This document shows positions 1 through 64,000 of a stretch of DNA of 64,000 nt, piece by piece. Source of the DNA: Armatimonadota bacterium. Its GTDB lineage: Bacteria > Armatimonadota > HRBIN16. Positions within the stretch are counted from its first letter, which is position 1. Every line of letters starts with the position of its first letter. Made by a program: the position numbers and the translations under genes. Below the pieces are notes generated by a model. The model had not been told where the DNA came from. It worked only from the letters and a program-made list of their open reading frames with translations, and searched no databases. Where the stretch lies: positions 2,434,980 through 2,498,979 of the forward strand of contig OY781964.1 of assembly GCA_963677485.1 (NCBI GenBank), read 5' to 3'.

Positions 1-1635
1 GCCTCCTACGACCCGGAGGTTATCGAGCGCGACCTAAACCACATCAAGCAGTTCGGCATGAATTCGGTCAGCATCTTCATCTACGCCGAAAATGCGAAAG
101 ACCAGAATCTGCTGGATATGCTGCGGCGCCTCGATGCCCACGGTATGAAGGCCAGCCTTGCGCTCCGTCCGGGCACACCCATCGACTTCCAGTGGAAGGA
201 CATCAGCTCCATCATCAAATATAACAGGCTGTGGGAGAACGACGCGGTGTTCGCCTATGACCTCGCCTGGGAGCCCAGCTTTGGTTCGCGTGAGGAGCGG
301 GCGATTTTTGACCCAGAGTGGGAACAGTGGATCATCGAGCGTTACGGAAGCATCGCCAACGCAGAGCGTGACTGGGGATATGCCGTGCCGCGAAAGGCAG
401 ATGGCAGCATCTCAAACCCCTCACCCGCTGAGGTCGACACCGACGGAGCCTGGCGTAGAATGACCGCCGCCTACCGGCGGTTCCTTGACACTGTGTTATA
501 CAAGAAATACGGAGCCGCCCGCCGACTGGTGCGCAGCATTGACCCCAACCACCTGGTTAGCTTCCGCATGAGCGAGGCCGCTAGCCCCACCTACCACTGG
601 GAAGGGCGGATACCATACGACTTCCCATACCTTGCCGCCGCGGTGGATTTCCTGGCTCCTGAGGGTTACGGTCGGATAGGAAGTTGGGAGGATGTCAAGC
701 CCGGTTGGTTCCAGAACGCATACGCTCGCTGGGCTGCCCCGCGTAAGCCGATGATCTGGGCTGAGGCCGGGGTGAGTGCATGGGACACCGCGCAGATGGC
801 CTCTACCCCTGCCAAGCTGGAGTTCCAGGGATCACTGTATGAGCACTACTACCGCCTCATCACCTCCAGTGCGTGCAGCGGAATCATGTATTGGTGGTAT
901 CCGGGCGGTTTCCGATACGGCGAGAACAGCGATTACGGCATCATCAATCCCGATGGCACCGACCGGCCATCCACAAAGGCGATTAAGTCGAATGGACCTG
1001 CCTTCCTGATAGGACCTTCTCGAAAGAAGACCGATATGTGGATTGGGATCGACCGCGATGCCCATACCGATGGCGTCGCGGGTATCTACAGTCAGGTGAA
1101 GGACCGCTTTTGGGATGCCATTAGCAAGGGGAAGACTCCAGGTTTGAGGACCGCCGGCACAGGCACTAACTCCTCAAATTGCTCACTGGTGGCCGTTGGT
1201 AACACCCCATGCAACGGCAGCAATCCGCCGAAATACCTTGACGCCGCGATCGACTCCGTGCAGATACTGGCAGTCGATGGCAGGTGGACAGAGGTCGCCA
1301 AAGGCGGGACCATTAAGGTCAACGCGAACAAACCGGTGCAGATGAGGGTTGAGTTCACCAACCTGGGCGAGGCAAAAATGGTGGCACCCGCGGGTTGCTT
1401 GCAAACCGGACAAGTCTATATCGTGGCAAAAGTTCATAACGCCACACTGCGTCTTCCCATCCGGGCCAGTGTGCCGCAGCAGGAGTCAGCGACTCTGCAG
1501 GGGGTGGTTGCGCCGGCTGGTCTTGTGATGCCGCAAGAGGTGGCGCTGCACTCCGAGGCGTGGGGCCGCACGCCTTTTGGCGAGCGGTTCAGTTTCACGC
1601 TTGTGGGTGGTGAGGGCGCGTCGACCGGCAGGTAG
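1..1635 (+). CDS. Glycoside hydrolase, TIM-barrel type (GH5/GH42-like), 5' partial. The reading frame is open from base 1; the first in-frame Met at 58 is probably internal.
   Basis: Frame is open from the window start and reads ...DPEVIERDLNHIKQFGMNSVSIFIY..., typical of a clan GH-A (beta/alpha)8 hydrolase N-terminal region. The long ORF ends TAG at 1633-1635. Confidence 0.6.
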   Translation, partial: ASYDPEVIERDLNHIKQFGMNSVSIFIYAENAKDQNLLDMLRRLDAHGMKASLALRPGTPIDFQWKDISSIIKYNRLWENDAVFAYDLAWEPSFGSREERAIFDPEWEQWIIERYGSIANAERDWGYAVPRKADGSISNPSPAEVDTDGAWRRMTAAYRRFLDTVLYKKYGAARRLVRSIDPNHLVSFRMSEAASPTYHWEGRIPYDFPYLAAAVDFLAPEGYGRIGSWEDVKPGWFQNAYARWAAPRKPMIWAEAGVSAWDTAQMASTPAKLEFQGSLYEHYYRLITSSACSGIMYWWYPGGFRYGENSDYGIINPDGTDRPSTKAIKSNGPAFLIGPSRKKTDMWIGIDRDAHTDGVAGIYSQVKDRFWDAISKGKTPGLRTAGTGTNSSNCSLVAVGNTPCNGSNPPKYLDAAIDSVQILAVDGRWTEVAKGGTIKVNANKPVQMRVEFTNLGEAKMVAPAGCLQTGQVYIVAKVHNATLRLPIRASVPQQESATLQGVVAPAGLVMPQEVALHSEAWGRTPFGERFSFTLVGGEGASTGR

Positions 1636-1671
1636 GGTGGGGTTCTCAACCCGCCCTGAAGGTCTTAATTG

Positions 1672-1886
1672 CCTATGTCCGGGGCGGTTTTCCCCTAACC
1701 GCGCCGGTCTTGGTCCCGTCACCAATCTATCACGGCTATCCGCCAGACCGGCGCGGTCTTGAGGTTTCTGCAACAGCTAGCCAGCAGCCAGACCGCCCCG
1801 GACATAGGCAACGCTAGACTTGGACCGGCGCGGTCTTGAGGTTTCTGCAACAGCTAGCCAGCAGCCAGACCGCCCCGAACTTAGGC
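1672..1886. repeat. REP/MITE-like palindromic element, about 1.5 units. It has terminal inverted repeats CCTATGTCCGGGGCGGT / AGACCGCCCCGGACATAGG and an inner inverted repeat ACCGCGCCGGTCT / AGACCGGCGCGGT.
   Basis: Inverted repeats are directly visible. The same unit recurs at 24971-25044, at 31531-31693 (opposite orientation) and as a 4-unit tandem array at 48646-49300. Confidence 0.8.
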
Positions 1887-2048
1887 GATTATAGGGGCGT
1901 GATGTCATGGTGGCTGGATTAATGCGTGAAAAATCCACACCCGACCAATACAGCCCTCCCGTTCGCACCCCCATGCTTGACATTCACACCCAAATCAGCT
2001 ACTCTACCCCTAAAGATCGCTCCGAAAGCTTCTTCCAGGAGAATTGGT

Positions 2049-5000
2049 ATGAACATCTCGCACAACGCTATCGACATCGCCCCATTCGCTCTGCCCAACT
2101 GCGCAGAAGGTGAAATCCGCTGGGAGGAGCCGCGCGACATCAGCCGCTTGGTGCTCCGATTCGCTACAGATCCCACCTCTGACATCATCGTGCGCTACCA
2201 GCGTAACCTCTGGCCGAACAGCCGGGTGGAGCGCGACTACAGGGGCATCGACAACGCGATGCAATATGGATGGGGAGCGGTTGACGACTGGTTCAACACG
2301 CCCTGGGTTGAGGCCAGCGTGGAGATCCGAAAGCTCGAAGCCTGTGTGTATGAGATCAGCTTCCAGCCGCTCTGCTCTGAACTACCCGATTACACCGACT
2401 ACAACGTGCAGTTCCGGCGCACTATGGGTTTGAAGATTCAAGCCGATACCCAGATAGATGAGTTGAATGTCTATACTCGCTGGGAGCCCACCTCCACCAC
2501 ACTGGAGGTCCAGCTTGACTGCGGCGGAGAAACCTCGGGCGGCATCAAGGCGGTGCATTGCTACAACACGGTGATTGAGGGCATCGACGGGCAGCTCTCA
2601 GACCGCAGCTTCAGAGTGCGTTTCAGACACCTGCAGGCTGCGATGGCCCATGCGGGTGATACCGGGCATGTGCGGTTTGAGCTAGACCATGACCAGTTCA
2701 CCATCTCGCTGGAATCCCTGGCCAAGCAGGGCCCCATCTGGTATGAACCGGAGCATATCTATACCAAACGTGCTGACGACCGGACCAGCTTTGAGGACTA
2801 CCTGCAGTCCATTGAGGGTGCCTCCACGTTGAATCAACGCGTGCTGGCCACCCACGACCAGGGTCTCGGTGGGGCTCTGATGGGCCAACCCCGCGCCCAT
2901 CCAGTGTCCAACAGCATCGGGTGCAAGTATGCCCGGCAGCGGTTCTGGGTGGAGTATAACGGTGACCTGGTGCTGACCAAGTCCAACATCGACTTAGTGA
3001 CGATGAGCGATACCCCACGCTATCTGAACAAATCGGATGCGCGACTGTTCTTTGGATTGGAGTCGTGGCGCAGCATGGGGCGGTTCGCTGACCCGTCACC
3101 TGTGCTCGCGCAGAACCTGCATTTCGTGTCTGACGGCCTGGTTTGCGAACAGAAGAGCTATGCCATCCCGTTGTTGAAGGGTATCGATGAGCCGTTGACG
3201 GGGGATGACAGCATCATTGCGATGGTGCGCATGCGCTTCCGCAATGACGGCTTCATGCTCATCAAAATGGAGCTGCCGCTGGAGTATTCAGCCGAATCAG
3301 CCCGTTCCAGCAACCGCACGGGAGCTGGTCATTATGACAAGAACACCAATGACTACCTGGTGCCCCTCAGCCCGCGCGAGCCGTTGACCATTGAACGAGA
3401 GAAAGGCACCACGCTGGTCTACGGTCGGCATGATGGCCAGAAAGTGCTGCGTTTCATGATCGATGCTGACAGTGATGTGCAAATCTCCACCACCGAGACG
3501 GGGCTGGTGATCAGCCAAATGCTGAAACCCGGCGAGGGCTGCGAGGCCATTATCAAGCTGCCCTTCATCGCCCTCGACAGGCCTGATGAGTTGGCGGCCC
3601 TGCAGGATCTCAGCTTCGAGAATGGCTACCAGCAGATTCGAAAATACTGGTATGATCAAGCCGCCTTCGGCACGCAGCTCCACACCCCAGAAGCGCGATT
3701 GAATGAGCTGCACGCCATCCACCCCGCACATGTCGGCACCGCGGATGTGGGCATGAGCGACGAGCCGGATCTAGTGAACACCTCGGTGGGCTCATCGACA
3801 TATGGCAACTTCGTGAACGAATCGGTGATGATCATGCAGGAGCTGGATGAACGCGGTCTGCATGATGAGGTGCGCCGACGGCTGGCGGTCTGGCTGAAAT
3901 ACCAGGGACAGATAGGACTGACCGGAAACTTCAGCGACCATGACGGCGTGTTTTACGCTGCAGGCGGTTTTGAAATGGGTGAGACCTACAGCCAGCACCA
4001 CGGTTGGGCCCTCTGGGGGTTCGCGGAGCATTATTTCATGACTCGCGACAAAGAATGGTTCAGTTCGATCGCACCCCAGCTCATCAACGGGGGCGATTGG
4101 GTGTTCCGGCAGCGTGCTTTGACTATGGAACCACTGCCGCATTCACGGGGATGGGAACACGGCTTCATGCCCGCAGCCAGCCTGGAGGACGTGGCCGACT
4201 ACTTCTACTGGCTAACCACCAACACCATGAGCTGGAAGGGTGTAGACCGCCTGGCTGCCGCTTTCGAGGCATGCAAACATCCGGAGGCGGCGCGACTGCG
4301 TCAGGAGGCCGATGCGTTCAAAGCCGACCTGCTGCGGGGCTTCAATACCGCCCGGCAGCACAGCCCCATCGTGCGCCTTCGGGACGGCCGGTGGGTGCCG
4401 CACACTCCCAGCCGGTTGTATCGGCGCGGGCGTGATTCGGGCTGGATCAGGGAGGTGCTGGAGGGCTCAGTCTACCTGGTGATGATGGGACTGATCGATC
4501 CAAACAGCAAACAGGCGGGCTGGATTCTGGACGATTATCAGGACAACCGCTACATCAGCGAGGACTACGGCTACCCCATCTACGATGTGAAACACTTCTG
4601 GTATGACAGCGGCGGGTTCTCCTGCCAGCCGAACCTTTTGGCCGGACTGATGCCGCATCTGGACAGAGATGAAATAGAGGTCTACCTGTGGATGTTCTAC
4701 AACGCCTGGGCGGCCACTTATCGCGAAGAGACCAATGCGATGGTGGAGCACCCCATGCCGGTGCTGGGGCAGTCCAACTCCGCGTGGGTGAAGACCAGCG
4801 ACCAGGCGAACTCCCAGAGGTGGCTGCGTTACATGTTTGTGTATGCCCCGCATGATGTGCTCTACATCGGCAGGGCGGTTCCCAGAGGGTGGCTGAAGAG
4901 CACCAAGCCGGTGGGCGTCAAAAGGGCAGCGACGCATTTTGGTGTGGTCGATGCCGCGTACATAGCCATGCCATCCAGGTATACCATCAGGCTAGATATC

Positions 5001-5186
5001 CAACTTAACCTACACTCCACACCGGAACGCATCATCGCCCGGTTCCGGCATCCTGAGAAAAAGCCCATCATCGATCTGCGAGTGAACGGAATGCTTCATG
5101 AGCAGTATGATCCGGTCACCGGTGATGTGGATATTACGGGTTTCACTGGGAAAGTAAGTGTAGAGGCAAGATATGAATCTTTATAA
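2049..5186 (+). CDS. Large hypothetical protein (about 1045 aa), possibly glycoside-hydrolase-like with an (alpha/alpha)6-barrel. The ORF-track start at 1926 lies inside the REP element.
   Basis: Long uninterrupted ORF. The ATG at 2049 is preceded by GGAGAA. The central region (HHGWALWGFAEHYF, NGGDWVFRQ) resembles six-hairpin glycosidases. Family not assigned. Confidence 0.6.
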   Translation: MNISHNAIDIAPFALPNCAEGEIRWEEPRDISRLVLRFATDPTSDIIVRYQRNLWPNSRVERDYRGIDNAMQYGWGAVDDWFNTPWVEASVEIRKLEACVYEISFQPLCSELPDYTDYNVQFRRTMGLKIQADTQIDELNVYTRWEPTSTTLEVQLDCGGETSGGIKAVHCYNTVIEGIDGQLSDRSFRVRFRHLQAAMAHAGDTGHVRFELDHDQFTISLESLAKQGPIWYEPEHIYTKRADDRTSFEDYLQSIEGASTLNQRVLATHDQGLGGALMGQPRAHPVSNSIGCKYARQRFWVEYNGDLVLTKSNIDLVTMSDTPRYLNKSDARLFFGLESWRSMGRFADPSPVLAQNLHFVSDGLVCEQKSYAIPLLKGIDEPLTGDDSIIAMVRMRFRNDGFMLIKMELPLEYSAESARSSNRTGAGHYDKNTNDYLVPLSPREPLTIEREKGTTLVYGRHDGQKVLRFMIDADSDVQISTTETGLVISQMLKPGEGCEAIIKLPFIALDRPDELAALQDLSFENGYQQIRKYWYDQAAFGTQLHTPEARLNELHAIHPAHVGTADVGMSDEPDLVNTSVGSSTYGNFVNESVMIMQELDERGLHDEVRRRLAVWLKYQGQIGLTGNFSDHDGVFYAAGGFEMGETYSQHHGWALWGFAEHYFMTRDKEWFSSIAPQLINGGDWVFRQRALTMEPLPHSRGWEHGFMPAASLEDVADYFYWLTTNTMSWKGVDRLAAAFEACKHPEAARLRQEADAFKADLLRGFNTARQHSPIVRLRDGRWVPHTPSRLYRRGRDSGWIREVLEGSVYLVMMGLIDPNSKQAGWILDDYQDNRYISEDYGYPIYDVKHFWYDSGGFSCQPNLLAGLMPHLDRDEIEVYLWMFYNAWAATYREETNAMVEHPMPVLGQSNSAWVKTSDQANSQRWLRYMFVYAPHDVLYIGRAVPRGWLKSTKPVGVKRAATHFGVVDAAYIAMPSRYTIRLDIQLNLHSTPERIIARFRHPEKKPIIDLRVNGMLHEQYDPVTGDVDITGFTGKVSVEARYESL

Positions 5187-5282
5187 GGGTGGGATCCGGT
5201 TTGTGAAAAGCGACTGCTATGTACCGCTTGAAGAGGCGCATACCGGCCACCCGGTGAGCTAAAAGTAGACCAGAGCCTTCCT

Positions 5283-5486
5283 ATGGGCCGTGGCTGCATC
5301 GTGCGGCTGGACGACTCCGACATCCCCCACTGGAGCACCTCCATCGCGCAGGTACTGCGCCAGATGGCGGCCAGTCAGCCCGATCTGCACGGGGTGAACC
5401 CCAGGCAAGATGGCAAGTTCCGCACCCAGTTTTCCGATGGCTGGTTGAGTTTCGATCCGAAGACGGGCACGACGCGCTGGGAGTAA
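5283..5486 (+). pseudogene. Orphan C-terminal fragment (about 65 codons) paralogous to the C-terminus of the CDS at 7021-8712.
   Basis: The translation GRGCIVRLDDSDIPHWSTSIAQVLRQMAASQPDLHGVNPRQDGKFRTQFSDGWLSFDPKTGTTRWE aligns residue for residue with ...GRGRIVRLDDADIVRWSAAIAQMLRQMAAKQPELHGVNPKQDGKWRTQFTDRWLSYDPKTGKTRWE at the end of 7021-8712. No upstream coding continuation exists. Confidence 0.7.
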
Positions 5487-5695
5487 TCTCGATTCGCGGA
5501 TGATGCGGGTTTCTGGGGGCCTTCGGTCCAATCTGTCCGAACCGGCGGGAATGGTAACCTGCGAATGGATCCGACAGTAATATTACCTGTTTTTGGGCAT
5601 ACCGAGGTGTAAACGAAGTATCTATGAAGCTTATATGTGTTACGATTATAGACGATATCTAGTCTTTTTAGCGATCATATGTGGAGGGCCAACAA

Positions 5696-6376
5696 ATGAT
5701 ACATCGTAAAGCCTTTACGATCTTGGAGCTGCTAGTCGTCATTGCCATTATTGGTGTGTTGGCCGCAGTGTTATTCCCGGTCATCATGGGCGCCAAGCAG
5801 AAGAGCAAAAAGGTAGTGTGTCTATCGAACCTTCACCAGTGCGGTGTAGCACTTAGGTTGTATATGGACGACTATGGCACCAATGTTCCGCCAGACACCG
5901 CTGTGGCACGTGAACTACTTAAGAAACAACCCACCTGCTGTCCCAACGACAAAGAGTGGACAAAAGGCTGCACACAGCAGTTTGGACCGCCCATGATTGG
6001 ATCCTATGCCTATGTTCGCGCTATTCCCGGCATGGAGAAAGTGCCTGATGATAAACTCACCCATTTTTTCAACTTGAAGAGTTCGGATTTTTATAACAAC
6101 GAAGGTGTGATATGGATGGCTGATGTATTCCATTCGTCGCACGGAATACCTGCTCCATACTATGTTGATAAGGAAAGCCTCCCCGAGTATTGGAAAAGAG
6201 TAAACACAGACCGAACTTACATGCCAGACAATCAGATCCGACTGTTCGATGACGGTCATGTGAGTATGAGTAAACCTACCACCATACATACTGCTATTGG
6301 ATCGACGAACATCGGATTTGCCTGGGGAACTGTGTTTGAGCTAGACGACGGCATGAGCAATGAATTCCAGCACTAG
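5696..6376 (+). CDS. Prepilin-type N-terminal cleavage/methylation domain protein. It is a pseudopilin-like, DUF1559-type protein with an H-X9-DG motif.
   Basis: N-terminus reads MIHRKAFTILELLVVIAIIGVLAAVLFPV, followed by ...KVVCLSNLHQCGVALRLY. The C-terminal end carries ...RLFDDGHV. GGAGGG lies 8 nt upstream of the ATG at 5696. The region is AT-richer than its flanks. Confidence 0.8.
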   Translation: MIHRKAFTILELLVVIAIIGVLAAVLFPVIMGAKQKSKKVVCLSNLHQCGVALRLYMDDYGTNVPPDTAVARELLKKQPTCCPNDKEWTKGCTQQFGPPMIGSYAYVRAIPGMEKVPDDKLTHFFNLKSSDFYNNEGVIWMADVFHSSHGIPAPYYVDKESLPEYWKRVNTDRTYMPDNQIRLFDDGHVSMSKPTTIHTAIGSTNIGFAWGTVFELDDGMSNEFQH

Positions 6377-6405
6377 AAGTTCGTTGAATATAACACATAC
6401 ATGAT

Positions 6406-6942
6406 TTGGAGGTCGCAGGCTTGATAGATAACATACGGAATGCCATATTGTGCATATACTCTTCGCTGCGTGATGACATCACCTCAAATAAGAAACTGGC
6501 GGTGGCTTACGTGTTTATACTTTTTCTGACTGGGTGTATAACGGCACTTATATGGTATTTGTTCATGGTACCAACGGAAACGACCATAAGGCCGGTTGGG
6601 CCACCTCCGGCAGGTAGCTTTATCACTCTATTCCATATAGCTATTTTTGCGTTGACAATTGTCAGCATTGCTTGTTTATTAAGGTGGTACTGGCCACTAT
6701 TTGCGATGATGCTGTTTATCTATTTCAGTTGGTCGATGTATTTGGCATCCACCGCCATGAGCAATGATCCAAATGGAGTAGACCGTATGGGTGTGTTCCT
6801 CATCATATTCCCAACCGCATTGGTAACACTAGCCGTCCCATCATTGGTGTTCTATGTATTGTGTTTCCTGGCACAGTTGCCACGTCCACAAAGCAGGGGT
6901 TGGGGAGCGTTCCTGAGGGAGCATCAATCGATAGGTAAGTAG
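6406..6942 (+). CDS. Hypothetical multi-pass membrane protein; the start codon is uncertain (TTG at 6406 or an internal start).
   Basis: ORF with several hydrophobic helices (LAVAYVFILFLTGCITALIWYLFMV, IAIFALTIVSIACLL, GVFLIIFPTALVTLAVPSLVFYVLCFL). It lies in an AT-rich island. Confidence 0.4.
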   Translation: MEVAGLIDNIRNAILCIYSSLRDDITSNKKLAVAYVFILFLTGCITALIWYLFMVPTETTIRPVGPPPAGSFITLFHIAIFALTIVSIACLLRWYWPLFAMMLFIYFSWSMYLASTAMSNDPNGVDRMGVFLIIFPTALVTLAVPSLVFYVLCFLAQLPRPQSRGWGAFLREHQSIGK

Positions 6943-7020
6943 AGCCGATTCGCGATCGACCCCCTCCAAACCGTCGCGGTTGGCTGGAGTAGTGACAAGA
7001 TAATAAGGTGAGAATTTCGA

Positions 7021-8712
7021 ATGCCATATAACGCCGACAAGATGCACTTCGCCTCCGGCGTGTTGATGCTGCCCGATTTTCCGGGCTGTAACAACCGGGG
7101 CGTGATCACCGATCAGATGGTGCCCGGTCACGACCATGTGGAAGCCTACCTCTTCTGGCGGATGCTGGAGCCTCAGCAAGACCGGTGGCAATGGGATAAG
7201 GTCGACGAAATTTTGGAGCTGATGAAGCCCCGCGGCCAAAAGATGCTGGCCACCCCATGGTTGAACTACGCCCCCAAGTGGTTTGTGAACAGCGACCGTT
7301 ATGTGCCCCTCCAGGAGATGCACACCGGCAAGACCGTCGACCTGCTTTCCATCTGGGCTCCTGGCACCTGGTGGGTGTATGAGCACTTCTACAAGCAACT
7401 GGCAGCGAAATACGGCGATCAGATCGACATCATAAAGGTCAGCCTGCCCAGCTCCGACTTTGGCGAGGTGGGTTACCCCATGGGGGTGGCCGACTTCACC
7501 TCAGGTAGGATGTATGGTGAGCCGTTCCCGCAGTCCAAGGACGCCTGGCATATGGGCATGTGGTGCGGCGACCCGTATGCGGTGGCGAGCTTCCGCAAGG
7601 CGATGTCTCAGCCTTACCGCTCGCTGGGTGCTCTGAACAAGCTTTGGTGCACGAGCTACACGCACTGGGACCAACTGGAAATGATGCGGATAGAGGATCG
7701 CAAGCAGTGCACTCAGCGCTGGCTTGACCTAATGGCCTGGTACAACAACAGTCAGGTAGAGGCCACACGCAAGGCCATGAAGATCGTGCGAAAGTACTTC
7801 CCGAAAGCCTATCTGGAGGTACCGCTGGGTTACGGCTGCGATCTGCCGCAATACGGCTGCGACCGCACGGCTCTGTGCCGCGTGGTGGGCGAGTTCGGCA
7901 ACGCTGCCGTGCGCAGCACGCACGGCAGCTTCAACCGATGGGTTGTGCCTGCTGCATACTGGTTCTATAAGCGTATGGCACCGGTCTGCCACAGATACGG
8001 CGCAGGTTTTGGTACAGAGCCGCCCGGTGGAGACCTCACGCCAGCCGAGATGAAACGGCAGCTTTTTGAGGATGCCAGCGGAGGTGTGAATCTGCTGTAT
8101 AGTTATTATCAAAACTGGCACACGCTGCCGGATGTAGCCAAACAATGGAGCACCTTCTGCCGACCTTCGAAGCTCTCTATGGTCTCAGTGGGTGTGATCT
8201 ATTCCAACACTCAGATGGCCCTTGACCTCGCCGAATACCCCGTCGGGCAGTGGGAGCTGTTCGACGCACTTCGCCCCACAGTGGACATGGATGTGGTCGA
8301 TGAACACATGATGAGCTGGGGCTGGCTGTCGCAATACAAGCTGCTGATCAACACCAACGGCAAGACATATCCCAAAGAGTGCCTGAGCCTTCTGTGGAAG
8401 TGGCTGCAAAAAGGCGGGGTGCTGATCACCCGCGGCGGGTCAACGTTGTCGGACGTCGAGGGGCGCGCCTGGCCTATCGGGGAGCTGAATGTGGAACAGA
8501 GCGTCCCCGTGGGCCGTGGGCGCATCGTGCGGCTGGACGATGCAGATATTGTGCGTTGGAGTGCTGCCATCGCCCAGATGCTGCGGCAGATGGCCGCCAA
8601 ACAGCCAGAGCTACACGGCGTGAACCCCAAGCAGGACGGTAAATGGCGCACGCAGTTCACCGACCGATGGCTGAGCTACGACCCGAAGACGGGCAAAACC
8701 CGCTGGGAGTAG
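7021..8712 (+). CDS. Glycoside hydrolase, GH42-like (beta-galactosidase family) TIM-barrel protein.
   Basis: Motif YLFWRMLEPQQDRWQWDKVDEILELMKPRGQKMLATPWLNYAPKWF matches the GH42/GH35-type W..LEP..G.Y.W..D.V...P.W arrangement. GAGAA lies upstream of the ATG. Confidence 0.55.
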   Translation: MPYNADKMHFASGVLMLPDFPGCNNRGVITDQMVPGHDHVEAYLFWRMLEPQQDRWQWDKVDEILELMKPRGQKMLATPWLNYAPKWFVNSDRYVPLQEMHTGKTVDLLSIWAPGTWWVYEHFYKQLAAKYGDQIDIIKVSLPSSDFGEVGYPMGVADFTSGRMYGEPFPQSKDAWHMGMWCGDPYAVASFRKAMSQPYRSLGALNKLWCTSYTHWDQLEMMRIEDRKQCTQRWLDLMAWYNNSQVEATRKAMKIVRKYFPKAYLEVPLGYGCDLPQYGCDRTALCRVVGEFGNAAVRSTHGSFNRWVVPAAYWFYKRMAPVCHRYGAGFGTEPPGGDLTPAEMKRQLFEDASGGVNLLYSYYQNWHTLPDVAKQWSTFCRPSKLSMVSVGVIYSNTQMALDLAEYPVGQWELFDALRPTVDMDVVDEHMMSWGWLSQYKLLINTNGKTYPKECLSLLWKWLQKGGVLITRGGSTLSDVEGRAWPIGELNVEQSVPVGRGRIVRLDDADIVRWSAAIAQMLRQMAAKQPELHGVNPKQDGKWRTQFTDRWLSYDPKTGKTRWE

Positions 8713-8740
8713 GGGCCATTGGCGGGTTTGTGTCAAGCTT

Positions 8741-9083
8741 CATCGGTCGGATCGGTCGGATCCGTCCGATGAATGGTGCGTCACGTGGCACGGATGGCGG
8801 GTACACAACGCAATGGCGCAAAGGTGCAAGGGACGCAGAGGGGTATTCCATCCGCGTTCATCTGCGTCCATCCGCGGTTTAGGTAATCTTTCGCAGCAGG
8901 GGTGCCCACCGTCCGCTTCACCGGACCGGTACTGATCAGCGATGGGTGACAAGGCTCGCTTTAGCGGGTTGCCGGAACCCGTCGCACATGACCGCGTAGC
9001 GCGGACGACGGGCATCCAACGCAATGGCGCAAAGGGGCAAGGGACGCAGAGGACCATCCCATCAGTCCCCATCCGCGGTTCAC
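8741..9083. repeat. Word-repeat island W1. It holds two copies of ...ACGCAATGGCGCAAAGG[TG]GCAAGGGACGCAGAGG...CCATCCGCGGTT, plus CATCGGTCGGATCGGTCGGATCCGTCCGATGAATGG.
   Basis: Direct reading: 9-10-bp periodic variants of a decamer. The module CCATCCGCGTTCATCTGCGTCCATCCGCGGTTTAGG is shared with 10192-10268. Confidence 0.8.
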
Positions 9084-9199
9084 AAAAAAACTAATATGCC
9101 TGTTAAGCAGTTGACATTTATTGAAACGAAGGCGTATAGTCATATCATGCTGTAAAGGAAATGGACCCAATCCGCATGAGTGGGAGAGCCAACCGTAGA

Positions 9200-9413
9200 T
9201 ATGACTCGCCTCGTCGTCTTTTTCCATGGATGGCAGCCGTTCCTTCTGGTTGTTGTATTCTTGCTGATGTTCATGAACCGCAAACGACCAGACTACAAAG
9301 CGCGCGGTGTGCTGATCTGCACTGCCGCAGTGTTGGTCTTTACGCCAGTAGTTGGGTGTGTCCAAGGCATGCGCTACAATCTCAGTATCGTCGTAATGGT
9401 ATTAAGTTGGTAA
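9200..9413 (+). CDS. Possible small membrane protein (about 71 aa); weak call.
   Basis: Hydrophobic two-helix ORF (LVVFFHGWQPFLLVVVFLLMFM...VLICTAAVLVFTPVVGCV). It overlaps an alternative ORF at 9161-9517 in another frame. No strong RBS. Confidence 0.25.
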
Positions 9414-9557
9414 AGTCGTCTACGCCCCAGCATATAGTGCAAGACGGATCTGGTATCATGGCTACGATATGTGGCCAGAGTTATGACATTCATATGGGTG
9501 ACGTGAAGGGATATTAAACGTCTACCAGAAACTTCGTATGTGCAAAGGAGTGTTGAA

Positions 9558-10151
9558 ATGGATCAAGAATGTTCTGTGTGCGGCCGAGTGCAGCCTGTAG
9601 AAAGTCGCTATTGCCCTTACTGTGGTGCCGATCGTCAGACCTCAAGCCGGCGTGACGACGGTGTGCAGTCAATAAAGTCCTACATATTACGTATAGTTTT
9701 AATATTAGTGGCTGTGTTTGTCGTGATCCCGGGGTTGGTAAGGCTTATCGTGGGGTTGTTTGTGGTTTCCTATTTCGGATCATCGCCGGTGCCAGAACAG
9801 CAGGTGCAGGTCAGTAATCCATCGACACCAGAAGTGCATACTACACAGACCTCTGGCGGCGTTCTTGGCGGCGGTAGTGTTAAAGCACCAAAACATATAT
9901 CGGGTTCGATCCGCACTTACAACGGCAACACGCCAGTGAACACACCCCACCAGTTTATGTCAATATCAAAATATCGTATACCGGGAATGAAGATATATGT
10001 AAAAGTAGGGGCTGGCGTATACACATATCACGCAGCTTACATCAGCGATGATGGGATTAATTGTGATGTGCGATTCCCAGATGGGTCGGTCGGAAGGATG
10101 GAGAACCGTGCTCTCAATAAACTATATACCGACTATTTGGCCCCTCGCTAG
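9558..10151 (+). CDS. Zinc-ribbon domain membrane protein, hypothetical.
   Basis: N-terminus MDQECSVCGRVQPVESRYCPYCGAD (CxxC...CxxC), then a transmembrane helix ILRIVLILVAVFVVIPGLVRLIVGLFVV and an extracytoplasmic tail. AAGGAG lies 8 nt upstream of the ATG at 9558. Confidence 0.6.
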   Translation: MDQECSVCGRVQPVESRYCPYCGADRQTSSRRDDGVQSIKSYILRIVLILVAVFVVIPGLVRLIVGLFVVSYFGSSPVPEQQVQVSNPSTPEVHTTQTSGGVLGGGSVKAPKHISGSIRTYNGNTPVNTPHQFMSISKYRIPGMKIYVKVGAGVYTYHAAYISDDGINCDVRFPDGSVGRMENRALNKLYTDYLAPR

Positions 10152-10182
10152 CCGGGTTAAGGGGGAATATCAATCCACAGAT

Positions 10183-10270
10183 GACGGGCATCCAACGCAA
10201 AGACGCAAAGGTGCAACGGACGCAGAGGGGTATCCCATCCGCGTTCATCTGCGTCCATCCGCGGTTTTAG
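10183..10270. repeat. Word-repeat island W2: CAACGCAAAGACGCAAAGGTGCAACGGACGCAGAGGGGTATCCCATCCGCGTTCATCTGCGTCCATCCGCGGTTTTAG.
   Basis: Near-identical to 8806-8882. Together they form direct repeats bracketing the 1.3-kb AT-rich segment at 8883-10182. Confidence 0.8.
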
Positions 10271-10496
10271 TAACCCTCCGCTGCGGCGGCGGCACCTCGC
10301 CGGGCAAGAAGCTTAAGAACGAAAAACCCAGCAGATTTACCCGTCCTGCATCCCTTGCACAACCCCGATATACCAAAATGCACCCAATCGGTAGTATGAT
10401 ATGTTGGTATAGAGTGTCGGTGTTTGGCAATTATAACAAAGCTGATCACGCCCCTATCCTTAGTATTCCGGCATTCCGAAGAAAGGATCAGTGTTC

Positions 10497-13400
10497 ATGG
10501 CACGTCCGCGTATCACCATTGACGGCAACGAAGCGGCAGCTTATGTTGCATACAAGACTAACGAAGTCATCGCCATCTATCCCATCACACCTTCATCCAA
10601 TATGGGTGAGTGGTCGGATGAATGGGCAGCCAAGCATGATAAGAACATCTGGGGCGTAGTACCCAGCGTGAAAGAGATGCAGAGTGAGGGAGGCGCCGCT
10701 GGTGCCGTGCATGGTGCCCTTCAAGCTGGATCGCTGACCACCACATTCACCGCAAGCCAAGGCTTGCTGTTGATGATCCCGAACATGTTTAAAATCGCTG
10801 GCGAACTCACCAGCACCGTGTTCCACATCGCAGCCCGAACAATCGCTACCCATGCACTTAGCATCTTCGGTGATCATTCGGACGTCATGTCCACCCGAAG
10901 CTGCGGCTGGGCCATGCTGAGCAGCAACAACGTGCAAGAGGTCATGGACCTGGCGTTGATTGCTCAAGCCGCCACTCTGGAAGCCAGGGTGCCCTTCATA
11001 CACTTTTTTGACGGTTTCCGCATTAGCCACGAGTTGTCCAAAATCGAGAAGTTGACCGATGAGGACATCAGGGCTATGATTGACGACGATCTCGTGAATG
11101 CGCACCGACAGCGCGGGCTTAACCCAGAGCACCCGGTGATGCGCGGTACCGCCCAAAACCCAGACGTCTTCTTCCAGGCTCGTGAAGCCTGCAACCCATA
11201 TTACGCCGCCACTCCCGCCATCGTTCAGAAGGCTATGGACAAGTTTGCCTCCATCGTTGGCCGCCAGTACAAGCTGTTCGATTATGTGGGTGCTCCAGAC
11301 GCAGAGCGTGTGGTCATCGCCATGGGCAGCGGTTGTGAAACGGTGGAAGAGACCGTTGAAGCACTGTTGGCTAAGGGCGAAAAGGTCGGCGTGCTGAAGG
11401 TTCGCCTCTACCGTCCATTCTCACCAGAGGATATGATTGCCGCCATCCCGACCACCGTGAAGAGCCTCGTGGTGCTGGACCGCACCAAAGAGCCCGGTGG
11501 ATTGGGCGAGCCTTTATATCAAGACGTGATGACCGCCTATGCAGAACGCTACAACGAAACCGGCATCCTGCCTCCCAAGATCATCGGCGGCCGCTACGGA
11601 CTGAGCTCCAAGGAGTTCACCCCAGCTATGGCCAAGGCTGTGCTGGATGAGCCGTTGAAGGCCCATCCCAAGAACCACTTCACAGTGGGCATTGATGATG
11701 ACGTGTCTCATACCAGCCTGGAGGTTCCTGAATTCCACGTGGAGATGAATGACGTCACCCGTGCCATGTTCTGGGGACTGGGAGCCGACGGTACCGTTGG
11801 TGCCAACAAGAACTCCATCAAGATCATCGGTGAAGATACCGACAACTACGCTCAGGGCTACTTCGTGTATGACAGCAAGAAGTCCGGCGCAGCCACCACC
11901 TCCCACCTTCGGTTTGGCCCACGCCCCATCAAGGCGCACTACCTTATCCAGAAGGCGAACTTCATCGCTGTTCACCAGAGCAACTTTATTGAGCGATACG
12001 ATGTGCTGGGAGCGGCTGCACAAGATGGCGTGTTCCTTCTGAATACCCCATTCAGCGCCGACGAAGTCTGGGATCAGATGCCCAAGACGGTGCAAGAGCA
12101 CATTATCAATAAGAACCTTCGCTTCTTCGTGATCAACGCTTACGATGTGGCTAAGAAGACCAACATGGGTGTGCGCATTAACACCATCATGCAGACATGC
12201 TTCTTTGCCATCTCCGGTGTTCTTCCTCGCGAAGAGGCTATTGAGCACATCAAGAAGTCCATTAAAAAAACTTACGGTAAGCGCGGTGATGCCATCGTAG
12301 CACAGAACTTCGCTGCTGTGGATGCCGCTCTGGAATACATGCATCAGGTCAGCGTTCCATCAACCGTCAGCAGCAAGATCGATATGCGCGCAGCGGTACC
12401 GGAGAATGCTCCTGAGTTCGTGAAGGGCCTGACGGCTGAGATCATCGCAGGACGCGGAGACGCTTGCCCTGTGAGCATGATGCCAGTCGATGGCACCTTC
12501 CCCACAGGCACCACCCAGTGGGAACGCCGCAACATCGCTCTGGACGTACCGGTCTGGGATCCCAGCACCTGTATCCAGTGCGGCAAGTGTTCGCTGGTCT
12601 GCCCGCACGGTGTCATCCGCAGCAAGGTTGTCAGTGACGCTGAGCTGGCTGGTGCTCCTGAAGGCTTCCAGACCACTGCTGCCAAGTGGAAAGAGTTCGA
12701 TGGCAAGAAATACACGCTTGCTGTGTCGGTGGAAGACTGCACTGGCTGCGGCTTATGCGTAAACTACTGCCCCGCCAAGAACAAGAGCAACGTCAGCCTG
12801 AAGGCCATCAACATGACCCCTCTGGCCGACGTGCGCGAAAAGGGCATGGCCGACTGGGACTTCTTCAAGAGTCTCCCAGCCACCGACCGTGCTAGCGGGT
12901 TGCGCTTCAACATGACCAAGAACCTGCAGTTGCTTGAACCCTACTTTGAGTTCAGCGGTGCCTGTTCTGGTTGCGGCGAAACACCATACGTGAAGGTGAT
13001 CAGCCAGATGTTTGGCGATCGCATGATCGTGGCCAACGCCACCGGATGCTCCAGTATCTACGGCGGTAACCTGCCCACCACCCCGTGGTGCCAGGACAAG
13101 GACGGCCGCGGTCCGGCATGGGCCAACAGCCTGTTTGAGGACAACGCCGAGTTCGGTCTGGGTATGCGTCTGGCTGTTGATCAGCAGCGCGGCTACGCCG
13201 TCAGCATGTTGACCAAGCTGCAAGACAAACTGGGTGCGGAACTGGTTGACGCGATCGTTCATGCCGACCAGAGCAGCGAAGAGGGCATCGCCGCTCAGCG
13301 CGAGCGAGTGGCTGCCGTCAAGGCGAAGATCACCGCTTGTGATTGTGCAGACTGCACGAACCTTCTGGGTGTTTTGGACCAGATGGTGAAGCGCAGTGTG

Positions 13401-14054
13401 TGGATATTCGGCGGCGACGGTTGGGCATACGACATCGGCTACGGCGGTTTGGATCACGTGCTGGCTAGCGGCCTGAACGTGAACGTGATGGTTCTGGACA
13501 CCGAGGTGTATTCCAACACCGGTGGACAGGCCAGCAAGGCCACTCCGTTCGGTGCTGTCGCGAAGTTCGCCTCCGGTGGTAAAGAGACCGGCAAGAAGGA
13601 CCTCGGTCTGATGCAGTCCTCCTACGGTAACGTGTATGTGGCTCAGATCGCCATGGGTGCCAACGAGGGCCAGGCTTTACGCGCCATTCAGGAAGCGGAA
13701 GCTTATGAAGGCCCGTCCCTGATCATTGCGTATTCGCACTGTATCGCCCACGGTATCGACATGGGTAACGGCCTTGCACAGCAGAAACTGGCTGTGGATT
13801 GCGGTTACTGGCCGCTGTGGCGTTACAACCCGTCATTAGTTGCCGAAGGCAAGAACCCATTCGTGCTTGATTCCGGCGATCCCAAGATCGCGTTGAAGGA
13901 CTACATTTCAACCGAAGGCCGGTACAAGATACTCATGAAGTCTAACCCGGAAGCTGCTGCGGCCCTAGCTAAGCTATCGCAAGCAGCCGTTACCGAGCGC
14001 CTGAAGCACTTCAAAATGCTAGCGGCTGCCCCCGGCAGTGCAGAACAGGCCTAA
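10497..14054 (+). CDS. nifJ: Pyruvate:ferredoxin (flavodoxin) oxidoreductase, single-polypeptide PFOR.
   Basis: 1185 aa. [34 protein letters not shown] is the canonical PFOR N-terminus. Two 4Fe-4S ferredoxin motifs ([26 protein letters not shown]) and TPP-binding [10 protein letters not shown] are present. GAAAGGA lies 9 nt upstream of the ATG at 10497. Confidence 0.93.
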
Positions 14055-14071
14055 CGGAGAAGGAGATGACA

Positions 14072-15070
14072 ATGGATCTGAGAACCACATACCTGGGGTT
14101 AGAGTTAAAGAACCCCATCGTCGCCTCTTCGTCACCCGTCACATACACTGTGGAGGGCATTAAGAAGCTGGCAGACGCCGGAGCTGGTGCCATCGTGATG
14201 CACTCTTTGTTTGAAGAGCAGATCACCATGGAAGGTCAGCACCTCGACTACTACCTCACCTCAGGCACGGAGAGCTCCGCGGAAGCGATCAGCTATTTCC
14301 CTGAAGCTGAAGACTATAAAGTGGGCCCAGAGGCCTATCTTGACCTGATCAAACAGGGCAAGAAGCTGGTGGATGTGCCCATCATCGGCAGCTTGAACGG
14401 TGTGAGCACAGGCGGCTGGGTGGACTACGCGTCCAAAATCCAGTCGGCTGGTGCTGATGCGCTTGAGCTGAACCTCTATTATCTGCCCACCGATCCCAAG
14501 ATCACCAGCAGCGAGATCGAGCAGGTCTATCTAGACGTGCTGACCGATGTCAAGAAGGCTGTGAGCATCCCTGTGGCAATGAAGCTGAGCCCATTCTTCA
14601 GCGCAACGCCCTGGGTGATCCGCCGATTTGCAGAGGCCGGTGCGGATGGTCTGGTCATGTTCAACCGCTTCTACCAGCCTGACCTCGATCTGGAGGCCCT
14701 TGAGGTCGTTCCCGATCTGAAGTTGAGCAAGAGCTATGAGATGCGCCTGGCCCTTCGCTGGGTGGCGATCATGAGCGGCAAGGTGAAGTCCGATCTGGCA
14801 CTGACCACCGGTGTGCATACTGGCCAGGACGCGATCAAAGCGTTGATGGCTGGTGCGAAGGTGGCCATGGTGGCCAGTGAGCTGCTTGAGAACGGTCCGA
14901 AGCGCATTACAGCTATGCTGCAGGAGATGACCGACTGGCTGACGGAACACGACTACGAGAGTGCCGCGCAGTGCATCGGCAGTATGAGCCAGCAGCACGT
15001 GGCGGAACCCGCCGCGTTTGCCCGCGCGAACTACCTGAAGACTCTGAAGAGCTACCAGCTCCGCTGGTAG
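14072..15070 (+). CDS. Dihydroorotate dehydrogenase-like (class 1 DHOD / dihydropyrimidine-dehydrogenase-like) FMN TIM-barrel protein.
   Basis: [13 protein letters not shown]...PIIGSLNG...[10 protein letters not shown] pattern of the DHOD family. GGAGAAGGAG lies 6 nt upstream of the ATG at 14072. The gap after the PFOR stop is 17 nt. Confidence 0.75.
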
Positions 15071-15085
15071 GCCTCTGAAGTGCCA

Positions 15086-15128
15086 AATCATCCCCCCCGG
15101 GCTCCCCGGCGGGGGATGATTGCGTTTT
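15086..15128 (+). terminator. Rho-independent terminator after the PFOR / DHOD-like operon.
   Basis: Hairpin AATCATCCCCCCCGG-GCTCC-CCGGCGGGGGATGATT, then TGCGTTTT. Confidence 0.8.
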
Positions 15129-15177
15129 AGTATCTTACCAACCATATTTTGAACACGGTGTATAGAATATTCTGATA

Positions 15178-16713
15178 TTACGCACCACACAAAGCGTTAG
15201 GCACAACGATCTGGCGAATAGCAAGTGCTGCCATGATGATACGCTTGCCAAGTGCAGTGAGGTAGTATTTGTAGCGTTTACCGCATTTTTTAACGAGCCG
15301 GAATACTCGGCATCGCTTGATGAAGTATGATATCTGAGAGCTGGACATCTGCGGTAAGGCTTTTTGAAGCATACGGTTTGTGATCCCGCTGATGCATCCC
15401 TCTCCGCGAGCAAGTGCAATGAGACATTCCAAATCCTTCTTGAGGAAAAGGTTGAATCCTCGATACGAGCGATGATCACGGGTGGTCGAGGTCGCGATTT
15501 TGATGATCTGATGTTCACCATCGCTGTTGTCATCAAGGGCGGAAAGAAAGTCAAGATATCTGTTGTTTGCAGATAATAACAGTTCCCTCAATGGAGGAAG
15601 GCTGTAGATGGTCTTTTGCATAGGGGCGTATTTAATCTCAGTCGTCCCATCATGATGTTCTACCTCACGGTAGTGTTTAAATTCAGAGACGTCATTCACA
15701 GTCGTCTCGATACGCAAGATTATCCCTTGCTTGTCATACATTTTGATAGAAGCCCATCCCATGTAGTGTTTGATGCGCGTGCCTTGTATGCGGCGATCGA
15801 ACTTGTAGTCAGTGCCGATCTCAGCGAGTGTTCGCCCATCAAGTTTCTTACCAAGAAACATCGCGATAGACTCTGGCGTTACCGTATGTATCGCTGTTTT
15901 GACTAGATTATCGTAGATGGCTTTGAGGTCTTCGGCGCGTTTGAACACGATGTCTGTAGCATATTCCACCTGCATTAGCGACCAATGATATGAATTGTCA
16001 GCAAGCCGTATCACGGGGCAATACATTCTGGCAAATGCATCCAGCGCATGGTGCAGCTTATCAGCAGGAAAAGCGTCTGCCAGCCTCTGAGCACAGCTAA
16101 AGTCGTCGATTTTTACAAAGGCGTTGTCCAGTGGAGTGAAAACTACTCCCTCGGATTGAAGGCAATGCGCGAGATAATTGTGTCCATTACAATAGAATTG
16201 CAGACGGAAGGGCACCCAGGTCGGAACTCGTAGATAGCACAGTCCAAACTCTGCATCGATGAAATAGAAGTAGTAATGAAGACACTTGGTCTCCTTGATA
16301 TTCAGCCGGGTTTTGTGGGTAATCTTGTCGTGCCACGGGGTGTATGCAGGACATTTTTCCAACACTGAGAATATGTGGACGAGACCGGGGTGACACCCTC
16401 GACTACTAATGATCTCTTTGATGCGGTCTTCTTTTCGAAATGAAGAGGCACGGCGTATATACTCAATTTCAATGCTGTTGGTAACGGCAAGGCGTTCCGC
16501 ATTGGCTTTGATCTCATCTCGTAGAGGTTCGGCAAATTCCTTAGGAAAGTCAAATAGCCTGATGTTGCGTTGATGAAGATAGATGCCCATTCCGTCGCTA
16601 TGACACCAGCCTGGGATTGTACCGGTGATAACTATGCGGTCGAAGCATGAATATACCCCAGCTATCTGCTTTGCATAGCGTTCTTGAAGTGATGTCATTC
16701 TGGGCAACCTCAC
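15178..16713 (-). CDS. AT-rich orphan hypothetical protein (511 aa) of likely foreign origin; could be transposase-like or defence-related. Family not recognised.
   Basis: Long ORF whose base composition is visibly AT-richer than its neighbours (by eye, not computed). It lies between the operon terminator and word-repeat island W3. No Walker, HNH or DDE motif could be assigned with confidence. Confidence 0.55.
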   Translation of the reverse strand: MRLPRMTSLQERYAKQIAGVYSCFDRIVITGTIPGWCHSDGMGIYLHQRNIRLFDFPKEFAEPLRDEIKANAERLAVTNSIEIEYIRRASSFRKEDRIKEIISSRGCHPGLVHIFSVLEKCPAYTPWHDKITHKTRLNIKETKCLHYYFYFIDAEFGLCYLRVPTWVPFRLQFYCNGHNYLAHCLQSEGVVFTPLDNAFVKIDDFSCAQRLADAFPADKLHHALDAFARMYCPVIRLADNSYHWSLMQVEYATDIVFKRAEDLKAIYDNLVKTAIHTVTPESIAMFLGKKLDGRTLAEIGTDYKFDRRIQGTRIKHYMGWASIKMYDKQGIILRIETTVNDVSEFKHYREVEHHDGTTEIKYAPMQKTIYSLPPLRELLLSANNRYLDFLSALDDNSDGEHQIIKIATSTTRDHRSYRGFNLFLKKDLECLIALARGEGCISGITNRMLQKALPQMSSSQISYFIKRCRVFRLVKKCGKRYKYYLTALGKRIIMAALAIRQIVVPNALCGA

Positions 16714-16792
16714 GAAAGGGTGTTTGAATGTATATTACGTGGCGAATGCAATCATTCCTTTTTTGGTTGCGGCTAAGCCGCCTTAGGGGGGG

Positions 16793-17150
16793 TGGATTGT
16801 CTGAACCACGGATTACGCGGATAATTCGGATGACACGGATGGGGAGGCGGGTTTGTCACGCGAAGACGCGAAGACGCGAAGGGGGTGGGGAGTGTGTCAC
16901 GCGTAGACGCGAAGACGCGAAGGGGAGGCGGGTTGGACGGATGCGAGGGCGCGAAGACGCGAAGGGGCAAGGCGGGTTGGATGTATGCGAGGGCGTGGCG
17001 GGTATGGTGCGTATGGCTACCCCTGGGAACGCCAATCTCCCGATTGGCATTTCCCTTCCCCATTCGCGTTCATTCGTGTTCATTCGCGGTTAAAATGAGC
17101 CAGCAACAGGTCGGGTAGGATGAGTAGGACGAGTAAGGTAAGGGTAGGGC
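16793..17150. repeat. Word-repeat island W3, the richest in the window. It contains CTGAACCACGGATTACGCGGAT, GTGTCACGCGAAGACGCGAAGACGCGAAGG x3, CATTCGCGTTCATTCGTGTTCATTCGCGGTT and GGTAGGATGAGTAGGACGAGTAAGG.
   Basis: Direct reading. The modules are shared with islands at 26425, 44183, 53463, 57714 and 62350. The ORFs called here (16728-17093 and others) are repeat artefacts. Confidence 0.85.
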
Positions 17151-17157
17151 TGCCGCG

Positions 17158-17712
17158 CTAGCTCCAGTTGATGGGCCGTTTGCGGGGTTTGCTGAGGGTT
17201 TTGGGGGGTGCTGGGGTGCGGGAGTTGCGGATGCGCAGCACGCAGATAACCAGCGCCATCACACCCACACCGATGAGCAGCAGGGGGTAGTTCCGCCGGC
17301 CGTGGACAATGCTGATATATCCGTGCCCCAGAAAATAGAAGCCTAGCGCGGCGAGGTATGTGATCTGGGTGCTGTTTGTTTCGCCCTTGAAGGCCATGCG
17401 AATCGCGCTGTAAGCGGCCAGCAGACCTACTGTGATGCGCATACCGACTTCCACCCAATACTCGGCTGGATTTTCAACGACAGTATGCAACAGATCGCGC
17501 AGCAGAACCGCACTCACGGCGGCTACGCCTACTGCCACCCATAGCAGAATATAACGCCGCGTCTGGGGGATTATCAACCCGATGCAGACGACCGCCGCGA
17601 TGAGGCTTTGAGCCGATTGCTGCGGAATCTGCTTAAAGCCCTCGCTATACGGTGCCAGACACGCGGCTATCACAGCGGGAATGGCCAGCTCTGCCCATGG
17701 GGATAACTTCAA
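17158..17712 (-). CDS. Hypothetical integral membrane protein.
   Basis: 184 aa with 5-6 hydrophobic helices. Lies immediately downstream of 17719-18354 on the same strand. Confidence 0.55.
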   Translation of the reverse strand: MKLSPWAELAIPAVIAACLAPYSEGFKQIPQQSAQSLIAAVVCIGLIIPQTRRYILLWVAVGVAAVSAVLLRDLLHTVVENPAEYWVEVGMRITVGLLAAYSAIRMAFKGETNSTQITYLAALGFYFLGHGYISIVHGRRNYPLLLIGVGVMALVICVLRIRNSRTPAPPKTLSKPRKRPINWS

Positions 17713-17718
17713 CGGATG

Positions 17719-18354
17719 TTAGTCCTCAGCGAGAAGCTGCTGCATTAACTCCTCGGTTTTCCCTTGTAAATACTGTGCGCTATCGTAGGCACAGGTCAGA
17801 ATTTGGTCCAGCGTCACGCCAGTGCCGGTGACGGCATCGAACTGCATGTAGAAGTAGGCCGGATCGGCAAAGAGGGGCTCAATGCGCAGGTCGCAGTGGA
17901 ACATCGCCTCTTCAAATGTGAACCGTAGACCCACCCCGCGTAGTTGGCTGCCGAAGTGCTTGCGCAGCGATTCGCCAGGCAGGCACAGGAAGTTGTCTAC
18001 GCTGGACTCCGTGGACGCACCGCCGGCATCGCGCTTGCCGATCCACTGCACGGCCCCTGTGAAGGCGTCACCCAGCAGCAGGCCGTCGCGAAATGCGGCG
18101 AGTGCGCGCACGGAACGGGCCGATTCTGGGTTGATCGGGTCCGCCTCGCTCACGTAGATGGTCTGCTGTGGACTCACGAACAGCCCTTCTCTGCTGTCGT
18201 TGTTAATGTAGCCCAGAAAACCTGGCATCTGAGTTTGCTGGGGGGCAAAGCTAGGGCCGAGTGCCTCCAGCAGGCTGTTGTGGCGCGGCTCGCTGAACTG
18301 CCCAATGTCTGTGTTCAGTGTGATCTGTAGCTTGTTGAGGATCGTTTCTGGCAT
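17719..18354 (-). CDS. Hypothetical protein (211 aa).
   Basis: Uninterrupted ORF with GC-rich codon usage like its neighbours. No family recognised. Confidence 0.5.
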   Translation of the reverse strand: MPETILNKLQITLNTDIGQFSEPRHNSLLEALGPSFAPQQTQMPGFLGYINNDSREGLFVSPQQTIYVSEADPINPESARSVRALAAFRDGLLLGDAFTGAVQWIGKRDAGGASTESSVDNFLCLPGESLRKHFGSQLRGVGLRFTFEEAMFHCDLRIEPLFADPAYFYMQFDAVTGTGVTLDQILTCAYDSAQYLQGKTEELMQQLLAED

Positions 18355-18463
18355 TCTAAACTCCGTTTGGTGTTACCTTATAAAGCGTACTGGCCATCAG
18401 GGCCTTTGTCAAGATGCCGCAATGCCGGCTGTGGTTAATGGTGCGAAACCATGCGGTGTGATT

Positions 18464-19297
18464 TCATCTACCGGCCTCGCGTAACACCTCGTCGGCTGCT
18501 GTGGGGTTCTTTTGCTTTCGGAGAAGTTGCTCCGCGGCCTGGTAGAAGCGTCGGGCGGTGTCGGTATCGGCCAAGTCACGAGCGCTTCTTGCCGCGGCGA
18601 GCAGTGCGGCGGGGCTGTCGGTTTCCAAGGCCGCCCACTGTCGGCATAGACGGGCTGCGGCGATGAGGTCACCTTGCTGCCTGCATTTTTCGATGTCACG
18701 CACCAGTAGCAGTCGAGTGGCAGCGATATTGATGCCAAAGGCGTAAGCCAGCGTCACCGCGAAAAGAAAAGCCAGCAGATGCCCTGCGTAACCCACCTGC
18801 ATCTGCCCGTTCACCAGGCTTTGCATCAGCATCACCAACTGCTGCACCACCATGGCACATATGATGATCAATACGCTGGGAATGCGAACCTGGCCTAGAT
18901 TGAAGCCCACATATGCAAACCGTACGGCGCATAGCCCCATGGCACCAAAGACCAGGCTGCTCATGCCGATTTGTGGCTGACCCGCCAGGTCAGGACGGAA
19001 GGCGCTGGTGAACATCGCTTGCCCAAGGTTGCCAGCAAACGCAGCCGCCCAGACCACCAACAGATTTTCACGCGAACGCAACTTGAGCTCCAGAGGCAGG
19101 TAGAACATCATCATGCCCATCAGGTTGCCTGACAGGTGCCCCCAGTCGGCATGAACAAACAGTGCGCTGAGGGGAGCCCATAACGGGAAGCCAGCCGGGA
19201 TAAGCTGCACCCAGCCTATCCACGACTCGCGGTTAGGTATTATTTGAATCAGCACTGCAGTCAGCAGTACGATCAGTGTAGAAAAAGGCCAATTCAC
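18464..19297 (-). CDS. Rhomboid-family intramembrane serine protease with a C-terminal helical (TPR-like) tail.
   Basis: HADWGHLSGNLMGMMMFY (H...HL..N), GMSSLVFGAMG (GxSxxxG serine motif) and GHLLAFLFAV (histidine helix) are present in the correct order. Confidence 0.7.
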   Translation of the reverse strand: MNWPFSTLIVLLTAVLIQIIPNRESWIGWVQLIPAGFPLWAPLSALFVHADWGHLSGNLMGMMMFYLPLELKLRSRENLLVVWAAAFAGNLGQAMFTSAFRPDLAGQPQIGMSSLVFGAMGLCAVRFAYVGFNLGQVRIPSVLIIICAMVVQQLVMLMQSLVNGQMQVGYAGHLLAFLFAVTLAYAFGINIAATRLLLVRDIEKCRQQGDLIAAARLCRQWAALETDSPAALLAAARSARDLADTDTARRFYQAAEQLLRKQKNPTAADEVLREAGR

Positions 19298-19382
19298 CCT
19301 TTTAGATTAACGGCTTCCTTCCTATATGGCAACTCACTCCGATTTCCTGTGCGGGTACTGATGTCATGCATCGGCTGTGTGA

Positions 19383-20495
19383 CTAATACTGAATGGTGCG
19401 ATCGGCACCTGCTCCATATCTTGCCACCTTCAACGTGCGTTGGAGCCGGTCTATTGTAAAAACATCCCAGGCGGTTTCATCGGCCGTATCATCTATTAAT
19501 GGCGTGGCCGTCGGTCCGATACCCACACCGCTTCGCGCGCAATGGCAGGCAATGTGCGTGATGCCCTGAATGACATCCACCTTATCGGTATGCACGTGAC
19601 CGTAGATGCAACCGATCAGCTCCATTGGCCCTTGAGCCCCAAAATCTACATCCAGTGAGTAGGCAAAGTCACCTTCTGACTGCTCCGAGTAGGGGGTGCC
19701 CGATTGCCAGGCCCGCAGTAAGCTCAGCATCGCCTGCGTGTTGTTTATGGCCAGGTCGCCTTCAAAAGTGAGGCTGAACTCCAGTGGAATATGGCTGAAG
19801 ATGAGCACGCTCCAATCCGAGCCATCCGGTTTATCGCTGAAATTCAAGGCGGTATGGGCTATCCAGTTCAGTTGCGCATTGGAGAAGCTGTATTCCCATT
19901 GGCCTAGAAACCTGGGTGATCCGTTCTCCTTCAGCGTATACGGTATGTCGATCACGTTTAAGAAGATGGCTCGGATTTTGGTGGCAGGCAAGTCGTAGTA
20001 GTAATACAAACCGTGCGGATGGAGCGGATCGAGCTGAGCGATACCCTCGATGTGTTGAAACAGGCGGGTATACTCGTCAACCGGATATACAGTGTTTGCA
20101 TGCGAAGGCTCCGGGTTTTCGTTGTGGTCGTATATCGTATTGTCATCGTGGTTGCCCTTCACAGGAAAAATCGGCAAACCCGTGACCTCGGCCCGCATCA
20201 GCGCTGCCAATTCCTCGTAATAGCTCAATACATTCTCACGGGGACCATTTTGTATGAAGTCGCCGCCAACGGCCACGAATAATACCGGGACACTTTGCAC
20301 CAGCCGGCCCAATGCGGCGAAGCTGTGCATGACAGGCTGGCATTGATGGTAATAGTGCAGGTCGCTGATGAACGCAAATGAGGCTGTGTCAGGAGTTTGG
20401 TGGCTGAGAACGGCCTGCACGGTTTCATTAAGTTCGGCGTCCGAATGTGAAGGCAAACAAGAGTGTGGCACGTAGACCCTCCCGGTAGATGGCAA
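19383..20495 (-). CDS. Metallophosphoesterase (calcineurin-like phosphoesterase).
   Basis: Motifs GDFIQNG, GNHDDN and GHVH. The first in-frame Met is at 20495. Confidence 0.75.
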   Translation of the reverse strand: MPSTGRVYVPHSCLPSHSDAELNETVQAVLSHQTPDTASFAFISDLHYYHQCQPVMHSFAALGRLVQSVPVLFVAVGGDFIQNGPRENVLSYYEELAALMRAEVTGLPIFPVKGNHDDNTIYDHNENPEPSHANTVYPVDEYTRLFQHIEGIAQLDPLHPHGLYYYYDLPATKIRAIFLNVIDIPYTLKENGSPRFLGQWEYSFSNAQLNWIAHTALNFSDKPDGSDWSVLIFSHIPLEFSLTFEGDLAINNTQAMLSLLRAWQSGTPYSEQSEGDFAYSLDVDFGAQGPMELIGCIYGHVHTDKVDVIQGITHIACHCARSGVGIGPTATPLIDDTADETAWDVFTIDRLQRTLKVARYGAGADRTIQY

Positions 20496-20690
20496 ATATG
20501 GTGTTCAGCACCGTCGTCATGCTGTTGATATGACTGTATCACACTGCGGTCGTGCCGTCAAAACGCAGATGCGGTGTGTGTGCCATGGTGTATGATCTTC
20601 GGGCAAGGAAGGCGTCCATTACAGAACAACACGAACACAAATGAGCTCTTCTGAGTCATATAAGAGACGAAACGCCGTGTAAGCAGCTGG

Positions 20691-20775
20691 TCGTAGGGGC
20701 CGTGCCTTGTGCCGGCACTAACAAATATCGTATGAACAACGATTAGGACCACCACAAGGGTGACCCCTACGACAG
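20691..20775. other. Structured element in the divergent intergenic region. A 10-bp long-range inverted repeat GTCGTAGGGG...CCCCTACGAC encloses the perfect palindrome GTGCCGGCAC.
   Basis: Seen directly. It could be a 5'-leader structure or an sRNA; the strand is unknown. Confidence 0.3.
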
Positions 20776-20896
20776 CATCAGTTACAGCCTGGGCTGCCGT
20801 GTCAGCACGAGCAGGTGATTCCCGCTGGGTGTCATTTTATGTGACGAAATGCGGCATAGTGTATATATTTGGTGGATGTGGTATACTTACGTCTTG

Positions 20897-21658
20897 ATGG
20901 TACATAACGTCTTTACCAAACCACAGCGCGTTGGCCTGCTTGGAATCGGCACCGATCCTGTTACCATGGAACAGGCCATTCAGCTCATCCAGTATTTTAT
21001 CGAAGAGGGCCAGCCTCATCACATCGTCACATGCGATGCCAGTATGGTGGTGATGGCTCAGGCTGATTCTGTTCTTGGTGATATCGTGCGCAGAGCCGCG
21101 CTTGTCACCCCTGACTCCATCGGCATTCTCTGGGCTTGCAAGAAATTGGCCACCGCGATGCCGGAGCGCGTGAGTGGGGTAGACATTGTTCAGCGGCTGG
21201 TGGCACTTAGTGCGCAGTCCAATGGGCCGCGTCTTTTCTTTTTGGGGGCTGCACCCGGCATTGCCGATGCTGCGGCTGAGCGTATGAGGGTGATTTACCC
21301 TGGAGCTCAGATTGTGGGTAGTGCTCATGGTTATTTCTCGGAATCCGATGAGCCTGAGGTCATAAAGGCGATCCAGGCGGCGAAACCTGATGTGCTTTGC
21401 GTTGCACTCGGGATACCGAAGCAAGAAAAATGGATTGATAAACACGCAAATAAACTAGGAGTGCCTGTTTTAATCGGCGTTGGGGGTACATTTGATGTAT
21501 TATCCGGCCGTGTGAAACGGGCACCCAAGCTGTTTCAGACACTCAATATCGAATGGGTATGGCGGTTAGCCAGTAACCCATCTAAAATAGCGAAAGTGAG
21601 TCTGCTGCCCAGGTTTGCCTGGATGGTGCTCACTGCAAAGCAACCAAAAGGTGATTAG
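20897..21658 (+). CDS. WecB/TagA/CpsF-family glycosyltransferase.
   Basis: LLGIGTDPVTMEQAIQLI...ALGIPKQEKWI...VLIGVGGTFDVLSGRVKRAPK is the family signature. The ATG at 20897 is in frame with the ORF-track start at 20849. Confidence 0.85.
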   Translation: MVHNVFTKPQRVGLLGIGTDPVTMEQAIQLIQYFIEEGQPHHIVTCDASMVVMAQADSVLGDIVRRAALVTPDSIGILWACKKLATAMPERVSGVDIVQRLVALSAQSNGPRLFFLGAAPGIADAAAERMRVIYPGAQIVGSAHGYFSESDEPEVIKAIQAAKPDVLCVALGIPKQEKWIDKHANKLGVPVLIGVGGTFDVLSGRVKRAPKLFQTLNIEWVWRLASNPSKIAKVSLLPRFAWMVLTAKQPKGD

Positions 21659-21660
21659 AT

Positions 21661-22140
21661 ATGGGGCAGGAGATCATCCTCACTCAAGACGGCTACGATA
21701 AACTGCATGCCGAGATAGAACAACTTCGAAATGTCGGCAGGCCTGAGATATCAGAACGAATTCGCCAGGCACGTCTTCTGGGCGACCTTAGCGAAAACTT
21801 CGACTATCAAGACGCCAAACACCAACAGGGACTGATGGAAGCACGCATCAATGAACTGAAGGCTATGCTTGAAAATGCCCGCATCGTGGCAGGGGCCACC
21901 GATAACGGTGTGGTAGGGATAGGTTCACTGGTTTCCGTGAAAGACGAATTCGAAGACGAATACACGATCAAACTGGTTGATACCATCGACCCGGAAAATG
22001 AGCAGGACATCGATATAGACTACGTCTCAGCCGATTCCCCCATGGGGCGTGTGCTGATTGGCAAGAAGCAGGGTGCTTCCATCACTGTAGAGGGTGAAGG
22101 CCGTTCTTTTGATATCGAAATCCTCTCCGTCAGCCTCTAG
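21661..22140 (+). CDS. greA: Transcription elongation factor GreA.
   Basis: 159 aa. LTQDGYDKLHAEIEQL...DLSENFDYQDAKHQQGLMEARINEL... is a canonical GreA. Confidence 0.93.
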   Translation: MGQEIILTQDGYDKLHAEIEQLRNVGRPEISERIRQARLLGDLSENFDYQDAKHQQGLMEARINELKAMLENARIVAGATDNGVVGIGSLVSVKDEFEDEYTIKLVDTIDPENEQDIDIDYVSADSPMGRVLIGKKQGASITVEGEGRSFDIEILSVSL

Positions 22141-22144
22141 CGAG

Positions 22145-23314
22145 GTGCGTGAACTCCCGCGCCTTCCGCACTTCACGGTCACAGCCCGCTCACACCGGGC
22201 CCGTTGCGGAGAACTCACACTACCGCACGGCCTGGTAGAAACACCAGTTTTCATGCCCGTTGGCACGCAAGGTACCGTGAAAGCCATGACCCAGGAAGAG
22301 CTTGTCCAACTGGACTTCCCCATCATTTTGTGCAACACCTACCACACCTATCTTCGCCCTGGTCATGAGCTGATTGCTCGTGCGGGGGGGCTGCATGGGT
22401 TTATCAACTGGCAGGGGAATATCCTGACCGACTCTGGCGGGTTTCAGGTGTTTTCGCTGCAGGAGCTGCGCACCATCAGTGAGCACGGTGTGGAGTTTAA
22501 GAGCCACCTTGATGGATCCAAGCACCTGTTCACCCCCGAACGTGCCGTACGCATCCAAGGCGCGCTGGGCAGCGATATCATGATGGCTTTTGATCAACTA
22601 GCCGCCAACCCCTGCACCAAGCAGCAGTCGGCTGAAGCAATGGAGCGCACCCACCGGTGGGCAAAGCGCTGCGTGGACGAATGGCATACGGCCCGTGAGG
22701 AGTGGCAGCGCGGAGAGAACGAGATGCTTCCCAACCCGGGACAGGTTTTGTTCGGCATCGTGCAGGGTGGGATATACGACGATCTGCGGCAGCAAAGTGC
22801 GGAAGCCATCGCGGAACTGGACACGCCCGGCATCGCGATCGGCGGTGTGGCGGTGGGTGAGGAGAAGGCGCTGATCTTCAGCACGGTGGAGTACACCACG
22901 CCCCTTCTACCGGACCACAAACCGCGCTACCTGATGGGTGTGGGCGAACCGGATGATATCCTGCACGCCGTGAGCTGTGGTGTGGACATGTTCGACTGCG
23001 TGCTGCCCACGCGGCTTGCCCGCAACGCCGCTATGATGACGCACTACGGCCGGGTGAACCTGCGCAACAGTAAATACAAAGAGCAGTTCACACCGGTTGA
23101 CGATCTGTGTGATTGCCAGGTGTGCCGGAACTACTCCGCAGCGTATATACATCACCTGTTCCAGGCCAAAGAGATACTGGCGGCCCGTTTGGCTACCTTC
23201 CACAACCTTTACTTCTTGCACCAGCTCATGGCAGACATCCGCGTAGCCATACGGGCGGAACGTCTGGATGCCTTTGCCGCGGAGTTCCTCAGCCTCTACC
23301 AAGCGGCCCAATAA
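22145..23314 (+). CDS. tgt: tRNA-guanine transglycosylase (queuine tRNA-ribosyltransferase).
   Basis: FTVTARSHRARCGELTLPHGLVETPVFMPVGTQGTVK aligns with the Tgt N-terminus. DSGGFQV, MAFDQ and CxCxxC (CDCQVC) motifs are present. The probable start is GTG at 22145, directly after the greA stop; the ORF-track start at 22094 overlaps greA and is rejected. Confidence 0.88.
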   Translation: MRELPRLPHFTVTARSHRARCGELTLPHGLVETPVFMPVGTQGTVKAMTQEELVQLDFPIILCNTYHTYLRPGHELIARAGGLHGFINWQGNILTDSGGFQVFSLQELRTISEHGVEFKSHLDGSKHLFTPERAVRIQGALGSDIMMAFDQLAANPCTKQQSAEAMERTHRWAKRCVDEWHTAREEWQRGENEMLPNPGQVLFGIVQGGIYDDLRQQSAEAIAELDTPGIAIGGVAVGEEKALIFSTVEYTTPLLPDHKPRYLMGVGEPDDILHAVSCGVDMFDCVLPTRLARNAAMMTHYGRVNLRNSKYKEQFTPVDDLCDCQVCRNYSAAYIHHLFQAKEILAARLATFHNLYFLHQLMADIRVAIRAERLDAFAAEFLSLYQAAQ

Positions 23315-23390
23315 CGCGCTGCCCATCGCCTTCCTCGCCGCATTACCCACAGATGAAGGAACCTGCTCCGGTAGTGGTGAATATGTTGGC

Positions 23391-23960
23391 ATGAAGGCTG
23401 TGATCATCGATGGAAATATGGACCCCTCACCCACGACGGGCACCGTGATACACTGCTTGGAACCCTTGCTGGTGAGCAACGGGTATCAGGTGAGCACCAT
23501 CACGCTGCGTGAGATGAGCGTTCAGGCCTGCACGATGTGCCAGCAGTGCTCCATCACGGGAGAGTGGAAATGCACACATGGCGACGAATGGCCATTGATT
23601 GCGAAAGGCGCGAAGTCAGCCGATCTGCTGCTGTTGCTTTCACCCATTAGCTTTGGCGGGCACTGCTCGCTGATGAAGAGCTTCCTGGACAGGCTGTTAT
23701 ACAATCTGTCACCTAACTACATGCGCCATCAAACCGCCGCTGCTCCTGGCCGGAGTTCCCACAGCATCCCACGCATCTGCACAGTAGGGATGCTGGTTGG
23801 TGCAGACCCTGAGCAGGAGACCACCTTCACGGAGCTTTGCCGCCGGAACGGATTGAGTTTCGGCTGCCTTCGCTGCAGCTCAATCGTGATGAGTAACCTG
23901 CCGCCCCAGCGCGTGCTGCTCAAACAAATGAAGCAGTTGCTGGAAGGGGTGGCGGGTTGA
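23391..23960 (+). CDS. Flavodoxin-like fold NAD(P)H-dependent FMN reductase / iron-sulfur flavoprotein-like protein.
   Basis: MKAVIIDGN... opening; a CTMCQQC...C cysteine cluster; LLLLSPISFGGHCSLMKSFLDRL. The ATG at 23391 is taken as the start. Confidence 0.6.
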   Translation: MKAVIIDGNMDPSPTTGTVIHCLEPLLVSNGYQVSTITLREMSVQACTMCQQCSITGEWKCTHGDEWPLIAKGAKSADLLLLLSPISFGGHCSLMKSFLDRLLYNLSPNYMRHQTAAAPGRSSHSIPRICTVGMLVGADPEQETTFTELCRRNGLSFGCLRCSSIVMSNLPPQRVLLKQMKQLLEGVAG

Positions 23961-24598
23961 GTTTCCCAGATGCACTGATTGTGGTGGGTAGCCCAAGGCC
24001 TGGCGGAGGCACTTCAGGCTCATTGGCTGCTGACCTCAGCAAAGGGCTGAGCCGCTACGGTCTGCGCTGTGAGACGGTGAATGTGGAGCAGGCGGTCAAG
24101 CTGATATACGAGCGCGAATCGACCATCGAAATGCTGAACAAATGCCGACTGCTGATATTTAGTTTTCCCACCTACACCGATGCTCCGCCGGCCATCATGA
24201 TGCGCTTGATGGAGATCATCGCCAGCCGGCGGGCCGATGGCAGCTACACCGGCCAGCCCGATTTTGTGGCGATTGCGAATGGCGGATTTCCAGAAGCGGC
24301 GCATAACGCCGTGAGCTTGCGCATCTGCCGTTGTTTCGCTGGTCAGGCGGGATTGAATTGGCTGGGCGGGCTGAGTGTGCCGGAGGGGCTGGCCATCAAC
24401 GGCATTCCGCTGGAGCAGCTCGGTCGCATGGCATTGGGCGTACGCAAAGCGTTAGCGCTTACCAGCTTCGCATTGGCCAGACGCCAGCCCATCCCCGCGC
24501 AGGCCATTGAGCTGATGGCCCGCCCGATGATCCCCCCGGCGGTCTATTCGCTGCTGGGCCGCATGGGCTGGCCGAAGAAGTCGCGCGGCCAGGCGTAG
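23957..24598 (+). CDS. Flavodoxin-like NAD(P)H-dependent oxidoreductase (second tandem copy).
   Basis: ALIVVGSPRPGGGTSGSLAADL...LLIFSFPTYTDAPPAIMMRLMEII. The TTG start overlaps the previous stop (TTGA), suggesting translational coupling. Confidence 0.6.
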   Translation: MSFPDALIVVGSPRPGGGTSGSLAADLSKGLSRYGLRCETVNVEQAVKLIYERESTIEMLNKCRLLIFSFPTYTDAPPAIMMRLMEIIASRRADGSYTGQPDFVAIANGGFPEAAHNAVSLRICRCFAGQAGLNWLGGLSVPEGLAINGIPLEQLGRMALGVRKALALTSFALARRQPIPAQAIELMARPMIPPAVYSLLGRMGWPKKSRGQA

Positions 24599-24633
24599 AT
24601 CCTGCGGTTTACCCGAAACGGGAGATTAGCATC

Positions 24634-24890
24634 CATGACCACATTGCCGCGACATAAATATCAGTCTATTACCCACAAATATTGCATGGCCAGTAGGTCA
24701 CCGATTCCGCGACATAAATGTCTCGGCTATTGAACACTAAGACTGCTGAAGCAGTCTTCATTAACGTTATCTATGTCGGCAAGGAGCTCCGCAGCCCGGT
24801 TTAGCGGGCTTGTTGATCAATAGCCGAGACATTTATGTCGCGGCACATGGTCGAAACGATCCCAACTGGATTTGTGGGTAATAAACTGGG
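24634..24890. repeat. Nested palindromic element. It has 27-bp perfect inverted arms CCGCGACATAAATGTCTCGGCTATTGA, an outer TTACCCACAAAT/ATTTGTGGGTAA pair, inner hairpins AAGACTGCTGAAGCAGTCTT and AGCCCGGTTTAGCGGGCT, and a third variant copy of the arm.
   Basis: Seen directly in sequence. It sits about 300 bp upstream of dinB. Confidence 0.8.
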
Positions 24891-24970
24891 TTCCTGCACC
24901 GCACGGCTAATCATTAGCGGCCGGCGTCGCTTCGCTCCGGCCGGCGCAAGGAGGGTCTTGTTCGCGAAAC

Positions 24971-25044
24971 CAGTCTTCCTGGCTAACCGCCAGAACGGCG
25001 CGGTCATGAGCTTTCTGCTGCCGCTAGCCTGCGCACAGACCGCC
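24971..25044. repeat. REP/MITE-like element, partial right half (...AGAACGGCGCGGTCATGAG...CAGACCGCCCCGGACATGG).
   Basis: Matches the right inverted repeat and the inner right arm of the family. Confidence 0.7.
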
Positions 25045-25090
25045 CCGGACATGGCCAATTGGGCTGCGGTGGTCATCACCCAATCTGCGT

Positions 25091-25172
25091 CATCTGTGTA
25101 ATCTGTGGATGACCCTCCCCCTTCGCTTCTTCGCACTACCCCCCAATCTGCTATACTTGAACATATAGCGAC
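25091..25172. repeat. Word-repeat island W4 (CAATCTGCGTCATCTGTGTAATCTGTGGATGACCCTCCCCC...CCCCCAATCTGC).
   Basis: Shares the AATCTGCG...TCTGTGTAATCTGTGGAT module with 26531-26564 and 62771-62800. Confidence 0.7.
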
Positions 25173-25191
25173 CACCACAACAGACCAACGG

Positions 25192-26403
25192 ATGCGAAAC
25201 ACCATGGGAACACCTGACAGGATCATCTTTCTGCTTGATATGGATGCGTTCTTTGCCAGCGTGGAGGAACGGGAAGAGCCTGATCTGAAGGGGCATCCCG
25301 TCATTGTGGTCGGCAGCCCAAGCCCCCGCGCGGTGGTGTGTGCCGCCAACTATGAGGTTCGCAGATATGGGGTGCATTCCGCCATGGCCTACAGCCGGGC
25401 GATGCGCCTCTGCCCTCACGCCAAAGTGATCACGGCACGCCCGGAGCTCTATCGGGCGACCTCCCGCCGCATCTTCGCGATCTGCGAGACATTTACCGAT
25501 CTGGTGGAGATATCATCCATCGACGAGTGCTATCTGGACATGGCTCCCACAGCAGAGCGGTTTGGCGGGGCTGTGGAGGCTGCCAGGGCGCTCAAGAACC
25601 GCATCCGCACAGAAGAACGGCTCACACGCACCATTGGCATCGCCCCGAACAAGATGCTGGCCAAACTGGCTGCTGGCATGAAGAAGCCCGATGGGCTATT
25701 TCAGATCACCGCACAGGATGTCCCCCGCCTGCTCGCGGATCTGCCCGTTGGTGAGATCAACGGGATCGGCGACAAAACCGCGGCCAAGCTGAAGTCCATA
25801 GGCGTGAGCACTGCAGGGACATTGGCCACTATTGATAGATCGGTTCTGTGCAGAATGTTCGGGAAGACTGGCGACTGGCTGGCGGACGTCAGCCGCGGCA
25901 TCGACCATTCGCCGGTCGTGCCCTACTACAACAGCCCAGCGCCCAAATCGGTCAGCAACGAACACACGCTTGAGAACAACACCCACGACATGGAGCTGCT
26001 CCGACGCACTTTACGATCCCTGTCTGAGCAAGTTGCCAGCAGTCTGCGGAAGAGCGGGCTGTCCGCGAAGACCGTGGGGCTGACGCTGCGTTACAGCAAC
26101 TTTGAACGCATCACCCGCAGCAAGACGCTCAATGACACCACCGATGATGGCCTCGTGATATACCAGTCGATACTGCCGTTACTGGATGCCGCGATGAAGA
26201 ACTCCAGGTCGGTGCGTTTGATTGGGGTATTTACGGGGAACCTCACCCAGGGAGCCACCCAGCATGGTCTGTTTGACAACCCGAAACTGAAAAGTCTCAC
26301 CGATGCCGTGGATGCCATGAACGACAAGCTGGGCAAGATCGCCGTGAAACCCGCCTCCCTTGTGAACATCGACCAGGATGACCACATCACCTTCCAGGGG
26401 TGA
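25192..26403 (+). CDS. dinB: DNA polymerase IV (Y-family, DinB).
   Basis: RIIFLLDMDAFFASVE...VIVVGSP...RAVVCAANYEVRRYGVHSAM...SIDECYLDM is a canonical Y-family palm. Start at ATG 25192 (or 25204); the ORF-track start at 25105 lies inside the repeats. Confidence 0.9.
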   Translation: MRNTMGTPDRIIFLLDMDAFFASVEEREEPDLKGHPVIVVGSPSPRAVVCAANYEVRRYGVHSAMAYSRAMRLCPHAKVITARPELYRATSRRIFAICETFTDLVEISSIDECYLDMAPTAERFGGAVEAARALKNRIRTEERLTRTIGIAPNKMLAKLAAGMKKPDGLFQITAQDVPRLLADLPVGEINGIGDKTAAKLKSIGVSTAGTLATIDRSVLCRMFGKTGDWLADVSRGIDHSPVVPYYNSPAPKSVSNEHTLENNTHDMELLRRTLRSLSEQVASSLRKSGLSAKTVGLTLRYSNFERITRSKTLNDTTDDGLVIYQSILPLLDAAMKNSRSVRLIGVFTGNLTQGATQHGLFDNPKLKSLTDAVDAMNDKLGKIAVKPASLVNIDQDDHITFQG

Positions 26404-26424
26404 GGGGCTGGGCGGATATATTAT

Positions 26425-26564
26425 CTGAACCACGGATTAACCGGATGGCAAACTTGGCCCCTTTGCGTTATGTTCCCCGCCATTCGTGTTCCTTCGTGTG
26501 AATTCGTGGTTAAGAACCTCCCCAGTCAATCCCAAATCTGCGCACTCTGTGTAATCTGTGGATA
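26425..26564. repeat. Word-repeat island W5 (CTGAACCACGGATTAACCGGATGG...CATTCGTGTTCCTTCGTGTGAATTCGTGGTTAAG...AATCTGCGCACTCTGTGTAATCTGTGGAT).
   Basis: Modules are shared with W3, W4, W6 and W9. Confidence 0.8.
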
Positions 26565-26569
26565 TAAAC

Positions 26570-27433
26570 CTACCCCTTCACCAGCCGCAGCAGACAAACC
26601 TCAGGCCGGCAGCCGAACCGCAGCCAGACGGGCCCACGGCCCACGGTGCCCACCCCGCGGCCCACATACAGCGTGGGCTGAGGCATGGGCCGCCCCAGCC
26701 GCCTGGCGATGGTGCCGGGTGATACCAGACCATCAGCAAGCCAGCCGCCCAGGCGGGTGTGGCTGTATAAAGCGTGCAGGAAGGGCAGCCGCACCTGACC
26801 ACCATGGGTGTGGCCGCTGAGGATGAGCTCAAACTGGCTGCAGCGCTCATCTTCCAGGATGTCCGGCGAGTGCGAAATCAACAGACGCAGATCGGCGGCC
26901 TCACCGAGTGGGGGCAGCACCTCACCCAGCCGCGCGGAGTGCAGGAAGGCATCATCCACACCGCCTATCCAGATCGCACTACTGCGATCCGGCAGGGTCA
27001 GCTTGTAGGACTGGTTCTCCAGCACGGTCACCCCAGCCTGCCGCATCTTCTCGCGCAGATGCGGCCAGGTCTGGGCGATGTCATGCTTATGCTCGGTGTT
27101 GCCTTTCACCGCAAAAGCACCCAGCCGGGGTTTCGCGGCGTGGACTATCCGCATCAGCGGCTCGATCCCGCTGGCGGAGTTGGCAAAATCGCCATCCAGA
27201 ACCAGCAGGTCATACTCACAGCTCTGCAGAAGCTTCAGGGTGCGTCTCTCAAGGAAACTCCAACGGGTGGTATGAAGGTCGGAAAGCAGCAGGATGCTCA
27301 GCCCATCCAGAGCGGTCGGTAACTGCGGGAGTGGGATGTCGCGCCGAGTCAGATGCAGCAGTCTGGGTTCCACCAGCGCACCATATGCGTAACAGCCCAG
27401 CAATAAACTACAAACAGCCTGCAGTGGGTTCAT
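26570..27433 (-). CDS. Metallophosphoesterase (calcineurin-like, YkuE-type).
   Basis: Motifs LLSDLH, VLDGDF, GNTEHK and SGHTHGGQVRLPF. Confidence 0.8.
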   Translation of the reverse strand: MNPLQAVCSLLLGCYAYGALVEPRLLHLTRRDIPLPQLPTALDGLSILLLSDLHTTRWSFLERRTLKLLQSCEYDLLVLDGDFANSASGIEPLMRIVHAAKPRLGAFAVKGNTEHKHDIAQTWPHLREKMRQAGVTVLENQSYKLTLPDRSSAIWIGGVDDAFLHSARLGEVLPPLGEAADLRLLISHSPDILEDERCSQFELILSGHTHGGQVRLPFLHALYSHTRLGGWLADGLVSPGTIARRLGRPMPQPTLYVGRGVGTVGRGPVWLRFGCRPEVCLLRLVKG

Positions 27434-28173
27434 GCCTCGGCACCTTCAACGGGCTTGTGGATGATCGCAGCGATGCTGACGCCCCAGGGCAGGTTCACGT
27501 GGTCTAGCAACTGCAGCTCAAGCTGCTGGATTTGGATGAGCAGCCGGTTGAGCCAGGCAGGCAGCCGCGGGATGTGCGCCTGCGGGCCGGAGGCGTCTTT
27601 ACGCCGCAGCAGGCGGGTGATCACCGCAAATGGGAACAGCAGCCAGAGCGCGTAACTGGTGCGGGTGATGTGGAACCCAGCCGTGGCGCATCGTGCGGCT
27701 AGCTGAGGGGCGGTGTATCGGCGATGGTGCATCAGTGCCAGATCATGCTCGCTCCATAGTAGTCCGAAGGCGGGCACGGTGATGACTGCAAACCCTCCCG
27801 GTTTAAGCACGCGGTAGAACTCCTGCAGAGCGGCGATGTCATCTTCAAGGTGCTCCAGGATGTCCGTGGCCACAATCACGTCAATGGAGTCTGCGCGCAG
27901 CGGAAGGTGCTCTGCTTTCGCCTTCATCAAGCCCGTCAGCTCGCGTTGGAGGCAGCAGCCCAAAGCCAGCGGCGACAGATCAATGCCGATCACGCGACCA
28001 AACGGCAGCAGTTGCTGCATGGTGGCACCGGTGCCGCAGCCGATATCGCAGAGCACTAATGGTTTGGGGGGACGAACAGACTGGATGAACTGGCAGACTA
28101 ACTGGCGTCGGCTGACATACCACCAGTATCTGTCCTCGTGATCGAACATGCGCTGGTACTCAGCTGGATTCAT
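27430..28173 (-). CDS. Class I SAM-dependent methyltransferase.
   Basis: VLCDIGCGTGATM (motif I) and LKPGGFAVITVP. It overlaps the downstream gene by 4 nt. Confidence 0.85.
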   Translation of the reverse strand: MNPAEYQRMFDHEDRYWWYVSRRQLVCQFIQSVRPPKPLVLCDIGCGTGATMQQLLPFGRVIGIDLSPLALGCCLQRELTGLMKAKAEHLPLRADSIDVIVATDILEHLEDDIAALQEFYRVLKPGGFAVITVPAFGLLWSEHDLALMHHRRYTAPQLAARCATAGFHITRTSYALWLLFPFAVITRLLRRKDASGPQAHIPRLPAWLNRLLIQIQQLELQLLDHVNLPWGVSIAAIIHKPVEGAEA

Positions 28174-28924
28174 ACAGGCTCTTGTTCAGCGATCTATGGC
28201 GTCGGCGGATCTGTATCAGTTTGTGGAACATCTGGTTGGCGTCGCGGAACAGGGAGACTTTGGAGCCCTCCACATGGTGCCACTTCACCCCAACCTCTTT
28301 GACTCCAAAACCGAGCCGTCTGGCTACCACAATCGCCTCGATATCAAACGCGAAACCATCTTCCTGGCAGCGCGAAAAAATCTGATCTGAGGCCTTTTTG
28401 GTAAATATCTTAAAGCCACACTGCGTATCGATAATCCCGGGCACCGCAAGGGCCTGAACGATCAGGTTAAAGCAGCGTCCCGCCATCTCACGGTACCATG
28501 GCTGCCGTTTCTCAAGCTTCGCGCCTCTGCAGGCACGGCTGGCGATCACCACATCCGCCTGGTTATTCACGATGATAGGCAGCAGATTTTCGGTTTCGTC
28601 CAGAGGGGTGGCCAAATCGGCGTCCATGAACATCACGATGTCACCGCGCGCCTCCAGCATCCCAGTTCGCACCGCGTATCCCTTGCCGTGGTTCGGGGTG
28701 TAGTCGATCAGTCTGACCTTCGGATGCTCCACTGAAAAGCTCCGCACCAGTGCCGCGGTACCATCGGATGAGCCATCGCTCACGATGATTATCTCAAATT
28801 CGCAGCCTATAGCCTGGAAAAAGTCCCACATCTCGGGTAGAGTGCTGTGAAGGCGGGTCTGCTCATTATAGGCGGGTACAATCACAGATAGATGATGGCT
28901 ACTAAGTAGGGATGACTGCAGCAA
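28160..28924 (-). CDS. Family 2 glycosyltransferase (polyprenol-phosphate / dolichyl-phosphate glycosyltransferase-like).
   Basis: LSVIVPAYNE, IIIVSDGSSDGT and FMDADLATP are GT2 signatures. It overlaps the methyltransferase gene by 14 nt. Confidence 0.88.
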   Translation of the reverse strand: MLQSSLLSSHHLSVIVPAYNEQTRLHSTLPEMWDFFQAIGCEFEIIIVSDGSSDGTAALVRSFSVEHPKVRLIDYTPNHGKGYAVRTGMLEARGDIVMFMDADLATPLDETENLLPIIVNNQADVVIASRACRGAKLEKRQPWYREMAGRCFNLIVQALAVPGIIDTQCGFKIFTKKASDQIFSRCQEDGFAFDIEAIVVARRLGFGVKEVGVKWHHVEGSKVSLFRDANQMFHKLIQIRRRHRSLNKSLYESS

Positions 28925-29115
28925 GATAAACCTCAGTACGCAACTTAACTCAGGGTGTCACATTTAATATTGTAACGCACAGGTAATAGCTTCCCATAAT
29001 TTCACGGATATCACGAAAATACCATATCCAGGCGGTGGTAACTGGTACATTCAGTATGGGCTAATAGAACCCAGTCACAATCGAAATAAACAGCATTTAG
29101 ATATGAGGGGACATC

Positions 29116-30189
29116 ATGAACGCAAAAGAGAGAGTTCTCGCGGTGATCAACCGACAACCGGTCGATCGACTGCCTATCGATATATGGATGACCGGCGAAG
29201 TGCGCCAGTCGCTTCTTGAGCATTGTGGAGTGAACGATGACTTTGCTCTCTACAAAGCTCTGGGTATCGACAAAATCGTGTGGGTGGGTGCCGGCTATAC
29301 TTACAACCCCACCGCCGAGGCCGATGCTGCCGCTGGTCTATACCGATCCACCTATGGTCAGCCTTCGCGTGCGAAGCAGTCGGGCAACGCCATGTATCTG
29401 GAATCCGCTGGTGCTCCGCTTTTGGGTTATGACACCATCGAGTCGCTGGATGACTACCCCTACTGGCCAGACCCGGACAAGTTCGACTATGAGGGCGGGG
29501 CGGCGGCCTGCAAAGCGGTCTCTTCGGAATATGCCACCTTGGGCCCGTGGGTCAGCTTCTACGAGATTTTCTGCGGTATGCGCGGGATGGAGCAGGCGAT
29601 GATGGATGTCATCGATGACCCCGACTACGTGCAGGCGGTGCTGGACCGCATCGAATCGACCCAGACCGAGATGATGAAGCGCTTCTTTGCCGTTGTGGGT
29701 GATTCGCTGGACCTGGTGTTTATCAGCGACGACATGGGCAGCCAGTCAAGTCTACTGATCTCGCCACGACAGTGGGATATGCTGATCAAAGAGCGCATGC
29801 ACCGCTGGTGCAAGATGATCCATGACGCCGGTTATAAGGTGTTTTACCACACCGACGGGGCCGCCGAGGCACTCATCCCGAGGTTGATTGATGCTGGCAT
29901 CGACATCCTGAACCCCATCCAGCACATCTGCCCGGGCATGGAGATGGACCAACTGAAGGCCAAGTATGGCGACAAGATCATCTTCCATGGCGGTGTGGAT
30001 AACCAAGGGGCTCTGCCGTTTGGCAGCGTGGCCGATGTAGAGGCCGAAACAATGGACTGCTTGACCAAGCTGGGGGCCGGTAAAGATGGTTATCTGCCCT
30101 GCAGTTGCCACAACATCCAGGCTGGCACCCCCGTGGCCAACATCATCGCGATGATTGAGACCGTGAAAATTCGCAGCTCCGAACTGTAG
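29116..30189 (+). CDS. Uroporphyrinogen decarboxylase (URO-D)-family protein (MtaA/CmuA-like).
   Basis: 357 aa. RQPVDRLPIDIWMT...YKVFYHTDGAAEALIPRLIDAGIDILNPIQ matches the URO-D fold family. GAGGGG lies 5 nt upstream of the ATG. Confidence 0.75.
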   Translation: MNAKERVLAVINRQPVDRLPIDIWMTGEVRQSLLEHCGVNDDFALYKALGIDKIVWVGAGYTYNPTAEADAAAGLYRSTYGQPSRAKQSGNAMYLESAGAPLLGYDTIESLDDYPYWPDPDKFDYEGGAAACKAVSSEYATLGPWVSFYEIFCGMRGMEQAMMDVIDDPDYVQAVLDRIESTQTEMMKRFFAVVGDSLDLVFISDDMGSQSSLLISPRQWDMLIKERMHRWCKMIHDAGYKVFYHTDGAAEALIPRLIDAGIDILNPIQHICPGMEMDQLKAKYGDKIIFHGGVDNQGALPFGSVADVEAETMDCLTKLGAGKDGYLPCSCHNIQAGTPVANIIAMIETVKIRSSEL

Positions 30190-30221
30190 CGGATGCGGTG
30201 GTTTGGCCGTACAAACCAAAT

Positions 30222-30256
30222 GCAGGGCGAGTGATCATCGCCCCTGCGTTATTTTT
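30222..30256. terminator. Bidirectional rho-independent terminator between the convergent URO-D-family gene and folP.
   Basis: Hairpin GCAGGGCGA-GTGATCA-TCGCCCCTGC followed by GTTATTTTT. A second hairpin, TGGTTTG-GCCGTA-CAAACCA, lies just upstream. Confidence 0.7.
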
Positions 30257-30310
30257 AGTAGCACCTTATTGGGCCACCCAATCCGTCCGATGAACGAGCA
30301 GCAACAGCCT

Positions 30311-31141
30311 CTACCGTCCCATTATCGCCTCAGCCACGCGGACGGCGGGTACCACACGCTCCACATCATGCACCCTCAGCACATTCGCGCCGTTCATCAT
30401 GCCAATAATGCAGGCGGCGATAGTGCCATCTACGCGTTCCAATGGGGGTGCGCCGTTCAGAACGGCACCGATGAAGCTCTTCCGCGAGGCTCCGAGCAGG
30501 ATGGTCATCCCGAAGCGTTTGAACCGGTCCAGCTCGCGGATGATCTGCAGATTGTGCTCCACGGTCTTACCAAACCCGATGCCGGGATCAATCCAGATTT
30601 TCTGCTGCTTCACGCCAGCCTTCAAAGCCACCTCGATCTGGCGTTCAAGAAAATCGCAGATTTCGCCGATGAGGTCATCATAGTGGGGGTTGAGCTGCAT
30701 GGTGCGGGGGTCGCCTTTGGTGTGCATGATACAGCAATGTGCGTCATGTTCTGCGATCACACGGGGCATATCGGGGTCCGCGGTCAAACCGCTGACGTCA
30801 TTCACCAAAAAAGCACCAGCCTCAAGAACCATCGCTGCAACGGCAGCCTTGGTCGTATCAATTGAGACTGGTGCTTTGGTAACTAGCGTCTTGACCACCG
30901 GCAGCACCCTTTTGATCTCTGCCTCTTCCATAATAGGGAGGCTCCCCGGACGGGTGCTTTCGCCACCAACATCGATAAGATCAACGCCTTGCTGTATCAG
31001 CTCGAGACCGCGATGAACCGCGTTGTCATGGCGAAGGAACCGCCCACCATCTGAGAAAGAGTCTGGGGTTACGTTCATTATCCCCATAACTAAGGTGCGA
31101 TCGATGCTCAGACGCTCCGAACTCTGCGGGGGATTCTCCAA
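30311..31141 (-). CDS. folP: Dihydropteroate synthase.
   Basis: VMGIMNVTPDSFSDGGRF...GVDLIDVGGESTRPG...GKTVEHN is a canonical DHPS. Confidence 0.92.
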   Translation of the reverse strand: MENPPQSSERLSIDRTLVMGIMNVTPDSFSDGGRFLRHDNAVHRGLELIQQGVDLIDVGGESTRPGSLPIMEEAEIKRVLPVVKTLVTKAPVSIDTTKAAVAAMVLEAGAFLVNDVSGLTADPDMPRVIAEHDAHCCIMHTKGDPRTMQLNPHYDDLIGEICDFLERQIEVALKAGVKQQKIWIDPGIGFGKTVEHNLQIIRELDRFKRFGMTILLGASRKSFIGAVLNGAPPLERVDGTIAACIIGMMNGANVLRVHDVERVVPAVRVAEAIMGR

Positions 31142-31530
31142 TATTTGCTCCTTTGTTGGGCGTTTTGAAGTCTCCTACGCGTCCGCTCATACGGTGTCCT
31201 CGACTTTCTTGTCAAGTTGCGGACCTGCTACCCGGCCTTTTTCTCTTTCCGTTTTACCAAACTTGCCGGGTTGCTTGCTACTCGAGGTAACCGCTTCGGC
31301 TACCCGATTCGCCGGTAATGAGAACTTGCCAGGATAGTTCTGGTATTCAGTTTACCTGCTATCTTATAGCGGGCTTGGTATCAACTGAACTATATTAGTA
31401 ATACCCGGTCCTGACAGCTTGAATCTTCTTTTTATGCCCAATTACATAAGTATTATTACTAGTTTTTTGGTATCACTTGACACTACACAGTATTGCAAGG
31501 TTATTCTTTGGTAGCTACTCAGACATTAAT

Positions 31531-31693
31531 GGCTATGTCCGGGGCGGTCTGTGCGTAGGCTAGCGGATGCAGAAGGCTCAAGACCGCGCCGGTCTGGCGG
31601 TTAGCCCTAAAAGATTTTTGTCGGGAACAAGACCGGCGCGGTCTATAGACTGTGGCCACCGCAGGCGTACTGACAGACCGCCCCGGACATTGG
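31531..31693. repeat. REP/MITE-like element, full unit in inverted arrangement.
   Basis: GGCTATGTCCGGGGCGGTCT...CAAGACCGCGCCGGTCTGGCGG...AAGACCGGCGCGGTCT...CAGACCGCCCCGGACATTGG. Confidence 0.8.
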
Positions 31694-31718
31694 TAAACCA
31701 GTGAGTTCAAGGGAAATC

Positions 31719-34229
31719 TCACAAGGTGCTGGTCGGGTCGATGTCGATACTGAGTTGGCAGCCCTCCGGAAGGGTGATTCGCGGCAACGCCGCCTCCAGC
31801 AGAGCGGGCAGCTCGGACGGCTGCTGCACCTTCACCAGGCAGTGGTATCTATAAACACCCCTCACTCGACTGAGCGGTGCCGGCGCGGGGCCCATCAGCA
31901 GAGCCTTGGTGTTGCGGAACTGCACCATCTCCGCGAGCCGTAGCACCAGTTCGGCTGCGCCGACCTTGGCATCGGCTTCGACTTCGCTATTCACCACCAG
32001 GTTCGCCAGCCGTGAGAAGGGCGGGTAGCCCAACTGCCTGCGCAGCGGGATCTCGTGCTGGTAAAAGCCGAGGTAATCATGCTGACTGGCGCAAACCACC
32101 GCCTCATGCTCCGGGTTGAAGCTCTGCACGAACACCAGACCGGGTCGCTGCGAACGTCCCGCTCTTCCCGCCACCTGCGTGAGCAGTTGGAAGGTGCGTT
32201 CGCTGGCTCTAAAGTCGGGCAGGTTCAGCCCGCTGTCGGCCATCACCACACCTACCAGGGTGACGTTCGGAAAGTCCAGCCCTTTCGCCACCATTTGGGT
32301 ACCGATCAAGATATCCGCCTCATGGGCACGAAACTGGGCCAGTAGTTCGTGGTGAGATCCCTGACGCTGGGTGGTGTCGCGGTCCATCCTCAGAATGCGG
32401 GCATCCGGGAATAACCGCTGCACCTCCTCCTCCACCCTTTCGGTGCCAAGACCAAACGGCAGCGGATTGGGGGCCTGGCAGGTGGGGCACTTATCCGGTA
32501 GGGGGATGCTGTAGTCGCAGTGGTGGCACCGCAACAGCCCGTCAGCCTTGTGATAGGCCAGCGACACCGCGCACTGGTTGCACTTGATGGCGGTGCCGCA
32601 TTTGCGGCACATCACGAACATCGCCCAGGCCCGGCGGTTGATCAGCAGGATCACCTGCTCCCTCCAGCGCAGCGTATCTGTAATGGCGTTGGCCAGTGCG
32701 GAGCTGAAGATGCTGTTCTTCACCCGCGAGGCTTCGCGCATATCGACGATATGCACCTCCGGCATGGCGTTGCCCGACACGCGGCTGGGGAGGCAGAGCA
32801 GTTGCTCCGCCTGTTCCGCATGGTAGTAGCTCTCGATACTCGGCGTGGCGCTGCCCAGAAGCAGCACCGCTCCTGCCTGCTTAGCCCGGAACAGCGCGAC
32901 GTCACGCGCGTGGTATCTGGGCGAGTGGTCCTGCTGTTTGTAGGTCGCCTCGTGCTCCTCGTCCAGAATGATCAGCCCCATATGCTTTAACGGCGCGAAC
33001 ACCGCGCTGCGGGCGCCCACCACCACCGGGGCTTCGCCTTCCGCTACCCGCTGCCACTCATCAAACCGCTGACCGTTGCTCAATGCGCTATGCAGCACCG
33101 CCGCAAGCTCACCGAACCGCTCGCGCACCGCCTGCACAAGCTGGGAGGTCAGCGCAATCTCAGGCACCAGCAGCAGCGCGCTCCTGCCCTGCTTCAGGCA
33201 GTGCTCGATCGCCCGCAGGTAGACCTCCGTCTTGCCTGAGGCGGTCACCCCAAACAACAGCCACTGCCGGAACTCCGATGTATCGAGCCCGGTGTTGATG
33301 GTATCCAAAACTTCCGCTTGGTCCGATGTCAGCTCAAACTCGTGGTGCATCGCCGCTTTCTTGAGGGCTGCATCCACCATCGTAAATGGGTCGCGGCGCA
33401 CAGCCCGGTCGGTGATGCGGATGATACCCTTGTCCGACAGCGATTTGGCTGCGGAGCGTGTGGTGTGCAGCAGTTCCAGAAGTTCGGCCAGAGGCACGAC
33501 CGCATGATCCGGCTGCATCAGATGCGCCAGCAACGCTGCCTGTTTGGGCGCCCTATGCTTAAGGCCTTCCATGAGTTCCTCGGCCAACGCGTGACTGCAC
33601 GCCAGCTCCGCGTGCTGCACTAGCTTCTGGCGTGTGCTGGGCAGCTTCACCACACTCGCCTCGACCAGCAGGTTCCTGCGCTTCAGTTTTTGTATGGCGA
33701 TGCTGAGCTGGCTCGCTGGTATGCGGGCCTTTAGCCCCGCTTCCGGCAGCTCTCCACCGGCATCGCGGAGCAGGTTCAACAGCCGCTGCTCTACCGACAG
33801 CGCTTCGTCCTCAAACAGCTCCCGCTGATCGGCCTGAGGGGTCAGCCGCACCACCTTCTGTATTCGGGCGTGCATCTGCACCGGCGCAAGCAGATTAACG
33901 CACCGGCTGAGGGGGGCGTGATACTCCGCCGCCATCCACTCCGCCAGTTGCAGCCGCGGTCCGTCAATAGTGACCTCACCTTCTACAAACAGGCTGATCG
34001 GCTTGAATGACTCCATCTCACCAGGCTGACAGGTACGCAGCCGCGCCACGATGCCCAGCACCTCACGCCCGTGGAAGCTCACCAGCGCGCAGCGACCCAA
34101 CGCCGCCTCCGGGACCAGTTCCACAGGTACAAGATAGCTATATAACTCCTGAAGGGCCACAGCCAGGTTGATGACCAGGTCGGCCACGAGCGGAGCAGAC
34201 AGGCAGGTATTTTCTTCCATCACAGCCAA
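31719..34229 (-). CDS. priA: Primosomal protein N' (replication restart helicase PriA).
   Basis: 836 aa. Walker A GVTASGKTEV, DEAH-like LIILDEEHE, and a cysteine-rich zinc-binding region CRKCGTAIKCNQCAVSLAYHKADGLLRCHHCDYSIPLPDKCPTCQ. Confidence 0.92.
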   Translation of the reverse strand: MAVMEENTCLSAPLVADLVINLAVALQELYSYLVPVELVPEAALGRCALVSFHGREVLGIVARLRTCQPGEMESFKPISLFVEGEVTIDGPRLQLAEWMAAEYHAPLSRCVNLLAPVQMHARIQKVVRLTPQADQRELFEDEALSVEQRLLNLLRDAGGELPEAGLKARIPASQLSIAIQKLKRRNLLVEASVVKLPSTRQKLVQHAELACSHALAEELMEGLKHRAPKQAALLAHLMQPDHAVVPLAELLELLHTTRSAAKSLSDKGIIRITDRAVRRDPFTMVDAALKKAAMHHEFELTSDQAEVLDTINTGLDTSEFRQWLLFGVTASGKTEVYLRAIEHCLKQGRSALLLVPEIALTSQLVQAVRERFGELAAVLHSALSNGQRFDEWQRVAEGEAPVVVGARSAVFAPLKHMGLIILDEEHEATYKQQDHSPRYHARDVALFRAKQAGAVLLLGSATPSIESYYHAEQAEQLLCLPSRVSGNAMPEVHIVDMREASRVKNSIFSSALANAITDTLRWREQVILLINRRAWAMFVMCRKCGTAIKCNQCAVSLAYHKADGLLRCHHCDYSIPLPDKCPTCQAPNPLPFGLGTERVEEEVQRLFPDARILRMDRDTTQRQGSHHELLAQFRAHEADILIGTQMVAKGLDFPNVTLVGVVMADSGLNLPDFRASERTFQLLTQVAGRAGRSQRPGLVFVQSFNPEHEAVVCASQHDYLGFYQHEIPLRRQLGYPPFSRLANLVVNSEVEADAKVGAAELVLRLAEMVQFRNTKALLMGPAPAPLSRVRGVYRYHCLVKVQQPSELPALLEAALPRITLPEGCQLSIDIDPTSTL

Positions 34230-34261
34230 TATGATAGCAGAACAAACCGGAGGTTGCGCCT

Positions 34262-35785
34262 TTGCCTAAACCAAACCTGCTCTTTCTGATGTGCGACCAG
34301 TTGCGTTTCGATGCCATCGCAGCACTAGGCAATGCGCAGATATGCACCCCAAACATTGACCGACTGGTGAAGCGGGGTGTCTCGTTCACCAATGCCTACA
34401 GCAGTTGCCCGGTGTGTGTACCCGCTCGGGCCACACTGCGGACCGGCTGTGAGCCCTTCCACACCGCCGTGACCGAAAATGCGATGCCGCACCCGCTGCC
34501 CGATCAACCCGCAGATATGGAAGAGCGGTGCGGCAAATTCCTGGGTCGCACCATGCAGGGCCTGGGCTACCGCACATTTGGCATCGGTAAGTTCCATGCT
34601 GTGCCGGATGCCTGGCAGAACCTGGGTTACGACATCCAATTACACAGTGAGCCGCAGCCCCAAAGTGCAGAATGGCGCAAGCGTGACCACTACACCCATT
34701 GGATTGAGACCGAACACCCCGATTTTGCCTACCTGGAGAGTTTCCAGGGCGAACGCAGTGACTGCTACTACATCCCGCAGTGTGCCCCCCTGCCCCGCGA
34801 TCTGTGCATGGAGGGCTGGGCAGCCGAACAAACACGCAAGTTCATCAGTGAGCAGCCGACAGGGCAGCCGTGGTTTGGGTTTGTCAGCTTCTTTGGCCCG
34901 CATCCGCCTTTTGCACCACCCGTGCCTTTTAATCGCATGTACAACCCAGAAAACATGGATGTACCCATACTTGGTGAGATCGGCACCGACCATTTGGATG
35001 ACACCATACCCAGCATGAACTACGCGGTCTGGGCTGAGCAGATCGGGCCTTTGCTTAACCGGCAGCTCAAGGCGCGATATTATGGCGAAATCAGCTATAT
35101 CGACTGGTGCATCGGCATGATTCTGGATGAAGTGGAGAAAAGGCCCGATGCCGCCAACACCCTCATCGCGCTCTTCAGCGACCATGGCGACCACCTCGGA
35201 GACCATCACGCCTGGCAGAAGGAGAGCTTCTTCGAAGCAAGCTGCCACATCCCTCTGCTCATCAGTTGGCCTGGCCAACTCAAAGCGGATGTGCGTGACG
35301 ACCAACTGGCGGCCCTGACCGATCTGTTCGGCGTGGCCACCCGAGCAGCCGGAGCGGCCGAAATGCGCGACGGGCACGATATCCTGGGAGCTCATTTAGG
35401 GCAGGTGGCCCCACGCGAACGGCTGTATGGTTATTACGGCAGCCCTGGGGAGCGCAGCTTCAAGACTATGGTGCGATGGGAGCACTGGAAAATGATCACA
35501 ATGGCCAATGGCGGCCGAACGCAGCTGTTTAATTTGGAAACCGACCCCTATGAGATGAAAAACCTGGCCTATTCCCAAAGCAAAATATCAAAACGAATGG
35601 TAGAATGGTTGACAGAGCAGTTGATACGCCATCCATTTACAGCTCAGGCAGTACATGATGGACAGCTTATACAACTCGCATTCGAAATGGGTCCACGGCA
35701 AAGGCTGTGCCAGTTTGGATACCCTGGACCTGTTGGCTCTTTCTTCCCGGACGACCCTGCTGTTGTGTGGAAGGAACTAAAATAA
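34262..35785 (+). CDS. Sulfatase (arylsulfatase family, Cys-type).
   Basis: NLLFLMCDQLRFD...SSCPVCVPARATLRTG carries the C-x-P-x-R formylglycine motif; SDHGDHLGDH follows. It is divergent from priA with only a 32-bp gap. Confidence 0.9.
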   Translation: MPKPNLLFLMCDQLRFDAIAALGNAQICTPNIDRLVKRGVSFTNAYSSCPVCVPARATLRTGCEPFHTAVTENAMPHPLPDQPADMEERCGKFLGRTMQGLGYRTFGIGKFHAVPDAWQNLGYDIQLHSEPQPQSAEWRKRDHYTHWIETEHPDFAYLESFQGERSDCYYIPQCAPLPRDLCMEGWAAEQTRKFISEQPTGQPWFGFVSFFGPHPPFAPPVPFNRMYNPENMDVPILGEIGTDHLDDTIPSMNYAVWAEQIGPLLNRQLKARYYGEISYIDWCIGMILDEVEKRPDAANTLIALFSDHGDHLGDHHAWQKESFFEASCHIPLLISWPGQLKADVRDDQLAALTDLFGVATRAAGAAEMRDGHDILGAHLGQVAPRERLYGYYGSPGERSFKTMVRWEHWKMITMANGGRTQLFNLETDPYEMKNLAYSQSKISKRMVEWLTEQLIRHPFTAQAVHDGQLIQLAFEMGPRQRLCQFGYPGPVGSFFPDDPAVVWKELK

Positions 35786-35914
35786 AGCATCAAAGTGTAT
35801 TCTGTGTTACACTTATTCAGCTAACCGTATATCGAACACCATGCCCCCTGTTGGGCACCAATATCGCTAGCTTTCCATAGCGTAAATATACCATGCTGTA
35901 ACAGGAGGATCCCC

Positions 35915-38900
35915 GTGCGTCGACGCTTGCTTGCAATACCCATGCGATGGCAACTAATGGTGCTTGTGATCGTCACTATGGCTCCTCTTCTTGTGGGCTT
36001 GAGTTTGTTGTATTTGGATATATCCTCCAGCTCATACCAGAATGTGATCAACAATACTAAGAGCATCTCACAGGCATTTACCACCAGCCAGGAGACACTG
36101 CTTGATAACACCTATACTTTACTCTCCACCCTGGCCGATGTGGCAGCGCAAAAAGACATAAACCAGCTCCATAAGATACTGACTCAGGTCCATCGCCGCT
36201 CACCAGAATACCTGAACCTGTTCTATGTTTCTGCCGATGGGGTAGTCCGGTCCTCCGTATTACCCGCTCACCAAACATATCTAGGTGACCGAAGCTACGT
36301 GAAGGATGCGATCAGCAACCGGTCTTTCACAGTGGGCAGTTATCAGGTTGGACGCATTACCAAACAACCCACAATTAACTGTGGGTATCCTGTCTTGGAT
36401 TACTCAGGTAAGGTGATCGGGGTGGTGGCGGCCTCTATCGGCTTGTCGAATCTTTCTGAGATGTTTCAACGTTCTAACCTGCCAGAAGGCTCCCATATGG
36501 TTATGAGCGACCGCAATGGGGCTGTGCTGGCATCGACCGATGCCGATACGCAGGTAGGGCTTCAGGAAACCGAATATGTCCGCATGATTCTGGCGAACAG
36601 GCGGAGCCTGGCAGACATGGTAGAGGAAAAATCGGACCATGGGGTAGTTTACCATCACATCACTCCCCTGTTCATACGCCAATCCACTGTGCCGTACAGC
36701 TATTTGCGTATCAGCATACCTCGATCATCTATCATGCAAACAGCACACCATAGGTTGCAGTGGCTGTCCGGTTGGCTGATACCCTTTCTCATTCTTCCGT
36801 TGGTATTGTCATACATAGTAGGTCATCGCTACATCAGCAAGCGCCTTGATGCGGTGGTACAGACCGCGCGGAAACTGCAATCTGGGGATCTGTCTGCACG
36901 CTCAGCGCTTGAAGACGACCTTGGTGAGATTGGGATGCTGAGCAGTGTGTTTAACGAGATGGCTGACTCGGTTCAAAAATGGTATCAGCAACACCAGTTG
37001 GTTGAGAAGCAGTTGCGCGACAGCGAATCACGGTACCGCAATCTCGTGGAGCAGCTTCCTGCGGTCACTTATGTGATGGCATTCTCTAGTCACAGTGCTG
37101 AGGTGCTTTTCTTAAACTCGCATATTGTGGATATCACCGGCTATAAGGCCAGTGATTTCATCACCAATCCCACATTGCTGTCCTCACTGGTGTATAGCCA
37201 GGACCAGCCTGCATATAGGGCCTCCATGAATGTAGTGGCGAGACGTGAGCCGGTAGAGCTTACCTACCGCATCATTACCAGGTATGGTGATACGCGATGG
37301 GTATACGAAAAGTCGCAACTGATTGAATCTGCACAAGATGACAGTATCGTGATTCAAGGACTGCTGCTTGACATCACCGACACCCAGACCATGGCTGCTG
37401 AGCTGCACCAGAGTGAGGCGCGCTTCAAGCTGCTGGTCCAGTCAATGGGTGAGATGGTCATCACACTCGATTCAAACTATCGAGTGAATGGCATATACGG
37501 CTCCTCCGCCGATGTGCCGATTGGAATTGCCCCTGCCATTGGCCAGAACATCACTGATTTCCTGCCCGACTCTATTGCAGAGCTGCATATTAGGTATATG
37601 AGGCTATCGGAGCAAGGTCTGCCGCAAAGCTTTGAGTGGACCATCAACCAGCACGGCTTCGAATGGTTCCTTTTGAGCTCAGTCAGTTCGGTGATTCATG
37701 AATATAATGGCCATCAAGGCTATGTGGTCGTGGTGAAGGACGTCACTGAGATGAGAATGGCTGAAGCTGAGAGACGACAGCTCGATATGAAGATGCAGCA
37801 ATCTCAACGGCTAGAAAGCCTTGGTTTAATGGCAGGCGGTATTGCTCACGATTTTAACAACCTGCTTACTGGTGTCATGGGACATACCAGTTTAGCCATG
37901 TCCTGCGTCCCACAAGATCACCCGGTATACCAGGAGCTTGTTCACATATCGACAGCGACCCAATACGCCTCAGACCTGGTGAAGCAGATGCTCGCCTATA
38001 GTGGCCATGACAGCTTCCAGAAGCGAATACTAGACCTCAATAATGCGGTGCGGGATATGACCCAACTGCTGACTGTTTCCATACCGAAAAATGTGAAAAT
38101 CAACACCGAGCTCCAGTCTGGTGTGCTCGCAATAGAATCCGATCCTGTGCAGCTTCAGCAGGTGCTGATGAATATAGTCATCAATGCCGGTGAGGCGATT
38201 GGAACCGCCGCTGGTCAGATAACCATACGTACCGGCAACCGCCTGATCGGTGAAGACGAGTTATCAAACGGCTACATGAATGATGGGTTATCGGCCGGAA
38301 TGTATACTGTGGTTCAAATCATAGACACAGGATGCGGCATGGATGCGGAGACGCTGATCCGATTCTACGACCCCTTCTTCACCACGAAGTTCCCCGGACG
38401 AGGGCTGGGATTGGCCGCCGTTTTGGGTATCATGCGCAGCCATTCGGGCGGAATTCACGTGGTCAGTCGTCCAGGCGAAGGCACCACATTTACCTTGATT
38501 TTCCCATCTGTCTCGGAAGATGTTCCTGTGGAGGTGACTGCTGCTGATGGTGAGGACTGGCAGCCGGAGCATCAACTACACGCGCTGATAGTTGATGATG
38601 AAGAGGGTGTTCGGTTGGTGGCTACAGCCATGCTGAATCGTTTAGGTCTGACCGTAGAGACAGCCTGCGATGGTCAGGAGGGTGTTAACCTGGTCACCGC
38701 AAGTCCCAGCAAATACGATCTGATCGTGCTGGACCTTACGATGCCGAATATGGGCGGCGAAGAGGCTCTAGAACACATACGACAGTTATGTCCGGACATC
38801 CCGGTCGTCATCTCATCCGGGTATACCGAGATCGAAATGGAACTGCATTCTGACGAACGCCGGTTCGATGCGTTCCTTCAAAAGCCATACAGGTTAGAGC

Positions 38901-38956
38901 AGGTAAAGCAGGTGATCTCACAAGTTATGCGTGCCAGACAGACACGACATTCGTAG
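35915..38956 (+). CDS. Hybrid sensor histidine kinase / response regulator (Cache-like periplasmic sensor, HAMP, PAS, HisKA, HATPase, REC).
   Basis: Two transmembrane segments flank a periplasmic domain. HAMP is followed by PAS. H-box GIAHDFNNLL; G2-box GRGLGLA; receiver ALIVDDEEGVR...DLIVLDLTMPNMGG...VVISSGY. Confidence 0.9.
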   Translation: MRRRLLAIPMRWQLMVLVIVTMAPLLVGLSLLYLDISSSSYQNVINNTKSISQAFTTSQETLLDNTYTLLSTLADVAAQKDINQLHKILTQVHRRSPEYLNLFYVSADGVVRSSVLPAHQTYLGDRSYVKDAISNRSFTVGSYQVGRITKQPTINCGYPVLDYSGKVIGVVAASIGLSNLSEMFQRSNLPEGSHMVMSDRNGAVLASTDADTQVGLQETEYVRMILANRRSLADMVEEKSDHGVVYHHITPLFIRQSTVPYSYLRISIPRSSIMQTAHHRLQWLSGWLIPFLILPLVLSYIVGHRYISKRLDAVVQTARKLQSGDLSARSALEDDLGEIGMLSSVFNEMADSVQKWYQQHQLVEKQLRDSESRYRNLVEQLPAVTYVMAFSSHSAEVLFLNSHIVDITGYKASDFITNPTLLSSLVYSQDQPAYRASMNVVARREPVELTYRIITRYGDTRWVYEKSQLIESAQDDSIVIQGLLLDITDTQTMAAELHQSEARFKLLVQSMGEMVITLDSNYRVNGIYGSSADVPIGIAPAIGQNITDFLPDSIAELHIRYMRLSEQGLPQSFEWTINQHGFEWFLLSSVSSVIHEYNGHQGYVVVVKDVTEMRMAEAERRQLDMKMQQSQRLESLGLMAGGIAHDFNNLLTGVMGHTSLAMSCVPQDHPVYQELVHISTATQYASDLVKQMLAYSGHDSFQKRILDLNNAVRDMTQLLTVSIPKNVKINTELQSGVLAIESDPVQLQQVLMNIVINAGEAIGTAAGQITIRTGNRLIGEDELSNGYMNDGLSAGMYTVVQIIDTGCGMDAETLIRFYDPFFTTKFPGRGLGLAAVLGIMRSHSGGIHVVSRPGEGTTFTLIFPSVSEDVPVEVTAADGEDWQPEHQLHALIVDDEEGVRLVATAMLNRLGLTVETACDGQEGVNLVTASPSKYDLIVLDLTMPNMGGEEALEHIRQLCPDIPVVISSGYTEIEMELHSDERRFDAFLQKPYRLEQVKQVISQVMRARQTRHS

Positions 38957-39049
38957 GTAATGCCCATAGATGGGCAGGTTCAATTTGCTGTCTGTCCAGG
39001 CAGCAATGATTACTTCGCTGCTAAGGCAAAGGGCTTGATCTATTCCATT

Positions 39050-39142
39050 TTGTGGACATCAGTGGTAAAGCGGAACAGGTAGGCGTGGAAGCTGTCGTCG
39101 CCTTTCCATTTCATGACACAGGTGTCGCCGCCAAACTTCACC
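39050..39142 (-). pseudogene. Orphan fragment homologous to the C-terminal segment of the secreted GH-like protein at 42341-44071.
   Basis: Minus-strand translation VKFGGDTCVMKWKGDDSFHAYLFRFTTDVHK matches KFGGDTCVVKWKTDDSFHTYLFRFTADAKK. Nucleotide similarity to 42450-42545 is visible by eye. No upstream ORF exists. Confidence 0.65.
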
Positions 39143-39187
39143 GTAGCCCGTTATTCCCACTTCGCAAACACTTAACCTAAGGACACA

Positions 39188-42100
39188 ATGATGCACATCG
39201 GCCGAAGACTCATCTTGCATACAGCACTCATGACTATGCTCGTTTTCGCATTACTCGGATCCGCCTTCGCCGCGAAGCTTGATGACCTGGAAAGGGCATT
39301 CACCAATCCGCCGGCAGCGGCGAAACCAGGCGTGCTCTGGATGTGGATGGGCTGCAACCTCAGTAAACAAGGCATCACACGTGACCTGGAGGCGTTGAAA
39401 GCGGCAGGCTTCAACCGCACCACGATGTTCAGCCTGGCCGATGTCACTACACCATGGGCTGGGGAGATCGGCAACAGCCCGACCCCCGAGATCATATCAT
39501 GGACCGAGCCATGGTGGTAGTTGGTGTGTCATGCGGCACTTGAATCGAAGCGGCTGGGGATGGACTTCGGGATGTTCAACGGACCGAGTTATGAGTCAAG
39601 CGGAGGTCCTTGGATCACTGCAGAGAACTCCATGCAGCAGATATGTTTTTCACAAAGCCCTGTTAACGGCGGAGGGCTGATCAGCATATCTCTGCCTCGC
39701 CCTACCGTGGATCTGCGTGCTGTGCAGTCATTCCCCGTGTTCAACCCGAACACCGGCCTGGTTGAGATGCCGATAATTCCTGAACGTCAGAGTTATTACC
39801 GCGACATCGCGGTGCTTGCCATGCCCGCCGATGGTGTCGTGTCAAAAGACCAGATCATCGACCTGAGTTCCCAACTCAGTGCTGACGGCAGTCTTAACTG
39901 GAAGGCACCGACAGGGAACTGGATCATCTACCGGCTTGGTCATACCACCATGGGCACGCTCATCCAACCCGCACAATGGAAAGCAACGGGCTTCGAGTGT
40001 GACAAGATGAGCCTGGAAGCCGTCACGTTCCACATGAATCACATGGTGGGTGAGATCAAGAAGCACATCGGCGATCTGATCGGCAACAGCTTCACTCATG
40101 TGCATTTCGACAGCTACGAGGCAGGCACACCCTCATGGACACCCAAGATGCGGGAGCAGTTCGCCAAGAGGCGCGGGTATGACATGACACCTTACCTGGC
40201 TACATTCGCTGGACGCATTGTGGAAGGCGACCCACAAACCAGCAAGTTTCAAGCTGACTTCAATACCACCACTCAGGATATTTATCGCGATGTGTAGTTT
40301 AGTACCGTGCAAAAGATTCTTCATGAGGCAAAACTCGAATTCCTGTGCGAGCCATACGGCGGTCCATGGAGACAGACGGATATCATGCCAAAGGTCGATC
40401 GTGTGATGACTGAGTTCTGGACCGGAGGCGGACGCTATCAGCCCTATGAGGTGGAGTCCACCATCGCGGCACTGAGGAAGAGTGGGCAGAACATCGTGGA
40501 GGCAGAGGCCTTCACCGGCGGTCCAGGAGACAGCCAGTGGAGCGAAACACCGGATTGGCTGAAACCCATCGGCGATGCGGCCTACTGTGCTGGCATCAAC
40601 CGCTTCGTACTGCACCGCTTCCCGCAGCAGCCATGGGATGACCGATACAAACCGGGTGCCACGATGGGACAGTGGGGCACGCACTTCGACCGCACACAGA
40701 CCTGGTGGGAGCCCGGAAAGGCGATGACCAAATACTGGCAGCGATGCCAGGCGTTGCTGCAGTTTGGCAAAATCGCACCACTGGATTTCGTGGTAGATGA
40801 TTCCGCACCTTCCGGGTTTTCACCACGAGCCATTCACCGACGCACTGCGAAGCAGGATGTATGGTTCGTGGCGAATCTAGAGCGTACCGAAGGCGTGGCT
40901 GCGTGTGTATTCAACATCTCGGGCAAACAGCCTGAGCTATGGGATGCAGCAACGGGTGAACGACGTGTTCTCTCCGATTTCCAGATATCAGGCGGAGAAA
41001 CTAAGATTTATCTGAAGTTCGCACCCACCCAGAGCTTCTTCGTGGTGTTTCGCCAGCCGCTTACCAAATCTCAGATCAAGAAAAGCAACAACCCAAAACT
41101 TATACCAGTCACCGAGATAACGGGAAGCTGGGATGTCAGCTTCGACCCCAAATGGGGCGGTCCAAAGTCCGCTAAATTTGACAAGCTGACCGACTGGACT
41201 TCCCGTCCTGAAGCTGGTATACGCTATTACTCAGGGACGGCCATCTGCCGCAAGAGCTTCGATGCAACCCACTTCAAGCAGGTCACCTACCTGGAGCTAG
41301 GAACGGTGAATCACATTGCCCGCGTTCGCTTGAACGGTCGCGATTTAGGGGTGGTCTGGTGCGCTCCCTGGGGTGTGCATCTGCCCGCGAAACTGCTCAA
41401 ACCCAAGGGCAACATGCTTGAGATAGAGGTCACCAACGTCTGGGCTAACCGGTTAATTGGCGATGAACAACAACCTGCCGATTGCGAATGGCTGCCTGGG
41501 CACATGGGCGGCTGGTTCTTGAAGCGGTTCCCCGATTGGTTTGTGAAGGGTCAAGCACGACCATCCAAGGGTCGCTATTGCTTCACCACCTGGAACTACT
41601 TCACCAAAGACTCTCCGCTGGTGCCTTCAGGCTTGCTGGGGCCGGTTCGGCTGATGTCGGAAGACTGGAGCTACGCAGGCGCGCCGGTCTTTCCGGTCAC
41701 ACCTATAACCCTCCGGTCACGGGTTGGCGATACGAGCTCATCCGAGTTTGAGAATGATGTCTTGAAAAGTGGATTAGTTCCGGTTGCCAGCATCACTGAC
41801 ACCGCACCCGCACGTGATGGCGGGGGCCAGAGCGCCGATGTACTGTTTAACGGCACCACGCTGAACGGCTCTGGCGGATCAGATACCCTTAACGATGGCA
41901 AGACCTTCCGCGGTTATGGCACAGGCAGCCTGTTGGATATCCGCTTCGATACAGCCAAAAATCCCAAGGGTTACGACCTGACAGCCATTCGCAGCTTCGC
42001 CGGACACTTTGACAGCCGGTCCAGCCAGAGCTACACGCTGCTGGTCGCCTTTGCCGGTGACCCGATGAAGTTCATTAAGTTAACGTCGGTAAAGCTACTC

Positions 42101-42274
42101 TACGGCGGGAAATCCACTGAGTTACGAATCGCCGCACGGGATGGCGGCGTGCTGCGCAACGATGAGGGCTGCAGGGCCTCTGGCGTAGCGGCAGTAAGGT
42201 TCGCTTTCGATGATGGAGCTGTAGGCTTCAATGTCTACCGCGAAGTATGCATTGTTGGAACACCGACACGGTAA
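39188..42274 (+). pseudogene. Glycoside hydrolase, GH106-like (alpha-L-rhamnosidase family; assignment tentative), 1028 codons, interrupted by two in-frame TAG codons (39518-39520 and 40295-40297). Pseudogene, sequencing artefact or readthrough candidate.
   Basis: The three ORF-track pieces (39188-39520, 39521-40297, 40307-42274) are all in the same frame and contiguous. Signal peptide, then FTNPPAAAKPGVLWMWMGCNLSKQGITRDLEALKAAGFN N-terminal motif. Both stops are TAG, in a G-TAG-TT context. Confidence 0.7.
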
Positions 42275-42340
42275 ACAGGTCCGCACATAACTACAAGGGC
42301 AGACGACTAACGCGCTTAGAAGCTGCCCCTGCAGGCCTGC

Positions 42341-44071
42341 CTACCTGGCTGCTTTTGCGAAGACCTTGATCCACTCGATCTCTATCTTCGTGCCTGGGGT
42401 ATCGGGGAAGTCCGCCCGGATGTTCTTCAGCATCTCGTCTTTTTTGGCGTCGGCGGTGAAACGGAACAGGTAGGTGTGGAAGCTGTCGTCAGTCTTCCAT
42501 TTCACGACACAGGTGTCACCCCCAAACTTCATCTTGTCCGTCTCCCAGAAGAAGTTTCCCTTATCGGATTCGCCAGCATTATTGATACGAACCCGTATGG
42601 CGATGCCCTCAATGTTGGATATCGGCCCCCAGTTGCCCGGGATGATCATGAAGGGGTCTCCGTTGGTGACGGTCATCACGGCTTTGCCACCGATCAGCTC
42701 CGGACCGCTCATATTAGCGATACCCAAATTGGTCCGTAGCTGGCCGGCTGGCCACTCAGATATGGCGTTCTTGGGCAGTTCCGCAGGGTCGACTACATAG
42801 GCAACACTCTTGTTGGCGACAAATACCGGTGATGGTGGGCCAGCTTCAACCTTCACCGCCGCCGCGAGCTGCTCATCGTCAAGCACGCTGTATGACCGGA
42901 CCTGCTCAGGGGTGGGACGGGCCCACTTGTTAGGGCCTTTGTTACCAAACACCCGGCGGACCGCATCGAGGTGCGAAAAGCCGAACTCCTTAGATGGCTC
43001 CAGGTGTGATCCCTCTCCCCACTCATTCCAGGCCTCGATCATGAAGTATGGGAACTCGGGTTTGACTAGTGCTTTTCCGTTGCGCAGCATCTGCTCGAAC
43101 AGCGCGGGCGTCCAGCCGGTGCGCACCCAGTTCGGCTGACCACCAGGAAGCGTCCGAGGGCTGTCGTCCCAACCCGCCTGCGCTCCCACGATGAACGGCT
43201 TCTTCTTGCCCAGCATCTTTTGCCAGATCGGCTTTACCCCTTCCACAATCTCCGAGTAGGGGGCTGAGCCGGGGAAGGTCCAGTAGGAGTCCGTCAGCAC
43301 CCAGTGGTAGCTATAAGAGGTGAACGCATCGCCGACAGGCACATCCGCGACCAGGCTGGGCTCGTTGTTGTCCCAAACAAGGAAGAGATCACCCAGACCA
43401 CGCGCCCGGCAGAGCGCATTCAATCGCGGCAGCACCTTGAGCTGGAACTTATCCGCCCCGCCGCATGCTGCCAGAATCGGCTTGATGTCCAGGATCATAA
43501 ACACAGGTCGGCCCTTGATCTTGAGGTAGTTCGGGCGGACGAAGTAGTTGTCCACGCAGTATTTGATCATCGCTTCCAGCGCGTCAGGGTCAAATACGAA
43601 CGTCCGCTTATAGTCAAGTCCGTGATTACACCAGTTGATGCAGAACTGCATCTGCTCGTTGTAGCGGGCGTTCAGGAACCCCTTCTCCAGACTTCTAGCC
43701 AGCCGCTTCTCGCCGTCACTATAATACCAGTCGAAAGCAAACCAGCTAATACCCGCCTCAAGCGCCCACTTGATGTGCCAGTCGTTCACCTCGGGCATCG
43801 AGTCGTCGTAGAAACTCAGCACCGGCCGCGGTTTTGGCAGCTTCGCGATAGCGGACATCCACTCACTCTGCTCATCGAAGGTCGGATATGGGTAGTCATT
43901 GGTGCCGGCTTTGCGGTACCAGCCAGGGAAAATGTAGGTTCCCACCTTGATGCTGGTTTCCACCGGTTTTGGCGGCGGCACCGGATAGGCAGTATCGGCA
44001 CGTGTGATGACAGACACCCCCAGCATAAATCCCATCATACAAATCAGCAGCAGAGTTGTTGTTCTATCCAT
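42341..44071 (-). CDS. Secreted TIM-barrel glycoside-hydrolase-like protein (GHL / GH99 / GH71-like; family unassigned) with a C-terminal beta-sandwich module.
   Basis: Signal peptide MDRTTTLLLICMMGFMLGVSVITRA. Core SFYDDSMPEVNDWHIKWALEAGISWFAFDWYY. The C-terminal module is duplicated as a fragment at 39050-39142. Confidence 0.6.
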   Translation of the reverse strand: MDRTTTLLLICMMGFMLGVSVITRADTAYPVPPPKPVETSIKVGTYIFPGWYRKAGTNDYPYPTFDEQSEWMSAIAKLPKPRPVLSFYDDSMPEVNDWHIKWALEAGISWFAFDWYYSDGEKRLARSLEKGFLNARYNEQMQFCINWCNHGLDYKRTFVFDPDALEAMIKYCVDNYFVRPNYLKIKGRPVFMILDIKPILAACGGADKFQLKVLPRLNALCRARGLGDLFLVWDNNEPSLVADVPVGDAFTSYSYHWVLTDSYWTFPGSAPYSEIVEGVKPIWQKMLGKKKPFIVGAQAGWDDSPRTLPGGQPNWVRTGWTPALFEQMLRNGKALVKPEFPYFMIEAWNEWGEGSHLEPSKEFGFSHLDAVRRVFGNKGPNKWARPTPEQVRSYSVLDDEQLAAAVKVEAGPPSPVFVANKSVAYVVDPAELPKNAISEWPAGQLRTNLGIANMSGPELIGGKAVMTVTNGDPFMIIPGNWGPISNIEGIAIRVRINNAGESDKGNFFWETDKMKFGGDTCVVKWKTDDSFHTYLFRFTADAKKDEMLKNIRADFPDTPGTKIEIEWIKVFAKAAR

Positions 44072-44182
44072 GGCGTTACTCCAGTCACACGGTCAGAAGA
44101 GATGAGATGATCAGCCGAAATGGCCGCTCATCTGTATCATTGTAAGCCGAATAGGGTGTTCAGGGGAAGGCGCGGTCATTCT

Positions 44183-44293
44183 CCTTCGTGTTCATTCGTG
44201 TGAATTCGTGGTTAAGAGAAGACCGGTAGGATGAGTAGGTCGAGTAGGACAGGTTCCATACCCTCCGCGTCCTCCGCGTCTCCGCGTGACACC
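44183..44293. repeat. Word-repeat island W6 (CCTTCGTGTTCATTCGTGTGAATTCGTGGTTAAG...GGTAGGATGAGTAGGTCGAGTAGGAC...CTCCGCGTCCTCCGCGTCTCCGCGTGACAC).
   Basis: Same modules as W3. The last module is the reverse complement of the GTGTCACGCGAAGACGCGAAG type with A/G variation. Confidence 0.8.
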
Positions 44294-44409
44294 ATTACGG
44301 AACATAGCCAATCACGGCAGCGGCTTGTTATCATGATGGTGAGCTACCACTCAGTAGACCCTCACAACGAAGAATATTCATACTTATACGCACGCAATGG
44401 AGGAACCGC

Positions 44410-46758
44410 ATGGCTTTGAAGGTTTGGTATACACAGCCCGCCCAGCAGTGGGAACAGGCGTTACCGGTGGGTAACGGACGATTGGGCGCGATGCACTTCG
44501 CGGGCGCCTCAATTGACCTACTGCAACTGAATGAACACAGCCTTTGGAGCGGTGGACCGCAGCACGCGGACAACCCTGGCGCGCGTGATGTTCAGGATAA
44601 AGTGCGTGAGCTGATTTTCGCCAACCGCTACGGCGATGCTCAGAAGCTGATGTCGGAGCATTTTGTGTGCAAAGGGCCCGGCAGCGGGATGGGCGTGGGA
44701 GCGAAGGTAGCCTTTGGCTGCTACCAGACCCTGGGTGACTTAAATCTGGAATTCGAAGGGGTCACCGAAACCAGTGCTTATCAGCGTGAGCTGGACATCT
44801 CGCAAGCGGTCGCCCGCTGCCAGTTCACCGCCGATGGCGTGGTTCATAAACGTGAGCTGTTCAGCAGTGCCGCGCATCAGGTGCTGGTCTACCGCTGCCA
44901 GGTGGATCGTCCCGGCGCTTTGTCGGTGAAGATCGCCATGAGCAGGGCAGACGCCGTCACCGTGGCAGTTGAGGCTCTGGACATCGTGATGCGCGGTGAA
45001 GTCACTGGCAGCGAAATGCGCCAGGGCACCCAATACTGGTCGCGGCTGCGCGTGCTGCATGACGGCGGCGAGCTGAGCGTTGAGGGCACCGCTTTGAAGC
45101 TTCAGGGGGCGACCAGCTTTACGCTGCTGGTTTCTGCAGGCACAGACGTGGTGCCATACCAGCCTATGAAGCGCAACACCGAATTCGTATCTACGGGGCT
45201 CGATCGCCTGAATAAGGCAGCCAAAACGCCCTATTCGCTGATCCTCAGCGAGCACATCCGTGACTACCAGCAGCTCTTCAATCGCTTTGAAATCGAGCTC
45301 GGGCGCTCAGAAGGTGACCATCTGCCCACAGATGAGCGGCTGAAGCGCGTGTCCAAGGGGCAATCCGACCCAGGCTTTGCGGCGCTCTACATGCAGTATG
45401 GACGATATCTGCTGATCAGCAGCTCGCGGCCAGGTGGCCTACCCGCGAATCTACAGGGGTTGTGGTCAAAAGAAATCCAGACACCTTGGAATGGCGATTA
45501 TCACTTGAACATCAACGTGCAGATGAACTACTGGCACGCTGAGGTGACCAACATCCAAGACTGCCATGAGCCAATGATGAAGCTCATCGCCTCACTGGTG
45601 AAGCCCGGTCGTGTCACAGCCAAGCAAATGTACGGTGCCCGCGGCTGGGTGGCGCATGTGGTGACAAACATCTGGGGGTTTACCTCTCCTGGTGAGGACA
45701 TCCGATGGGGCAGCACCCTCAACGGCGCGGTTTGGCTCTGCCAGCACCTGTGGGAGCACTATTCGTATCAGCCGGATGAGGCGTTTCTGAAGTGGGCGTA
45801 TCCCATCATGAAAGAGGCGGCGCTGTTCTTCTGCGATGACCTCGTGCGCCATCCGAAATACGGTTGGATGGTCACCTGCCCGTCCAATTCGCCGGAGAAC
45901 CACTTCCGGTCGCCAGACGGGGTCGATGCCACCATCTGCGCGGGACCCTATATGGACACGGAGATCATCACGGAGCACTTCAGGAATTGCATTGCCGCTG
46001 CCGAGATTCTGGGCAAAGACACCACATTCCGCAAGCAGCTCTCGGAGCTCATAGGCAAACTGCCCCCACTCAGGACAGGCAGCGAGGGCCAGTTGCTGGA
46101 GTGGCTGGAGGAGTTCCCGGAACTGGAGCCCACCCACCGGCACACATCGCATCTGTTCGCACTGTATCCCGGGACGATGATCGACCCTGTGATGACGCCC
46201 GATCTGGCCACAGCCGCGAAGGTGACCATGAAACGCCGCGGGGATGTCAGCACCGGATGGTCAATGGCCTGGAAGTCGCTCTTCTGGGCACGGCTGGGCG
46301 AGGCTCAGCGCGCCTACGAGCTGCTGAGCGGCCTATGGCGCCCAGTGCTTAGCACTGAAGCCGACTACAGCGCAGGAGGGGGCAGCTACCCTAACCTGTT
46401 CTGTGCGCACCCACCATTCCAGATCGATGGCAACTTCGGCGGGGCGGCGGCGATTGCGGAGATGCTGCTGCAAAGCCACAACGGCGAGATTCGGCTTCTG
46501 CCGGCATTGCCGGACGCATGGCCGAATGGGCGGGTTTCGGGTATCCGTGCCAGAAACGGCCATGAGCTGAGCCTTCAGTGGCAACACGGCAAGCTGCAGC
46601 GAGTGGATCTGCGTGTGGGCAGCGCGGGAGATGTCAAGCTGCGCTGGCCGAAAGGCCTGCAGCCTCGCGGTCAGTCAGCCGATGCGAAGCTGGGTGAGGG
46701 CGAGATGCTGCTGTCCGGCTTAAGCGCAGGGCAGATGGTCAAGCTGGAGTTTTCGTAA
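44410..46758 (+). CDS. Glycoside hydrolase family 95 (alpha-L-fucosidase, AfcA-like).
   Basis: VWYTQPAQQWEQALPVGNGRLGAMHFAGASIDLLQLNEHSLWSGGP is the hallmark GH95 N-terminus. 782 aa. Confidence 0.88.
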   Translation: MALKVWYTQPAQQWEQALPVGNGRLGAMHFAGASIDLLQLNEHSLWSGGPQHADNPGARDVQDKVRELIFANRYGDAQKLMSEHFVCKGPGSGMGVGAKVAFGCYQTLGDLNLEFEGVTETSAYQRELDISQAVARCQFTADGVVHKRELFSSAAHQVLVYRCQVDRPGALSVKIAMSRADAVTVAVEALDIVMRGEVTGSEMRQGTQYWSRLRVLHDGGELSVEGTALKLQGATSFTLLVSAGTDVVPYQPMKRNTEFVSTGLDRLNKAAKTPYSLILSEHIRDYQQLFNRFEIELGRSEGDHLPTDERLKRVSKGQSDPGFAALYMQYGRYLLISSSRPGGLPANLQGLWSKEIQTPWNGDYHLNINVQMNYWHAEVTNIQDCHEPMMKLIASLVKPGRVTAKQMYGARGWVAHVVTNIWGFTSPGEDIRWGSTLNGAVWLCQHLWEHYSYQPDEAFLKWAYPIMKEAALFFCDDLVRHPKYGWMVTCPSNSPENHFRSPDGVDATICAGPYMDTEIITEHFRNCIAAAEILGKDTTFRKQLSELIGKLPPLRTGSEGQLLEWLEEFPELEPTHRHTSHLFALYPGTMIDPVMTPDLATAAKVTMKRRGDVSTGWSMAWKSLFWARLGEAQRAYELLSGLWRPVLSTEADYSAGGGSYPNLFCAHPPFQIDGNFGGAAAIAEMLLQSHNGEIRLLPALPDAWPNGRVSGIRARNGHELSLQWQHGKLQRVDLRVGSAGDVKLRWPKGLQPRGQSADAKLGEGEMLLSGLSAGQMVKLEFS

Positions 46759-46774
46759 CTCGCCGGTACAGACC

Positions 46775-46806
46775 AGGGGCAGGCCGTTTGGCCTGCCCCT
46801 TTTTTC
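46775..46806 (+). terminator. Rho-independent terminator after the GH95 gene.
   Basis: AGGGGCAGGCC-GTTT-GGCCTGCCCCT followed by TTTTTT. Confidence 0.85.
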
Positions 46807-46919
46807 AGTTGGACGGTGATCCCCATTCGACTCACCCCTCACTACCATCCGCCTCCGCCATTAAGCCGCTTCGAGTAGAATCTACTGGGTATAGAATTCA
46901 CATAGCATGGGGTGTATAG

Positions 46920-48635
46920 ATGAGTATCAAGTATTACGAAACGCTGCCGGATGTATGGTCAGAAGGGGCTCTGTTTGCCTATTCAGGCATCGACGGACCT
47001 ACCTGCACAGCATCGGGGTTTGTGTCTACTCTGCTGGAAAAACCTTTCGGGCTGCTAATTCATACACCCATGCAGCGCATGATCCGGTTTCTGCTCAAAG
47101 GCGGTGGACATGTCGACCTTGTCACGGGTGACTTAACGGCGATGGTAACCACTCTGGGTAATTTCGGACTGGCATACAGTGAGTGGCACACCATCATTGG
47201 GATATTACCTGAGCAGGCGGAAGTGCGTGTCGTCCGTGAGTTCGGCCTGTGGGAGAACCTGAACGATGTGGCGATCTCCGTGGACGAGGCAACTCACGAC
47301 GCGGTGGTCATGCAGGCGGTGGGCAGCCGCCTCGCCATCTGCTACGGCGATTGTCTGGAGCAGGCCATGGGCCGTCTCGATGATGCATTGAAGCTGGACT
47401 TTGAAACAGTCGCCATCGAGCGTATGAGGTTCGCAGGATCCGTAATGGGCCTGACCGATAAGTATCAGGCGTTACTGATGAAATGTCTGTGCGTGATGAA
47501 GGTCAACACCTTATGGCCTGAGGGGGCCATCAAACGACGCTGGAGCACCCCTGACCGCCTGCCGCACCGTCATATGTGGATGTGGGATAGCGTGTTCCAC
47601 GCCCTGGGCATGCTGCTGTATGACAGCGCGCTGGCTTGGGACTTCGTCGATGCCGTACTCGACACCCAGCAGGAAGATGGCATGATCCCGCATATGGACC
47701 GCATTGACGGCACCCATTCCGAGATCACACAACCTCCGCTGCTGGCTTGGGCCGTGAGGGAAGTGGAATCGGGGCTGAGCGATCCTCAGTGCCTGCAGAT
47801 GGCATATCCTAAGCTGCTGAAATACCTGGAGTGGTTTGACGCCAACCGATGTGATGAGGCCAGCGGGCTGTATTACTGGCACATTAATGAGGATGCAAAC
47901 AACCGCTGCGATGAGAGCGGTATGGACAACTCCCCACGGTTTGATGGAGGCGTTCGGCTATTAGCCGTCGATCTGACCTGTTATCTGGCAAATGAGTGGG
48001 CCAACATGGCGATTATCGCCGAACGAATGGGGCTTGATGACGAAGCGGATCAGGCCTGGCAGCGGTCAGCACAGCTGGCGGAGCAGATTTATCTGCGCAT
48101 GTGGAACGAAAAGAGCGGCTTCTACCATGACTTGCATCTTGACGGCTCGTTTAGTCCTGTGCTGGCCGTGAGTGGGTTCCTGCCGCTTCTGCTGCCCTCC
48201 TTGCCTAAGACACATCTGGCTTCACTACTGAAGCACCTGGATAACCCCATGACTTTCGGCACACGCTACCCGGTGCCCTCGGTGGCCGCGAACGACCCTT
48301 CCTATGGTCACGACATGTGGCGCGGGGCCACCTGGGTCAACATGAACTGGATGATCTACACTGGTCTGAAGCTGCAAAGAAAGCCCAAAGAAGCCCGCAA
48401 GCTGGCCAAGGCGACCATCGACGCCGCCGAAGCAGCCGCTAAAGCGCATGGCGTGATCTTTGAGTATATGGACAGCGCAGGCAAGATGGCGCCTACTCTG
48501 CTTGACCGTAAGGGTAAATGCGAGAACAAGCCGTACCTGGTGGGCAAGATGGATTCCGTGCGTGATTACCACTGGAGCGCGGCATTACTCGCGCGCATGA
48601 TCGTAGAGGTTGCCAAGCTCAAGAAGCAAGGCTGA
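46920..48635 (+). CDS. (alpha/alpha)6-barrel glycoside hydrolase, GH63 / mannosylglycerate-hydrolase / trehalase-like.
   Basis: WSEGALFAYSGIDGPT...HMWMWDSVFHALGMLLYDSALAWDFVDAVLDTQQEDGMIPHM is typical of the GH63/GH37 six-hairpin clan. Confidence 0.65.
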   Translation: MSIKYYETLPDVWSEGALFAYSGIDGPTCTASGFVSTLLEKPFGLLIHTPMQRMIRFLLKGGGHVDLVTGDLTAMVTTLGNFGLAYSEWHTIIGILPEQAEVRVVREFGLWENLNDVAISVDEATHDAVVMQAVGSRLAICYGDCLEQAMGRLDDALKLDFETVAIERMRFAGSVMGLTDKYQALLMKCLCVMKVNTLWPEGAIKRRWSTPDRLPHRHMWMWDSVFHALGMLLYDSALAWDFVDAVLDTQQEDGMIPHMDRIDGTHSEITQPPLLAWAVREVESGLSDPQCLQMAYPKLLKYLEWFDANRCDEASGLYYWHINEDANNRCDESGMDNSPRFDGGVRLLAVDLTCYLANEWANMAIIAERMGLDDEADQAWQRSAQLAEQIYLRMWNEKSGFYHDLHLDGSFSPVLAVSGFLPLLLPSLPKTHLASLLKHLDNPMTFGTRYPVPSVAANDPSYGHDMWRGATWVNMNWMIYTGLKLQRKPKEARKLAKATIDAAEAAAKAHGVIFEYMDSAGKMAPTLLDRKGKCENKPYLVGKMDSVRDYHWSAALLARMIVEVAKLKKQG

Positions 48636-48645
48636 TAATGCCTTT

Positions 48646-49300
48646 GACCGGGGCGGTCTCGGTTGCCTATGTCCGGGGCGGTTTTCCCTAACCACGCCGG
48701 CCTTGATCCATGCGTGACGAGGGATTTACGGCTAACCGCCAGACCGGCGCGGTCTTGAGTCTTCTGTAGCCGCGAGCCTCCTGTCAGACCGCCCCGGACA
48801 TAGGCAATGATTGCTTCTCGATATTATGGCCAGCGTCCGGGGCGGTTTCTCCTAACCGCGCCGGTCTTGATCTATGCGTGACGAGGGATTTACGGCTATC
48901 CGCCAGACCGGCGCGGTCTTGAGCTTTCTGTAGCCGCCAGCCTCCTGTCAGACCGCCCCGGACATAGGCAATGATTACTTCTTGATATTATTGCCAGAGT
49001 CCGGGCGGTTTTCTCCTAACCGCGCCGGTCTTGATCTATGCGTGACGAGGGATTTACGGCTATCCGCCAGACCGGCGCGGTCTTGAGATTTCTGCAACCG
49101 CAAGCCGCCTGTCAGACCGCCCGGACATAGGCAATGGTAGCTTCTCAATATTATGGCCAGAGTCCGGGGCGGTTTTCCCTAACCGCGCCGGTCTTGATCT
49201 ATACGTGACGAGGGATTAACGGCTATCCGCCAGACCGGCGCGGTCTTGAGCCTTCAGTAGCCTCGAGCCACCTGTCAGACCGCCCCGGACATAGGCAATG
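48646..49300. repeat. Tandem array of four REP/MITE-like units of about 160-165 bp. Each has inverted repeats GTCCGGGGCGGT...AGACCGCCCCGGACATAGG and inner arms ACCGCGCCGGTCT...AGACCGGCGCGGT.
   Basis: Four head-to-tail copies are directly visible with scattered point differences. The array fills the whole gap between two convergent GH genes. Confidence 0.9.
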
Positions 49301-49328
49301 GTAGCACCAGCAATCCGCAGAATCTCCC

Positions 49329-52300
49329 CTACGGCAGCCTGACATCCGTGTAGCTGCCGACGCTCAACTTCGCGCTGGCGGCACTAAGGTGGACGCGCAT
49401 GGCGCCCTTGAACGGCTTATACACCAGCTTCTCGACATCATAAAGAACAGGCAGTTTGGCGGTGGGGATGGTGGCCCGGTAGGCCCCGTCCTTACCCAGC
49501 GGGATGTCCTGCCAGATGTCCTCACTGGGCACAAACTCCGCGCGGATGCTGGCTGGTGTGAGCGGTTTGCCGCTGATTTCGTAGAGCCTGGCGGCGATCT
49601 GCAGACCGCTTTTCGAAGCCGTGACGCTGGTGCGCATACCCATCTGGCCCATCAAACGGCGGGCATGGGCGATAGCCTTCACATGGTCGCCTTCAGACTG
49701 CGCGGTGTTCATGGCCTCCAGCTCATACTGACTGGCCGCGGTGAGGGCTTTCAGGCCTTTCCAGCGTGCGGCGACAGTTTTAGCCTGCGCCACGGCGGCC
49801 TGAGCTTCTTGCTGTGTGCTCTTCTGCATGAACTGCACGTAGCATTTGCCGTTAGCCTCCATCGAGACCGTGCCGCTGAAGCCTTGCCCGCTCCAACTGT
49901 CGCTGGCTACAGCAGCACTGCTCTCATACCGCGACTCCACCAACCCGAACCTCTGTGCCAGAGGGCGCAAATCCACATCCATCTTGACCGACTGGTTGCT
50001 AGTGTTGATGAACACCACAAACATATTCATGCCATCGCTGAGGGCCATCGTCTCCAGCCGCTGTCGTGCAGGAACATCCAACATGTAGCTGGCTTGAAGC
50101 AGTCTGGTACCCGGAACAGGCTGGTCGTTCAAGTAAGCCTGGCTGCCCTCGACCGCGTTTTTGGGGTCGCTCCACCAGCCCAGGTGCAGGTCCGGAGTGC
50201 CCTTGTCTGCCGTCATGCGCACATAAACTGTGGCATTAGCCGGCGGTGATTTTTGCAGGGTGAGGGTGTAGTTGGCACCATCGGTGAGAGGGGCGTCGAT
50301 ATGCTTGCTTCCCAGCAGCTCACCGGATGGGCTGTCGATGAACGCCTCCAGCGTCAGCCCATACTCATGCTTTTTCGTATAGGTAGGCACGTTGATGGAG
50401 ATGGAGGTCAGGCCCTCTGCGAATGTTTTGATGGTCTGACCCAGACTGAGACCGTCGACCACCTGATGGGCATCCCGCGGGCCGTTGAAGTTGCCGTTGC
50501 TCCAAGTGGTGGGCTGCTTGGCCATGTCGCTATTGTTGACAAGCACCGTGCGCAAGCTGTCGGGCAGTTGGCTGGCCGCATCGAACACGCTAGTGCTGGC
50601 TATCCGTCGGATTTCGCCTTTGCCCACGCGCTCTGACGCCGGGCCAGGTGTATCGGTGATGAGTATACCGCCCTGCTGTACATACTCATCGAGCTTGGTC
50701 TGCACGTCGGGCTCGATCAGTGAGTTGCCCAGGCTGATGAGGTATTCATAGCCTTTGGCCTCACCTTTGCGCAGCAGATTGTCTGAAAGATAGTATTTGG
50801 CGATCTGGTTTTGTATACAAGAGATGTGTATCTCGTCCCACTTGGGTTGATACCCACGCAGTGCCCAGGTCGGGTGCGAGCGGTAAACCGCCACCGAGGG
50901 CGTCACGGGGTGCATCCCCTCCAGCACGGGTGAAAGCAGCTTCAACTCCATAAACAGCCGGTCGATAGCCTTCTCGCCTGGAGTGCCGCGCACGCCCCAC
51001 TCGCCATCGGGCAGGGTACCCGACCACTGCACCAATCCGAGGTGCCAGGCTCCGCTGCCAATGGTCTCGCTGATGTAGCGGGTGGCGGCTTGTGGGGTGA
51101 AACTGCGTCCTCCACCGCGGGCGGTGGGATCCGTAAACTTGTAGGCCAGCCGGTTGGGGCTGTAGGGCTTGCCAAACGGCAGCAGGGTTTCAATATACTG
51201 CATGTTGAAGTAGCTCGGGTCGTCGTCTATGATGATCTGACCCGTCTCCCAGCCGTCGCTGTTGGAGACGAACAGATCAGGCGACCACCCCATGCCCGCG
51301 TAGGTGTTGCCAGTGAATATCGTGCCGTGGTTGCAGGTAAAGGCGGGCTTGCTGAGGTCCACATCACGGAAAGCCTGGTAGAACTGTCCCGAATGTTCCG
51401 CCATCGCCACGAAGCGGAAGTCCAGCCAGTCTTTCCAACTCTGCTGCTCGCTGGGAGCACGAGGCGCGTCCAGCTTCTCCCAGCTTGGGTTTTGGCTGCT
51501 CCAGGCCTTGTTCAACGCCTCTAGTGTGCCGTATTTATGTTTTAACCAGGCGCGGAAGTGGTTCAGGCTGGTTGCGCTGTAGTCGGTCCATCTATTGGCA
51601 TCAAGATAGGTGTAGTAGAGGCTTTCACCGCCCATCAGCCAGTAGATGACATTCGGGAAATCGCTCAAGGCCTTGGCGTTGATTCGGCAAAACTGCCGTG
51701 AACCCAGCACAAATGCGGGGTGCTCTAGACCGTTGCAGGGCACCATGGTGCCGAACATCCCGCCTAAAATCGGCTGGTTATACTGGTCGAGTTGCACCGA
51801 TTCGGGGAACTTCTTCATAAACCATTCGGGCATATATGGGAAACCAGGGTTATTCCAGTTACCCAGATTCGCCACCACATATAGCCCCAATTTCGACATG
51901 ATGGTGGCTTGGTTTGGACCTAGCACCAAGCACTGATGCTTCTGATCTGAGGCGACCACATCCTGCCACTGACCATTAGCATGGATCTGAAGTTCAAAAT
52001 CGAAGTTGGCGTAGTTTCCACCATCGGAGCCTGCCTTCCCCTGGGAATAGGGGTTGTTCTCCCGTGCCCACCAGGCGACATAGCTGCCGGTTGGGCGTGA
52101 AAGAACCAGCTGGTATTTACCGGCGGACTGGGGCTTAAATCGGAACTCGGCATGTTGATTGTCTTTCAGATAGCTGCTCTGCCCTTTGGCCGCGTCGGCC
52201 CACGACTTGCCGTTCCACTTCTGAAGGCTCCAGTTGCATTGGCTGTTGGTGCTCATCATGGTGGCCAGGCAAGGGCCGATACCGTCAAAAGCAGCCGTAG

Positions 52301-52592
52301 CGGTGAATGACTGCCAGAGCTTGGTGGGGGCCATCACATTGCTGACCCCGCAGCCATACGGTGCAGAGGCATCTTGCGTCGGAGTCCACATGGCACCAAT
52401 CGAACCAGTATTGGCATTGGTCTTGGCCATTTCCGCCCAGTCTGCCTGCTGATCGACAAATGGATAGCCGTAATACTGAAGCGGCTGCTTCACTATGGGC
52501 TGCCATTCCGGTTTCAGCGAGGTGCTGATGGGACCAGCCATGGCCATTCCGCCAACGACTAGAGTGATACCGAGGTGTAGAATCCGACGCAT
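49329..52592 (-). CDS. Large secreted glycoside hydrolase with a GH42-like (beta-galactosidase-type) domain.
   Basis: Signal peptide. ...YSATSLNHFRAWLKHKYGTLEALNKAW matches the GH42 F..WL...YG....LN.AW motif. 1087 aa. Confidence 0.65.
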   Translation of the reverse strand: MRRILHLGITLVVGGMAMAGPISTSLKPEWQPIVKQPLQYYGYPFVDQQADWAEMAKTNANTGSIGAMWTPTQDASAPYGCGVSNVMAPTKLWQSFTATAAFDGIGPCLATMMSTNSQCNWSLQKWNGKSWADAAKGQSSYLKDNQHAEFRFKPQSAGKYQLVLSRPTGSYVAWWARENNPYSQGKAGSDGGNYANFDFELQIHANGQWQDVVASDQKHQCLVLGPNQATIMSKLGLYVVANLGNWNNPGFPYMPEWFMKKFPESVQLDQYNQPILGGMFGTMVPCNGLEHPAFVLGSRQFCRINAKALSDFPNVIYWLMGGESLYYTYLDANRWTDYSATSLNHFRAWLKHKYGTLEALNKAWSSQNPSWEKLDAPRAPSEQQSWKDWLDFRFVAMAEHSGQFYQAFRDVDLSKPAFTCNHGTIFTGNTYAGMGWSPDLFVSNSDGWETGQIIIDDDPSYFNMQYIETLLPFGKPYSPNRLAYKFTDPTARGGGRSFTPQAATRYISETIGSGAWHLGLVQWSGTLPDGEWGVRGTPGEKAIDRLFMELKLLSPVLEGMHPVTPSVAVYRSHPTWALRGYQPKWDEIHISCIQNQIAKYYLSDNLLRKGEAKGYEYLISLGNSLIEPDVQTKLDEYVQQGGILITDTPGPASERVGKGEIRRIASTSVFDAASQLPDSLRTVLVNNSDMAKQPTTWSNGNFNGPRDAHQVVDGLSLGQTIKTFAEGLTSISINVPTYTKKHEYGLTLEAFIDSPSGELLGSKHIDAPLTDGANYTLTLQKSPPANATVYVRMTADKGTPDLHLGWWSDPKNAVEGSQAYLNDQPVPGTRLLQASYMLDVPARQRLETMALSDGMNMFVVFINTSNQSVKMDVDLRPLAQRFGLVESRYESSAAVASDSWSGQGFSGTVSMEANGKCYVQFMQKSTQQEAQAAVAQAKTVAARWKGLKALTAASQYELEAMNTAQSEGDHVKAIAHARRLMGQMGMRTSVTASKSGLQIAARLYEISGKPLTPASIRAEFVPSEDIWQDIPLGKDGAYRATIPTAKLPVLYDVEKLVYKPFKGAMRVHLSAASAKLSVGSYTDVRLP

Positions 52593-52613
52593 ATGCTGTT
52601 CCTGTCCTTCCGA

Positions 52614-53351
52614 CTAGTAGCCGAGAGACTTCATGTAGTCGATGCACTCTTTAGCGACCTGCATCGGCTTGCCGTAGGTGTCGTCCTGTTCGATGATGAG
52701 GTATTCCACACCCTTGGTGGCCTCCAGTGCGAACAGAGCTGGCCAGTCGATGGTGCCGCTGCCCACGGAGATCATCTTGCCCTCAGTGTCCATATCTTTG
52801 ACGTGCAGCAAGGGCAGGCGACCTGCTCGCTTGTTGATGGCTCCTGCGATGTCCTGCCCGCCATGCTTGACCCAGAACAGGTCGAGTTCGGCGTTCAAGT
52901 CGGGCGCATTGGTGTAAAGAAGATCGAGACCGAGCTGACCTTCATAGGTGCCGAACTCAAAGCTGTGGTTGTGATAGCACAGGGTGATACCCAGCTTGGC
53001 CAGTTTTTCGGCTCCGGCTTGCATCATGGCCGCGGAGGCCTTCCATGCGGCCGCGTCGCTGCGCATCTCTTCAGGGATGTAAGCCACTGTGAAGTATTTT
53101 GCACCGAGTGTTTTGGCGTTGGCGGCGACGGTATCGCAGTCGGCCAGGTCGTTAGGACCGCCATGCATGGAGATGGCCTGCAGGCCGTGTTTTGCGAGTG
53201 TTTCGGCCAACTTTTCAATGGACAGGCCGTAGGTGCCGGCGGTCTCAACATACTTATAGCCCATTGCGGCCAAACCGGCCAGGGTGCCGTGTAGGTCGGC
53301 ATCGGCGGCGTCACGAACGGTATACAGTTGGATAGCGAGTTGCGGTTTCAT
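52614..53351 (-). CDS. Sugar phosphate isomerase/epimerase (xylose-isomerase-like TIM barrel).
   Basis: LAIQLYTVRD...GYKYVE...LCYHNHSFEF...LLHVKD is the AP-endonuclease 2 / xylose-isomerase-like TIM-barrel signature. Confidence 0.85.
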   Translation of the reverse strand: MKPQLAIQLYTVRDAADADLHGTLAGLAAMGYKYVETAGTYGLSIEKLAETLAKHGLQAISMHGGPNDLADCDTVAANAKTLGAKYFTVAYIPEEMRSDAAAWKASAAMMQAGAEKLAKLGITLCYHNHSFEFGTYEGQLGLDLLYTNAPDLNAELDLFWVKHGGQDIAGAINKRAGRLPLLHVKDMDTEGKMISVGSGTIDWPALFALEATKGVEYLIIEQDDTYGKPMQVAKECIDYMKSLGY

Positions 53352-53462
53352 CTAGTCACCTCAAAAGAGTATTATGTGCGATGCGTACACCTTCATATTA
53401 ACCAAGATGGGGGCTGGTTCCTCTATGTGGGCCCGATTTTAGAGCTGCGAAAACTACTCAGC

Positions 53463-53489
53463 CTCACGCGAAGACGCGAAGACGCGAAG
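53463..53489. repeat. Word-repeat island W7 (CACGCGAAGACGCGAAGACGCGAAGG).
   Basis: Identical to the octamer module in W3. Confidence 0.75.
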
Positions 53490-53551
53490 GTAATGACCGG
53501 CGCGGTTTAACGACATGGGCCGGTGTCGTGGACCGAAGCTGATCAGCTCAC

Positions 53552-54170
53552 GTTGCCGCGGGTTTAGTCACCCCATGAATGGGGTTCCCTCACCGCGCGT
53601 CTAGGTTATCGCAGCCCGCAAGCGGGCGCATGTTGCCCTCCGCCAGCGCCTGCAGGAGCGTAGCGACGCGGGCAGCCATCTAATCAGCGACGGGTGATGG
53701 AGCCCCCTGGGGCGATGGAACCCGTCGACACGGGACGGTCGTTGATATCGGAGGTGTTTAGCCCTCGCTGCCGCGGGTTTAGTCACCCCGTGAACGGGGT
53801 TCCCTCACCGCGCGTCTAGGTATTGGCAGCCCGTAATCGGGCGCATGGCCCTCCGCCAGCGCCCGCAGGAGCGAAGCGACGCGGGCAGCCATCTGATCAG
53901 CGACGGGTGATGGAGCCCCCTGGGGCGATGGAACCCGTCGACTCGGGGCCGCTCACCTATATCGCAGGCTACCAGCCTCGCTGCCGCGGGTTTAGTCACC
54001 CCATGAATGGGGTTCCTTCACCGCGCGTATAGGTATTTGCAGCCCGCAAGCGGGCGCATGGCCCTCCGCCAGCGCCCGCTGGAGCGAAGCCGACGCGGGC
54101 AGCCAACTGATCAGCGACGGGTGATGGAGCCCCCTGGGGCGATGGAACCTGTCGACACGGGCGTGTTGAC
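53552..54170. repeat. Tandem array of about 2.9 copies of a 216-bp unit rich in hairpins. Candidate structured ncRNA or satellite.
   Basis: Units start at 53552, 53768 and 53984 (period 216). The hairpin CACCCCATGAATGGGGT in units 1 and 3 reads CACCCCGTGAACGGGGT in unit 2; the A-T pair becomes G-C, a compensatory change. Other conserved hairpins: GCCCGCAAGCGGGC and GCCCCCTGGGGC. The small ORFs at 53601-54204 are repeat artefacts. Confidence 0.85.
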
Positions 54171-54234
54171 CCATGTCAAGGCAGGAGAGAAAAGGTATGG
54201 TCATAGCTACAAAATCCCTCCGCCGTCCGTTGCT

Positions 54235-55308
54235 CTACCAGCAGCTCTTCAGCAGCTCAATCATATACCGGAAGTTCTCAAACTTCGCGTCGGCAGGCAC
54301 GGCGTGGTCGACCGCCGGTATCCAGCCGCCCCGCGCATACAGCTCACAAGCCTTGGGCACGACCTCGTTCCACACATCCTGCCGGCTGCGTGACAACACC
54401 CGCTTGTCCAGACCGCCAAAGAACTTGAACTCGGGGAAGCGTCGGGCGTAGTCGAGCAGCGACTGCACCGAGGCGATCTCCACCGGACTGGTGCCTTCGA
54501 TACCCGCCTCAATCCAGAGCGGAATCAACTCCGAAATATGGCCGTCGCAATCCACAAACACCGTCTCGCAGCCCAGAGATCGGGCTTCCTGCACCAGTTC
54601 TTGGTATCTTGGCACAAGCTTTTGCCTGATGATGGCCGGGCTGACCATGCAGGCGGTCTTGTAGGCCATGTCTTCGCTGATCATCAAGTTGTCGATACGG
54701 GCCCCAGCCAGATGCGTACGCAGCAGCCGGATGTTAAAGTCCAGAACGAAGTCGAGCATCTCATCGATCAACTCAGGCTGGTCGATGAAGGCGATGGAGA
54801 GCCCCTCAAACCCCAGCCACTGCCGCATGGTCCAGTAGAAGCCCAGTATGGTGAACATGAACGGCCGGTCGCTCGTATGGCTGCGGGCGATGGCCTCATC
54901 GTAACCGGGGTATTGCCGCCCCAGGTCTTCGGGGTCATACCTCTGCGTCATCGCCAGGAAGTCCTGCCTGCTTTCCACAGGGAACTTCAGCCATTTGCGT
55001 GTGACGAACCCGGAGCCCTGCGCGTCGACTCCGTCGATGCGCAGCGCACCCTCTTCGTCATAGTAAGTGATGTGGCCGTCTTTCTGCTCCACTACCCGTT
55101 TTTCAAACTGCGGGTAGTGTGAGATCGCCACCGGGATACCGTCAAACTGGTCATACCCCAGCAGCTCCTCAGTGGATATACCCTCAGGATGCCCCTGCTT
55201 CAGCCACTCCTTCATGGTGGCGGGGCGTGTGGGGAACGTCCAGATGAATGGAGCATCGGGACGTTCGAATCGCATGATCTTGTGGAATCGCTCCCTGGGT
55301 GTCATCAT
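54235..55308 (-). CDS. Uroporphyrinogen decarboxylase (URO-D)-family protein, second paralog.
   Basis: 357 aa, the same length as 29116-30189. ...VFVDCDGHISELIPLWIEAGIEGTSPVE parallels ...VFYHTDGAAEALIPRLIDAGIDILNPIQ. Confidence 0.75.
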   Translation of the reverse strand: MMTPRERFHKIMRFERPDAPFIWTFPTRPATMKEWLKQGHPEGISTEELLGYDQFDGIPVAISHYPQFEKRVVEQKDGHITYYDEEGALRIDGVDAQGSGFVTRKWLKFPVESRQDFLAMTQRYDPEDLGRQYPGYDEAIARSHTSDRPFMFTILGFYWTMRQWLGFEGLSIAFIDQPELIDEMLDFVLDFNIRLLRTHLAGARIDNLMISEDMAYKTACMVSPAIIRQKLVPRYQELVQEARSLGCETVFVDCDGHISELIPLWIEAGIEGTSPVEIASVQSLLDYARRFPEFKFFGGLDKRVLSRSRQDVWNEVVPKACELYARGGWIPAVDHAVPADAKFENFRYMIELLKSCW

Positions 55309-55313
55309 GGCTA

Positions 55314-56549
55314 TTACCTGCGGTAATCGGCTAAGGGAACCAGCTCCGACAGTCGCACGTTGCGGTGCTCTGCAATGGAGGTGTTCGCCGAGATGCCGAT
55401 CAGAATAGAGACGGCACCAGCATAGGAACCCGCGGCGTGACCTAGCGGGTCAGGCACGTTGCCCTCGAACAGCATCTTCAGCAGCCGCGCATCACCACCG
55501 CCGTGGCCTCCGGTTGACTTTGGCACCGCGTAGGTCAGTTTAGCCCCGGTGCGGTCGTATATGTCGTAACTAAATGCCGGGTCGGCGGTACGCATTCCGC
55601 TATGATATTCGGCCGCTTCCAGCCGCCCCTTGGTTCCGCTGATGGCGATCTTCCAACCCTCATATGGCGAGTGGGCGATCAGCGAATAGGTGAGCAGAGC
55701 TCCGCGTGAATAGCGCACATTCACGCTCATGCTGTCCTCGATGTCTATCTCATCGGCGAACACGCAACGGTCACGGAAATAGCTGTCAGCCGATTCGCAG
55801 TTGAGGTACATCGCACTGCCGAAGCTGTCTTTGGTGATGTCGTAGAAGAATTCGCAAGTGTTCTTGTGTAGGCAGGTCAGGCATCTCTCGCCGCGGTTCT
55901 CACGGGTGGGACCATAGAATCGCCGTGTGCCGAATGCCATGACCTCTTCGGGCTCCTCGTCGATCCACCAGTTCACCATGTCAAAGTGGTGGGTGGATTT
56001 GTGAACCAGCAGGCCGCCAGAGTTCTCTTTTTTACGGTGCCAGCGGCGGAAGTAGTCAGCACCATGTGTGGTGTCCAGCAGATACTCAAAGTCCACATTT
56101 AGAATATCGCCCACGGCACCGTCCTTCAGCGCCTGCTTGATGGCGGTGACATACGGGGTATACCGATAGTTGAAGGTGATGGTCAGCTTCCTGCCCGTGC
56201 GCTTCTCGCACTCCAGCAGAGCCTGGCATTTCGCGGGGTCGATGGTCATGGGCTTTTCGGATATGACGTCGATACCGGCCTCCATGCACTTGATGGCATA
56301 TTCATGGTGGAAGCGGTCGACCGTGGTGATGATGGCGGCATCTGGCTTGGTTTCGGCCAGCATCAGGTCGACATCCTCATAGATGGAGCAGTCCAGACCG
56401 GCCTGCTTGACCACTTCCTGGCAGCGCAGAATGTTGATGTCATAGATTCCGACCACTTTAGCGCAGTGGCTGAAGGTGTTGGCGATGGGCTGGGCATACA
56501 TATAGAGTGCCCTACCGCTGGCTCCGATCAGTACATATCTTTTTTGCAT
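55314..56549 (-). CDS. Gfo/Idh/MocA-family oxidoreductase.
   Basis: YVLIGASGRA...IITTVDRFHHEYAIKCMEAGIDVISEKP carries the NAD-binding Rossmann fold plus the EKP motif. Confidence 0.88.
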   Translation of the reverse strand: MQKRYVLIGASGRALYMYAQPIANTFSHCAKVVGIYDINILRCQEVVKQAGLDCSIYEDVDLMLAETKPDAAIITTVDRFHHEYAIKCMEAGIDVISEKPMTIDPAKCQALLECEKRTGRKLTITFNYRYTPYVTAIKQALKDGAVGDILNVDFEYLLDTTHGADYFRRWHRKKENSGGLLVHKSTHHFDMVNWWIDEEPEEVMAFGTRRFYGPTRENRGERCLTCLHKNTCEFFYDITKDSFGSAMYLNCESADSYFRDRCVFADEIDIEDSMSVNVRYSRGALLTYSLIAHSPYEGWKIAISGTKGRLEAAEYHSGMRTADPAFSYDIYDRTGAKLTYAVPKSTGGHGGGDARLLKMLFEGNVPDPLGHAAGSYAGAVSILIGISANTSIAEHRNVRLSELVPLADYRR

Positions 56550-56567
56550 GATGGCTTTTGTTTTCCC

Positions 56568-57614
56568 TTAGCTTTTGTTGATAGCGACCGGTCCGGTGGA
56601 ACCCCTGACGACCAGTTCAGTTAGTATGGTATGTGAGTTGGATGGTAACTGTGGTTGGAGACGCAGGTTGCGAAGCACCAGCACCGCCAGCCTGGCGATT
56701 TCGGCAGGGTTGTCCTTCACTGTGGTCAGAGGTGGATCACAGTAGAGCCCCTCTTCTGTGGCACCCCAGCCGACGATGGACAGATCGTCCGGTATCCGCA
56801 GCCCCATGTTCTGAGCACCTCGGATGGCACCGATCGCCAACGGGTCGTTGACGGCGACCATGGCGGTGACATCCGGGCGGCGGGTTAGAAGTTGTTTCAC
56901 CGCCTCAATGCCTCCAGGGAATGAGGCTTCCGAGCTGGTCTGGATCAGTGCAGGATCGAATGCGATCCCCGCCAACGCCAGACCTTCGCAGTAACCTGCG
57001 TATTTGGCCACCGAGGTGGCTCCGGTTAGGTCCGCGCCGGGCAGGAAGGCGATCTTCCGATGTCCCAGTGCTGCGAGGTGCGACACGCTGTCACGGAAGG
57101 CTTGTATTCGGTCTGAGGTCACCGACAGGATATCGGCACCGCCGTAGGGGTAGAGGCTGACCAGCGGCGTTCCTGCTTGTTTGGCTTGCAGCATGTATTC
57201 CTGAGCGGCATCGAATGCATCCCACATCATCAGTATCCCGAAAGGCTGCAGGTCGATGGCGCGCTGGAACATATCGACCGTCTCCTGGTGTGATCCGGCG
57301 ACGTAGACCGCCGTGGGCAGGTTGGCGATGGCGGAGTTGCGGGTCAGCTCCATGAACAGGTCCACCGTGCCGCCGCGGATGCGGGTGCCGGAGACGACGA
57401 TGATGATCATGTCCAGATATCCGCGCTTCAGCGCCGCGCCGATGACATCCAGCTTATAGCCCATCGCGGCGGCGGTTTCCAGGATTCGGGTCCGCACCGA
57501 ATCCGATATGCGCGAACTTTTCTTGCCAGAGAGCACATACTGCGCACTGGCGTAGGACACCTCGGCCGCATCTGCCACATCGCGGATTCGGACCTTTCGG
57601 CCGGCTTCAGCCAT
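56568..57614 (-). CDS. LacI-family transcriptional regulator.
   Basis: VRIRDVADAAEVSYASAQYVLSG helix-turn-helix, followed by a periplasmic-binding-protein-like sugar-binding domain. Confidence 0.88.
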   Translation of the reverse strand: MAEAGRKVRIRDVADAAEVSYASAQYVLSGKKSSRISDSVRTRILETAAAMGYKLDVIGAALKRGYLDMIIIVVSGTRIRGGTVDLFMELTRNSAIANLPTAVYVAGSHQETVDMFQRAIDLQPFGILMMWDAFDAAQEYMLQAKQAGTPLVSLYPYGGADILSVTSDRIQAFRDSVSHLAALGHRKIAFLPGADLTGATSVAKYAGYCEGLALAGIAFDPALIQTSSEASFPGGIEAVKQLLTRRPDVTAMVAVNDPLAIGAIRGAQNMGLRIPDDLSIVGWGATEEGLYCDPPLTTVKDNPAEIARLAVLVLRNLRLQPQLPSNSHTILTELVVRGSTGPVAINKS

Positions 57615-57713
57615 AGTGATGGCCCCTTTCAGGGTAAGTAATTCGAGTAACCATGTTTATCATATCGGGTTTTCGTGGGATTTCAAGGGGGCAGGGAACA
57701 GCGGAGGGGAGGT

Positions 57714-58071
57714 GGGGCTGAACCGCGGATGGACGCAGATAGACGCGGATGGGGAGGAGTATCTGAACCACGGATTACGCGGATGACACGGATGGGTTCG
57801 GATGGAGAGGGAGTGCCTACACCACGGATGGACGCAGATAGACGCCGATGGGGGAGTGTCTGAACCGCGGCTTACGCGGATGACACGGATGGGTTCGGAT
57901 GGAGAGGGAGTGTCTATTCTACGGATGGACACGGATGGACACGGATGGACACCGATGGGTTCGGATGGGAGGTGCATCATCAACCACTATACACAGTTAC
58001 TTATCCTCTATGGTTCAGATGCTCCCTCTCCATCTGTGTCATCATGAAAATCCGTGTAATCCGTGGTTCAG
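57714..58071. repeat. Word-repeat island W8 (CTGAACCGCGGATGGACGCAGATAGACGCGGATGG, CTGAACCACGGATTACGCGGATGACACGGATGGGTTCGGATGG x2, ACGGATGGACACGGATGGACACGGATGGACACCGATGG...AATCCGTGTAATCCGTGGTTCAG).
   Basis: Direct reading with 10-bp periodicity. It ends with a reverse-complement copy of the GAACCACGGATTAC module. Confidence 0.85.
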
Positions 58072-58134
58072 AAAAATAACTACAGCGGCAGTGGGCGTCG
58101 GGGATGTGCTAATCAGGCGAACAGCAGAAGGCCA

Positions 58135-58181
58135 TACAAACAAAAGGCATCGACCGCCCCGGTGAAGGGGCGGTCAACACT
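58135..58181 (-). terminator. Rho-independent terminator for the minus-strand operon 60382-58190.
   Basis: Perfect hairpin GACCGCCCC-GGTGAA-GGGGCGGTC. On the minus strand it is followed by CTTTTGTTTG. The stem shares the REP core GACCGCCCCGG. Confidence 0.75.
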
Positions 58182-58189
58182 GGCGGAAG

Positions 58190-58648
58190 CTACTTGACTT
58201 CCAGAAGCACGGGGGCAGTGTAGTTGTCGGGTAGGGTATCTACCTGGTACTCGCGGCTGAGATTCGGGTAGTCTGAGAACTTCGCGAGCTTGGCTGTGAT
58301 GGTGTCTTTGGCCTTGTTCTTCTTGATGGCAGGAACGATCTTGCCGTTCAAGATGCCCCATCGAAGCACGCGGATCACGGTGCCGGGCTTCACGCCATCG
58401 ATTTTGCCACCCTTGACCGCCTTGACTTTCCACTCTTGTGCGATCAGCACATTCAGGTAAGGTTTCACACGGTTAGGATCCGGCACTGGAGTGACCTGGC
58501 TAATTGTGGCCGTGACGCTGATCTTGGTGATGGCCTTGCCCTTAGGTGCCACGGACGGGGCCGTGATCTGCTGCGTACTGACGGCAGCTACCGTTCCTAG
58601 CATTAATACTGCTGCGAAAGATGCTGGTACCCATTTTGCGATTTTCAT
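58190..58648 (-). CDS. Small secreted hypothetical protein (152 aa).
   Basis: Signal peptide MKIAKWVPASFAAVLMLGTVAAVS. AGAGGGA lies 6 nt upstream of the ATG. It is 21 nt downstream of the previous gene. Confidence 0.6.
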   Translation of the reverse strand: MKIAKWVPASFAAVLMLGTVAAVSTQQITAPSVAPKGKAITKISVTATISQVTPVPDPNRVKPYLNVLIAQEWKVKAVKGGKIDGVKPGTVIRVLRWGILNGKIVPAIKKNKAKDTITAKLAKFSDYPNLSREYQVDTLPDNYTAPVLLEVK

Positions 58649-58669
58649 TATGTTCCCTCTCGTATTTTT

Positions 58670-60382
58670 TTATTGCCATCGAACGGCGTCTAGGCCCAGT
58701 GTGATCCCTGGACGCTCACGGAAGTCAAATACCAGGAATCGGAATGTTTCCAAATCCGGTATTGAACTGAGTGGTATGCGGTAATCCATCCAACTGGAGC
58801 TGAATACGGAGCCTTTCGGCACCAGAGTATACGGCTTTGATTGCCAGAACTCTCGGTCTGCCGCAAAGAAGATATTGACAGGCCCGGGCTTGCCGTCGCC
58901 TTTTAGCATCAAATGTATCTCCTTGGCTCCCTTCCATAACTGGGTTTCAAAGTTGAAAAGCTGCACGGTGTTATCGACAAACGGGGTAATTGAATAGGCT
59001 CGTTTGCCTTCCGGGGCCGGAGTTGTAAATTCTGTGCTGCCGGCGATGTTCACAAACAGATCGTCGCCGCTCTCGGCGTTGATCAGCATGTTCGGGTATT
59101 TCGAATAAGCCGCGGTAATACCCAGTGAAGATGGCTTCACTATTTGCGGCAGGTTGGCGGATGCTCCCAGGTTTTTCGTTTGAACCTGTCCATAAACCAT
59201 TAGCTGCATCTCCGGGTCGTAACAGGGCAGATTGACCTGGTAGCTGCCGTCTGATTGTTTCACCGCGGGTATGCGATGCCAAACGCAACCCTCAAACCTG
59301 GGCAGGGTTTTATAGCTGTAATTCACATCGATGTATACTGGGGCCTCTTCAGAGTTGAATGAGAAATAATACACCAACTTACCGTCGACCACTGACAGCT
59401 TCCCGTCTGACACCGTCGGAATGGGCGGTGTGTTATACAGCGTATGGAATATCCAGGGGTTATACCCCTCCAGCTCTTTACGGCCGGTCTGCGAGTGTGC
59501 CCGGTTTGGCGCGATCGCCAGGAACTTCACGCAGCGCAAGTGCGAATACATGTAGATCAAGGCGTCGAACTGCGAAAGATAGTCGTTGGCGCAGGACTGC
59601 ACGTAGATGGGTGATGATCCATACTCGCAGTAAGCGGCTGGCGAGTAGAGCCGATACTGTGCATAGTTAGCCTTACCGACATAGTCGACTACGGATTCGT
59701 CACCTTGTTTGTCTACCAAAAAGCCAGTTCCGTGCCAGATGAGGAAGGATTTTGGGCGGTTTTCAATCGCATGAAGCAGACCGACAGCCTGCCCCGAGAG
59801 TGAATATCCTGAAACCATCATCTGCGACAGGTCACACTCAGGGCGTGTGCCGACATAGGTAATCGTGCGCCGCAATGCGACCACCAAGTGGTAGAACCAG
59901 CTTTGCTGCGGATCCATGGGGTAGAACTGCTTGAACGGCGGGCCACCAAGGGTCAGCATCTGTTTTGGGTCTGTCTTGGCATCTGTGCTGCATACCATGA
60001 CACCACACCGGCCGGCCAACGCTTCCGCTATCAGTGGCTTTGTATTGACTCCCTCATTGATGACCGTTAAATGCACCGGCAGTTTCTGAGCATTCTTGGG
60101 GTATACAAGGTAAAGAAATACGCGTACACCGGGTCGACCAGTGATTCGGATAGCCTCGATGACGATCATCTTTTTGGTGCCGTCTGCCGCGGTCATCATC
60201 TGCTCTGTGCGTTTGATCACATCAGGTGCCAACGGGACCGAATCGATGTCCTTAAGGTCGAAAATCCCTATCCTGCCGTTTACCGGTTGTCTGGGTTGAA
60301 GTGTCTGTGCGGTCAAGGCCGAAGCCGCTAGAGTAGCCAGAGCCACCAGCACGGCTATATTGCGGACACTTGTTTTGGCCAT
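58670..60382 (-). CDS. Secreted hypothetical protein, possibly alpha/beta-hydrolase (esterase)-like with a C-terminal beta-sandwich.
   Basis: Signal peptide MAKTSVRNIAVLVALATLAASALTA after the ATG at 60382 (GGAGA 8 nt upstream). A possible nucleophile elbow VSGYSLSGQAVG is present. Family uncertain. Confidence 0.55.
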   Translation of the reverse strand: MAKTSVRNIAVLVALATLAASALTAQTLQPRQPVNGRIGIFDLKDIDSVPLAPDVIKRTEQMMTAADGTKKMIVIEAIRITGRPGVRVFLYLVYPKNAQKLPVHLTVINEGVNTKPLIAEALAGRCGVMVCSTDAKTDPKQMLTLGGPPFKQFYPMDPQQSWFYHLVVALRRTITYVGTRPECDLSQMMVSGYSLSGQAVGLLHAIENRPKSFLIWHGTGFLVDKQGDESVVDYVGKANYAQYRLYSPAAYCEYGSSPIYVQSCANDYLSQFDALIYMYSHLRCVKFLAIAPNRAHSQTGRKELEGYNPWIFHTLYNTPPIPTVSDGKLSVVDGKLVYYFSFNSEEAPVYIDVNYSYKTLPRFEGCVWHRIPAVKQSDGSYQVNLPCYDPEMQLMVYGQVQTKNLGASANLPQIVKPSSLGITAAYSKYPNMLINAESGDDLFVNIAGSTEFTTPAPEGKRAYSITPFVDNTVQLFNFETQLWKGAKEIHLMLKGDGKPGPVNIFFAADREFWQSKPYTLVPKGSVFSSSWMDYRIPLSSIPDLETFRFLVFDFRERPGITLGLDAVRWQ

Positions 60383-60648
60383 AAATCGTTCTCCATTCAT
60401 CGCATCGTGGCGAAAAGGTATTCGGAAGAGTTTGTGCCCTACTGGGATGCGCTTACGGCAGCGTGAGCTAGCCCAAGATTCACGAACTGATGTTATTTTA
60501 CACTCAACTACAATTATACTGACTTTATATTGGCATACTATGGTATCAACTTTGATAAAGCAATGTTTTCGTGTTTGCCGCCGTTATTGTAAAATGATAA
60601 CAACTGGTGACACCGCACATTACCGTGTTTGCAGTAGGGAGTTATTCG

Positions 60649-61521
60649 ATGGACCACATCATAGGACCGCTGACACAGCTCTATTTATTACTCATGGTGG
60701 CATACATCGCCTTCATCATCGTGAATCATAATCGCACGGCATCTGGGCAACCACCTATACGCGCTGCCGTCTGGAGCTACACCGATGCCTGGCCGATGGT
60801 TCACGCTGTGGCGATTATATCGATGCTGGGCACACTGACGGCCGCCATGTTTAGAACGGGTAAAACCGGCTCTGGTCGATTGGATTTCCTGACTGTTTTG
60901 CTGCCTTCAGCGTTCATGCAGAATGCAGGCATGGTCATCGTGGTGCTGTTGTTTGTGTGCGCGTTATACCGAATCAGCGGCAAACAGCTTGGATTTACAT
61001 TTGACGCCAAGCAACTTATGAAGGGGATCGCGATCGGTGTGCCGACTTTCGTTGCTGTGGCGCTCTTGGCCATCACTTTGATTGCGGTGTTACACGGGCT
61101 ATTTGGGGCCGCTGCCGTGAACAAACTTGTCGAAATAAGTGACAAGCTAAACGGTGCGAACCAGATCATGGGTGATTTGAAAACAAACAAAGAGCTGCTG
61201 GGATTTATCATCATGGCCTCGGTGTTGGCACCGATTGGTGAGGAGTTCTTTTTCAGAGGCTGGTTATTCAACATGATCAAAATCCGAACCACCAAAATTG
61301 GATTGGCAATCTGGGGATCGGCGGTGTTGTTTGCGCTCATTCATGTGGCCCCTTTATCGATTATGATGATCATACCGCTTGGCGCGTGGCTGGCATGGAG
61401 TTACCATATATCGGGAAGCATATGGAAGAACATAGGCATTCACTCATCGTATAATTTGATGATGTGCATCATATACGTAGTAGCGAAGTCTTATGGCTTA
61501 GATATCGACAAGGTAATATAG
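60649..61521 (+). CDS. CPBP-family intramembrane glutamic endopeptidase (CAAX protease / Abi domain).
   Basis: IGEEFFFRGWLF (EExxxR motif) and FALIHV (second His motif), with multiple transmembrane helices. AGGGAG lies upstream of the ATG at 60649. Confidence 0.8.
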   Translation: MDHIIGPLTQLYLLLMVAYIAFIIVNHNRTASGQPPIRAAVWSYTDAWPMVHAVAIISMLGTLTAAMFRTGKTGSGRLDFLTVLLPSAFMQNAGMVIVVLLFVCALYRISGKQLGFTFDAKQLMKGIAIGVPTFVAVALLAITLIAVLHGLFGAAAVNKLVEISDKLNGANQIMGDLKTNKELLGFIIMASVLAPIGEEFFFRGWLFNMIKIRTTKIGLAIWGSAVLFALIHVAPLSIMMIIPLGAWLAWSYHISGSIWKNIGIHSSYNLMMCIIYVVAKSYGLDIDKVI

Positions 61522-61522
61522 C

Positions 61523-62335
61523 ATGGAAAAAAATAGAACTGGTATTATAGCGGCGTATGTGCTGCTTCTGATGTTTGGATTAGGTTTCATCGTCCGCTAC
61601 AGCGGTTTGAGCCTAATTGGAGTGAAGCAGACGCAAGTGGCCTTCTCAAAGATAATGGACCAATCGGGTGACAGCCAGGCGTTGTACGAAGAGGCACTTC
61701 GGCGTTTAGGCGATCGGGCTGAGATTACGAAACAACAACAAGTATTGGGCATTCTCGCCAGTATGTCGGCATACCGTGCTGTCAGGCAGGTTGCCAGTCA
61801 CCTGCTCAGTCAGCCCGATATTGCCAATGACAAAGTCAACCGCCGTATGCTTTTGTCGATGAGAGGGGCAGCCTCCCTGGAAACCGGTTATATGAAAGAG
61901 GGTCTGGCTGACTATGAGGCCAACTGGAAGGCAAATTCTAGCGAAGCGAAAGCCAAAAACGACTTAGCTTATGCGCTGGTGCTGAACAAAGTGGACCTGG
62001 ACCGTGCCGAGGGGTTGGCTGCGCAAGCCTACAACAGTGAGAACAACGCCAGTTTCGCAGACACTCTGGGATGGATAGCCATTTACCAGGGGAACTACAG
62101 CAAAGGGTTGCAGTTACTGCTGGATGCATCTGGCGATGTGCCGGATGCGTATGAAGTCAGATATCATGCCGGAGTGGCATACTGGGCCACGGGTGACTAT
62201 GCCAAAGCTGCGACCGAATTGACGATGGCGATCAAGCTTTACAAGACGAATCGCCGTGGTACGAACTCCGCCTATCAAGCGGTACTCGATCTAGTGAACG
62301 CCAAAACGCCTTTCAGGACGGAGCTGATTCCGTAG
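61523..62335 (+). CDS. Membrane-anchored TPR-repeat protein.
   Basis: N-terminal transmembrane helix, then TPR-like helical repeats (AYALVLNKVDLDRAEGLAAQAY..., YHAGVAYWATGDYAKAATEL). There is a 1-nt gap after the CPBP gene, indicating an operon. Confidence 0.6.
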   Translation: MEKNRTGIIAAYVLLLMFGLGFIVRYSGLSLIGVKQTQVAFSKIMDQSGDSQALYEEALRRLGDRAEITKQQQVLGILASMSAYRAVRQVASHLLSQPDIANDKVNRRMLLSMRGAASLETGYMKEGLADYEANWKANSSEAKAKNDLAYALVLNKVDLDRAEGLAAQAYNSENNASFADTLGWIAIYQGNYSKGLQLLLDASGDVPDAYEVRYHAGVAYWATGDYAKAATELTMAIKLYKTNRRGTNSAYQAVLDLVNAKTPFRTELIP

Positions 62336-62349
62336 TAAACCGCAACTTC

Positions 62350-62845
62350 TCCTCCGGATGGCCTCACGCGGAGAGCGCGAAGGGGAAGGACCATCCACAG
62401 ATTACGCAGATTACGCAGATTACGCAGATTGGCTGAACCGCGGATAGACGCAGATGAACGCGGATGGGACATCTCATGACCGGGGCGGTCATGCAGTAAC
62501 CTGGCGGCACCAGAAAGCTCAAGACCGTGCGGGTCTTTTGTTTGAACCACGAATGAACACAGATAGACACGAATGGACGCAGATGAACGCGGGTGATCGA
62601 ACCACAACGTATAAGCTATTGGCCAAACCGTAGTTAACGCCAGACACACAGTGCGTAGTCACATACCTCCGCGCCTTTGCTTCTTGGCGTCTTTGCGTTG
62701 AATCCCGATTCTACCATCCATGTCATCCGATCCATCTGCGTTCATCTGCGTCTATCCGCGGTTAAGACAATCTGCGTAGTCTGTGTAATCTGTGGATGAA
62801 TCCTCCCCCTCCGCGTCCTCCGCGTCTCTGCGTGAGACACACCCA
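62350..62845. repeat. Word-repeat island W9 (GATTACGCAGATTACGCAGATTACGCAGATTGG; CTGAACCGCGGATAGACGCAGATGAACGCGGATGG; GAACCACGAATGAACACAGATAGACACGAATGGACGCAGATGAACGCGGGTG; CCATCTGCGTTCATCTGCGTCTATCCGCGGTTAAG; AATCTGCGTAGTCTGTGTAATCTGTGGATG; CTCCGCGTCCTCCGCGTCTCTGCGTGAGAC).
   Basis: Direct reading. Copies in both orientations occur within one island. The ORFs at 62275-62649 and 62364-62570 are artefacts. Confidence 0.85.
62476..62543 (+). terminator. Hairpin pair inside W9: the palindrome CATGACCG-GGG-CGGTCATG, and the terminator-like AAGACCGTGCGGGTCTT followed by TTGTTT.
   Basis: Seen directly. The stems reuse the REP-family cores (GACCGGGGCGGTC, AGACCG..CGGTCTT). Confidence 0.45.
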
Positions 62846-62868
62846 CAGGAGCCCACACCACCCCAACG

Positions 62869-64000
62869 CTATATCCGCTCCGGGGTGCCCTTGCGCAGCT
62901 TCAGCATGTTGCCCTTCATCGTCAGCTCTCGCGCGGGTGTGGCCGCCAACTCTACCGCGGCGGTGACGTCGCGCCGCTGGTCGCTCATCTCATTATCGGA
63001 AATAGTGATCGCCTTGCATCGTGCCAGCCGGATCAACGCGGCCCGTCGGATGGTAGGCTTCTGCAGCGCGGTGCGGATGGTGTTCTTGCGGATGGTCACT
63101 TTGGCGCAAGCCTGCAGCGAGATCGCACAGCCGGGATAGTCTGTGAAGGAGTTGCCCTCAATCAAAATGTTGGTGGCATACGGCGTGGCTGTGGGCGCGT
63201 ATTTGGAGTCGATCGAGCCAATCTCAATGGCCCCGCTTTGTGGACTGCCGCTGTAGAATCGCCCTTTGCCTGTGCCGATGATCTTGTTGTTTCGGATCAC
63301 CAGGTTGTTGGGGATGGGACCTTCAGGCCAACCTGGGTCGTTGTGGATGACGAGCGCTGTGCCGTTGGTGTCGTTGATCAGGCAGTTCTCAACGATGCCG
63401 TTGCAGCCCTTCAAGTTAGCCGCAAACCGACGGTGCCCCTTCATGCTGCAACCTGTGATTTTGTAGCCATTACCGCTGGCGGACAGGTTATATAACGTGT
63501 CGGCCTTTTGGTGGGTATCGCCGACCACCACTCCACTAATGGGTGTGTCGAGGGTAATGGTGAGCTGCCCAGGCTGCTGATCAAGCTTGGTGACTCGCCC
63601 CTGCCCACGCACCACGCCTTCTAGACCGCTGAACACTTGCACCAGGTCGCCCTGCTTCATGTTGCTCCAGCCCATTTTGAAGCGCAGTTGGTCAGGGGCG
63701 GGCTGCTCGGAAACTACATACGCGGGGCAGTAGATGTTGATGGCGTCGTCCGCCATGCCCTCGAAGTGGCAGTTTCGGATGAGCGGGCCCACGCGGTTGC
63801 TCTGGCAGTGGATGCCATCGGAGCAGGTGGTCAGCAGACGGTTGGTGCCCGGGCGAATCTTCACGCGAAGGTTCTCTATCAACGTCTGGTCTTTCGCGCC
63901 GACCAATGCCACATTCAGGCTGCTATAGCTGTAGATTGTGATATTGCGGAACACCACTTTGCTGCTGTCGATGGCGTGCAGAACGCTCAATCCCAACCGG
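62869..64000 (-). CDS. Right-handed parallel beta-helix (pectin-lyase-fold) protein, possibly a GH28-like glycosidase or lyase. It is 5' partial, continuing beyond the window end.
   Basis: Repetitive ...NCHFEGMADDAINIY..., ...ITGCSMKGHRRFAANLKGCNGIVENCLINDTNG..., ...VIRNNKIIGTG..., ...ILIEGNSFTDYPGCAISL... coils typical of beta-helix repeats. The ORF is open to the window edge. Confidence 0.65.
   Translation of the reverse strand, partial: RLGLSVLHAIDSSKVVFRNITIYSYSSLNVALVGAKDQTLIENLRVKIRPGTNRLLTTCSDGIHCQSNRVGPLIRNCHFEGMADDAINIYCPAYVVSEQPAPDQLRFKMGWSNMKQGDLVQVFSGLEGVVRGQGRVTKLDQQPGQLTITLDTPISGVVVGDTHQKADTLYNLSASGNGYKITGCSMKGHRRFAANLKGCNGIVENCLINDTNGTALVIHNDPGWPEGPIPNNLVIRNNKIIGTGKGRFYSGSPQSGAIEIGSIDSKYAPTATPYATNILIEGNSFTDYPGCAISLQACAKVTIRKNTIRTALQKPTIRRAALIRLARCKAITISDNEMSDQRRDVTAAVELAATPARELTMKGNMLKLRKGTPERI

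What the first reader, a model, noticed from the sequence alone, without database searches (positions are those of the whole stretch)
15178..16713. AT-rich 511-aa orphan gene between a strong terminator and a repeat island: likely foreign, function unknown
This minus-strand ORF (MTSLQERYAKQIAGVYSCFDRIVITGTIPGW...) is visibly AT-richer than the flanking PFOR operon and membrane-protein genes (by eye, not computed). It is flanked on one side by the operon terminator at 15086-15128 and on the other by the largest word-repeat island (16793-17150). It has no recognisable partner gene.

I could not assign it to a transposase, restriction-enzyme, ATPase or nuclease family. The architecture (lone, compositionally deviant, about 500 aa, in a repeat-bounded slot) is what single-gene mobile elements, orphan defence genes or ISNCY-type transposases look like.
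Basis: partly seen in the sequence, partly recalled or inferred. Interest (0 to 1): 0.55.

Follow-up and report, generated by a model that had tools for sequence, protein, structure and literature searches.

The report
Unclassified insertion sequence with Rep-like transposase
The "orphan" gene is the single gene of a 1.66-kb jumping-DNA element, present in at least 12 copies in this genome and in thousands of microbes, which no database labels as mobile and whose enzyme looks like a plasmid rolling-circle replication nickase rather than any known transposase.

Summary
The ORF and its low G+C (47.0% against 56.1%) are real, but the gene is not an orphan. It is the only gene of a 1,656-bp mobile element (window 15129-16784). 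The host genome holds at least 12 copies that are 99.2-100% identical with unrelated flanks, and two of them split genes. Relatives form 11,042 clusters at 50% identity, span more than 15 bacterial phyla and one archaeon, and are multi-copy in several long-read genomes.

The element has no terminal inverted repeats and makes no target-site duplication. It inserts at CCT|AA. Its left tip is a covarying hairpin 3 nt inside the junction, and its right tip ends in ...GGTAAGnnACT. A ~135-nt miniature copy made of the two ends alone exists.

No Pfam, NCBIfam, PADLOC, PHROGs or PDB-sequence match exists, and pipelines call the protein a MarR or ArsR regulator. The AlphaFold model has two TBP-like repeats, and Foldseek hits TBP-fold proteins. 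The four catalytic residues of Rep_trans rolling-circle nickases (D46, D142, Y191, E214 in RepC) have ordered, context-matched counterparts (D20, E245, Y321, E331). All four are among only 16 positions invariant down to 27% identity.

Best reading: an unclassified insertion-sequence family whose transposase is a TBP-fold, Rep_trans-like tyrosine nickase. The mobility is shown; the enzyme chemistry and mechanism are inferred.

The parts
15129..16784 (-). The inserted mobile element, 1,656 bp, read on the minus strand as 5'-AAGGCGGCTTAGCCGC...GGTAAGATACT-3'
   Evidence: Twelve copies in the host genome share exactly CCTAAGG...GATACTA (1,660 bp, 99.2-100% identical) with unrelated flanks. Reconstruction of two split genes shows that CCTA belonged to the target, so the net insertion is 1,656 bp.
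16785..16787 (-). Target-derived CCT directly 5' of the left end. Together with A at 15128 it forms the target CCT|A(A); in this window the site is CCCCCCCT|AAAACGC.
   Evidence: Target logo from unique insertion sites: C-3 in 45/46, C-2 in 46/46, T-1 in 42/46; A+1 in 51/58 and A+2 in 45/58.
16769..16781 (-). Left-end hairpin GGCGGC-TTA-GCCGC, which starts 3 nt inside the junction
   Evidence: In 50 distinct left ends, pair 7-19 is CG 41 / GC 6 / UA 3 and pair 8-18 is CG 46 / UA 4, with none broken. There are 13 double-sided changes against 1.2 expected, and 0/500 shuffles reach that.
16757..16768 (-). Conserved single-stranded tail AACCAAAAAAGG after the hairpin (family consensus AACCAAACAGG)
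   Evidence: Invariant or nearly invariant columns 20-28 of alignment A2. Its function is not tested.
15178..16698 (-). The single gene: a 506-aa putative transposase (stop codon included)
   Evidence: P0001 is 506 aa and 100% identical.
15529..16698 (-). Residues 1-390: two TBP-like beta-alpha-beta4-alpha repeats (12-182 and 238-387). Candidate active site: D20 (16639-16641), E245 (15964-15966), Y321 (15736-15738), E331 (15706-15708).
   Evidence: AF2 model with pLDDT ~90 over this region. Foldseek hits TBP-fold proteins. Motif correspondence with RepC. All four residues are invariant in 57 sequences down to 27% identity.
15199..15441 (-). Residues ~420-500: probable C-terminal winged-helix DNA-binding domain
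   Evidence: Helical, but modelled with low confidence, pLDDT ~50. Distant members give sub-threshold HxlR and HVO_A0261_N hits. This is the source of the 'MarR/ArsR' labels.
15129..15145 (-). Right-end terminal box ATGGTTGGTAAGATACT (family consensus TGGTAAGGGACT). The element ends at ...ACT.
   Evidence: The base after ACT varies among otherwise identical copies within one genome, which places the boundary after CT.
15086..15128 (+). Not part of the element: the PFOR-operon terminator hairpin plus GCGTTTT. The element sits exactly after the T-run.
   Evidence: Strong hairpins occur in 12/58 right flanks against 10% expected (p=0.011) and in 0/58 left flanks.

Best explanation
Window 15129-16784 is one copy of an autonomous, single-gene insertion sequence from a very large family that no library classifies. 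SHOWN: it is mobile, with many near-identical copies at unrelated sites, some inside genes. It has asymmetric ends without inverted repeats. It makes no target-site duplication. It inserts at CCT|AA, so that a CT precedes the left end and the right end itself finishes in ACT. A covarying hairpin lies 3 nt inside the left junction. A miniature derivative made of the two ends alone exists. INFERRED: the 506-aa protein is the transposase. It would be a TBP-fold tyrosine nickase of the Rep_trans / Rep-Arvir kind, with a D20-E245-E331 metal triad and Y321 as nucleophile, all on beta-strands, followed by a winged-helix domain. PROPOSED MECHANISM, by analogy with Rep_trans initiators and with IS91 and IS200/IS605: the enzyme nicks the top strand after CT next to the left-end hairpin (an origin-like site) and becomes linked to the 5' phosphate. 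It cleaves again after the ACT of the right end and joins the two ends into a single-stranded circle carrying ACT|AAC. It then reverses the chemistry at a CCT|AA site, preferably one followed by a hairpin that mimics its own left end. Host replication makes the second strand.
For: Mobility: at least 12 copies in the host genome, 99.2-100% identical over 1,660 bp with sharp edges. The same holds in six other genomes. Empty sites: the split group II intron RT and the split GAF/PAS kinase are restored only by residues of length 1 mod 3. Alignment to the GsI-IIC RT (FFDRVNHDIL-M) selects CCTA, so there is no duplication. The uninterrupted arm of an acidobacterial REP palindrome agrees. Target logo. 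Left-end hairpin covariation. Miniature copy: L061. Same ends on a cultured Paraburkholderia plasmid copy at 47% identity. Protein: no hit to any known transposase model. AF2 core pLDDT ~90 with two beta-alpha-beta4-alpha repeats. Best PDB hits are TBPs. BFVD hits are TBP-fold proteins, top hit A0A2N9QVX7 at E 2.6e-5 and prob 1.00, the same top hit reported for RepSNJ2 in PMC13107129. Rep_trans enzymes have the TBP fold, a Tyr on a beta-strand and a D-D-E triad (PMC4797284; PMC5714925). RepC LSFD46AMTIVG / TRLD142LAFDF / IRIY191NKK / WRVE214IEL correspond to SCFD20RIVITG / MQVE245YATDIVF / IKMY321DKQ / LRIE331TTV. All four, plus K323 and R329, are among the 16 invariant columns of A5 (P=7.5e-4). 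The pT181 origin reads AACCGGC-TACTCTAATA-GCCGGTT, and its nick lies at the loop tip. Hairpins are enriched only on the side of the target that corresponds to the left-end hairpin.
Against: No sequence or profile similarity to Rep_trans or DUF7845: Pfam gives nothing at E<=1 and hhalign gives prob 0.2-0.7%. However, the accepted pair Rep-Arvir versus Rep_trans also fails this test, at 3.7%. Solved Rep_trans structures are not among the top 50 PDB Foldseek hits. The domain-only model finds nothing. TM-scores of the TBP-fold hits are low (0.2-0.5). Rep_trans motif II is not evident, motif I is QxE rather than RxD, and motif III lacks its final E. I could not superpose coordinates, so the residue correspondence rests on local sequence context and predicted strands. 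Invariant Y143 and Y145 are unaccounted for and could be the real nucleophile. No circular junction was found. No replication-strand orientation bias was seen. The right end has no supported hairpin. Nothing here shows catalysis.
Confidence: 0.6

Rival explanations
1. It is an insertion sequence, but the protein is a recombinase of an unrelated, unknown type. It would exchange both strands of double-stranded DNA around a 2-nt CT core, with the logic of IS110/IS1111 or IS607, and the resemblance to Rep_trans would be coincidental.
For: CT is present at both junctions, and bases just 3' of it are inherited from the target, as with a crossover dinucleotide. There are no inverted repeats and no duplication. 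REP-like palindromes are frequent targets, as for many IS110 members (PMC12288879, listed). There is no strand-orientation bias. The link to Rep_trans is not statistically supported at sequence level.
Against: No DEDD, serine- or tyrosine-recombinase domain is found by Pfam or NCBIfam or by fold search. The target is the same short CCT|AA across all phyla and subfamilies, so it is not re-programmed as with bridge or seek RNAs. Rfam finds no RNA. Four Rep_trans-equivalent residues being invariant is unlikely by chance.
Confidence: 0.2
2. The protein is only a DNA-binding factor, a TBP-like saddle plus a winged helix. It would mark the ends, and cleavage and joining would be done by host or helper enzymes, so the element would not be autonomous in the chemical sense.
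For: TBP itself is non-catalytic. The best structural matches are TBPs. The C-terminus looks like a wHTH. No catalytic domain is recognised by any library.
Against: The element spreads in more than 15 phyla and an archaeon while carrying only this gene, so a universally available helper would be needed. The invariant residues are an Asp/Glu/Glu/Tyr/Lys/Arg set typical of an active site rather than of a binding surface. Miniature copies lacking the gene imply that the gene product acts in trans on the ends.
Confidence: 0.1
3. The unit is primarily a tiny rolling-circle replicon, a plasmid or satellite of about 1.66 kb with a Rep gene and a hairpin origin. It would integrate secondarily, and the many 1.6-2.5 kb metagenome contigs would be free circles rather than collapsed repeats.
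For: Rep_trans-like protein plus a hairpin next to the nick site is the layout of a minimal RCR replicon. Most family members sit on contigs of roughly element size.
Against: Every copy examined on a long contig is chromosomally integrated with target flanks. Short contigs start or stop at the element ends or carry flanks, as collapsed repeats do. No contig contains a full RE-LE junction. No separate single-strand origin is evident.
Confidence: 0.07
4. It is an ordinary resident gene, a MarR/ArsR-type regulator or an orphan defence gene, that merely has low G+C.
For: Source annotations call it 'MarR family' or 'ArsR family transcriptional regulator'.
Against: Twelve identical copies at unrelated loci, some inside genes. 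It is 506 aa, of which only ~80 could be a wHTH. No MarR or ArsR Pfam hit and no PADLOC hit.
Confidence: 0.01

Closest known systems
IS91 / ISCR family (rolling-circle insertion sequences, HUH Y2 transposase)
   Same: Single gene, 1.5-1.8 kb. No terminal inverted repeats and no target duplication. Distinct origin-like and terminator-like ends. Insertion next to a short specific sequence that abuts one end. A tyrosine nickase related to plasmid replication initiators (PMC5714925).
   Different: The IS91 transposase is an HUH enzyme with its Tyr on a helix. Here there is no HUH or Y2_Tnp match, the fold is TBP-like, and the candidate Tyr and acidic triad lie on beta-strands. The target is CCT|AA rather than GTTC/CTTG.
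IS200/IS605 family (HUH Y1, single-strand 'peel and paste')
   Same: Asymmetric ends, a hairpin near the end, insertion 3' of a fixed tetra- or pentanucleotide, no duplication, and an RE-LE joint that resembles the target.
   Different: No Y1_Tnp domain. Only the left end has a supported hairpin. No replication-strand bias was detected. The protein is about three times larger and carries a wHTH.
Rep_trans initiators and relaxases (PF02486: RepC/RepD of pT181/pC221, CTXphi RstA, Tn916/ICEBs1 relaxases)
   Same: TBP-like beta-sheet fold. The candidate D-(D/E)-E triad plus Tyr occur in the same order on strands. Motifs N', III (YxK) and IV (LRxE) match. A basic residue lies two positions before the Tyr. 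The nick is at a CT|AA step beside a GCCGG stem (pT181 origin sequence; the exact nick position is from my memory of Koepsel/Khan and Thomas et al.). A separate DNA-binding domain follows.
   Different: No detectable sequence homology. Repeat 1 is much larger. Motif II is unclear. The known roles are replication and conjugation, never transposition. In pT181 the nick lies in the hairpin loop, whereas here it lies 3 nt 5' of the stem.
Rep-Arvir / DUF7845 (RepSNJ2 of Natrinema virus SNJ2; PMC13107129)
   Same: Architecture of an N-terminal TBP-fold nuclease followed by a MarR-like wHTH. It depends on a nearby DNA hairpin. It gives the same Foldseek behaviour, with nothing in the PDB and the same BFVD top hit A0A2N9QVX7. 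It gets the same 'MarR family' mislabel. Its catalytic motif KHYYM recalls the invariant H-Y-Y-F-Y strand here.
   Different: Archaeal virus and plasmid replication proteins of about 600 aa. No profile similarity. They are not multi-copy transposable units.
IS110 / IS1111 family
   Same: No inverted repeats, no duplication beyond a CT core, and frequent insertion into REP-like palindromes.
   Different: That family uses a DEDD + Ser recombinase with an element-encoded guide RNA and a subgroup-specific target. Neither the domains nor a variable target are seen here.

Membership tests
Insertion sequence (autonomous single-gene transposable element) | Several near-identical copies at unrelated loci in one genome, with sharp common boundaries | tested here: met
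   At least 12 copies in the host genome, 99.2-100% identical over 1,660 bp. Six further genomes behave the same way.
Insertion sequence (autonomous single-gene transposable element) | Insertions interrupt otherwise intact sequence, so that an empty site can be reconstructed | tested here: met
   The group II intron RT and the GAF/PAS kinase are restored by excision. A REP palindrome arm agrees.
Insertion sequence (autonomous single-gene transposable element) | The encoded protein catalyses the element's own transposition | not testable with these tools
   Inferred only. It is the sole gene, and miniature end-only derivatives exist.
Rep_trans superfamily (PF02486) / Rep-Arvir (PF25227) | Match to the family profile | tested here: not met
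   No Pfam hit at E<=1. hhalign prob 0.2-0.7%. In the control, Rep-Arvir versus Rep_trans also fails, at 3.7%.
Rep_trans superfamily (PF02486) / Rep-Arvir (PF25227) | TBP-like beta-sheet catalytic fold | tested here: inconclusive
   The model shows two beta-alpha-beta4-alpha repeats. TBP hits: PDB E 0.015, prob 0.87; BFVD E 2.6e-5, prob 1.0. TM-scores are only 0.2-0.5, and RepDE is not in the top 50.
Rep_trans superfamily (PF02486) / Rep-Arvir (PF25227) | Catalytic Tyr on a beta-strand plus three acidic metal ligands on separate strands, in the order D...D...Y...E | tested here: met
   D20 (strand 12-27), E245 (strand 238-252), Y321 (strand 316-323) and E331 (strand 327-334). The local contexts match RepC. 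All are invariant to 27% identity. This is a motif and secondary-structure correspondence, not a 3-D superposition.
Rep_trans superfamily (PF02486) / Rep-Arvir (PF25227) | Motif II (T/SxY/ExG) and the full motif III (YxKxxE) | tested here: not met
   Only R-I-(E/Q)-G at 303-306 and Y-D-K-Q-G-I are present. There is no E at +5.
Rep_trans superfamily (PF02486) / Rep-Arvir (PF25227) | Cleavage site associated with a DNA hairpin | tested here: met
   The junction lies 3 nt 5' of a covarying hairpin. The geometry differs from pT181, where the nick is in the loop.
IS91 / ISCR | HUH motif and Y2 transposase domain | tested here: not met
   No Pfam or NCBIfam hit. No HUH fold among the Foldseek hits.
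IS91 / ISCR | No inverted repeats, no duplication, and a fixed short target abutting one end | tested here: met
IS200/IS605 | Y1 HUH TnpA | tested here: not met
IS200/IS605 | Sub-terminal hairpins at both ends | tested here: not met
   The left-end hairpin is supported. No consensus structure exists at the right end.
IS200/IS605 | Orientation bias with respect to replication (lagging-strand template) | tested here: inconclusive
   Flank GC-skew sign is 28 against 25, and neighbouring copies lie in opposite orientations. This is a weak test, because replication origins are unknown.
IS110/IS1111 | DEDD (RuvC-like) plus Tnp domains, and an element-encoded guide RNA with a subgroup-specific target | tested here: not met
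   No domains, no Rfam RNA, and a constant CCT|AA target.
MarR/ArsR transcriptional regulators (the label used by annotation pipelines) | Small (~100-170 aa) wHTH protein matching the MarR or ArsR profiles | tested here: not met
   The protein is 506 aa with no MarR or HTH_5 hit. Distant members give only sub-threshold HxlR-type signal in the last ~40 residues.
Known anti-phage defence systems | Match to a PADLOC model | tested here: not met
ISNCY (ISfinder's holding class for unclassified IS) | Similarity to an ISfinder entry | not testable with these tools
   ISfinder is not available here. NCBIfam models derived from it do not hit.

The most novel reading that the evidence does not exclude
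This is a new catalytic class of prokaryotic transposase. A TBP-fold, Rep_trans-superfamily tyrosine nickase, so far known only from plasmid and phage replication and from conjugative relaxases, would drive rolling-circle or single-strand transposition of one of the most widespread insertion-sequence families in environmental bacteria and archaea. The family has stayed invisible because every pipeline calls the gene a MarR/ArsR regulator or a hypothetical protein.
Probability: 0.5. Interest if true: 0.88.

Novelty: new variant of a known kind. Interest (0 to 1): 0.8.

Why it matters
1. Annotation. Thousands of genomes and metagenome bins carry an active mobile element that is annotated as a regulator or a hypothetical gene. 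Insertion-sequence censuses, repeat masking and explanations of assembly breaks all miss it.

2. Biology of transposition. All known rolling-circle and single-strand transposases (IS91, IS200/IS605, Helitrons) are HUH enzymes. A Rep_trans-type transposase would show that the second, structurally unrelated family of rolling-circle nickases was also recruited for transposition. It would link plasmid and phage replication proteins, conjugative relaxases and insertion sequences within one TBP-fold superfamily that spans bacteria and archaea.

3. Testability. The element is small and has a single gene, with defined ends of about 30-45 nt and a 5-nt target. It is present on a plasmid of a cultured Paraburkholderia strain, so the hypothesis can be tested directly.

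4. Tools. A compact nickase-integrase that recognises a short sequence plus a hairpin could be useful for handling single-stranded DNA.

Tried and rejected
- **Curated libraries.** Pfam, NCBIfam, PADLOC, PHROGs and PDB sequence searches with the single protein and with a 41-sequence profile gave nothing.
- **Terminal inverted repeats or direct repeats.** None were found around this copy alone. The answer came only from comparing copies.
- **Right-end hairpin.** I proposed one by eye (TTGCC-ATTTTG-GCAA), but RNAalifold does not support it.
- **Outward -10 promoter in GGTAAGATACT.** Rejected, because the last position is not conserved across the family and the scan finds no promoter there.
- **Nick-site mini-hairpin across the RE-LE joint (GGG-ACTAA-CCC).** It fits only some subfamilies, by inspection, so I dropped it.
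- **Known RNA in the element.** Rfam finds none.
- **Replication-strand bias.** None was detected.
- **Hairpin-adjacent targeting as a rule.** It is only a tendency: 21% of right flanks against 10% expected.
- **Fold search with the N-terminal domain alone against the PDB.** Nothing at E<0.25.
- **Profile-profile comparison with RepC, a RepC-family alignment, RepSNJ2 and a DUF7845 alignment.** Not significant. The control shows that the method cannot link even the accepted pair.
- **Supplementary alignment of PMC13107129.** Only the first ~50 columns are stored.
- **Circular or tandem junction contigs.** Only a solo right-end remnant (L055) and a miniature copy followed by a full element (L061) were found.
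- **Distant mycobacterial relative (L093).** It is degraded, with no recognisable ends, and I did not pursue it.
- **Other low-G+C patches of the window.** They are ordinary genes, not further copies.
Full report
**1. The observation**

The minus-strand ORF 15178-16713 exists. It is the longest frame, 511 aa from a GTG. The identical database protein has 506 aa (P0001), so translation most likely starts at the ATG at 16698, which has a GAGG 9 nt upstream. Its G+C is 0.470 against 0.561 for the window, and only 0.7% of windows of the same length are as low. The inverted repeat at 15086-15121 followed by GCGTTTT, and the G-rich tandem arrays at 16807-17135, are both real. No curated library recognises the protein: Pfam, NCBIfam, PADLOC, PHROGs and PDB sequences all return nothing.

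**2. It is not an orphan**

They are all about 505-508 aa, 57-77% identical, and carry no Pfam domain. Most lie on contigs of only 1.6-2.5 kb, the signature of a repeat that breaks assemblies. An exhaustive profile search found 11,042 clusters at 50% identity with E<=1e-3, of which 1,430 have E<=1e-30. A scan of one genome per species found 554 loci. They come from these groups:

- Acidobacteriota, Nitrospirota, Planctomycetota, Chloroflexota, Armatimonadota and Actinomycetes
- Bacillota (Pelotomaculum, Desulfitobacteriia; also Hydrogenispora)
- Thermodesulfobacteriota/Deltaproteobacteria, and Gamma- and Alphaproteobacteria
- Spirochaetota, Gemmatimonadota, Caldithrix, Kiritimatiellia/Victivallales, Methylomirabilis and Rokubacteria
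- one archaeon (Ca. Bathycorpusculum)

**3. It is a mobile element**

The contig from which the window comes (5.19 Mb) carries at least 12 copies (L081-L092; L086 is the window locus). They are 99.2-100% identical over exactly 1,660 bp, CCTAAGGCGGC...GGTAAGATACTA, and unrelated outside that block. This places the window copy at 15128-16787. Six other long-read genomes show the same pattern, with 2-7 copies each, 99.5-100% identical over 1,622-1,727 bp. The window holds one copy and no stray ends.

**4. Anatomy of the ends**

There are no terminal inverted repeats.

- **Left end.** The end upstream of the gene is almost the same in all phyla: C-CT|AAC-[CCGGC NNA GCCGG]-AACCAAACAGG. The stem covaries. 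Pair 7-19 is CG 41 / GC 6 / UA 3 and pair 8-18 is CG 46 / UA 4, with none broken. There are 13 double-sided changes against 1.2 expected, and 0 of 500 shuffles reach that. The window copy carries the GC variant (GGCGGC-TTA-GCCGC, 16769-16781).
- **Right end.** It is conserved in sequence (an ATTTTG box about 25 nt from the tip, then TGGTAAGGGACT), but a hairpin there is not supported.
- **Boundary.** The base or bases after ...ACT differ among otherwise identical copies of one genome (A, T, C or G). So the element ends at ACT and begins after the CT that precedes AAC.

**5. Target and absence of duplication**

Two host-genome copies split genes. Removing the shared block restores a 487-aa group II intron reverse transcriptase and a 902-aa GAF/PAS kinase only if C, CCTA or CCTACTA is left behind. 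I queried the PDB with the CCTACTA version. HMMER opened a one-residue gap against the GsI-IIC RT, which reads FFDRVNHDIL-M, so CCTA is the correct residue. The intact site was therefore ...GATAT-CCTA-ATGG..., the insertion added 1,656 bp, and nothing was duplicated.

An independent case agrees. In acidobacterial genomes the element sits in one arm of a REP-like palindrome, and the other arm (AACCGCTCCCTCACGGTCGCGGCTC) equals left flank plus right flank.

Across unique sites the logo is C-3 45/46, C-2 46/46 and T-1 42/46, then the element, then A+1 51/58 and A+2 45/58. Ten further contigs obey the same rule. In the window the site is CCCCCCCT|AAAACGC on the minus strand. On the plus strand this is directly after the four T of the PFOR-operon terminator.

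Very stable hairpins occur in 12 of 58 right flanks, against 10% of control segments (p=0.011). None occur in the 58 left flanks, and the paired right-versus-left test gives p=1.3e-4. The target therefore tends to look like the element's own left tip: CT|AA followed by a hairpin. This is a tendency, not a rule.

**6. Derivatives**

In L061 a ~135-nt unit consists of a left end (with yet another compensatory stem, CCAG/CTGG), about 60 nt, and a right end. It lies directly upstream of a full-length element and shares the ACT|AAC joint with it. L055 has a solo right-end remnant in the same position. So the ends alone appear sufficient in cis, and right-end tips are themselves targets. No contig with a complete RE-LE junction was found.

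**7. The protein**

The AlphaFold2 model is confident for residues 1-390 (pLDDT about 90) and poor for the helical C-terminus (about 50). The order of elements gives two beta-alpha-beta4-alpha units, at residues 12-182 and 238-387, which is the topology of TATA-binding protein.

- Foldseek against the PDB gave no significant hit. The best hits were TBPs (1ais_A, E 0.015, prob 0.87).
- Against predicted viral structures the significant hits were TBP-fold proteins. They include giant-virus TBPs, VETF-L-like proteins and ASFV B263R/B175L homologues. The top hit was A0A2N9QVX7 (E 2.6e-5, prob 1.00). TM-scores are low (0.2-0.5).
- Distant family members show only sub-threshold winged-helix signal in the last ~40 residues. 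This explains the 'MarR/ArsR family transcriptional regulator' names given by pipelines.

**8. The link to rolling-circle nickases**

Three papers supply the background.

- PMC13107129 reports that Rep_trans initiators (PF02486) have the TBP fold. It also reports that the archaeal Rep-Arvir family (DUF7845) is an N-terminal TBP-fold nuclease followed by a MarR-like wHTH and depends on a nearby hairpin. Its authors obtained nothing from the PDB and the same BFVD top hit, A0A2N9QVX7.
- Carr et al. [quoted passage not shown]
- Wawrzyniak et al. (PMC5714925) list the motifs: N' (D), I (RxD), II (T/SxY/ExG), III (YxKxxE) and IV (W/LxRxE).

I extracted RepC from pT181 and compared it with the window protein:

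| RepC (Rep_trans) | Window protein | Predicted strand |
|---|---|---|
| LSFD46AMTIVG | SCFD20RIVITG | 12-27 |
| TRLD142LAFDF | MQVE245YATDIVF | 238-252 |
| IRIY191NKK | IKMY321DKQ | 316-323 |
| WRVE214IEL | LRIE331TTV | 327-334 |

The order is the same, and the Tyr and the last Glu sit on the two arms of one beta-hairpin. The basic residues flanking the Tyr (R189 and K193 in RepDE) correspond to K319 and K323.

In an alignment of 57 family members diverging to 27% identity, only 16 of 506 positions are invariant. They include D20, E245, Y321, K323, R329 and E331. The chance that four residues drawn from the 88 positions invariant in the close alignment all survive is 7.5e-4.

The pT181 origin reads AACCGGC-TACTCTAATA-GCCGGTT. 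The nick lies at the tip of that loop, and an 11-nt oligonucleotide stays on the protein, which fits TCT|AATAGCCGGTT. The exact CT|AA position is from my memory of the primary papers. So a canonical Rep_trans enzyme cuts a CT|AA step beside a GCCGG stem arm, and this element's junctions are (C/A)CT|AAC beside CCGGC...GCCGG.

**9. What weakens the link**

- There is no sequence or profile similarity. In my control, however, the published pair Rep-Arvir versus Rep_trans is equally undetectable (prob 3.7%), so this negative carries little weight.
- Solved Rep_trans structures are not among the 50 best PDB hits.
- A model of residues 1-236 alone finds nothing.
- Motif II is not evident, motif I is QxE, and motif III lacks its last Glu.
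- I could not superpose coordinates.
- Invariant Y143 and Y145, on the strand K-C-L-H-Y-Y-F-Y that recalls the KHYYM of RepSNJ2, remain unexplained. They could be a second nucleophile or the real one.

**10. Mechanism**

Shown: mobility, the end structure, the target, the lack of duplication, and trans-mobilisable ends.

Inferred: the protein is a metal-dependent tyrosine nickase. It would cut the top strand after CT next to the left-end hairpin, stay attached to the 5' end, cut again after the right-end ACT, and join the ends into a single-stranded circle carrying ACT|AAC. It would then integrate by the reverse reaction at CCT|AA, with the second strand made by the host. This is the logic of IS91 and IS200/IS605, run with the other family of rolling-circle nickases.

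The main rival is a double-strand exchange around a CT core, as in IS110 or IS607. It fits the junction pattern and the REP targets. It has no support from domains or folds, and the target is not re-programmed between subfamilies.

I saw no replication-strand bias. Flank GC skew splits 28 against 25, and neighbouring copies lie in opposite orientations. This speaks against a strict IS608-type dependence on the lagging-strand template but not against rolling-circle transposition.

**11. Novelty**

Seven literature searches turned up no description of this element or of any Rep_trans-type transposase. Reviews list only replication and conjugation roles for the family. ISfinder could not be queried, so an existing ISNCY-type entry cannot be excluded.

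I file it as a new variant of a known kind: an insertion sequence with rolling-circle-type ends. It has a substantial chance of being a new catalytic class of transposase.

**12. Verdict**

The gene is foreign and belongs to a single-gene mobile element. It is neither an orphan, nor a defence gene, nor bounded by the neighbouring repeats.

- Confidence that it is an active or recently active insertion sequence: above 0.95.
- Confidence that its transposase is a Rep_trans-like TBP-fold tyrosine nickase: about 0.55-0.6.
- Confidence that it moves through a single-stranded circle: about 0.45.

Noticed in passing
window 16807-17135: G-rich repeat island directly next to the element's left end: ACGCGAAG x3 (twice), a 44-nt unit x2, CATTCGCGTT x2.8 and CACGGATGA x3.9. 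It is not part of the element, because it is absent from the other 11 copies. Its own nature is unknown.
   Followed up: partly
window 15086-15128: The terminator hairpin of the PFOR (10491-14054) / DHO_dh-like (14066-15070) operon keeps its stem and four T. The insertion removed whatever followed the T-run, so the strict terminator scan no longer calls it.
   Followed up: partly
L092 2202-5258 and L091 1242-5546 (same genome as the window): One copy of the element splits the reverse transcriptase of a group II intron (close to GsI-IIC RT, E 1.5e-125). Another splits a GAF/PAS histidine kinase. So the host carries at least two kinds of mobile element, and the insertions inactivate genes.
   Followed up: yes
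L061 ~2700-2835: Miniature (~135 nt) derivative made of a left end plus a right end without the gene, followed directly by a full-length element. This suggests that a population of non-autonomous MITE-like copies may exist.
   Followed up: partly
L008, L014, L016, L035, L058, L080 (right flanks): Several Acidobacteriota genomes share a REP-like palindrome, AACCGCTCCCTYACGGTCGCGGCTC...GAGCCGCGACCGTGAGGGAGCGGTT, that is a recurrent target of the element.
   Followed up: partly
L032-L034 (2908-4605) and L033 ~2334: In a Sedimentisphaerales genome the shared block extends 7 nt to the left (CTAATAC) and 42 nt to the right, through a hairpin that also occurs alone elsewhere in that genome. This is either REP targeting or 3'-flank transduction, which rolling-circle transposons are known to do.
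   Followed up: partly
L097-L100, L106: One element is found with flank combinations A-X, A-Y, B-X and B-Z in related peat or soil metagenomes. This reflects either recombination between copies or chimeric assemblies across the repeat.
   Followed up: no
window 16264-16284 (residues 139-145): The strand C-L-H-Y-Y-F-Y carries Y143 and Y145, which stay invariant down to 27% identity. They have no counterpart in Rep_trans and recall the catalytic KHYYM of RepSNJ2. They may be a second active-site tyrosine.
   Followed up: partly
L094 (Paraburkholderia phytofirmans OLGA172 plasmid pOLGA1, 252808-254322): A cultured strain carries a 47%-identical copy with the same ends, annotated 'ArsR family transcriptional regulator'. 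It is a convenient experimental source.
   Followed up: partly
plasmids of Rhodococcus, Burkholderia/Caballeronia and Mycobacterium (L093): Very distant relatives (22-25% identity), annotated as hypothetical proteins. The M. riyadhense copy looks degraded. Whether this branch is also mobile was not determined.
   Followed up: partly
proteins P0453-P0500: Archaeal DUF7845/Rep-Arvir replication nickases are also auto-annotated as 'MarR family transcriptional regulator'. This is the same systematic mislabel, caused by the wHTH being the only recognisable part.
   Followed up: no
window 5681-6376, 60607-61521, 61523-62335: The other low-G+C patches of the window encode ordinary genes: a pilin-like N_methyl protein, an Rce1-like protease and a TPR protein. 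They are not further copies of the element.
   Followed up: yes

Follow-up and report, generated by a model that had tools for sequence, protein, structure and literature searches.

Tandem-word repeat islands in intergenic spacers of an Armatimonadota genome and their probable relation to GxxExxY nuclease cassettes

Nine intergenic islands of tandem short words

The focal island (island 3, positions 16793-17150) lies between two minus-strand genes in a 64,000-nucleotide stretch of DNA from an Armatimonadota bacterium, referred to here as the window, in which neither rRNA nor tRNA is present. It is one of nine islands built from about seven families of short words, designated A to G. The A-type arm, the main type, has the form AACCRCGGAT-(N)NN-ACRCRGAT with 9-mer or 10-mer spacing (in its longer form, AACCRCGGAT-NN-ACRCRGAT-NN-ACRCRGAT). 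B-type words read AACCACGAAT..., C-type words ATCCACAGATTACGCAGAT, D-type words TCACGCGAAG or ACGCGGAG, E-type words AACGCAAAG, F-type words GTAGGAYGA and G-type words GATCGGTCG. Arrays carry a fixed leader at one end and GG at the other. A first-pass annotation had described all modules as variants of one decamer; this does not hold, as F and G are different words, and the remaining families have only the core ACRCRRAK in common and differ in their leaders. The focal island itself contains an A-type arm of 9-mers (16803-16843, plus strand), three D-type ACGCGAAG arrays (16856-16884, 16897-16925 and 16948-16967, plus), a small hairpin (17031-17048), a B-type arm (17060-17093, minus) and an F-type GTAGGAYGA array (17113-17150). 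Its arms are mostly one-sided or solo, and its fold is weak (z about -2).

Scanning the window for the core CRCRRAK at a spacing of 8-11 nt identified 26 arrays, every one within the islands, whereas 100 shuffled sequences with preserved dinucleotide content gave 0.73 on average. Three or more units were present in 17 of the arrays and in no array from any shuffle, so that the tandem words reported at all nine loci are present there and lie well beyond chance in the control that the annotation had itself named. The repeat period was 8 nt in 5 of 25 arrays, 9 nt in 10 and 10 nt in 10, with equal autocorrelation peaks at lags of 9 and 10, and only one 7-mer array was called. A fixed period of 10 bp, equal to one helical turn, had been offered as a rationale for protein binding, and with three periods in use this rationale fails.

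Two islands lie close together on the left of the window. Island 1 (8741-9083) is situated between the stop codon of the gene at 7021-8712 and a promoter-like site at 9111-9140, and comprises a G-type palindrome (8741-8771), an E-type array (8797-8834, plus), an A-type arm (8848-8880, minus), a second E array (9017-9052, plus) and a decayed A arm (9053-9083, minus). The promoter-like site is a strong one. Island 2 (10183-10270) is a composite of GACGGGCATC, an E array (10193-10230, plus) and an A-type arm (10235-10267, minus); it repeats 8789-8897 directly at 86%, and the composite recurs in shortened form at 9004-9063. The low-GC3 genes at 9161-10151 are bracketed by composite copies at 9004-9083 and 10180-10270.

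The four islands between the focal one and the right-hand part of the window are short. Island 4 (25080-25140, minus), upstream of a DinB-like gene starting at 25205, has a C-type arm of AATCTGYGT units (25082-25107, minus) followed by a D-like CTTCGC array. Island 5 (26425-26564) occupies a convergent spacer, with a decayed A-type arm (26425-26448, plus), a B-type arm (26480-26512, minus) and a C-type arm (26533-26563, minus), and island 6 (44183-44293) a divergent one, with a B-type arm (44183-44214, minus), an F-type array (44225-44250) and a D-type ACGCGGAG arm (44260-44291, minus). Island 7 is a solo D-type arm, CTCACGCGAAGACGCGAAGACGCGAAGG (53463-53490, plus), which precedes the start of the minus-strand gene at 52614-53351 by approximately 110 nt. 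Most of the small islands consist of solo or decayed arms, and their folds are weak or no better than those of shuffled sequences.

The two islands that fold as long hairpins lie towards the right end. Island 8 (57714-58075), between the true terminator of a 152-aa gene (58180-58137) and the promoter region of a LacI-family gene, contains five purine-rich A-type arms of 10-mers or 9-mers (57718-57752, 57763-57796, 57819-57852, 57862-57893 and 57913-57958, plus) and one A-type arm in the opposite orientation (58046-58072, minus), which together form a long imperfect hairpin (fold z -6.2). Island 9 (62350-62845) is a nested palindrome of the form D-C-A ... A'-C'-D' (62363-62838). On its left are D (62363-62385), C (62392-62432) and A (62432-62467) arms, all plus, and on its right A (62731-62765), C (62768-62797) and D (62804-62838) arms, all minus. 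Between the two sides lie part of a second repeat family, a terminator-like hairpin (62521-62537), a B-like array (62544-62592, plus) and an E array (62667-62704, minus). The fold z of island 9 is -13.3 on the plus strand and -12.6 on the minus strand.

The modules had been described as shuffled differently at each locus and occurring in both orientations. Both orientations are indeed used, and the order was understated: besides inverted pairs and nested palindromes, the composite GACGGGCATC-E(+)-A(-) recurs three times, B'-F twice and C'-D' three times. By the ORF map of the window all arrays are intergenic, as had been claimed, and the islands sit between protein-coding genes in tandem, convergent and divergent spacers alike; no preference for gene ends was found. 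The terminator before island 8 and the promoter-like site after island 1 indicate that the islands occupy the spacer between transcription units. Several known short motifs were compared with the words by eye and rejected: DnaA boxes (TGTGGATAA) have only GGATAA in common with them, many words lack the GGA of CsrA sites, and the strand bias of Rho rut sites is absent.

Arm architecture, distribution and turnover

The arrays are for the most part arms of inverted repeats, and the islands are probably accumulations of small non-coding palindromic elements together with solo or decayed arms. An arm combines two to five tandem 8-10-nt words that share the core ACRCRRAK with a short leader (CTGAACC, TTAACC, ATCC or TCAC) and a terminal GG. 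In an element, two inverted arms whose leaders form the stem base surround a loop of variable sequence. Across loci, adjacent arrays on opposite strands were arranged plus then minus in 75 pairs and minus then plus in 11, an orientation rule which places the AACC leader at the stem base. Single arms are not self-palindromic, so a hairpin requires two of them; paired arms are separated by 4 to more than 400 nt (loop lengths have their median at 64 nt and a minor second peak around 430 nt) and form stems of up to approximately 30 bp. Copies inside one genome have the same loop length and often the same loop sequence, and whole elements have thus been copied together with their loops.

Twenty-one arm pairs lay in spacers between two plus-strand genes, 16 between two minus-strand genes, 12 in convergent and 11 in divergent spacers. 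Mismatches between paired arms that would be G.U-compatible occurred as often on the transcribed strand as on its complement (26 vs 26 in plus-strand and 22 vs 22 in minus-strand contexts), and transversions were as frequent as transitions. Solo arms had no preference for the sense over the antisense orientation (16 vs 13; 35 vs 26), and in the strand-bias and gene-end-bias checks that the first-pass annotation had named, neither bias was present. Taken together, the mismatch symmetry, the lack of strand and gene-end bias and the shared loops argue against a strand-specific RNA role and a gene-end signal, and favour copying at the DNA level.

These observations bear directly on the possibility that the arrays act as RNA, their long hairpins serving as RNase III sites, blocks to 3' exonucleases or terminators in the manner of REP sequences or 23S intervening sequences. 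The folds of islands 8 and 9 are much stronger than those of shuffled sequences (see the z values above), the arms of a gene-carrying cassette from Dissulfurirhabdus are predicted to pair and bury its start codon (z -4.4), hairpins in phages lie in intergenic regions just upstream of ribosome-binding sites, and the 23S intervening sequence of Coxiella burnetii is an RNase III-excised hairpin that has, on its 5' side, tandem GACAGAT heptamers of strain-variable copy number just before the start of its ORF (PMC4990558). An RNA role nevertheless seems unlikely given the symmetric mismatches and the absence of a sense preference, the similar number of pairs in divergent and convergent spacers, the position of island 8 downstream of a canonical terminator, the failure of most small islands to fold better than shuffles, and a content that is not kept between close relatives.

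The A-type arm is not private to this Armatimonadota genome. The 30-nt A-arm pattern matched at least 120 stretches in a one-genome-per-species collection, where approximately 0.1 match is expected by chance (as estimated from base counts). Among the matches listed, record titles name approximately 15 phyla; Verrucomicrobiota and Planctomycetota dominate, and Acidobacteriota, several classes of Proteobacteria, Desulfobacterota, Bacteroidota, Chloroflexota, Cyanobacteria, Armatimonadota, Nitrospirota, Spirochaetota and other phyla are also named. This breadth rests largely on the labels of metagenome-assembled genomes (MAGs), and because such bins can be mis-binned, single taxonomic assignments may be wrong; two of the records listed are isolates (Asticcacaulis biprosthecium C19 and Microcoleus sp.). 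Viral contigs in IMG/VR contained 85 stretches with A arms, 14 with D arms and 10 with C arms. The array-bearing contigs have recurring large gene clusters that, judged by eye, resemble phage terminase, portal and structural genes. Arrays were sparse in more distant relatives, with only three in 1.07 Mb around homologues of PFOR (approximately 65% identity). The islands had no Rfam match at the gathering score or at E<=5, and a literature search for literal arm strings retrieved no paper with the long strings.

This distribution, together with the orientation rule, speaks against the suggestion that the words are microsatellite-like decamers decaying by deamination, and against their being products of local slippage with neither mobility nor a shared origin. 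Adjacent units do differ by an excess of transitions, as had been claimed (49 transitions, 30 transversions), unit number varies between copies and between relatives, and other short tandem arrays, many of them 7-mers, are present in similar loci. Local slippage would not explain arms of about 30 nt with the same leader that are almost unchanged across many phyla and phages, the 75 to 11 ratio of pair orientations, dispersed copies with common loops, or arms that bound a specific gene family. This explanation, already disfavoured, is very improbable.

Two close relatives, OW818647.1 and a MAG, allowed the islands to be compared in place (81-87% nucleotide identity to the window genome in a syntenic 570-aa gene). 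The spacer of island 8 is 575 nt long and packed with A arms here, 371 nt long with different arrays in OW818647.1, and 423 nt long without arrays in the MAG; in all three it is bounded by the same conserved sites, the 152-aa gene's terminator and the LacI-family promoter. Island 9 measures 533 nt here and 279 nt in the MAG, with outer modules in common and whole modules inserted or deleted. Across the syntenic block the three genomes have 11, 5 and 3 arrays of at least three units. Island 7, the solo D array, has the same sequence in the three genomes, in an upstream region that is generally conserved. In a further relative at 78% protein identity (L206), with synteny partly broken, the orthologous spacers contain no arrays. 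Between close relatives the elements appear, disappear and are rearranged one module at a time. Sharp differences of this kind are possible strain markers. The arrays also break short-read assemblies, as seen in L204 and L205, two contigs from the same strain that stop within islands 8 and 9, and they yield spurious ORFs and false N-terminal extensions (MNTDEHG, QITQITQI, NLCNLW).

The conserved D array also enters into another explanation, that the arrays are DNA sites of a multimeric protein (nucleoid-associated, insulator or iteron-like) that would read a word at each turn of the helix. A precedent exists in MetJ, omega and similar small dimeric repressors, whose binding sites are tandem boxes of 7-8 bp in either orientation; the words here are spaced at 9-10 bp, usually three per arm, and the solo D array before the gene at 52614-53351 is the same in three genomes. 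Such a role appears decidedly unlikely, since periods of 8, 9 and 10 occur inside the same islands, so that the words do not fall on one face of the helix, and since the arrays have no fixed position or orientation relative to genes. Moreover, arrays are gained and lost between relatives while the flanking promoter or terminator is kept, and the same arm is found in phyla and phages with no obvious common binding factor and no recurring regulator gene.

GxxExxY nuclease genes bounded by arms

At three array loci an ORF of approximately 120 aa belonging to the GxxExxY family (PF13366 / TIGR04256) lies directly at the arms. The family assignment of the arm-bounded genes is supported by a profile match above the family cut-off, the PD-(D/E)XK fold and the conserved catalytic residues. 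DNA encoding six GxxExxY proteins was retrieved and considered together with L027, giving seven independent loci (L027, L207/208, L209/210, L211-215, L325, L326 and L327). All seven either lay between a plus and a minus A arm or were flanked by A arms, a proportion that is biased upward because the loci were reached from array-linked queries and represent one part of a very large family (at least 21,718 representatives at 50% identity and E<=0.001). Three of the six retrieved proteins have no arm-coded N-terminus. One PF05635 gene was also seen (in L211), with no arrays upstream. Neither a transposase-like gene nor any other candidate recurred beside the arrays, where the recurring genes were phage structural and housekeeping genes.

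The link extends into the coding sequence. A search with the GxxExxY profile gave at least 8,000 matches, and among the best 120, approximately 40% start with M-N/D-T/A-D-x-H-G/R or ...EEPRMNADEHG. The start M-N/D-T/A-D corresponds to CGGATGAACRCGGAT translated, and this stretch lies outside the TIGR04256 profile; as the N-terminus is the translation of GAACCGCGGATGAACGCGGATGAACACGG, the start codon lies inside the arm. Among diverse representatives at 50% identity, approximately one third of those whose N-terminus was readable have the same arm-coded start. At the other end, many of the best-matching proteins terminate in ...NHG*, which corresponds to AACCACGGATGA, the beginning of another arm. 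In Dissulfurirhabdus (L209) the arrangement is a cassette of arm with ATG, gene and second arm, with an SNF2 helicase gene on one side and a PglZ gene on the other; its arms are those predicted to pair over the ATG. Searching Rfam with the GxxExxY cassettes at E<=1 gave nothing relevant.

A possible origin of elements that lack a gene is seen at L325, where a full GxxExxY gene is accompanied by four gene-less tandem hairpins. The loops of these hairpins consist of the cassette leader and first codons joined to the last codons, or of fragments of the 3' end of the ORF, and the hairpins are internal-deletion derivatives of the cassette in this one genome. Remnants of GxxExxY genes in loops were found only where full genes exist, and at L325.

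The islands are probably selfish, REP- or MITE-like palindromic elements related to GxxExxY nuclease cassettes. The full form of an A-type element would be two arms enclosing a GxxExxY gene of approximately 120 aa, often with its start codon in the 5' arm, and gene-less hairpins may arise from such cassettes by internal deletion, as MITEs do from transposons. In this genome (approximately 70 kb read) only gene-less elements are seen, in neutral spacer between a terminator and the next promoter. We infer that these elements are selfish and multiply as DNA, and the GxxExxY nuclease or another trans-acting enzyme may cut or recombine the arms; a possible route would be cleavage at the arm palindromes followed by homing-like copying between arm copies. 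If an element were transcribed, pairing of its arms would hide the start codon of the cassette. The first-pass view of the islands as selfish non-coding repeats, and not as genes, is supported, while the hairpin or inverted-repeat architecture, the cross-phylum distribution and the link to the GxxExxY nuclease gene had been missed.

Several findings count against this interpretation. Some islands, the focal one included, are solo arms with no significant fold, and the identity of the array at 53463-53490 in three genomes could reflect a function. A GxxExxY gene was found neither in the window nor in approximately 1 Mb of array-bearing phage loci, and was nearby in only 3 of approximately 120 bacterial array loci. 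No target-site duplication was found at arm ends in aligned copies (L007, L016, L028, L066 and L103), there was no recurring transposase-like gene near the arrays, and among 451 islands no clean pair of empty and filled sites was found, only repeat artefacts and copy-number differences. Transposition is therefore putative.

A more specific version, which we put forward tentatively and regard as a possibility of lesser probability, is that the arms belong to an undescribed class of mobile cassette, in which a minimal Cas4-like PD-(D/E)XK nuclease of the GxxExxY family would recognise tandem-word arms and copy its own cassette in a homing-like manner, the arrays being its terminal repeats and MITE-like progeny. 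If true, this would explain the large paralogous families of GxxExxY genes, their presence in defence loci and the spread of the arms to approximately 15 phyla and to phages. For the large orphan family GxxExxY / PF13366, the bounding of its genes by arms and the start codon within the arm provide a context and a testable DNA substrate.

Comparison with known repeat systems

The family is not assignable to REPtrons, CRISPR, integron attC sites, rRNA intervening sequences or heptamer STRRs. CRISPR arrays, which alternate identical direct repeats of 24-48 nt with unique spacers of similar length, were rejected because the units here are 8-10 nt long and follow one another directly in one direction. 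The attC cores RYYYAAC...GTTRRRY are matched only sporadically by the arm ends (CTGAACC...GGTTCAG or TTAACC...GGTTAA), and the neighbouring genes are ordinary and face both ways. There is no rRNA in the window, where the islands are located between protein-coding genes, and the window arrays have periods of 8, 9 and 10 with one 7-mer array, which sets them apart from an rRNA intervening sequence and from the heptamer class, respectively.

REP, BIME and REPIN sequences, which together with RAYT genes form REPtrons, are high-copy intergenic palindromes for which a selfish nature and possible side-effects on mRNA have been proposed (PMC3733652). The present elements resemble them in being intergenic palindromes that occur as inverted pairs and mosaics, are absent from or different in close relatives, and flank a small gene elsewhere in the family. 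They differ in that the arms are approximately 30 nt or longer and made of tandem 8-10-nt words, and in that the gene is a PD-(D/E)XK GxxExxY protein rather than a Y1 (HUH) transposase; no Y1/HUH (RAYT) transposase was present among array-adjacent ORFs in approximately 1.8 Mb of array-bearing loci. REP sequences are imperfect palindromes of 20-40 bp in which one end carries an unpaired GTAG or CGTC; here there is no GTAG tag, and CGTC occurs within the repeated D-type words (GCGTCTTCGCGTC) rather than at an end. Most known REP families are restricted to one species or genus, whereas this intergenic repeat class is common to phyla and phages, which raises the question of how such an arm is transmitted and maintained.

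Like MITEs, the elements have inverted repeats at their ends (the leader was outermost in 75 arm pairs), a short non-coding core, multiple dispersed copies and, at L325 in one genome, internal-deletion derivatives of a gene-carrying parent. Two of the three features that define MITEs, inverted repeats and internal deletion, were therefore found, and the third, target-site duplication, was not; in addition, the parent encodes a nuclease of approximately 120 aa rather than a recognised transposase, and the loops of copies are often unrelated.

The 23S intervening sequences with an S23p (PF05635) ORF are likewise hairpin-bounded selfish elements with a small ORF in the loop and a sporadic distribution suggesting horizontal transfer, and the GACAGAT heptamers of the Coxiella example resemble the ACRCRGAT words found here. 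Unlike them, the present elements are intergenic rather than inserted in rRNA helices, and their ORF is GxxExxY and not S23p. The STRR or TAACTGA repeats of Beggiatoaceae, Cyanobacteria and Bacteroidetes are co-distributed with small PD-(D/E)XK-like XisH/XisI genes (PMC4679880), and are similar in being short tandem intergenic words that are patchy across phyla and suspected of horizontal transfer. A-type arms adjoin heptamer arrays in Microcoleus and a XisH gene in L013. Those repeats are 7-mers, mostly direct and, in Beggiatoaceae, oriented toward start codons, whereas the units here are 8-10 nt long, with a defined leader, inverted arms and no orientation bias. The closest known systems are REP/BIME sequences with RAYT, ORF-bearing 23S intervening sequences and the heptamer repeats of Cyanobacteria and Beggiatoaceae.

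Gene pair between composite arms and a nearby sequence likeness

The composite GACGGGCATC-E(+)-A(-), in which E and A are word families of arms built from tandem 8-10-nt words, occurs as direct copies at positions 9004-9083 and 10180-10270 of the window. Between the two copies lie two hypothetical genes of low GC3 (9161-9517 and 9540-10151), the second of which encodes a protein with an N-terminal zinc-ribbon, and the layout of 9004-10270 as a whole looks like a cassette with repeat modules as its boundaries. Separately, 5252-5485 and 8478-8711 share 76% identity across 234 nt. The former lies immediately downstream of gene 1926-5186 and the latter is the 3′-terminal part of gene 7021-8712; the likeness may reflect a duplicated gene end or a domain in common.

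The solo D-type array and its spacer

The solo D-type array CTCACGCGAAGACGCGAAGACGCGAAGG (island 7; window 53463-53490) precedes an AP-endonuclease-family gene by approximately 110 nt, and was also present in loci from two other genomes (L328 16531-16560 and L329 12418-12447). The array is identical in all three genomes, in which coding DNA is 13-19% divergent; the entire region upstream of the AP-endonuclease-family gene is likewise well conserved, not the array alone. The spacer adjoining island 7 is 883 nt in the window, compared with 731 and 440 nt in relatives. Most of it is occupied by a 213-nt tandem repeat (53511-54161; 2.8 copies, approximately 88-92% identity).

Repeats unrelated to the decamer arrays

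A second repeat family, unrelated to the decamer arrays, has a unit of approximately 164 nt whose ends pair to form the stem GTCCGGGGCGG...CCGCCCCGGAC; the fold has a z of -4.0. Copies are found at 1661-1890, 24954-25059, 31530-31696, 48655-49305, where four units lie in tandem, and 62475-62536, the single occurrence within the nested palindrome of island 9. The spacer at 48.6-49.3 kb is 693 nt in the window, compared with 240 and 187 nt in two close relatives. An imperfect inverted repeat of 137 nt (CCGCGACATAAATGTCTCGGCTATT...AATAGCCGAGACATTTATGTCGCGG; 24707-24843), in the spacer preceding a DinB-like gene, also has no relation to the decamer arrays.

Arms beside nuclease-fold, XisH and defence genes in other genomes

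In a Caldilineaceae MAG (L013 7451-7907), an A-type arm lies immediately upstream of an XisH gene, and in Microcoleus (L051 3232-3300) an A-type arm directly abuts an AATTGGT heptamer array; among array-bearing loci of other phyla, 108 of 421 short tandem arrays have period 7. Defence loci in other genomes contain cassettes of GxxExxY, a PD-(D/E)XK nuclease-fold family, with arms of the same type (L209 1488-1922, L211 1380-1970 and L326 560-1250). The L209 cassette has a SNF2 helicase gene on one side and a PglZ gene on the other. Within this set, one cassette adjoins duplicated hsdS 3′ ends, and one is flanked by Fic and HsdS genes and accompanied by a 64-aa ORF with its own enclosing arm pair.

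Follow-up and report, generated by a model that had tools for sequence, protein, structure and literature searches.

BT0986 of Bacteroides thetaiotaomicron (5MQM, 5MQN and 5MWK) is a structurally characterised alpha-L-rhamnosidase of the GH106 family, in which D458, S459, E538 and E561 are calcium ligands, E461 is the catalytic acid and E593 the catalytic base (PMC6828813). A GH106 structure has also been solved for RHA-P from Novosphingobium sp. PP1Y (6Q2F). We analyzed a 64-kb stretch of DNA, referred to here as the window, which contains a GH106 frame on the plus strand at 39188-42274. This window copy shows clear homology to BT0986 and shares six active-site residues with it. BT0986 carries an insert of approximately 150 residues between the two aligned blocks, which the window copy does not have, whereas the window copy is extended at its C-terminus by about 200 residues (from approximately residue 830), a stretch otherwise found only in long-form homologues and not in BT0986. 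RHA-P is the best match among the solved structures: searches with the intact orthologue of the window copy gave E=1.4e-108 for 6Q2F and E=6e-102 for 5MQM. The alignment with RHA-P spans the N-terminal barrel, the central region and the C-terminal beta domains, with an identity, judged by eye, of only about 30-40% in the aligned blocks. In contrast to BT0986 and RHA-P, the window copy is broken by two premature stops.

Translation of the window showed that 39188-42274 (+) is a single frame of 1028 codons plus a terminal TAA, containing exactly two internal stops, both TAG, and no frameshifts. Stop 1 is codon 111 (39518-39520, +, context TGG TGG TAG TTG) and stop 2 is codon 370 (40295-40297, +, context GAT GTG TAG TTT). 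A single ungapped tblastn alignment runs through both TAGs, pairing residues 1-1027 of the intact orthologue P0121 with 39191-42271 at 90.6% identity. Translation and alignment thus confirm the initial annotation, which had described one continuous frame of 1028 codons with two TAGs and no frameshift. A six-frame scan identified the GH106 frame as the only stop-interrupted long coding frame in the 64-kb window. A second candidate, at the same-frame TAG 52616 on the minus strand, was rejected, since this is a true boundary between two complete genes: the upstream gene encodes a complete xylose-isomerase-like TIM barrel, its Pfam match reaching profile position 248 of 249, and the downstream gene, coding for a GH42-like protein, has an ATG and a signal peptide of its own. 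The same GH106 sequence, with the two TAGs, recurs without any difference in a 5.19-Mb ENA contig (L001) and a Logan contig represented by three runs (L002); the literature yielded no entry for the run and assembly accessions. An intact allele of the window strain was not found in a protein collection of approximately 15 billion entries.

The three pieces delimited by the stops match the profile PF17132 (Glyco_hydro_106) in colinear order, the first at profile positions 2-44, the second up to position 364 and the third from position 370. With scores of 38, 215 and 128 bits, all three exceed the gathering score of 29 bits, and together they span positions 2-534 of the profile. Among 5.8 billion proteins searched, 1242 homologues were detected; PF17132 is carried by all 120 that were listed, and among the matches listed the closest full-length ones are 66-69% identical. 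All GH106 homologues detected in a scan of GTDB genomes were distant (67% identity or less), and a JGI metagenome scan with GAGCCNTGGTGGNAGTTGGTG returned 10 loci, none of them from a close relative. To locate the active site, the catalytic region of the window copy was aligned to 5MQM (E=7e-69) and to the E461Q mutant 5MWK. Within the motif Asp308-Ser309-Tyr310-Glu311 (40109-40120, +), D308 and S309 correspond to the calcium ligands D458 and S459 of BT0986 and E311 to the catalytic acid E461. Further downstream on the same strand, Glu388 (40349-40351) and Glu409 (40412-40414) correspond to the calcium ligands E538 and E561, and Glu440 (40505-40507) to the catalytic base E593. Thus, all six of the six catalytic and calcium-binding residues of BT0986 are retained in the window frame. 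In an alignment that sets the query against 16 homologues, all but one of them full-length, the columns of E388, E409 and E440 show little or no variation. Membership in GH106 is well supported, since all six active-site residues are present and solved structures are matched.

The frame begins with a probable Sec signal peptide (39188-39271, +), recognized in the translation as MMHIGRRLILHTALMTMLVFALLGSAFA and presumably cleaved before AKL; the N-termini of the homologues in the same alignment contain an equivalent hydrophobic stretch. The signal peptide lies before stop 1, D308, S309 and E311 lie between the stops, and E388, E409 and E440 follow stop 2. Since acid, base and signal peptide are distributed over different pieces, no fragment can be an active secreted enzyme. 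As encoded, the product would end after 110 residues and comprise the signal peptide and the first part of the catalytic barrel. No full-length protein would be made, and with translation stopping at this point an active rhamnosidase is not expected from the gene.

DNA alignments with the closest relatives revealed what stood at the two stop positions. At stop 1 the contig L003, which carries P0121, has CAG (Gln) and the contig L078 has AAG (Lys); at stop 2 they have TAC and TAT, respectively, both coding for Tyr. Each TAG is therefore a single substitution away from a sense codon. In the broader alignment the stop 1 column contains K, Q, R, A or D among the 16 homologues and the stop 2 column mostly Y and rarely H or D, while BT0986 has Glu and Phe520 at these positions. 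None of the orthologues has a stop at either position, and both are occupied by a sense residue in all 15 of the 15 full-length homologues. The codons of the relatives rule out an ancestral TGG; the initial annotation had proposed TGG-to-TAG changes with Trp as the expected residue, and the orthologues carry Gln or Lys at site 1 and Tyr at site 2 instead. If the ancestral codon at stop 1 was CAG, the change was C>T, the commonest substitution class on the window lineage. The mutation at stop 2 is a transversion at the third codon position.

Both stops are embedded in the same sequence G-TAG-TT, as had been noticed before. The flanking codons are common to the close relatives: site 1 lies between TGG (Trp) and TTG (Leu), site 2 between GTG/GTA (Val) and TTT/TTC (Phe). 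This context was thus inherited rather than created, because the flanking bases belong to conserved neighbouring codons. In addition, the hexamer GTAGTT occurs 33 times in the window where 13 are expected, a 2.5-fold over-representation. The shared context, although present at both stops, is therefore statistically unremarkable, and it is probably a coincidence.

The GH106 frame lies between two intact genes. Upstream, a hybrid sensor kinase of 1013 amino acids (35915-38956, +) with dCache, HAMP, PAS, HATPase and receiver domains was identified by the gene call on L001 and by Pfam. Downstream, a GH99-like/WbsX protein of 576 amino acids (42341-44071, -) was identified in the same way; 90% orthologues of it are present in relatives. 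A direct repeat of 92 nt brackets the GH106 gene, with copies at 39049-39140 and 42440-42531 that are 83% identical. The downstream copy lies within the intact GH99-like gene, and the upstream copy is a dead C-terminal GH99/WbsX-like fragment (39049-39140, -): translated, it reads ATVKFGGDTCVMKWKGDDSFHAYLFRFTT, which corresponds to the C-terminal end of the intact GH99-like protein, KMKFGGDTCVVKWKTDDSFHTYLFRFTA, and it is flanked by stops. The initial annotation had mentioned other gene debris in the window, but the window is not rich in it: this 3' fragment is the one piece found, and the other long ORFs checked with Pfam look whole.

Exact-sequence look-ups with the neighbouring proteins led to close relatives (clusters at >=90%) in MAGs labelled "Armatimonadota bacterium" at NCBI. 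In the closest collinear relative (GCA_054606775.1, contigs L089/L090, 87-91% nucleotide identity), the GH106 gene is absent. The sensor kinase and the GH99-like gene are only 222 bp apart on L089, and 242 unrelated bases stand in place of window positions 38926-42335, with no detectable scar of a GH106 deletion at this locus; GH106 may have been either gained in the window lineage or lost in L089. GH106 is likewise absent at the same locus in L091 (OW818647.1), where the block of PriA, sulfatase and kinase is inverted, an inversion that is also found in L078. Because GH106 is absent at the same locus in these two close relatives, the gene is dispensable. Clustered at 90% identity, the third fragment groups with the intact P0121 (1027 aa) and the partial P0122, from contigs L003 and L078. 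P0121 (Logan SRR26784071) is syntenic and of the same length as the window copy, with 90.6% amino-acid and 88.7% nucleotide identity, and has Gln and Tyr where the window copy has TAG. Its neighbourhood shares the PriA, sulfatase, sensor kinase and GH99-like genes with the window and contains four extra genes. At synonymous sites, the window and L003 diverge by 0.43 in GH106 and by 1.2-1.9 in the flanking genes, which suggests that GH106 moved between these two lineages more recently than the lineages split. Taken together, genes in this region have been gained, lost and inverted among close relatives that apparently belong to the Armatimonadota. The locus is unstable and prone to rearrangement, and GH106 is a dispensable accessory gene in it, which is the expected setting for a nonsense pseudogene.

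To determine how far the gene has decayed, substitutions on the terminal branches leading to the window, L003 and L078 were counted. On the window branch, 25 changes are non-synonymous and 74 are synonymous; the resulting ratio of 0.34 compares with 0.37 for L003, where the gene is intact, and 0.32 for L078. By this ratio no relaxed constraint is measurable in the window copy across the three branches. Conserved columns are violated at 4 of 261 positions, which places the window copy at an unremarkable rank 38 of 121 sequences when it is compared with 120 homologues. One non-conservative change is specific to the window, Arg114 to Cys (39527-39529, +), where the window has TGT and the relatives have CGA or CGT. 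It lies three codons past stop 1, in a column that is Arg in 15 of the 16 aligned homologues and Gln in one, and it may be an early sign of decay, although taken alone it is not significant. The inactivation was recent, since the catalytic and calcium-binding residues are kept and the ratio matches that of intact relatives, and decay has hardly set in. The absence of relaxation fits a very recent inactivation and is in itself no independent proof of a loss of function.

The chance of two such stops was estimated as well. Stop-creating changes make up 3.8% of all possible substitutions in the GH106 gene and 46% of these create TAG; given two nonsense mutations, the probability that both are TAG is therefore approximately 0.21. 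By an estimate from the branch counts, the neutral phase lasted for roughly 1-2 substitutions and for no more than about 15, and the chance of a second stop arising in such a phase is roughly 7-45%. Two nonsense mutations accompanied by almost no other relaxation are thus a mild coincidence and not an anomaly.

We conclude that the GH106 frame is very probably a recently inactivated accessory gene, that is, a young pseudogene (39188-42274, +), identified as a member of the alpha-L-rhamnosidase family by translation, PF17132, homologues, structures and tblastn of P0121. An ancestor of the strain would have had a working secreted enzyme of this family with approximately 1028 residues. Two independent single-base substitutions would then have turned codon 111, formerly CAG or AAG, and codon 370, formerly TAC or TAT, into TAG. 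With the first stop in place, the second would have been selectively neutral. A young nonsense pseudogene was one of three explanations offered in the initial annotation, and it is the one that the intact orthologue, the sense codons in the relatives and the absence of the gene in two of them bear out.

The second explanation offered was a sequencing or assembly error, in which case both positions would be sense codons and the gene intact. Such an error would agree with the otherwise perfect preservation of the GH106 gene, and assemblies of this kind can be faulty: in L078 (ERZ21831019), which is from the same project series, every gene is in pieces. L001 and L002 represent the same strain and may share reads. 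As the runs behind the identical assemblies may be shared or related, the agreement of these assemblies leaves a small residual probability for a systematic base-calling error. The faults of L078 are frameshifts, however, and not substitutions. Approximately 45 long ORFs over the 64 kb are unbroken, those scanned with Pfam match whole profiles, and two stop-making substitution errors within one 3-kb gene are extremely improbable. The two changes differ in type and in their position within the hexamer, so that one motif-linked miscall cannot explain both.

A systematic miscall linked to the motif GTAGTT was considered in view of the k-mer composition of the window, in which GTAC is the most depleted 4-mer (observed/expected 0.41) and GTAG (1.45) and CTAC (1.43) are the most enriched. 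It was rejected: the GTAC/GTAG bias is common to relatives sequenced in other projects, and when the flanking genes are compared with those of L089, GTAC-to-GTAG changes are not in excess on the window side. The k-mer bias is consequently a trait of the lineage and not an artefact, because relatives from other projects share it and the branch shows no excess. With unbroken ORFs around the gene, two changes of different type and no GTAC-to-GTAG excess, an error is improbable, and the mutations are most likely real.

The third explanation, amber readthrough or suppression, states that a suppressor tRNA or a leaky context yields some full-length enzyme. How TAG is used elsewhere in the window bears directly on it. 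Among 43 ends of long ORFs in the window (the two internal stops left out), 24 are TAG, 11 TAA and 8 TGA, and TAG accounts for 15 of 30 stop codons in the gene calls of three relatives. For the GreA, URO-D-like and xylose-isomerase-like proteins, the terminal TAG comes no more than a few positions from where the Pfam profile ends. The genuine TAG ends that had been ascribed to greA and the URO-D-like gene were thereby substantiated, and with TAG as the commonest genuine stop the earlier dismissal of a global reassignment holds. That TAG is the majority stop of the lineage may have a wider bearing than the pseudogene itself.

Near-cognate tRNAs are known to insert Gln or Lys and Tyr at UAG, which are the ancestral residues at the two sites, and readthrough would agree with the lack of decay downstream of the stops and with the retention of all catalytic residues. 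The fit of the ancestral residues is, however, equally true of any codon one base away from TAG. Since TAG is the majority stop in the window and makes up half of the stops in the relatives, an amber suppressor would extend about half of the proteome. Neither TAG is conserved in any relative, and the two sites require different amino acids. Both TAGs are followed by a U at position +4, which is a strong termination context in E. coli. The 64-kb window contains no tRNA genes and no Rfam elements, and RNA folds over 123 nt, taken at each TAG and downstream of it, do not exceed those of shuffled sequences in stability (z +0.3 to +0.9). A recoding RNA signal was rejected on these grounds, as folding and Rfam were both empty. 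With TAGs that are not conserved, no RNA signal and TAG as the dominant real stop, readthrough or suppression is very unlikely as an explanation of the locus. It is just as doubtful that the gene is still usefully expressed by efficient near-cognate readthrough inserting Gln or Lys and Tyr. If this were true, it would explain why the frame has not decayed downstream of the stops, and it would mean that a bacterium with TAG as more than half of its stops tolerates or exploits efficient UAG readthrough.

Least credible of all is a functional split enzyme made by termination and reinitiation after each stop, with three polypeptides that assemble: candidate starts do lie close behind the stops (TTG or GTG after stop 1, with the TTG at 39521, and GTG at 40307, three codons after stop 2), but these Leu and Val codons were inherited and occur in unsplit orthologues as well, the homologues are all single chains, the breaks cut the catalytic barrel and part the acid from the base, and the pieces would end up in different compartments, since only the first has a signal peptide. 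Likewise, three separate genes with natural boundaries at these points, which the initial annotation had kept in mind, are refuted by orthologues that are single polypeptides of 970-1060 aa.

A young pseudogene thus remains by far the most probable reading of the GH106 frame. For annotation, the three called genes (109, 221 and 629 aa) are best joined into a single entry marked as a pseudogene. The locus is a textbook example of an accessory gene for carbohydrate degradation shortly after its inactivation, and it adds a small data point on the turnover of glycan-utilisation genes. The event is of an already known kind, an ordinary nonsense pseudogene and not recoding. As in other such pseudogenes, the stops of the window copy are one base away from sense codons, a relative has an intact orthologue, the gene is missing from sister lineages, and gene debris adjoins it. 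There is no difference of substance between it and ordinary nonsense pseudogenes; the window copy is merely very young, with two stops and as yet no measurable relaxation of constraint.

Comparison of the locus at window positions 31719-44071 with the corresponding regions of L089 (GCA_054606775.1), L091 (OW818647.1), L078 (ERZ21831019) and L003 shows that it is structurally unstable between close relatives. The GH106 gene, the alpha-L-rhamnosidase-family frame with two internal TAG stops at 39188-42274 (+), is present at this locus in some close relatives and absent in others. L091 and L078 carry the block of PriA, the sulfatase and the sensor kinase in inverted orientation, and four additional genes are found at the L003 locus. 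In the 20-kb L078 contig (ENA ERZ21831019 ctg24873l) all genes are broken into several pieces, PriA for instance into four. This contig is of low quality and rich in indels; its substitutions can be used, its reading frames cannot.

Synonymous divergence was determined between the window and L003, the contig carrying an intact GH106 orthologue. It amounts to 0.43 for GH106 (window 39188-42274, L003 10001-13084), whereas the flanking PriA, sulfatase and GH99-like genes are saturated with values of 1.2-1.9. Since the divergence of GH106 is lower than that of its neighbours, the sequence comparison suggests that the gene was recently exchanged horizontally between lineages.

The GH106 gene is flanked on both sides by a 92-nt direct repeat with 83% identity between the copies (39049-39140 (-) and 42440-42531). 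The upstream copy (39049-39140) is a dead C-terminal piece of a GH99/WbsX-like gene, and the same fragment is also located upstream of the GH106 gene in L078. Recombination joining the two copies would remove GH106 cleanly.

Further repeats are present in intergenic regions of the window. A 164-bp unit is arranged in tandem at 48671-49305 (3.9 copies, 91% identity), and related copies are located in two other intergenic regions (1668-1821 and 31530-31611). One unit is predicted to adopt a long hairpin-like fold that terminal inverted repeats (GUCCGGGGCGGUU...GACCGCCCCGGAC) close, with a fold energy of -70.3 kcal/mol and z-scores of -4.0 on the plus and -2.0 on the minus strand. Rfam gave no family match; the unit resembles MITE- or REP-like elements. 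Three other intergenic tandem repeats were detected at 53554-54161 (213 bp x 2.8), 57722-57948 (97 bp x 2.3) and 16908-16995 (44 bp x 2.0), the 213-bp array having a weak match (about 80%) in L091.

Two 203-aa ORFs that overlap in different frames (9540-10659, +) precede the pyruvate:ferredoxin oxidoreductase gene (10491-14054). Neither matched Pfam, and they could be spurious or represent an unrecognised gene.

Across the whole window the most depleted tetranucleotide is GTAC (73 observed, 176 expected, ratio 0.41), and the most enriched are GTAG (1.45) and CTAC (1.43). Comparison with L003, L078, L004, L005, L010 and L053 revealed that this pattern is common to the relatives and several Verrucomicrobiota loci. 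Restriction avoidance of GTAC could be a candidate cause of its depletion.

TAG is the commonest genuine stop codon in the window, terminating 24 of 43 long ORFs, and it ends 15 of 30 gene calls in the relatives L003, L089 and L091. TAG usage is low across bacteria generally (PMC9348620); if genome-wide, majority-TAG stop usage would be an unusual trait of this lineage.

Follow-up and report, generated by a model that had tools for sequence, protein, structure and literature searches.

The window analyzed here, a 64,000-nucleotide stretch of the genome of an uncultured Armatimonadota bacterium, carries at 48.6-49.3 kb a tandem array of palindromic repeats between two convergent glycoside hydrolase (GH) genes. 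The features of this locus are as follows:

46920-48635, + strand: upstream flanking gene for an MGH1-like/GH63 glycoside hydrolase of 571 aa (Pfam PF22422, 5.6e-56; PF03200, 7.6e-23)
48639-48659, + strand: solo P2'-like motif tgcctttGACCGGGGCGGTCt, directly 5' of the array
48663-48826, + strand: unit T1, with the left terminal inverted repeat (TIR) at 48663-48682 and the core at 48728-48810, followed by the linker (core HMM E 5e-25)
48827-48990, + strand: unit T2, the reference unit
48991-49153, + strand: unit T3, 163 bp
49154-49300, + strand: unit T4, the final unit, with the right TIR at 49279-49298
49329-52592, - strand: downstream flanking gene, convergent, GH42-like, 1087 aa (Pfam PF02449, 1.1e-12)

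From the stop codon of the GH63-like gene it is 3 nt to the first palindromic motif; orthologues of this gene are found in other Armatimonadota MAGs with 89% and 67% amino acid identity. At the other end, the GH42-like gene, which runs on the opposite strand, has its stop codon 29 nt from the right TIR of T4, and the synteny of this gene is kept in a relative of ~88% nucleotide identity (L027) and in a more distant one (L029). TRF reports a period of 164 with 3.9 copies at 48671-49305 (91% matches, score 1044), and a repeat search places four in-register copies at 48.6-49.3 kb with spacings of 164, 164 and 163, in agreement with an earlier note that had described a unit of about 160-165 bp repeated four times head-to-tail between convergent GH genes. 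The nested outer and inner inverted repeats described there are both exact: the outer arms, TTGCCTATGTCCGGGGCGGT and ACCGCCCCGGACATAGGCAA, are 20 nt long and 100% complementary with 105 nt between them, and the inner arms, ACCGCGCCGGTCT and AGACCGGCGCGGT, are 13 nt long and 100% complementary with 37 nt between them. Such motifs are far too frequent for chance, with 14 occurrences of GTCCGGGGCGGT (at most one mismatch) against 0.47 expected and 14 of ACCGCGCCGGTCT against 0.12 expected.

In T2, a short hairpin P2'-TTTCTCCTA-P1' (48835-48867) is followed by a central loop (48868-48904), a long hairpin P1-spacer-P2 (48905-48963), the tail ATAGGCAAT and a 27-nt linker. The short-hairpin arm P1' of T1 has two changes (ACCACGCCGGCCT). 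T3 has lost 1 nt from each outer arm, GTCCGGGCGGT (48999-49009) and ACCGCCCGGAC (49116-49126), and the P2':P2 pairing is kept within the unit because the two deletions match. This double deletion sits in G4/C4 runs, where coincidence or assembly error is possible.

The four units share 87-90% mutual identity and are the nearest neighbors of one another in the spacer, and the linker has been amplified together with the unit at a constant period, which argues for growth by local duplication. Thus, the array consists of one unit and a 27-35-nt linker locally duplicated up to four copies, and the word "amplified" in the earlier note was well chosen. Two other candidates were ruled out: a coding repeat, as the array is located between two stop codons, and a CRISPR-like array, as the repeats are continuous, lack unique spacers and have a period not divisible by 3.

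The 164-bp stretch had been taken as the basic unit, but the conserved module that is dispersed is a core of ~80 nt corresponding to its right half: GGCTAWCCGCC-AGACCGGCGCGGTC-30 nt variable-CAGACCGCCCCGGAC-ATAGGCAA, in which P1 (AGACCGGCGCGGTC) and P2 (CAGACCGCCCCGGAC) lie on either side of the variable 30-nt spacer. Every motif is a version of a 13-nt palindrome, GACCG-NNN-CGGTC, used four times per unit and found 17 times in the window against 0.27 expected. The core hairpin contains a conserved C.C mismatch. P1 and P2 are almost invariant, partly by construction for the loci of the related genome OW818647.1, which were found with that pattern, whereas the spacer has a mean identity of 58%. 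The stem is flanked by conserved GGCTAWCCGCCAGA on the 5' side and ACATAGGCAAT on the 3' side, and the left flank of elements frequently reads GGTCTTGAT. The core occurs alone, in inverted pairs of ~152 nt (REPIN-like), joined to a short hairpin arm, and clustered in tandem; addition of the short arm P2'-TTTYCCCTA-P1' to the core gives the 129-nt TIR-bounded unit seen in the array.

RNAalifold pairs P1 with P2. The unit can be folded as a single long nested hairpin (RNA, -68/-74 kcal/mol, z -3.4/-4.6) or, alternatively, as a short hairpin and a long hairpin; the ssDNA fold of T2 gives -12.7 kcal/mol for the short hairpin, -12.6 for the long hairpin and -34.2 for the entire unit, and ssDNA and RNA folds overall have z-scores of -2.4 to -8.4. 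The term "double hairpin" used earlier is thus ambiguous: the short-plus-long fold is possible, and so is one long nested hairpin. The short hairpin exists in variants (alpha, beta, gamma and delta) in which both arms change together while the loop is kept. In its alignment 82.9% of cells are paired, with compensatory change in 3 pairs (9 cells), and the covariation score of 0.12, compared with 0.035 in shuffles (0/500), represents a few variant classes, each counted several times. Covariation of the long hairpin cannot be assessed because both of its arms are invariant.

Ten cores are present in the window at five loci, not at four as first reported; the additional one is a degenerate copy at 62475-62546. 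The copies reported at three other loci are all real, with small corrections of their coordinates. The features outside the array are as follows:

1669-1811, + strand: complete unit (short arm, loop and core), 34 nt past the stop codon of the upstream gene
1822-1889, + strand: tandem duplicate of the long hairpin (right half) of the preceding unit, with an identical 30-nt spacer and a degenerate P2 (CCCCGAAC)
24979-25061, + strand: solo core (right half), P1 with one mismatch, with the remains of an inverted partner before it
31531-31696, no strand assigned: symmetric REPIN-like element of two right-half cores head-to-head (31528-31607, -; 31620-31697, +)
58147-58180, - strand: intrinsic terminator with a P2 motif stem (GACCGCCCC-ttcacc-GGGGCGGTC and CTTTTGTTTG), related to the family but not a copy of it
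62475-62546, - strand: degenerate core, the + strand of which reads GACCGGGGCGGTC-spacer-AGACCGTGCGGGTCT, then TTTTGTTTG (HMM E 4.7e-10)

The solo core adjoins a 230-nt MITE (24662-24889) upstream of dinB. The symmetric element lies 22 nt past the stop codon of priA, and its ssDNA hairpin reaches -52.7 kcal/mol (z -8.4). The degenerate core is terminator-like on the + strand, downstream of a gene at 61523-62335 (+), and the terminator at 58147-58180 is a canonical one past a gene at 58190-58648 (-), conserved in L027. As judged by synteny with a related sequence (L033), dnaA lies ~4 kb before the window start.

Beyond the window, OW818647.1 (~88-93% nucleotide identity) contains at least 24 further loci and 35 cores within 192 kb. 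The family, which the earlier note could place at only four loci, is therefore dispersed, and from the 10 cores per 64 kb and these loci its copy number can be extrapolated to the order of 10^2 loci per genome. All 24 matches listed in the genome collection belong to one genome, and metagenomes yielded a single contig among 241 million records; the sequence is accordingly taken as species- or genus-specific. No match to the family was found in the viral contig, plasmid and phage collections, and the 21.7 kb of L027 contain no core.

Occupancy differs between related genomes. The gap of L027 orthologous to that of the array lacks it, the solo motif at 48639-48659 being the only shared part (positions 11733-11750 of L027 read cgcctaaCCGGGGCGGTCTg), and in L029 a classic terminator occupies this gap. 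At the site 1669-1889, the orthologous gap of OW818647.1 holds no element. A search for clean empty sites in two orthologous gaps (L027 and L033) yielded none; because the whole gap is replaced in both comparisons, loss and gain are indistinguishable and exact insertion boundaries are undefined. Synteny with OW818647.1 ends at 31473, 55 nt before the symmetric element, and at window positions 26539 and 31473 elements mark points where the synteny of related genomes breaks.

The intergenic position at gene 3' ends claimed from the sequence of the window has been confirmed: with gap classes that rest on crude gene calls (longest ORFs), copies occupy 9/18 convergent, 16/70 co-directional and 1/18 divergent gaps (Fisher, convergent vs divergent p=0.007; divergent vs rest p=0.067). 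Orientation of copies shows no bias relative to the upstream gene (25 same, 24 opposite) and no association with local GC skew as a proxy of the replication strand, for which 8-kb skew is too noisy to inform. Six cores overlap ORF calls of at least 110 aa; these open frames, which cross repeat DNA and do not exceed 245 aa, are unlikely to be real genes.

Arrangement of the copies is that of a mosaic. In the array, the order P2',P1' / P1,P2 recurs four times and the linkers are of two types; at 31531-31696, in L001 (3578-3729) and in L032, the two halves of an inverted pair are distinct (a and b); tandem clusters recur at loci L007, L014 and L021; and BIME-like alternation of orientation is accompanied by fusion to a separate 213-nt family. 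We therefore hold, with moderate confidence, that this locus carries a BIME-like cluster whose members belong to a lineage-specific, hitherto undescribed family of extragenic palindromic repeats (REPIN-like) in an uncultured Armatimonadota bacterium. The earlier note had left the choice between REP/BIME and MITE open; the REP/BIME half of this likeness has stood, in view of the alternating GC-rich palindromes, linkers, inverted pairs and clusters, and the MITE half is not supported, since none of 11 complete elements has a target-site duplication. No REP-like family in Armatimonadota was found in the literature searched.

Like REP, BIME and REPIN sequences, the members of this family are GC-rich imperfect palindromes outside genes, lineage-specific and multi-copy, and they occur as singles, as inverted dimers with a long-hairpin fold (31531-31696) and as alternating clusters with linkers and two arm types. 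They are likewise found downstream of genes, between convergent or co-directional ones, have no target-site duplication, and serve as a target for other mobile elements, as exemplified by a MITE inserted in a core in L002. Classical REPs are 20-40 bp long and number more than about 100 per genome, whereas the core hairpin of the Armatimonadota family measures 60-80 nt, and its stems all derive from one 13-nt palindrome with four uses per unit. REPs have been described as lying on the downstream side of genes, where neighboring ORFs are convergent or co-directional, and their classical super-families are defined by an unpaired GTAG or CGTC tetranucleotide at the palindrome end (PMC3733652). In contrast, the present family has no such tag beside its stem: GTAG/CTAC and CGTC/GACG are found in neither conserved stem flank on either strand, and GTAG occurs only in some spacers without being conserved.

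How such repeats would spread can be considered from their architecture. The REP/BIME sequences and REPINs of proteobacteria are mobilized by RAYT, an IS200/IS605-like Y1 transposase (PMC2817692, PMC3116915, PMC3337134). The Armatimonadota family would spread as non-autonomous DNA without target-site duplication, and because of this lack a single-strand, hairpin-recognizing mechanism of the HUH/RAYT type fits better than a DDE transposase. Among the window genes, none has a transposase Pfam domain, consistent with the absence of RAYT or transposase noted earlier. When ~340 kb of two 5-Mb genomes was searched by phmmer with one distant probe, E. coli RayT, the 2,602 open frames of 60 aa or more gave nothing below E=0.96, which is a weak negative. 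TIR families associated with TIRYT are moderately abundant longer inverted repeats, some self-complementary, that form dimers or clusters, and they occur in deep-branching phyla such as Acidobacteria without GTAG REPs (Di Nocera et al., 2013, PMC3733652). The present family resembles them in its longer inverted repeats organized as dimers or clusters like REPs, but inspection of the sequence against that description (PMC3733652) reveals no GGGGWSAS motif, P2' reading GGGGCGGT, and its genome has no known TIRYT gene. It is conceivable, and we propose it only tentatively, that a deep-branching phylum has here a REP/BIME-type system without the tag, in which a single 13-nt palindrome with conserved mismatches underlies all hairpins, and that this system may be propagated by a new HUH/Y1 clade (RAYT/TIRYT-like) with a different cleavage signal or by another enzyme and may have been partly co-opted by the host as terminators or 3'-end hairpins.

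Could the element instead be a MITE, a deletion derivative of an IS with 20-bp TIRs that was moved in trans by a DDE transposase and then tandemly duplicated? As in bacterial MITEs such as Correia, RUP and the 230-nt element at 24662-24889, TIRs are present on an intergenic, multi-copy, non-coding element of 130-165 bp; perfect 20-nt TIRs bound an element of 129-152 bp, and the family is present or absent between related genomes of a lineage that carries active MITEs and IS elements (the 230-nt MITE; an IS110-family transposase in L030). However, no direct repeat flanks any of the 11 complete elements, whereas the 230-nt MITE in L002, a positive control, shows a clean 9-bp duplication, TCTATAGAC. 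Half elements (solo cores), joined to other modules and shuffled with other repeat families, make up the majority of copies, which is unexpected from cut-and-paste of a TIR-bounded unit; the internal motifs are better conserved than the remaining element, and a parent IS with these TIRs was not seen in the ~340 kb examined. A MITE origin is thus unlikely.

An explanation without mobility, which we likewise regard as improbable, is that these are functional hairpins of the host (terminators, 3'-end stabilizers or protein-binding palindromes) multiplied by recombination and local duplication and kept by selection on GACCG-NNN-CGGTC. The P motifs are almost invariant while the spacers drift, and binding sites of dimeric proteins usually take the form of a 5-3-5 palindrome, which counts for such a function. 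Copies prefer gaps with gene 3' ends, L029 has a classic terminator in place of the array, and, as in intrinsic terminators, GC-rich hairpins lie a few to tens of nucleotides past stop codons. P-motif hairpins with T-rich tails stand at terminator positions at 58147-58180 (-), where the P2 motif forms the stem of the conserved canonical terminator, at 62478-62546 (+), and in L030 (7344-7382, 15 nt past a stop codon; tail-bearing member, 7344-7395). Full intrinsic-terminator features are found only in these individual relatives, while the array units and most cores have no U-tract and have loops of 8-35 nt; a terminator consensus scan of 48300-49600 gave 2 sites against 1.0 expected, neither convincing, and termination needs no four copies in a row. 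Moreover, the flanks GGCTAWCCGCC and ATAGGCAAT and the loop TTTYCCCTA are conserved, so that the copies, which also form arrays, descend from one another rather than converge on a motif, and their positions differ between genomes of ~88-93% nucleotide identity. A host function is compatible with mobility, since REPs do both. Under the BIME-like reading itself, the strong hairpins 3-30 nt from both convergent stop codons probably act as 3'-end barriers or stabilizers, and copies with T-rich tails probably as terminators; a terminator role for the array units is conjecture because they have no canonical U-tract. That the repeats are structured non-coding RNA genes in tandem, transcribed on their own, is very improbable: the predicted folds are stable with significant z-scores, the short hairpin shows some covariation and a promoter-like match lies just upstream (48610-48639), but this match is within chance (1 found, 0.5 expected), a search of the whole window against Rfam found nothing at gathering score, 48600-49340 gave only two hits of chance level (E about 5, none at E<5), copies have no strand bias relative to neighboring genes, neither strand folds better than the other, as DNA palindromes would lead one to expect, and most functional RNAs show the opposite of a variable interior with a conserved stem.

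The reading of the array as a BIME-like cluster leaves the understanding of the flanking GH63-like and GH42-like genes unchanged. For the genomes that carry the family it has practical consequences: these repeats break short-read assemblies, as in Logan contig L026, which ends within the first array unit, and they may be rearrangement hotspots. Because its copy number varies, the family is usable as a source of strain markers. Short extragenic palindromic repeats have been well studied in proteobacteria but hardly in uncultured deep-branching phyla, and a family with REP/REPIN/BIME architecture and without the GTAG/CGTC tag would be useful for testing whether such repeats are propagated beyond proteobacteria by RAYT-like enzymes or by others.

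The tandem array that the earlier note had placed between two convergent GH genes was recovered with its exact inverted repeats. At 48671-49305, Tandem Repeats Finder gave a period of 164, 3.9 copies and 91% matches (score 1044), and a repeat search resolved four in-register copies (T1 to T4) with spacings of 164, 164 and 163, which fill a 693-bp gap between the following genes:

46920-48635, + strand: GH63/MGH1-like gene bordering the array gap
49329-52592, - strand: GH42-like gene bordering the gap on the other side

By repeat search, the unit has an outer inverted repeat (TTGCCTATGTCCGGGGCGGT / ACCGCCCCGGACATAGGCAA; 20 nt, 100%, arms 105 nt apart) and an inner one (ACCGCGCCGGTCT / AGACCGGCGCGGT; 13 nt, 100%, arms 37 nt apart), the motifs of which each occur 14 times in the window versus 0.47 and 0.12, respectively, expected from shuffles.

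The whole unit of about 160-165 bp had been regarded as the dispersed element, but alignment of all the window copies gives instead a conserved module of about 80 nt, the right half of the unit (the core), which reads GGCTAWCCGCC-AGACCGGCGCGGTC (P1)-about 30 nt-CAGACCGCCCCGGAC (P2)-ATAGGCAAT. A single 13-nt palindrome, GACCG-NNN-CGGTC, underlies P1, P2 and the sequences complementary to them in the left arm (P1' and P2'), all of which are variants of it; for GWCCGNNNCGGWC, the window has 17 occurrences versus 0.27 expected. An RNAalifold analysis of 39 cores pairs P1 with P2 around the spacer (10 bp with a conserved C.C mismatch); with invariant arms on both sides, this stem offers no countable covariation. 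In the array unit, the left arm forms a short hairpin of its own, P2'-TTTYCCCTA-P1' (-12.7 kcal/mol as ssDNA, z -5.1). The whole unit, bounded by terminal inverted repeats (TIRs), has two predicted folds, either the short and the long hairpin or a single nested hairpin; it gives -34.2 kcal/mol as ssDNA (z -4.5) and, as RNA, -68.1 for the + strand (z -3.4) and -74.2 for the - strand (z -4.6). At 31531-31696, two head-to-head cores, type a with the GGCTAWCCGCC leader and type b with a TGTCGGGAACA leader, form a predicted 150-nt hairpin (-52.7 kcal/mol, z -8.4), and the same pairing of halves recurs in the comparison stretches L001, L002, L006 and L032.

How widely is the family distributed? All copies named in the earlier note exist, but its count was short by a degenerate fifth copy detected with a core HMM:

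62475-62540: degenerate fifth copy

When one genome per species was scanned with the pattern, at least 24 further stretches came up, so that the family is not confined to the window loci; among the matches listed, all are in OW818647.1, a 5.32-Mb metagenome-assembled chromosome. Judged by sequence, this is a related species; its syntenic DNA is 88-93% identical to the window and its orthologous proteins 87-96%. The closest named protein relatives of the window are in Armatimonadota MAGs. The core HMM counts 35 copies in 192 kb of OW818647.1 stretches and 10 in the window, and the non-seed copies within the OW818647.1 loci suggest, by extrapolation, about one locus per 40-50 kb, which puts the number per genome in the order of 10^2. 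Among 241 million metagenome records the exact pattern matched a single 1-kb contig, and it matched none of 2.9 million viral contigs; the array unit had no blastn match among plasmids and phages. No publication mentioning the source assemblies was found.

The OW818647.1 copies are mostly solo cores, many of them with a constant junction ('...gtcgacgggt') to a different, 213-nt repeat family in reverse complement; the remaining copies bear a short arm, or form inverted pairs or tandem clusters of other periods (L007, L014, L021). The 213-nt family makes up a second tandem array in the window:

53554-54161: 213-nt family, 2.8 copies, 89% matches, with an AP_endonuc_2-like gene on one side and a URO-D gene on the other

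It is also scattered in OW818647.1 (L007, L008, L009, L016, L018), and the relative L027 has one copy of it at the orthologous site. In the short-hairpin variants the arms change jointly and the loop is kept: variant beta is GACCGGCCCGG-TTTTCCCTTT-CCGGGCCGGTC, and in variant gamma P1' and P2' are swapped. Across 24 copies of the short hairpin, 82.9% of cells are paired, with two-sided changes in three pairs (nine cells) and a covariation score of 0.12 versus 0.035 in shuffles (0/500) and at most 0.064 in slid controls; as these changes are inherited and few in number, they support a paired structure without being conclusive. L030 of OW818647.1 carries at 12770-13080 a tandem variant of about 120 nt, with AGACCGGCCCGG-aaagggaaaa-CCGGGCCGGTC hairpins and a reversed core leader (CGCGGTCTGGCGGACAGCC), which shows that there are sub-families with co-changed stems.

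Within the array, a 27-nt linker is co-amplified with the unit at a constant period, the units are mutually 87-90% identical, and the variable spacer of every unit has its closest relatives in the other three. Elsewhere, a long hairpin is duplicated at 1822-1889 with a spacer 30/30 identical, and L014 holds two units with spacers 97% identical. Because of the co-amplified linker, the nearest-relative spacers and these two further cases, local tandem duplication is recurrent in the family and is shown to be the source of the four array copies, with slippage or unequal exchange between palindromes as the presumed mechanism. In T3, a G is missing from the left outer arm and a C from the right one, and the two arms stay complementary; this fits a TIR-bounded unit as a structural entity, although both losses are in 4-nt homopolymer runs and may be due to chance or assembly error.

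In L027/L028 (GCA_054606775.1, about 88% nucleotide identity), the GH63|GH42 gap is 187 bp without any unit, and the sole part common with the window is a solo motif, CCGGGGCGGTCT. Short-read assemblers usually break at arrays of such repeats, as the Logan contig L026 did at the array, 57 bp beyond the stop codon, and therefore the absence in L027 is probably real. In L029, a relative with 67% identity, the corresponding gap measures 101 bp and contains a classic bidirectional terminator. In L033 of OW818647.1, the gap orthologous to 1669-1889 has no palindromic element and a 230-nt MITE copy in its place, with the upstream gene end and the downstream promoter-like region aligning well. Since no clean empty site was found among these orthologous gaps (L027/L028, L033), gain is not separable from loss. 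None of the 11 complete elements is flanked by a direct repeat, whereas the MITE in the core spacer of L002, with 18-nt TIRs, has a 9-bp duplication (TCTATAGAC), so that the direct-repeat test works in this lineage. This MITE, which has TIRs of about 18 nt (CAGTCTATKTACCYACAA) and an internal long inverted repeat (CCGCGACATAAATGTCTCGGCTATTGA), matches at least 8 copies from OW818647.1 loci at 91-96% identity:

24662-24889: MITE of about 230 nt in the window
L002 5492-5728: MITE of about 230 nt

Around URO-D, synteny with OW818647.1 extends only from 26539 to 31473, stopping 55 nt before the inverted pair; repeat clusters lie at both ends in both genomes, with variant family members at both breakpoints in OW818647.1, pointing to the repeats as likely markers of rearrangement breakpoints. 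An IS110-family transposase is encoded in L030 from 19931 onward.

Cores were present in 9/18 convergent, 16/70 co-directional and 1/18 divergent gaps, from crude gene calls (longest non-overlapping ORFs of at least 150 aa; Fisher p=0.007 for convergent versus divergent, p=0.067 for divergent versus the rest). The same gap distribution is described for REPs (PMC3733652). The P2 end is frequently 16-50 nt from a stop codon, and core orientation relative to the upstream gene is unbiased (25 vs 24). Six cores appeared intragenic; the frames they overlap are open through repeat DNA and no longer than 245 aa. No canonical U-tract terminator is present in the array; terminators and terminator-like sites elsewhere are as follows:

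46775-46800, + strand: convincing canonical intrinsic terminator after a GH95 gene
58147-58180, - strand: convincing canonical intrinsic terminator with the P2 motif as stem (GACCGCCCC-ttcacc-GGGGCGGTC + CTTTTGTTTG), kept in L027
62478-62546, + strand: terminator-like site, P-motif hairpin with T-rich tail
L030 7344-7395: P-motif hairpin with T-rich tail, 15 nt past a stop codon

Because P-motif hairpins with T-rich tails occupy terminator positions, we think that family members serve as 3'-end hairpins, some as terminators, a role likewise proposed for REPs; the family may have originated in terminator stems or been co-opted as such.

Many intergenic gaps are occupied by short-period repeats (57722-57958, 16908-16995, 62398-62430, 62690-62800; words including ACGGATGGAC, CGCGAAGACGCGAAGG, CAGATTACG and ATCTGCGT), with numerous recurrences in OW818647.1 (L030). 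At 39191-42274, a GH106-family gene is broken into three successive ORFs of 109, 221 and 629 aa (L025 gene calls), being a pseudogene, a frameshift set or the product of long-read indel errors. At 1926-5186, adjoining a 563-aa GH42-like gene, a protein of about 1045 aa without a Pfam domain has relatives at 45-87% identity in many Armatimonadota, Hydrogenedentes, Planctomycetota and Sumerlaeota MAGs; translation probably begins some 38 codons after the GTG at 1926. Synteny with OW818647.1 (window 1-1635; L033 480-5652) starts the window inside a 1141-aa gene directly after dnaA, and thus the window lies within a few kb of the presumed replication origin; its + strand has a positive GC skew (0.021).

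Of known systems, REP/BIME/REPIN is the closest match. In BIMEs, REPs are regularly spaced and alternate in orientation (PMC2817692); a REPIN is a pair of inverted REPs that forms a hairpin and is thought to be moved by RAYTs (PMC3337134); and REPs are lineage specific and downstream of genes (PMC3733652). The earlier suggestion of a REP/BIME element or a MITE is partly supported: it holds for the REP/BIME-like build and gene-end position, but the REP-defining GTAG or CGTC tag is missing from the conserved flanks, and the target duplication of a MITE is lacking at 11 elements. TIR families of TIRYT enzymes also come close, but the GGGGWSAS motif that they share is missing here. The window genes encode no transposase domain, as had been stated, and E. 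coli RayT as probe had no match in the roughly 340 kb of DNA searched. With the tag missing and RAYT not found there, we describe the element as REP/BIME-like in build and distribution, without classing it within the RAYT-REP system. The family is new and of narrow distribution, belongs to a well-known kind of bacterial repeat, and includes here a four-unit cluster that arose by local duplication; its significance would grow should a cognate HUH enzyme that recognises a new signal turn up.
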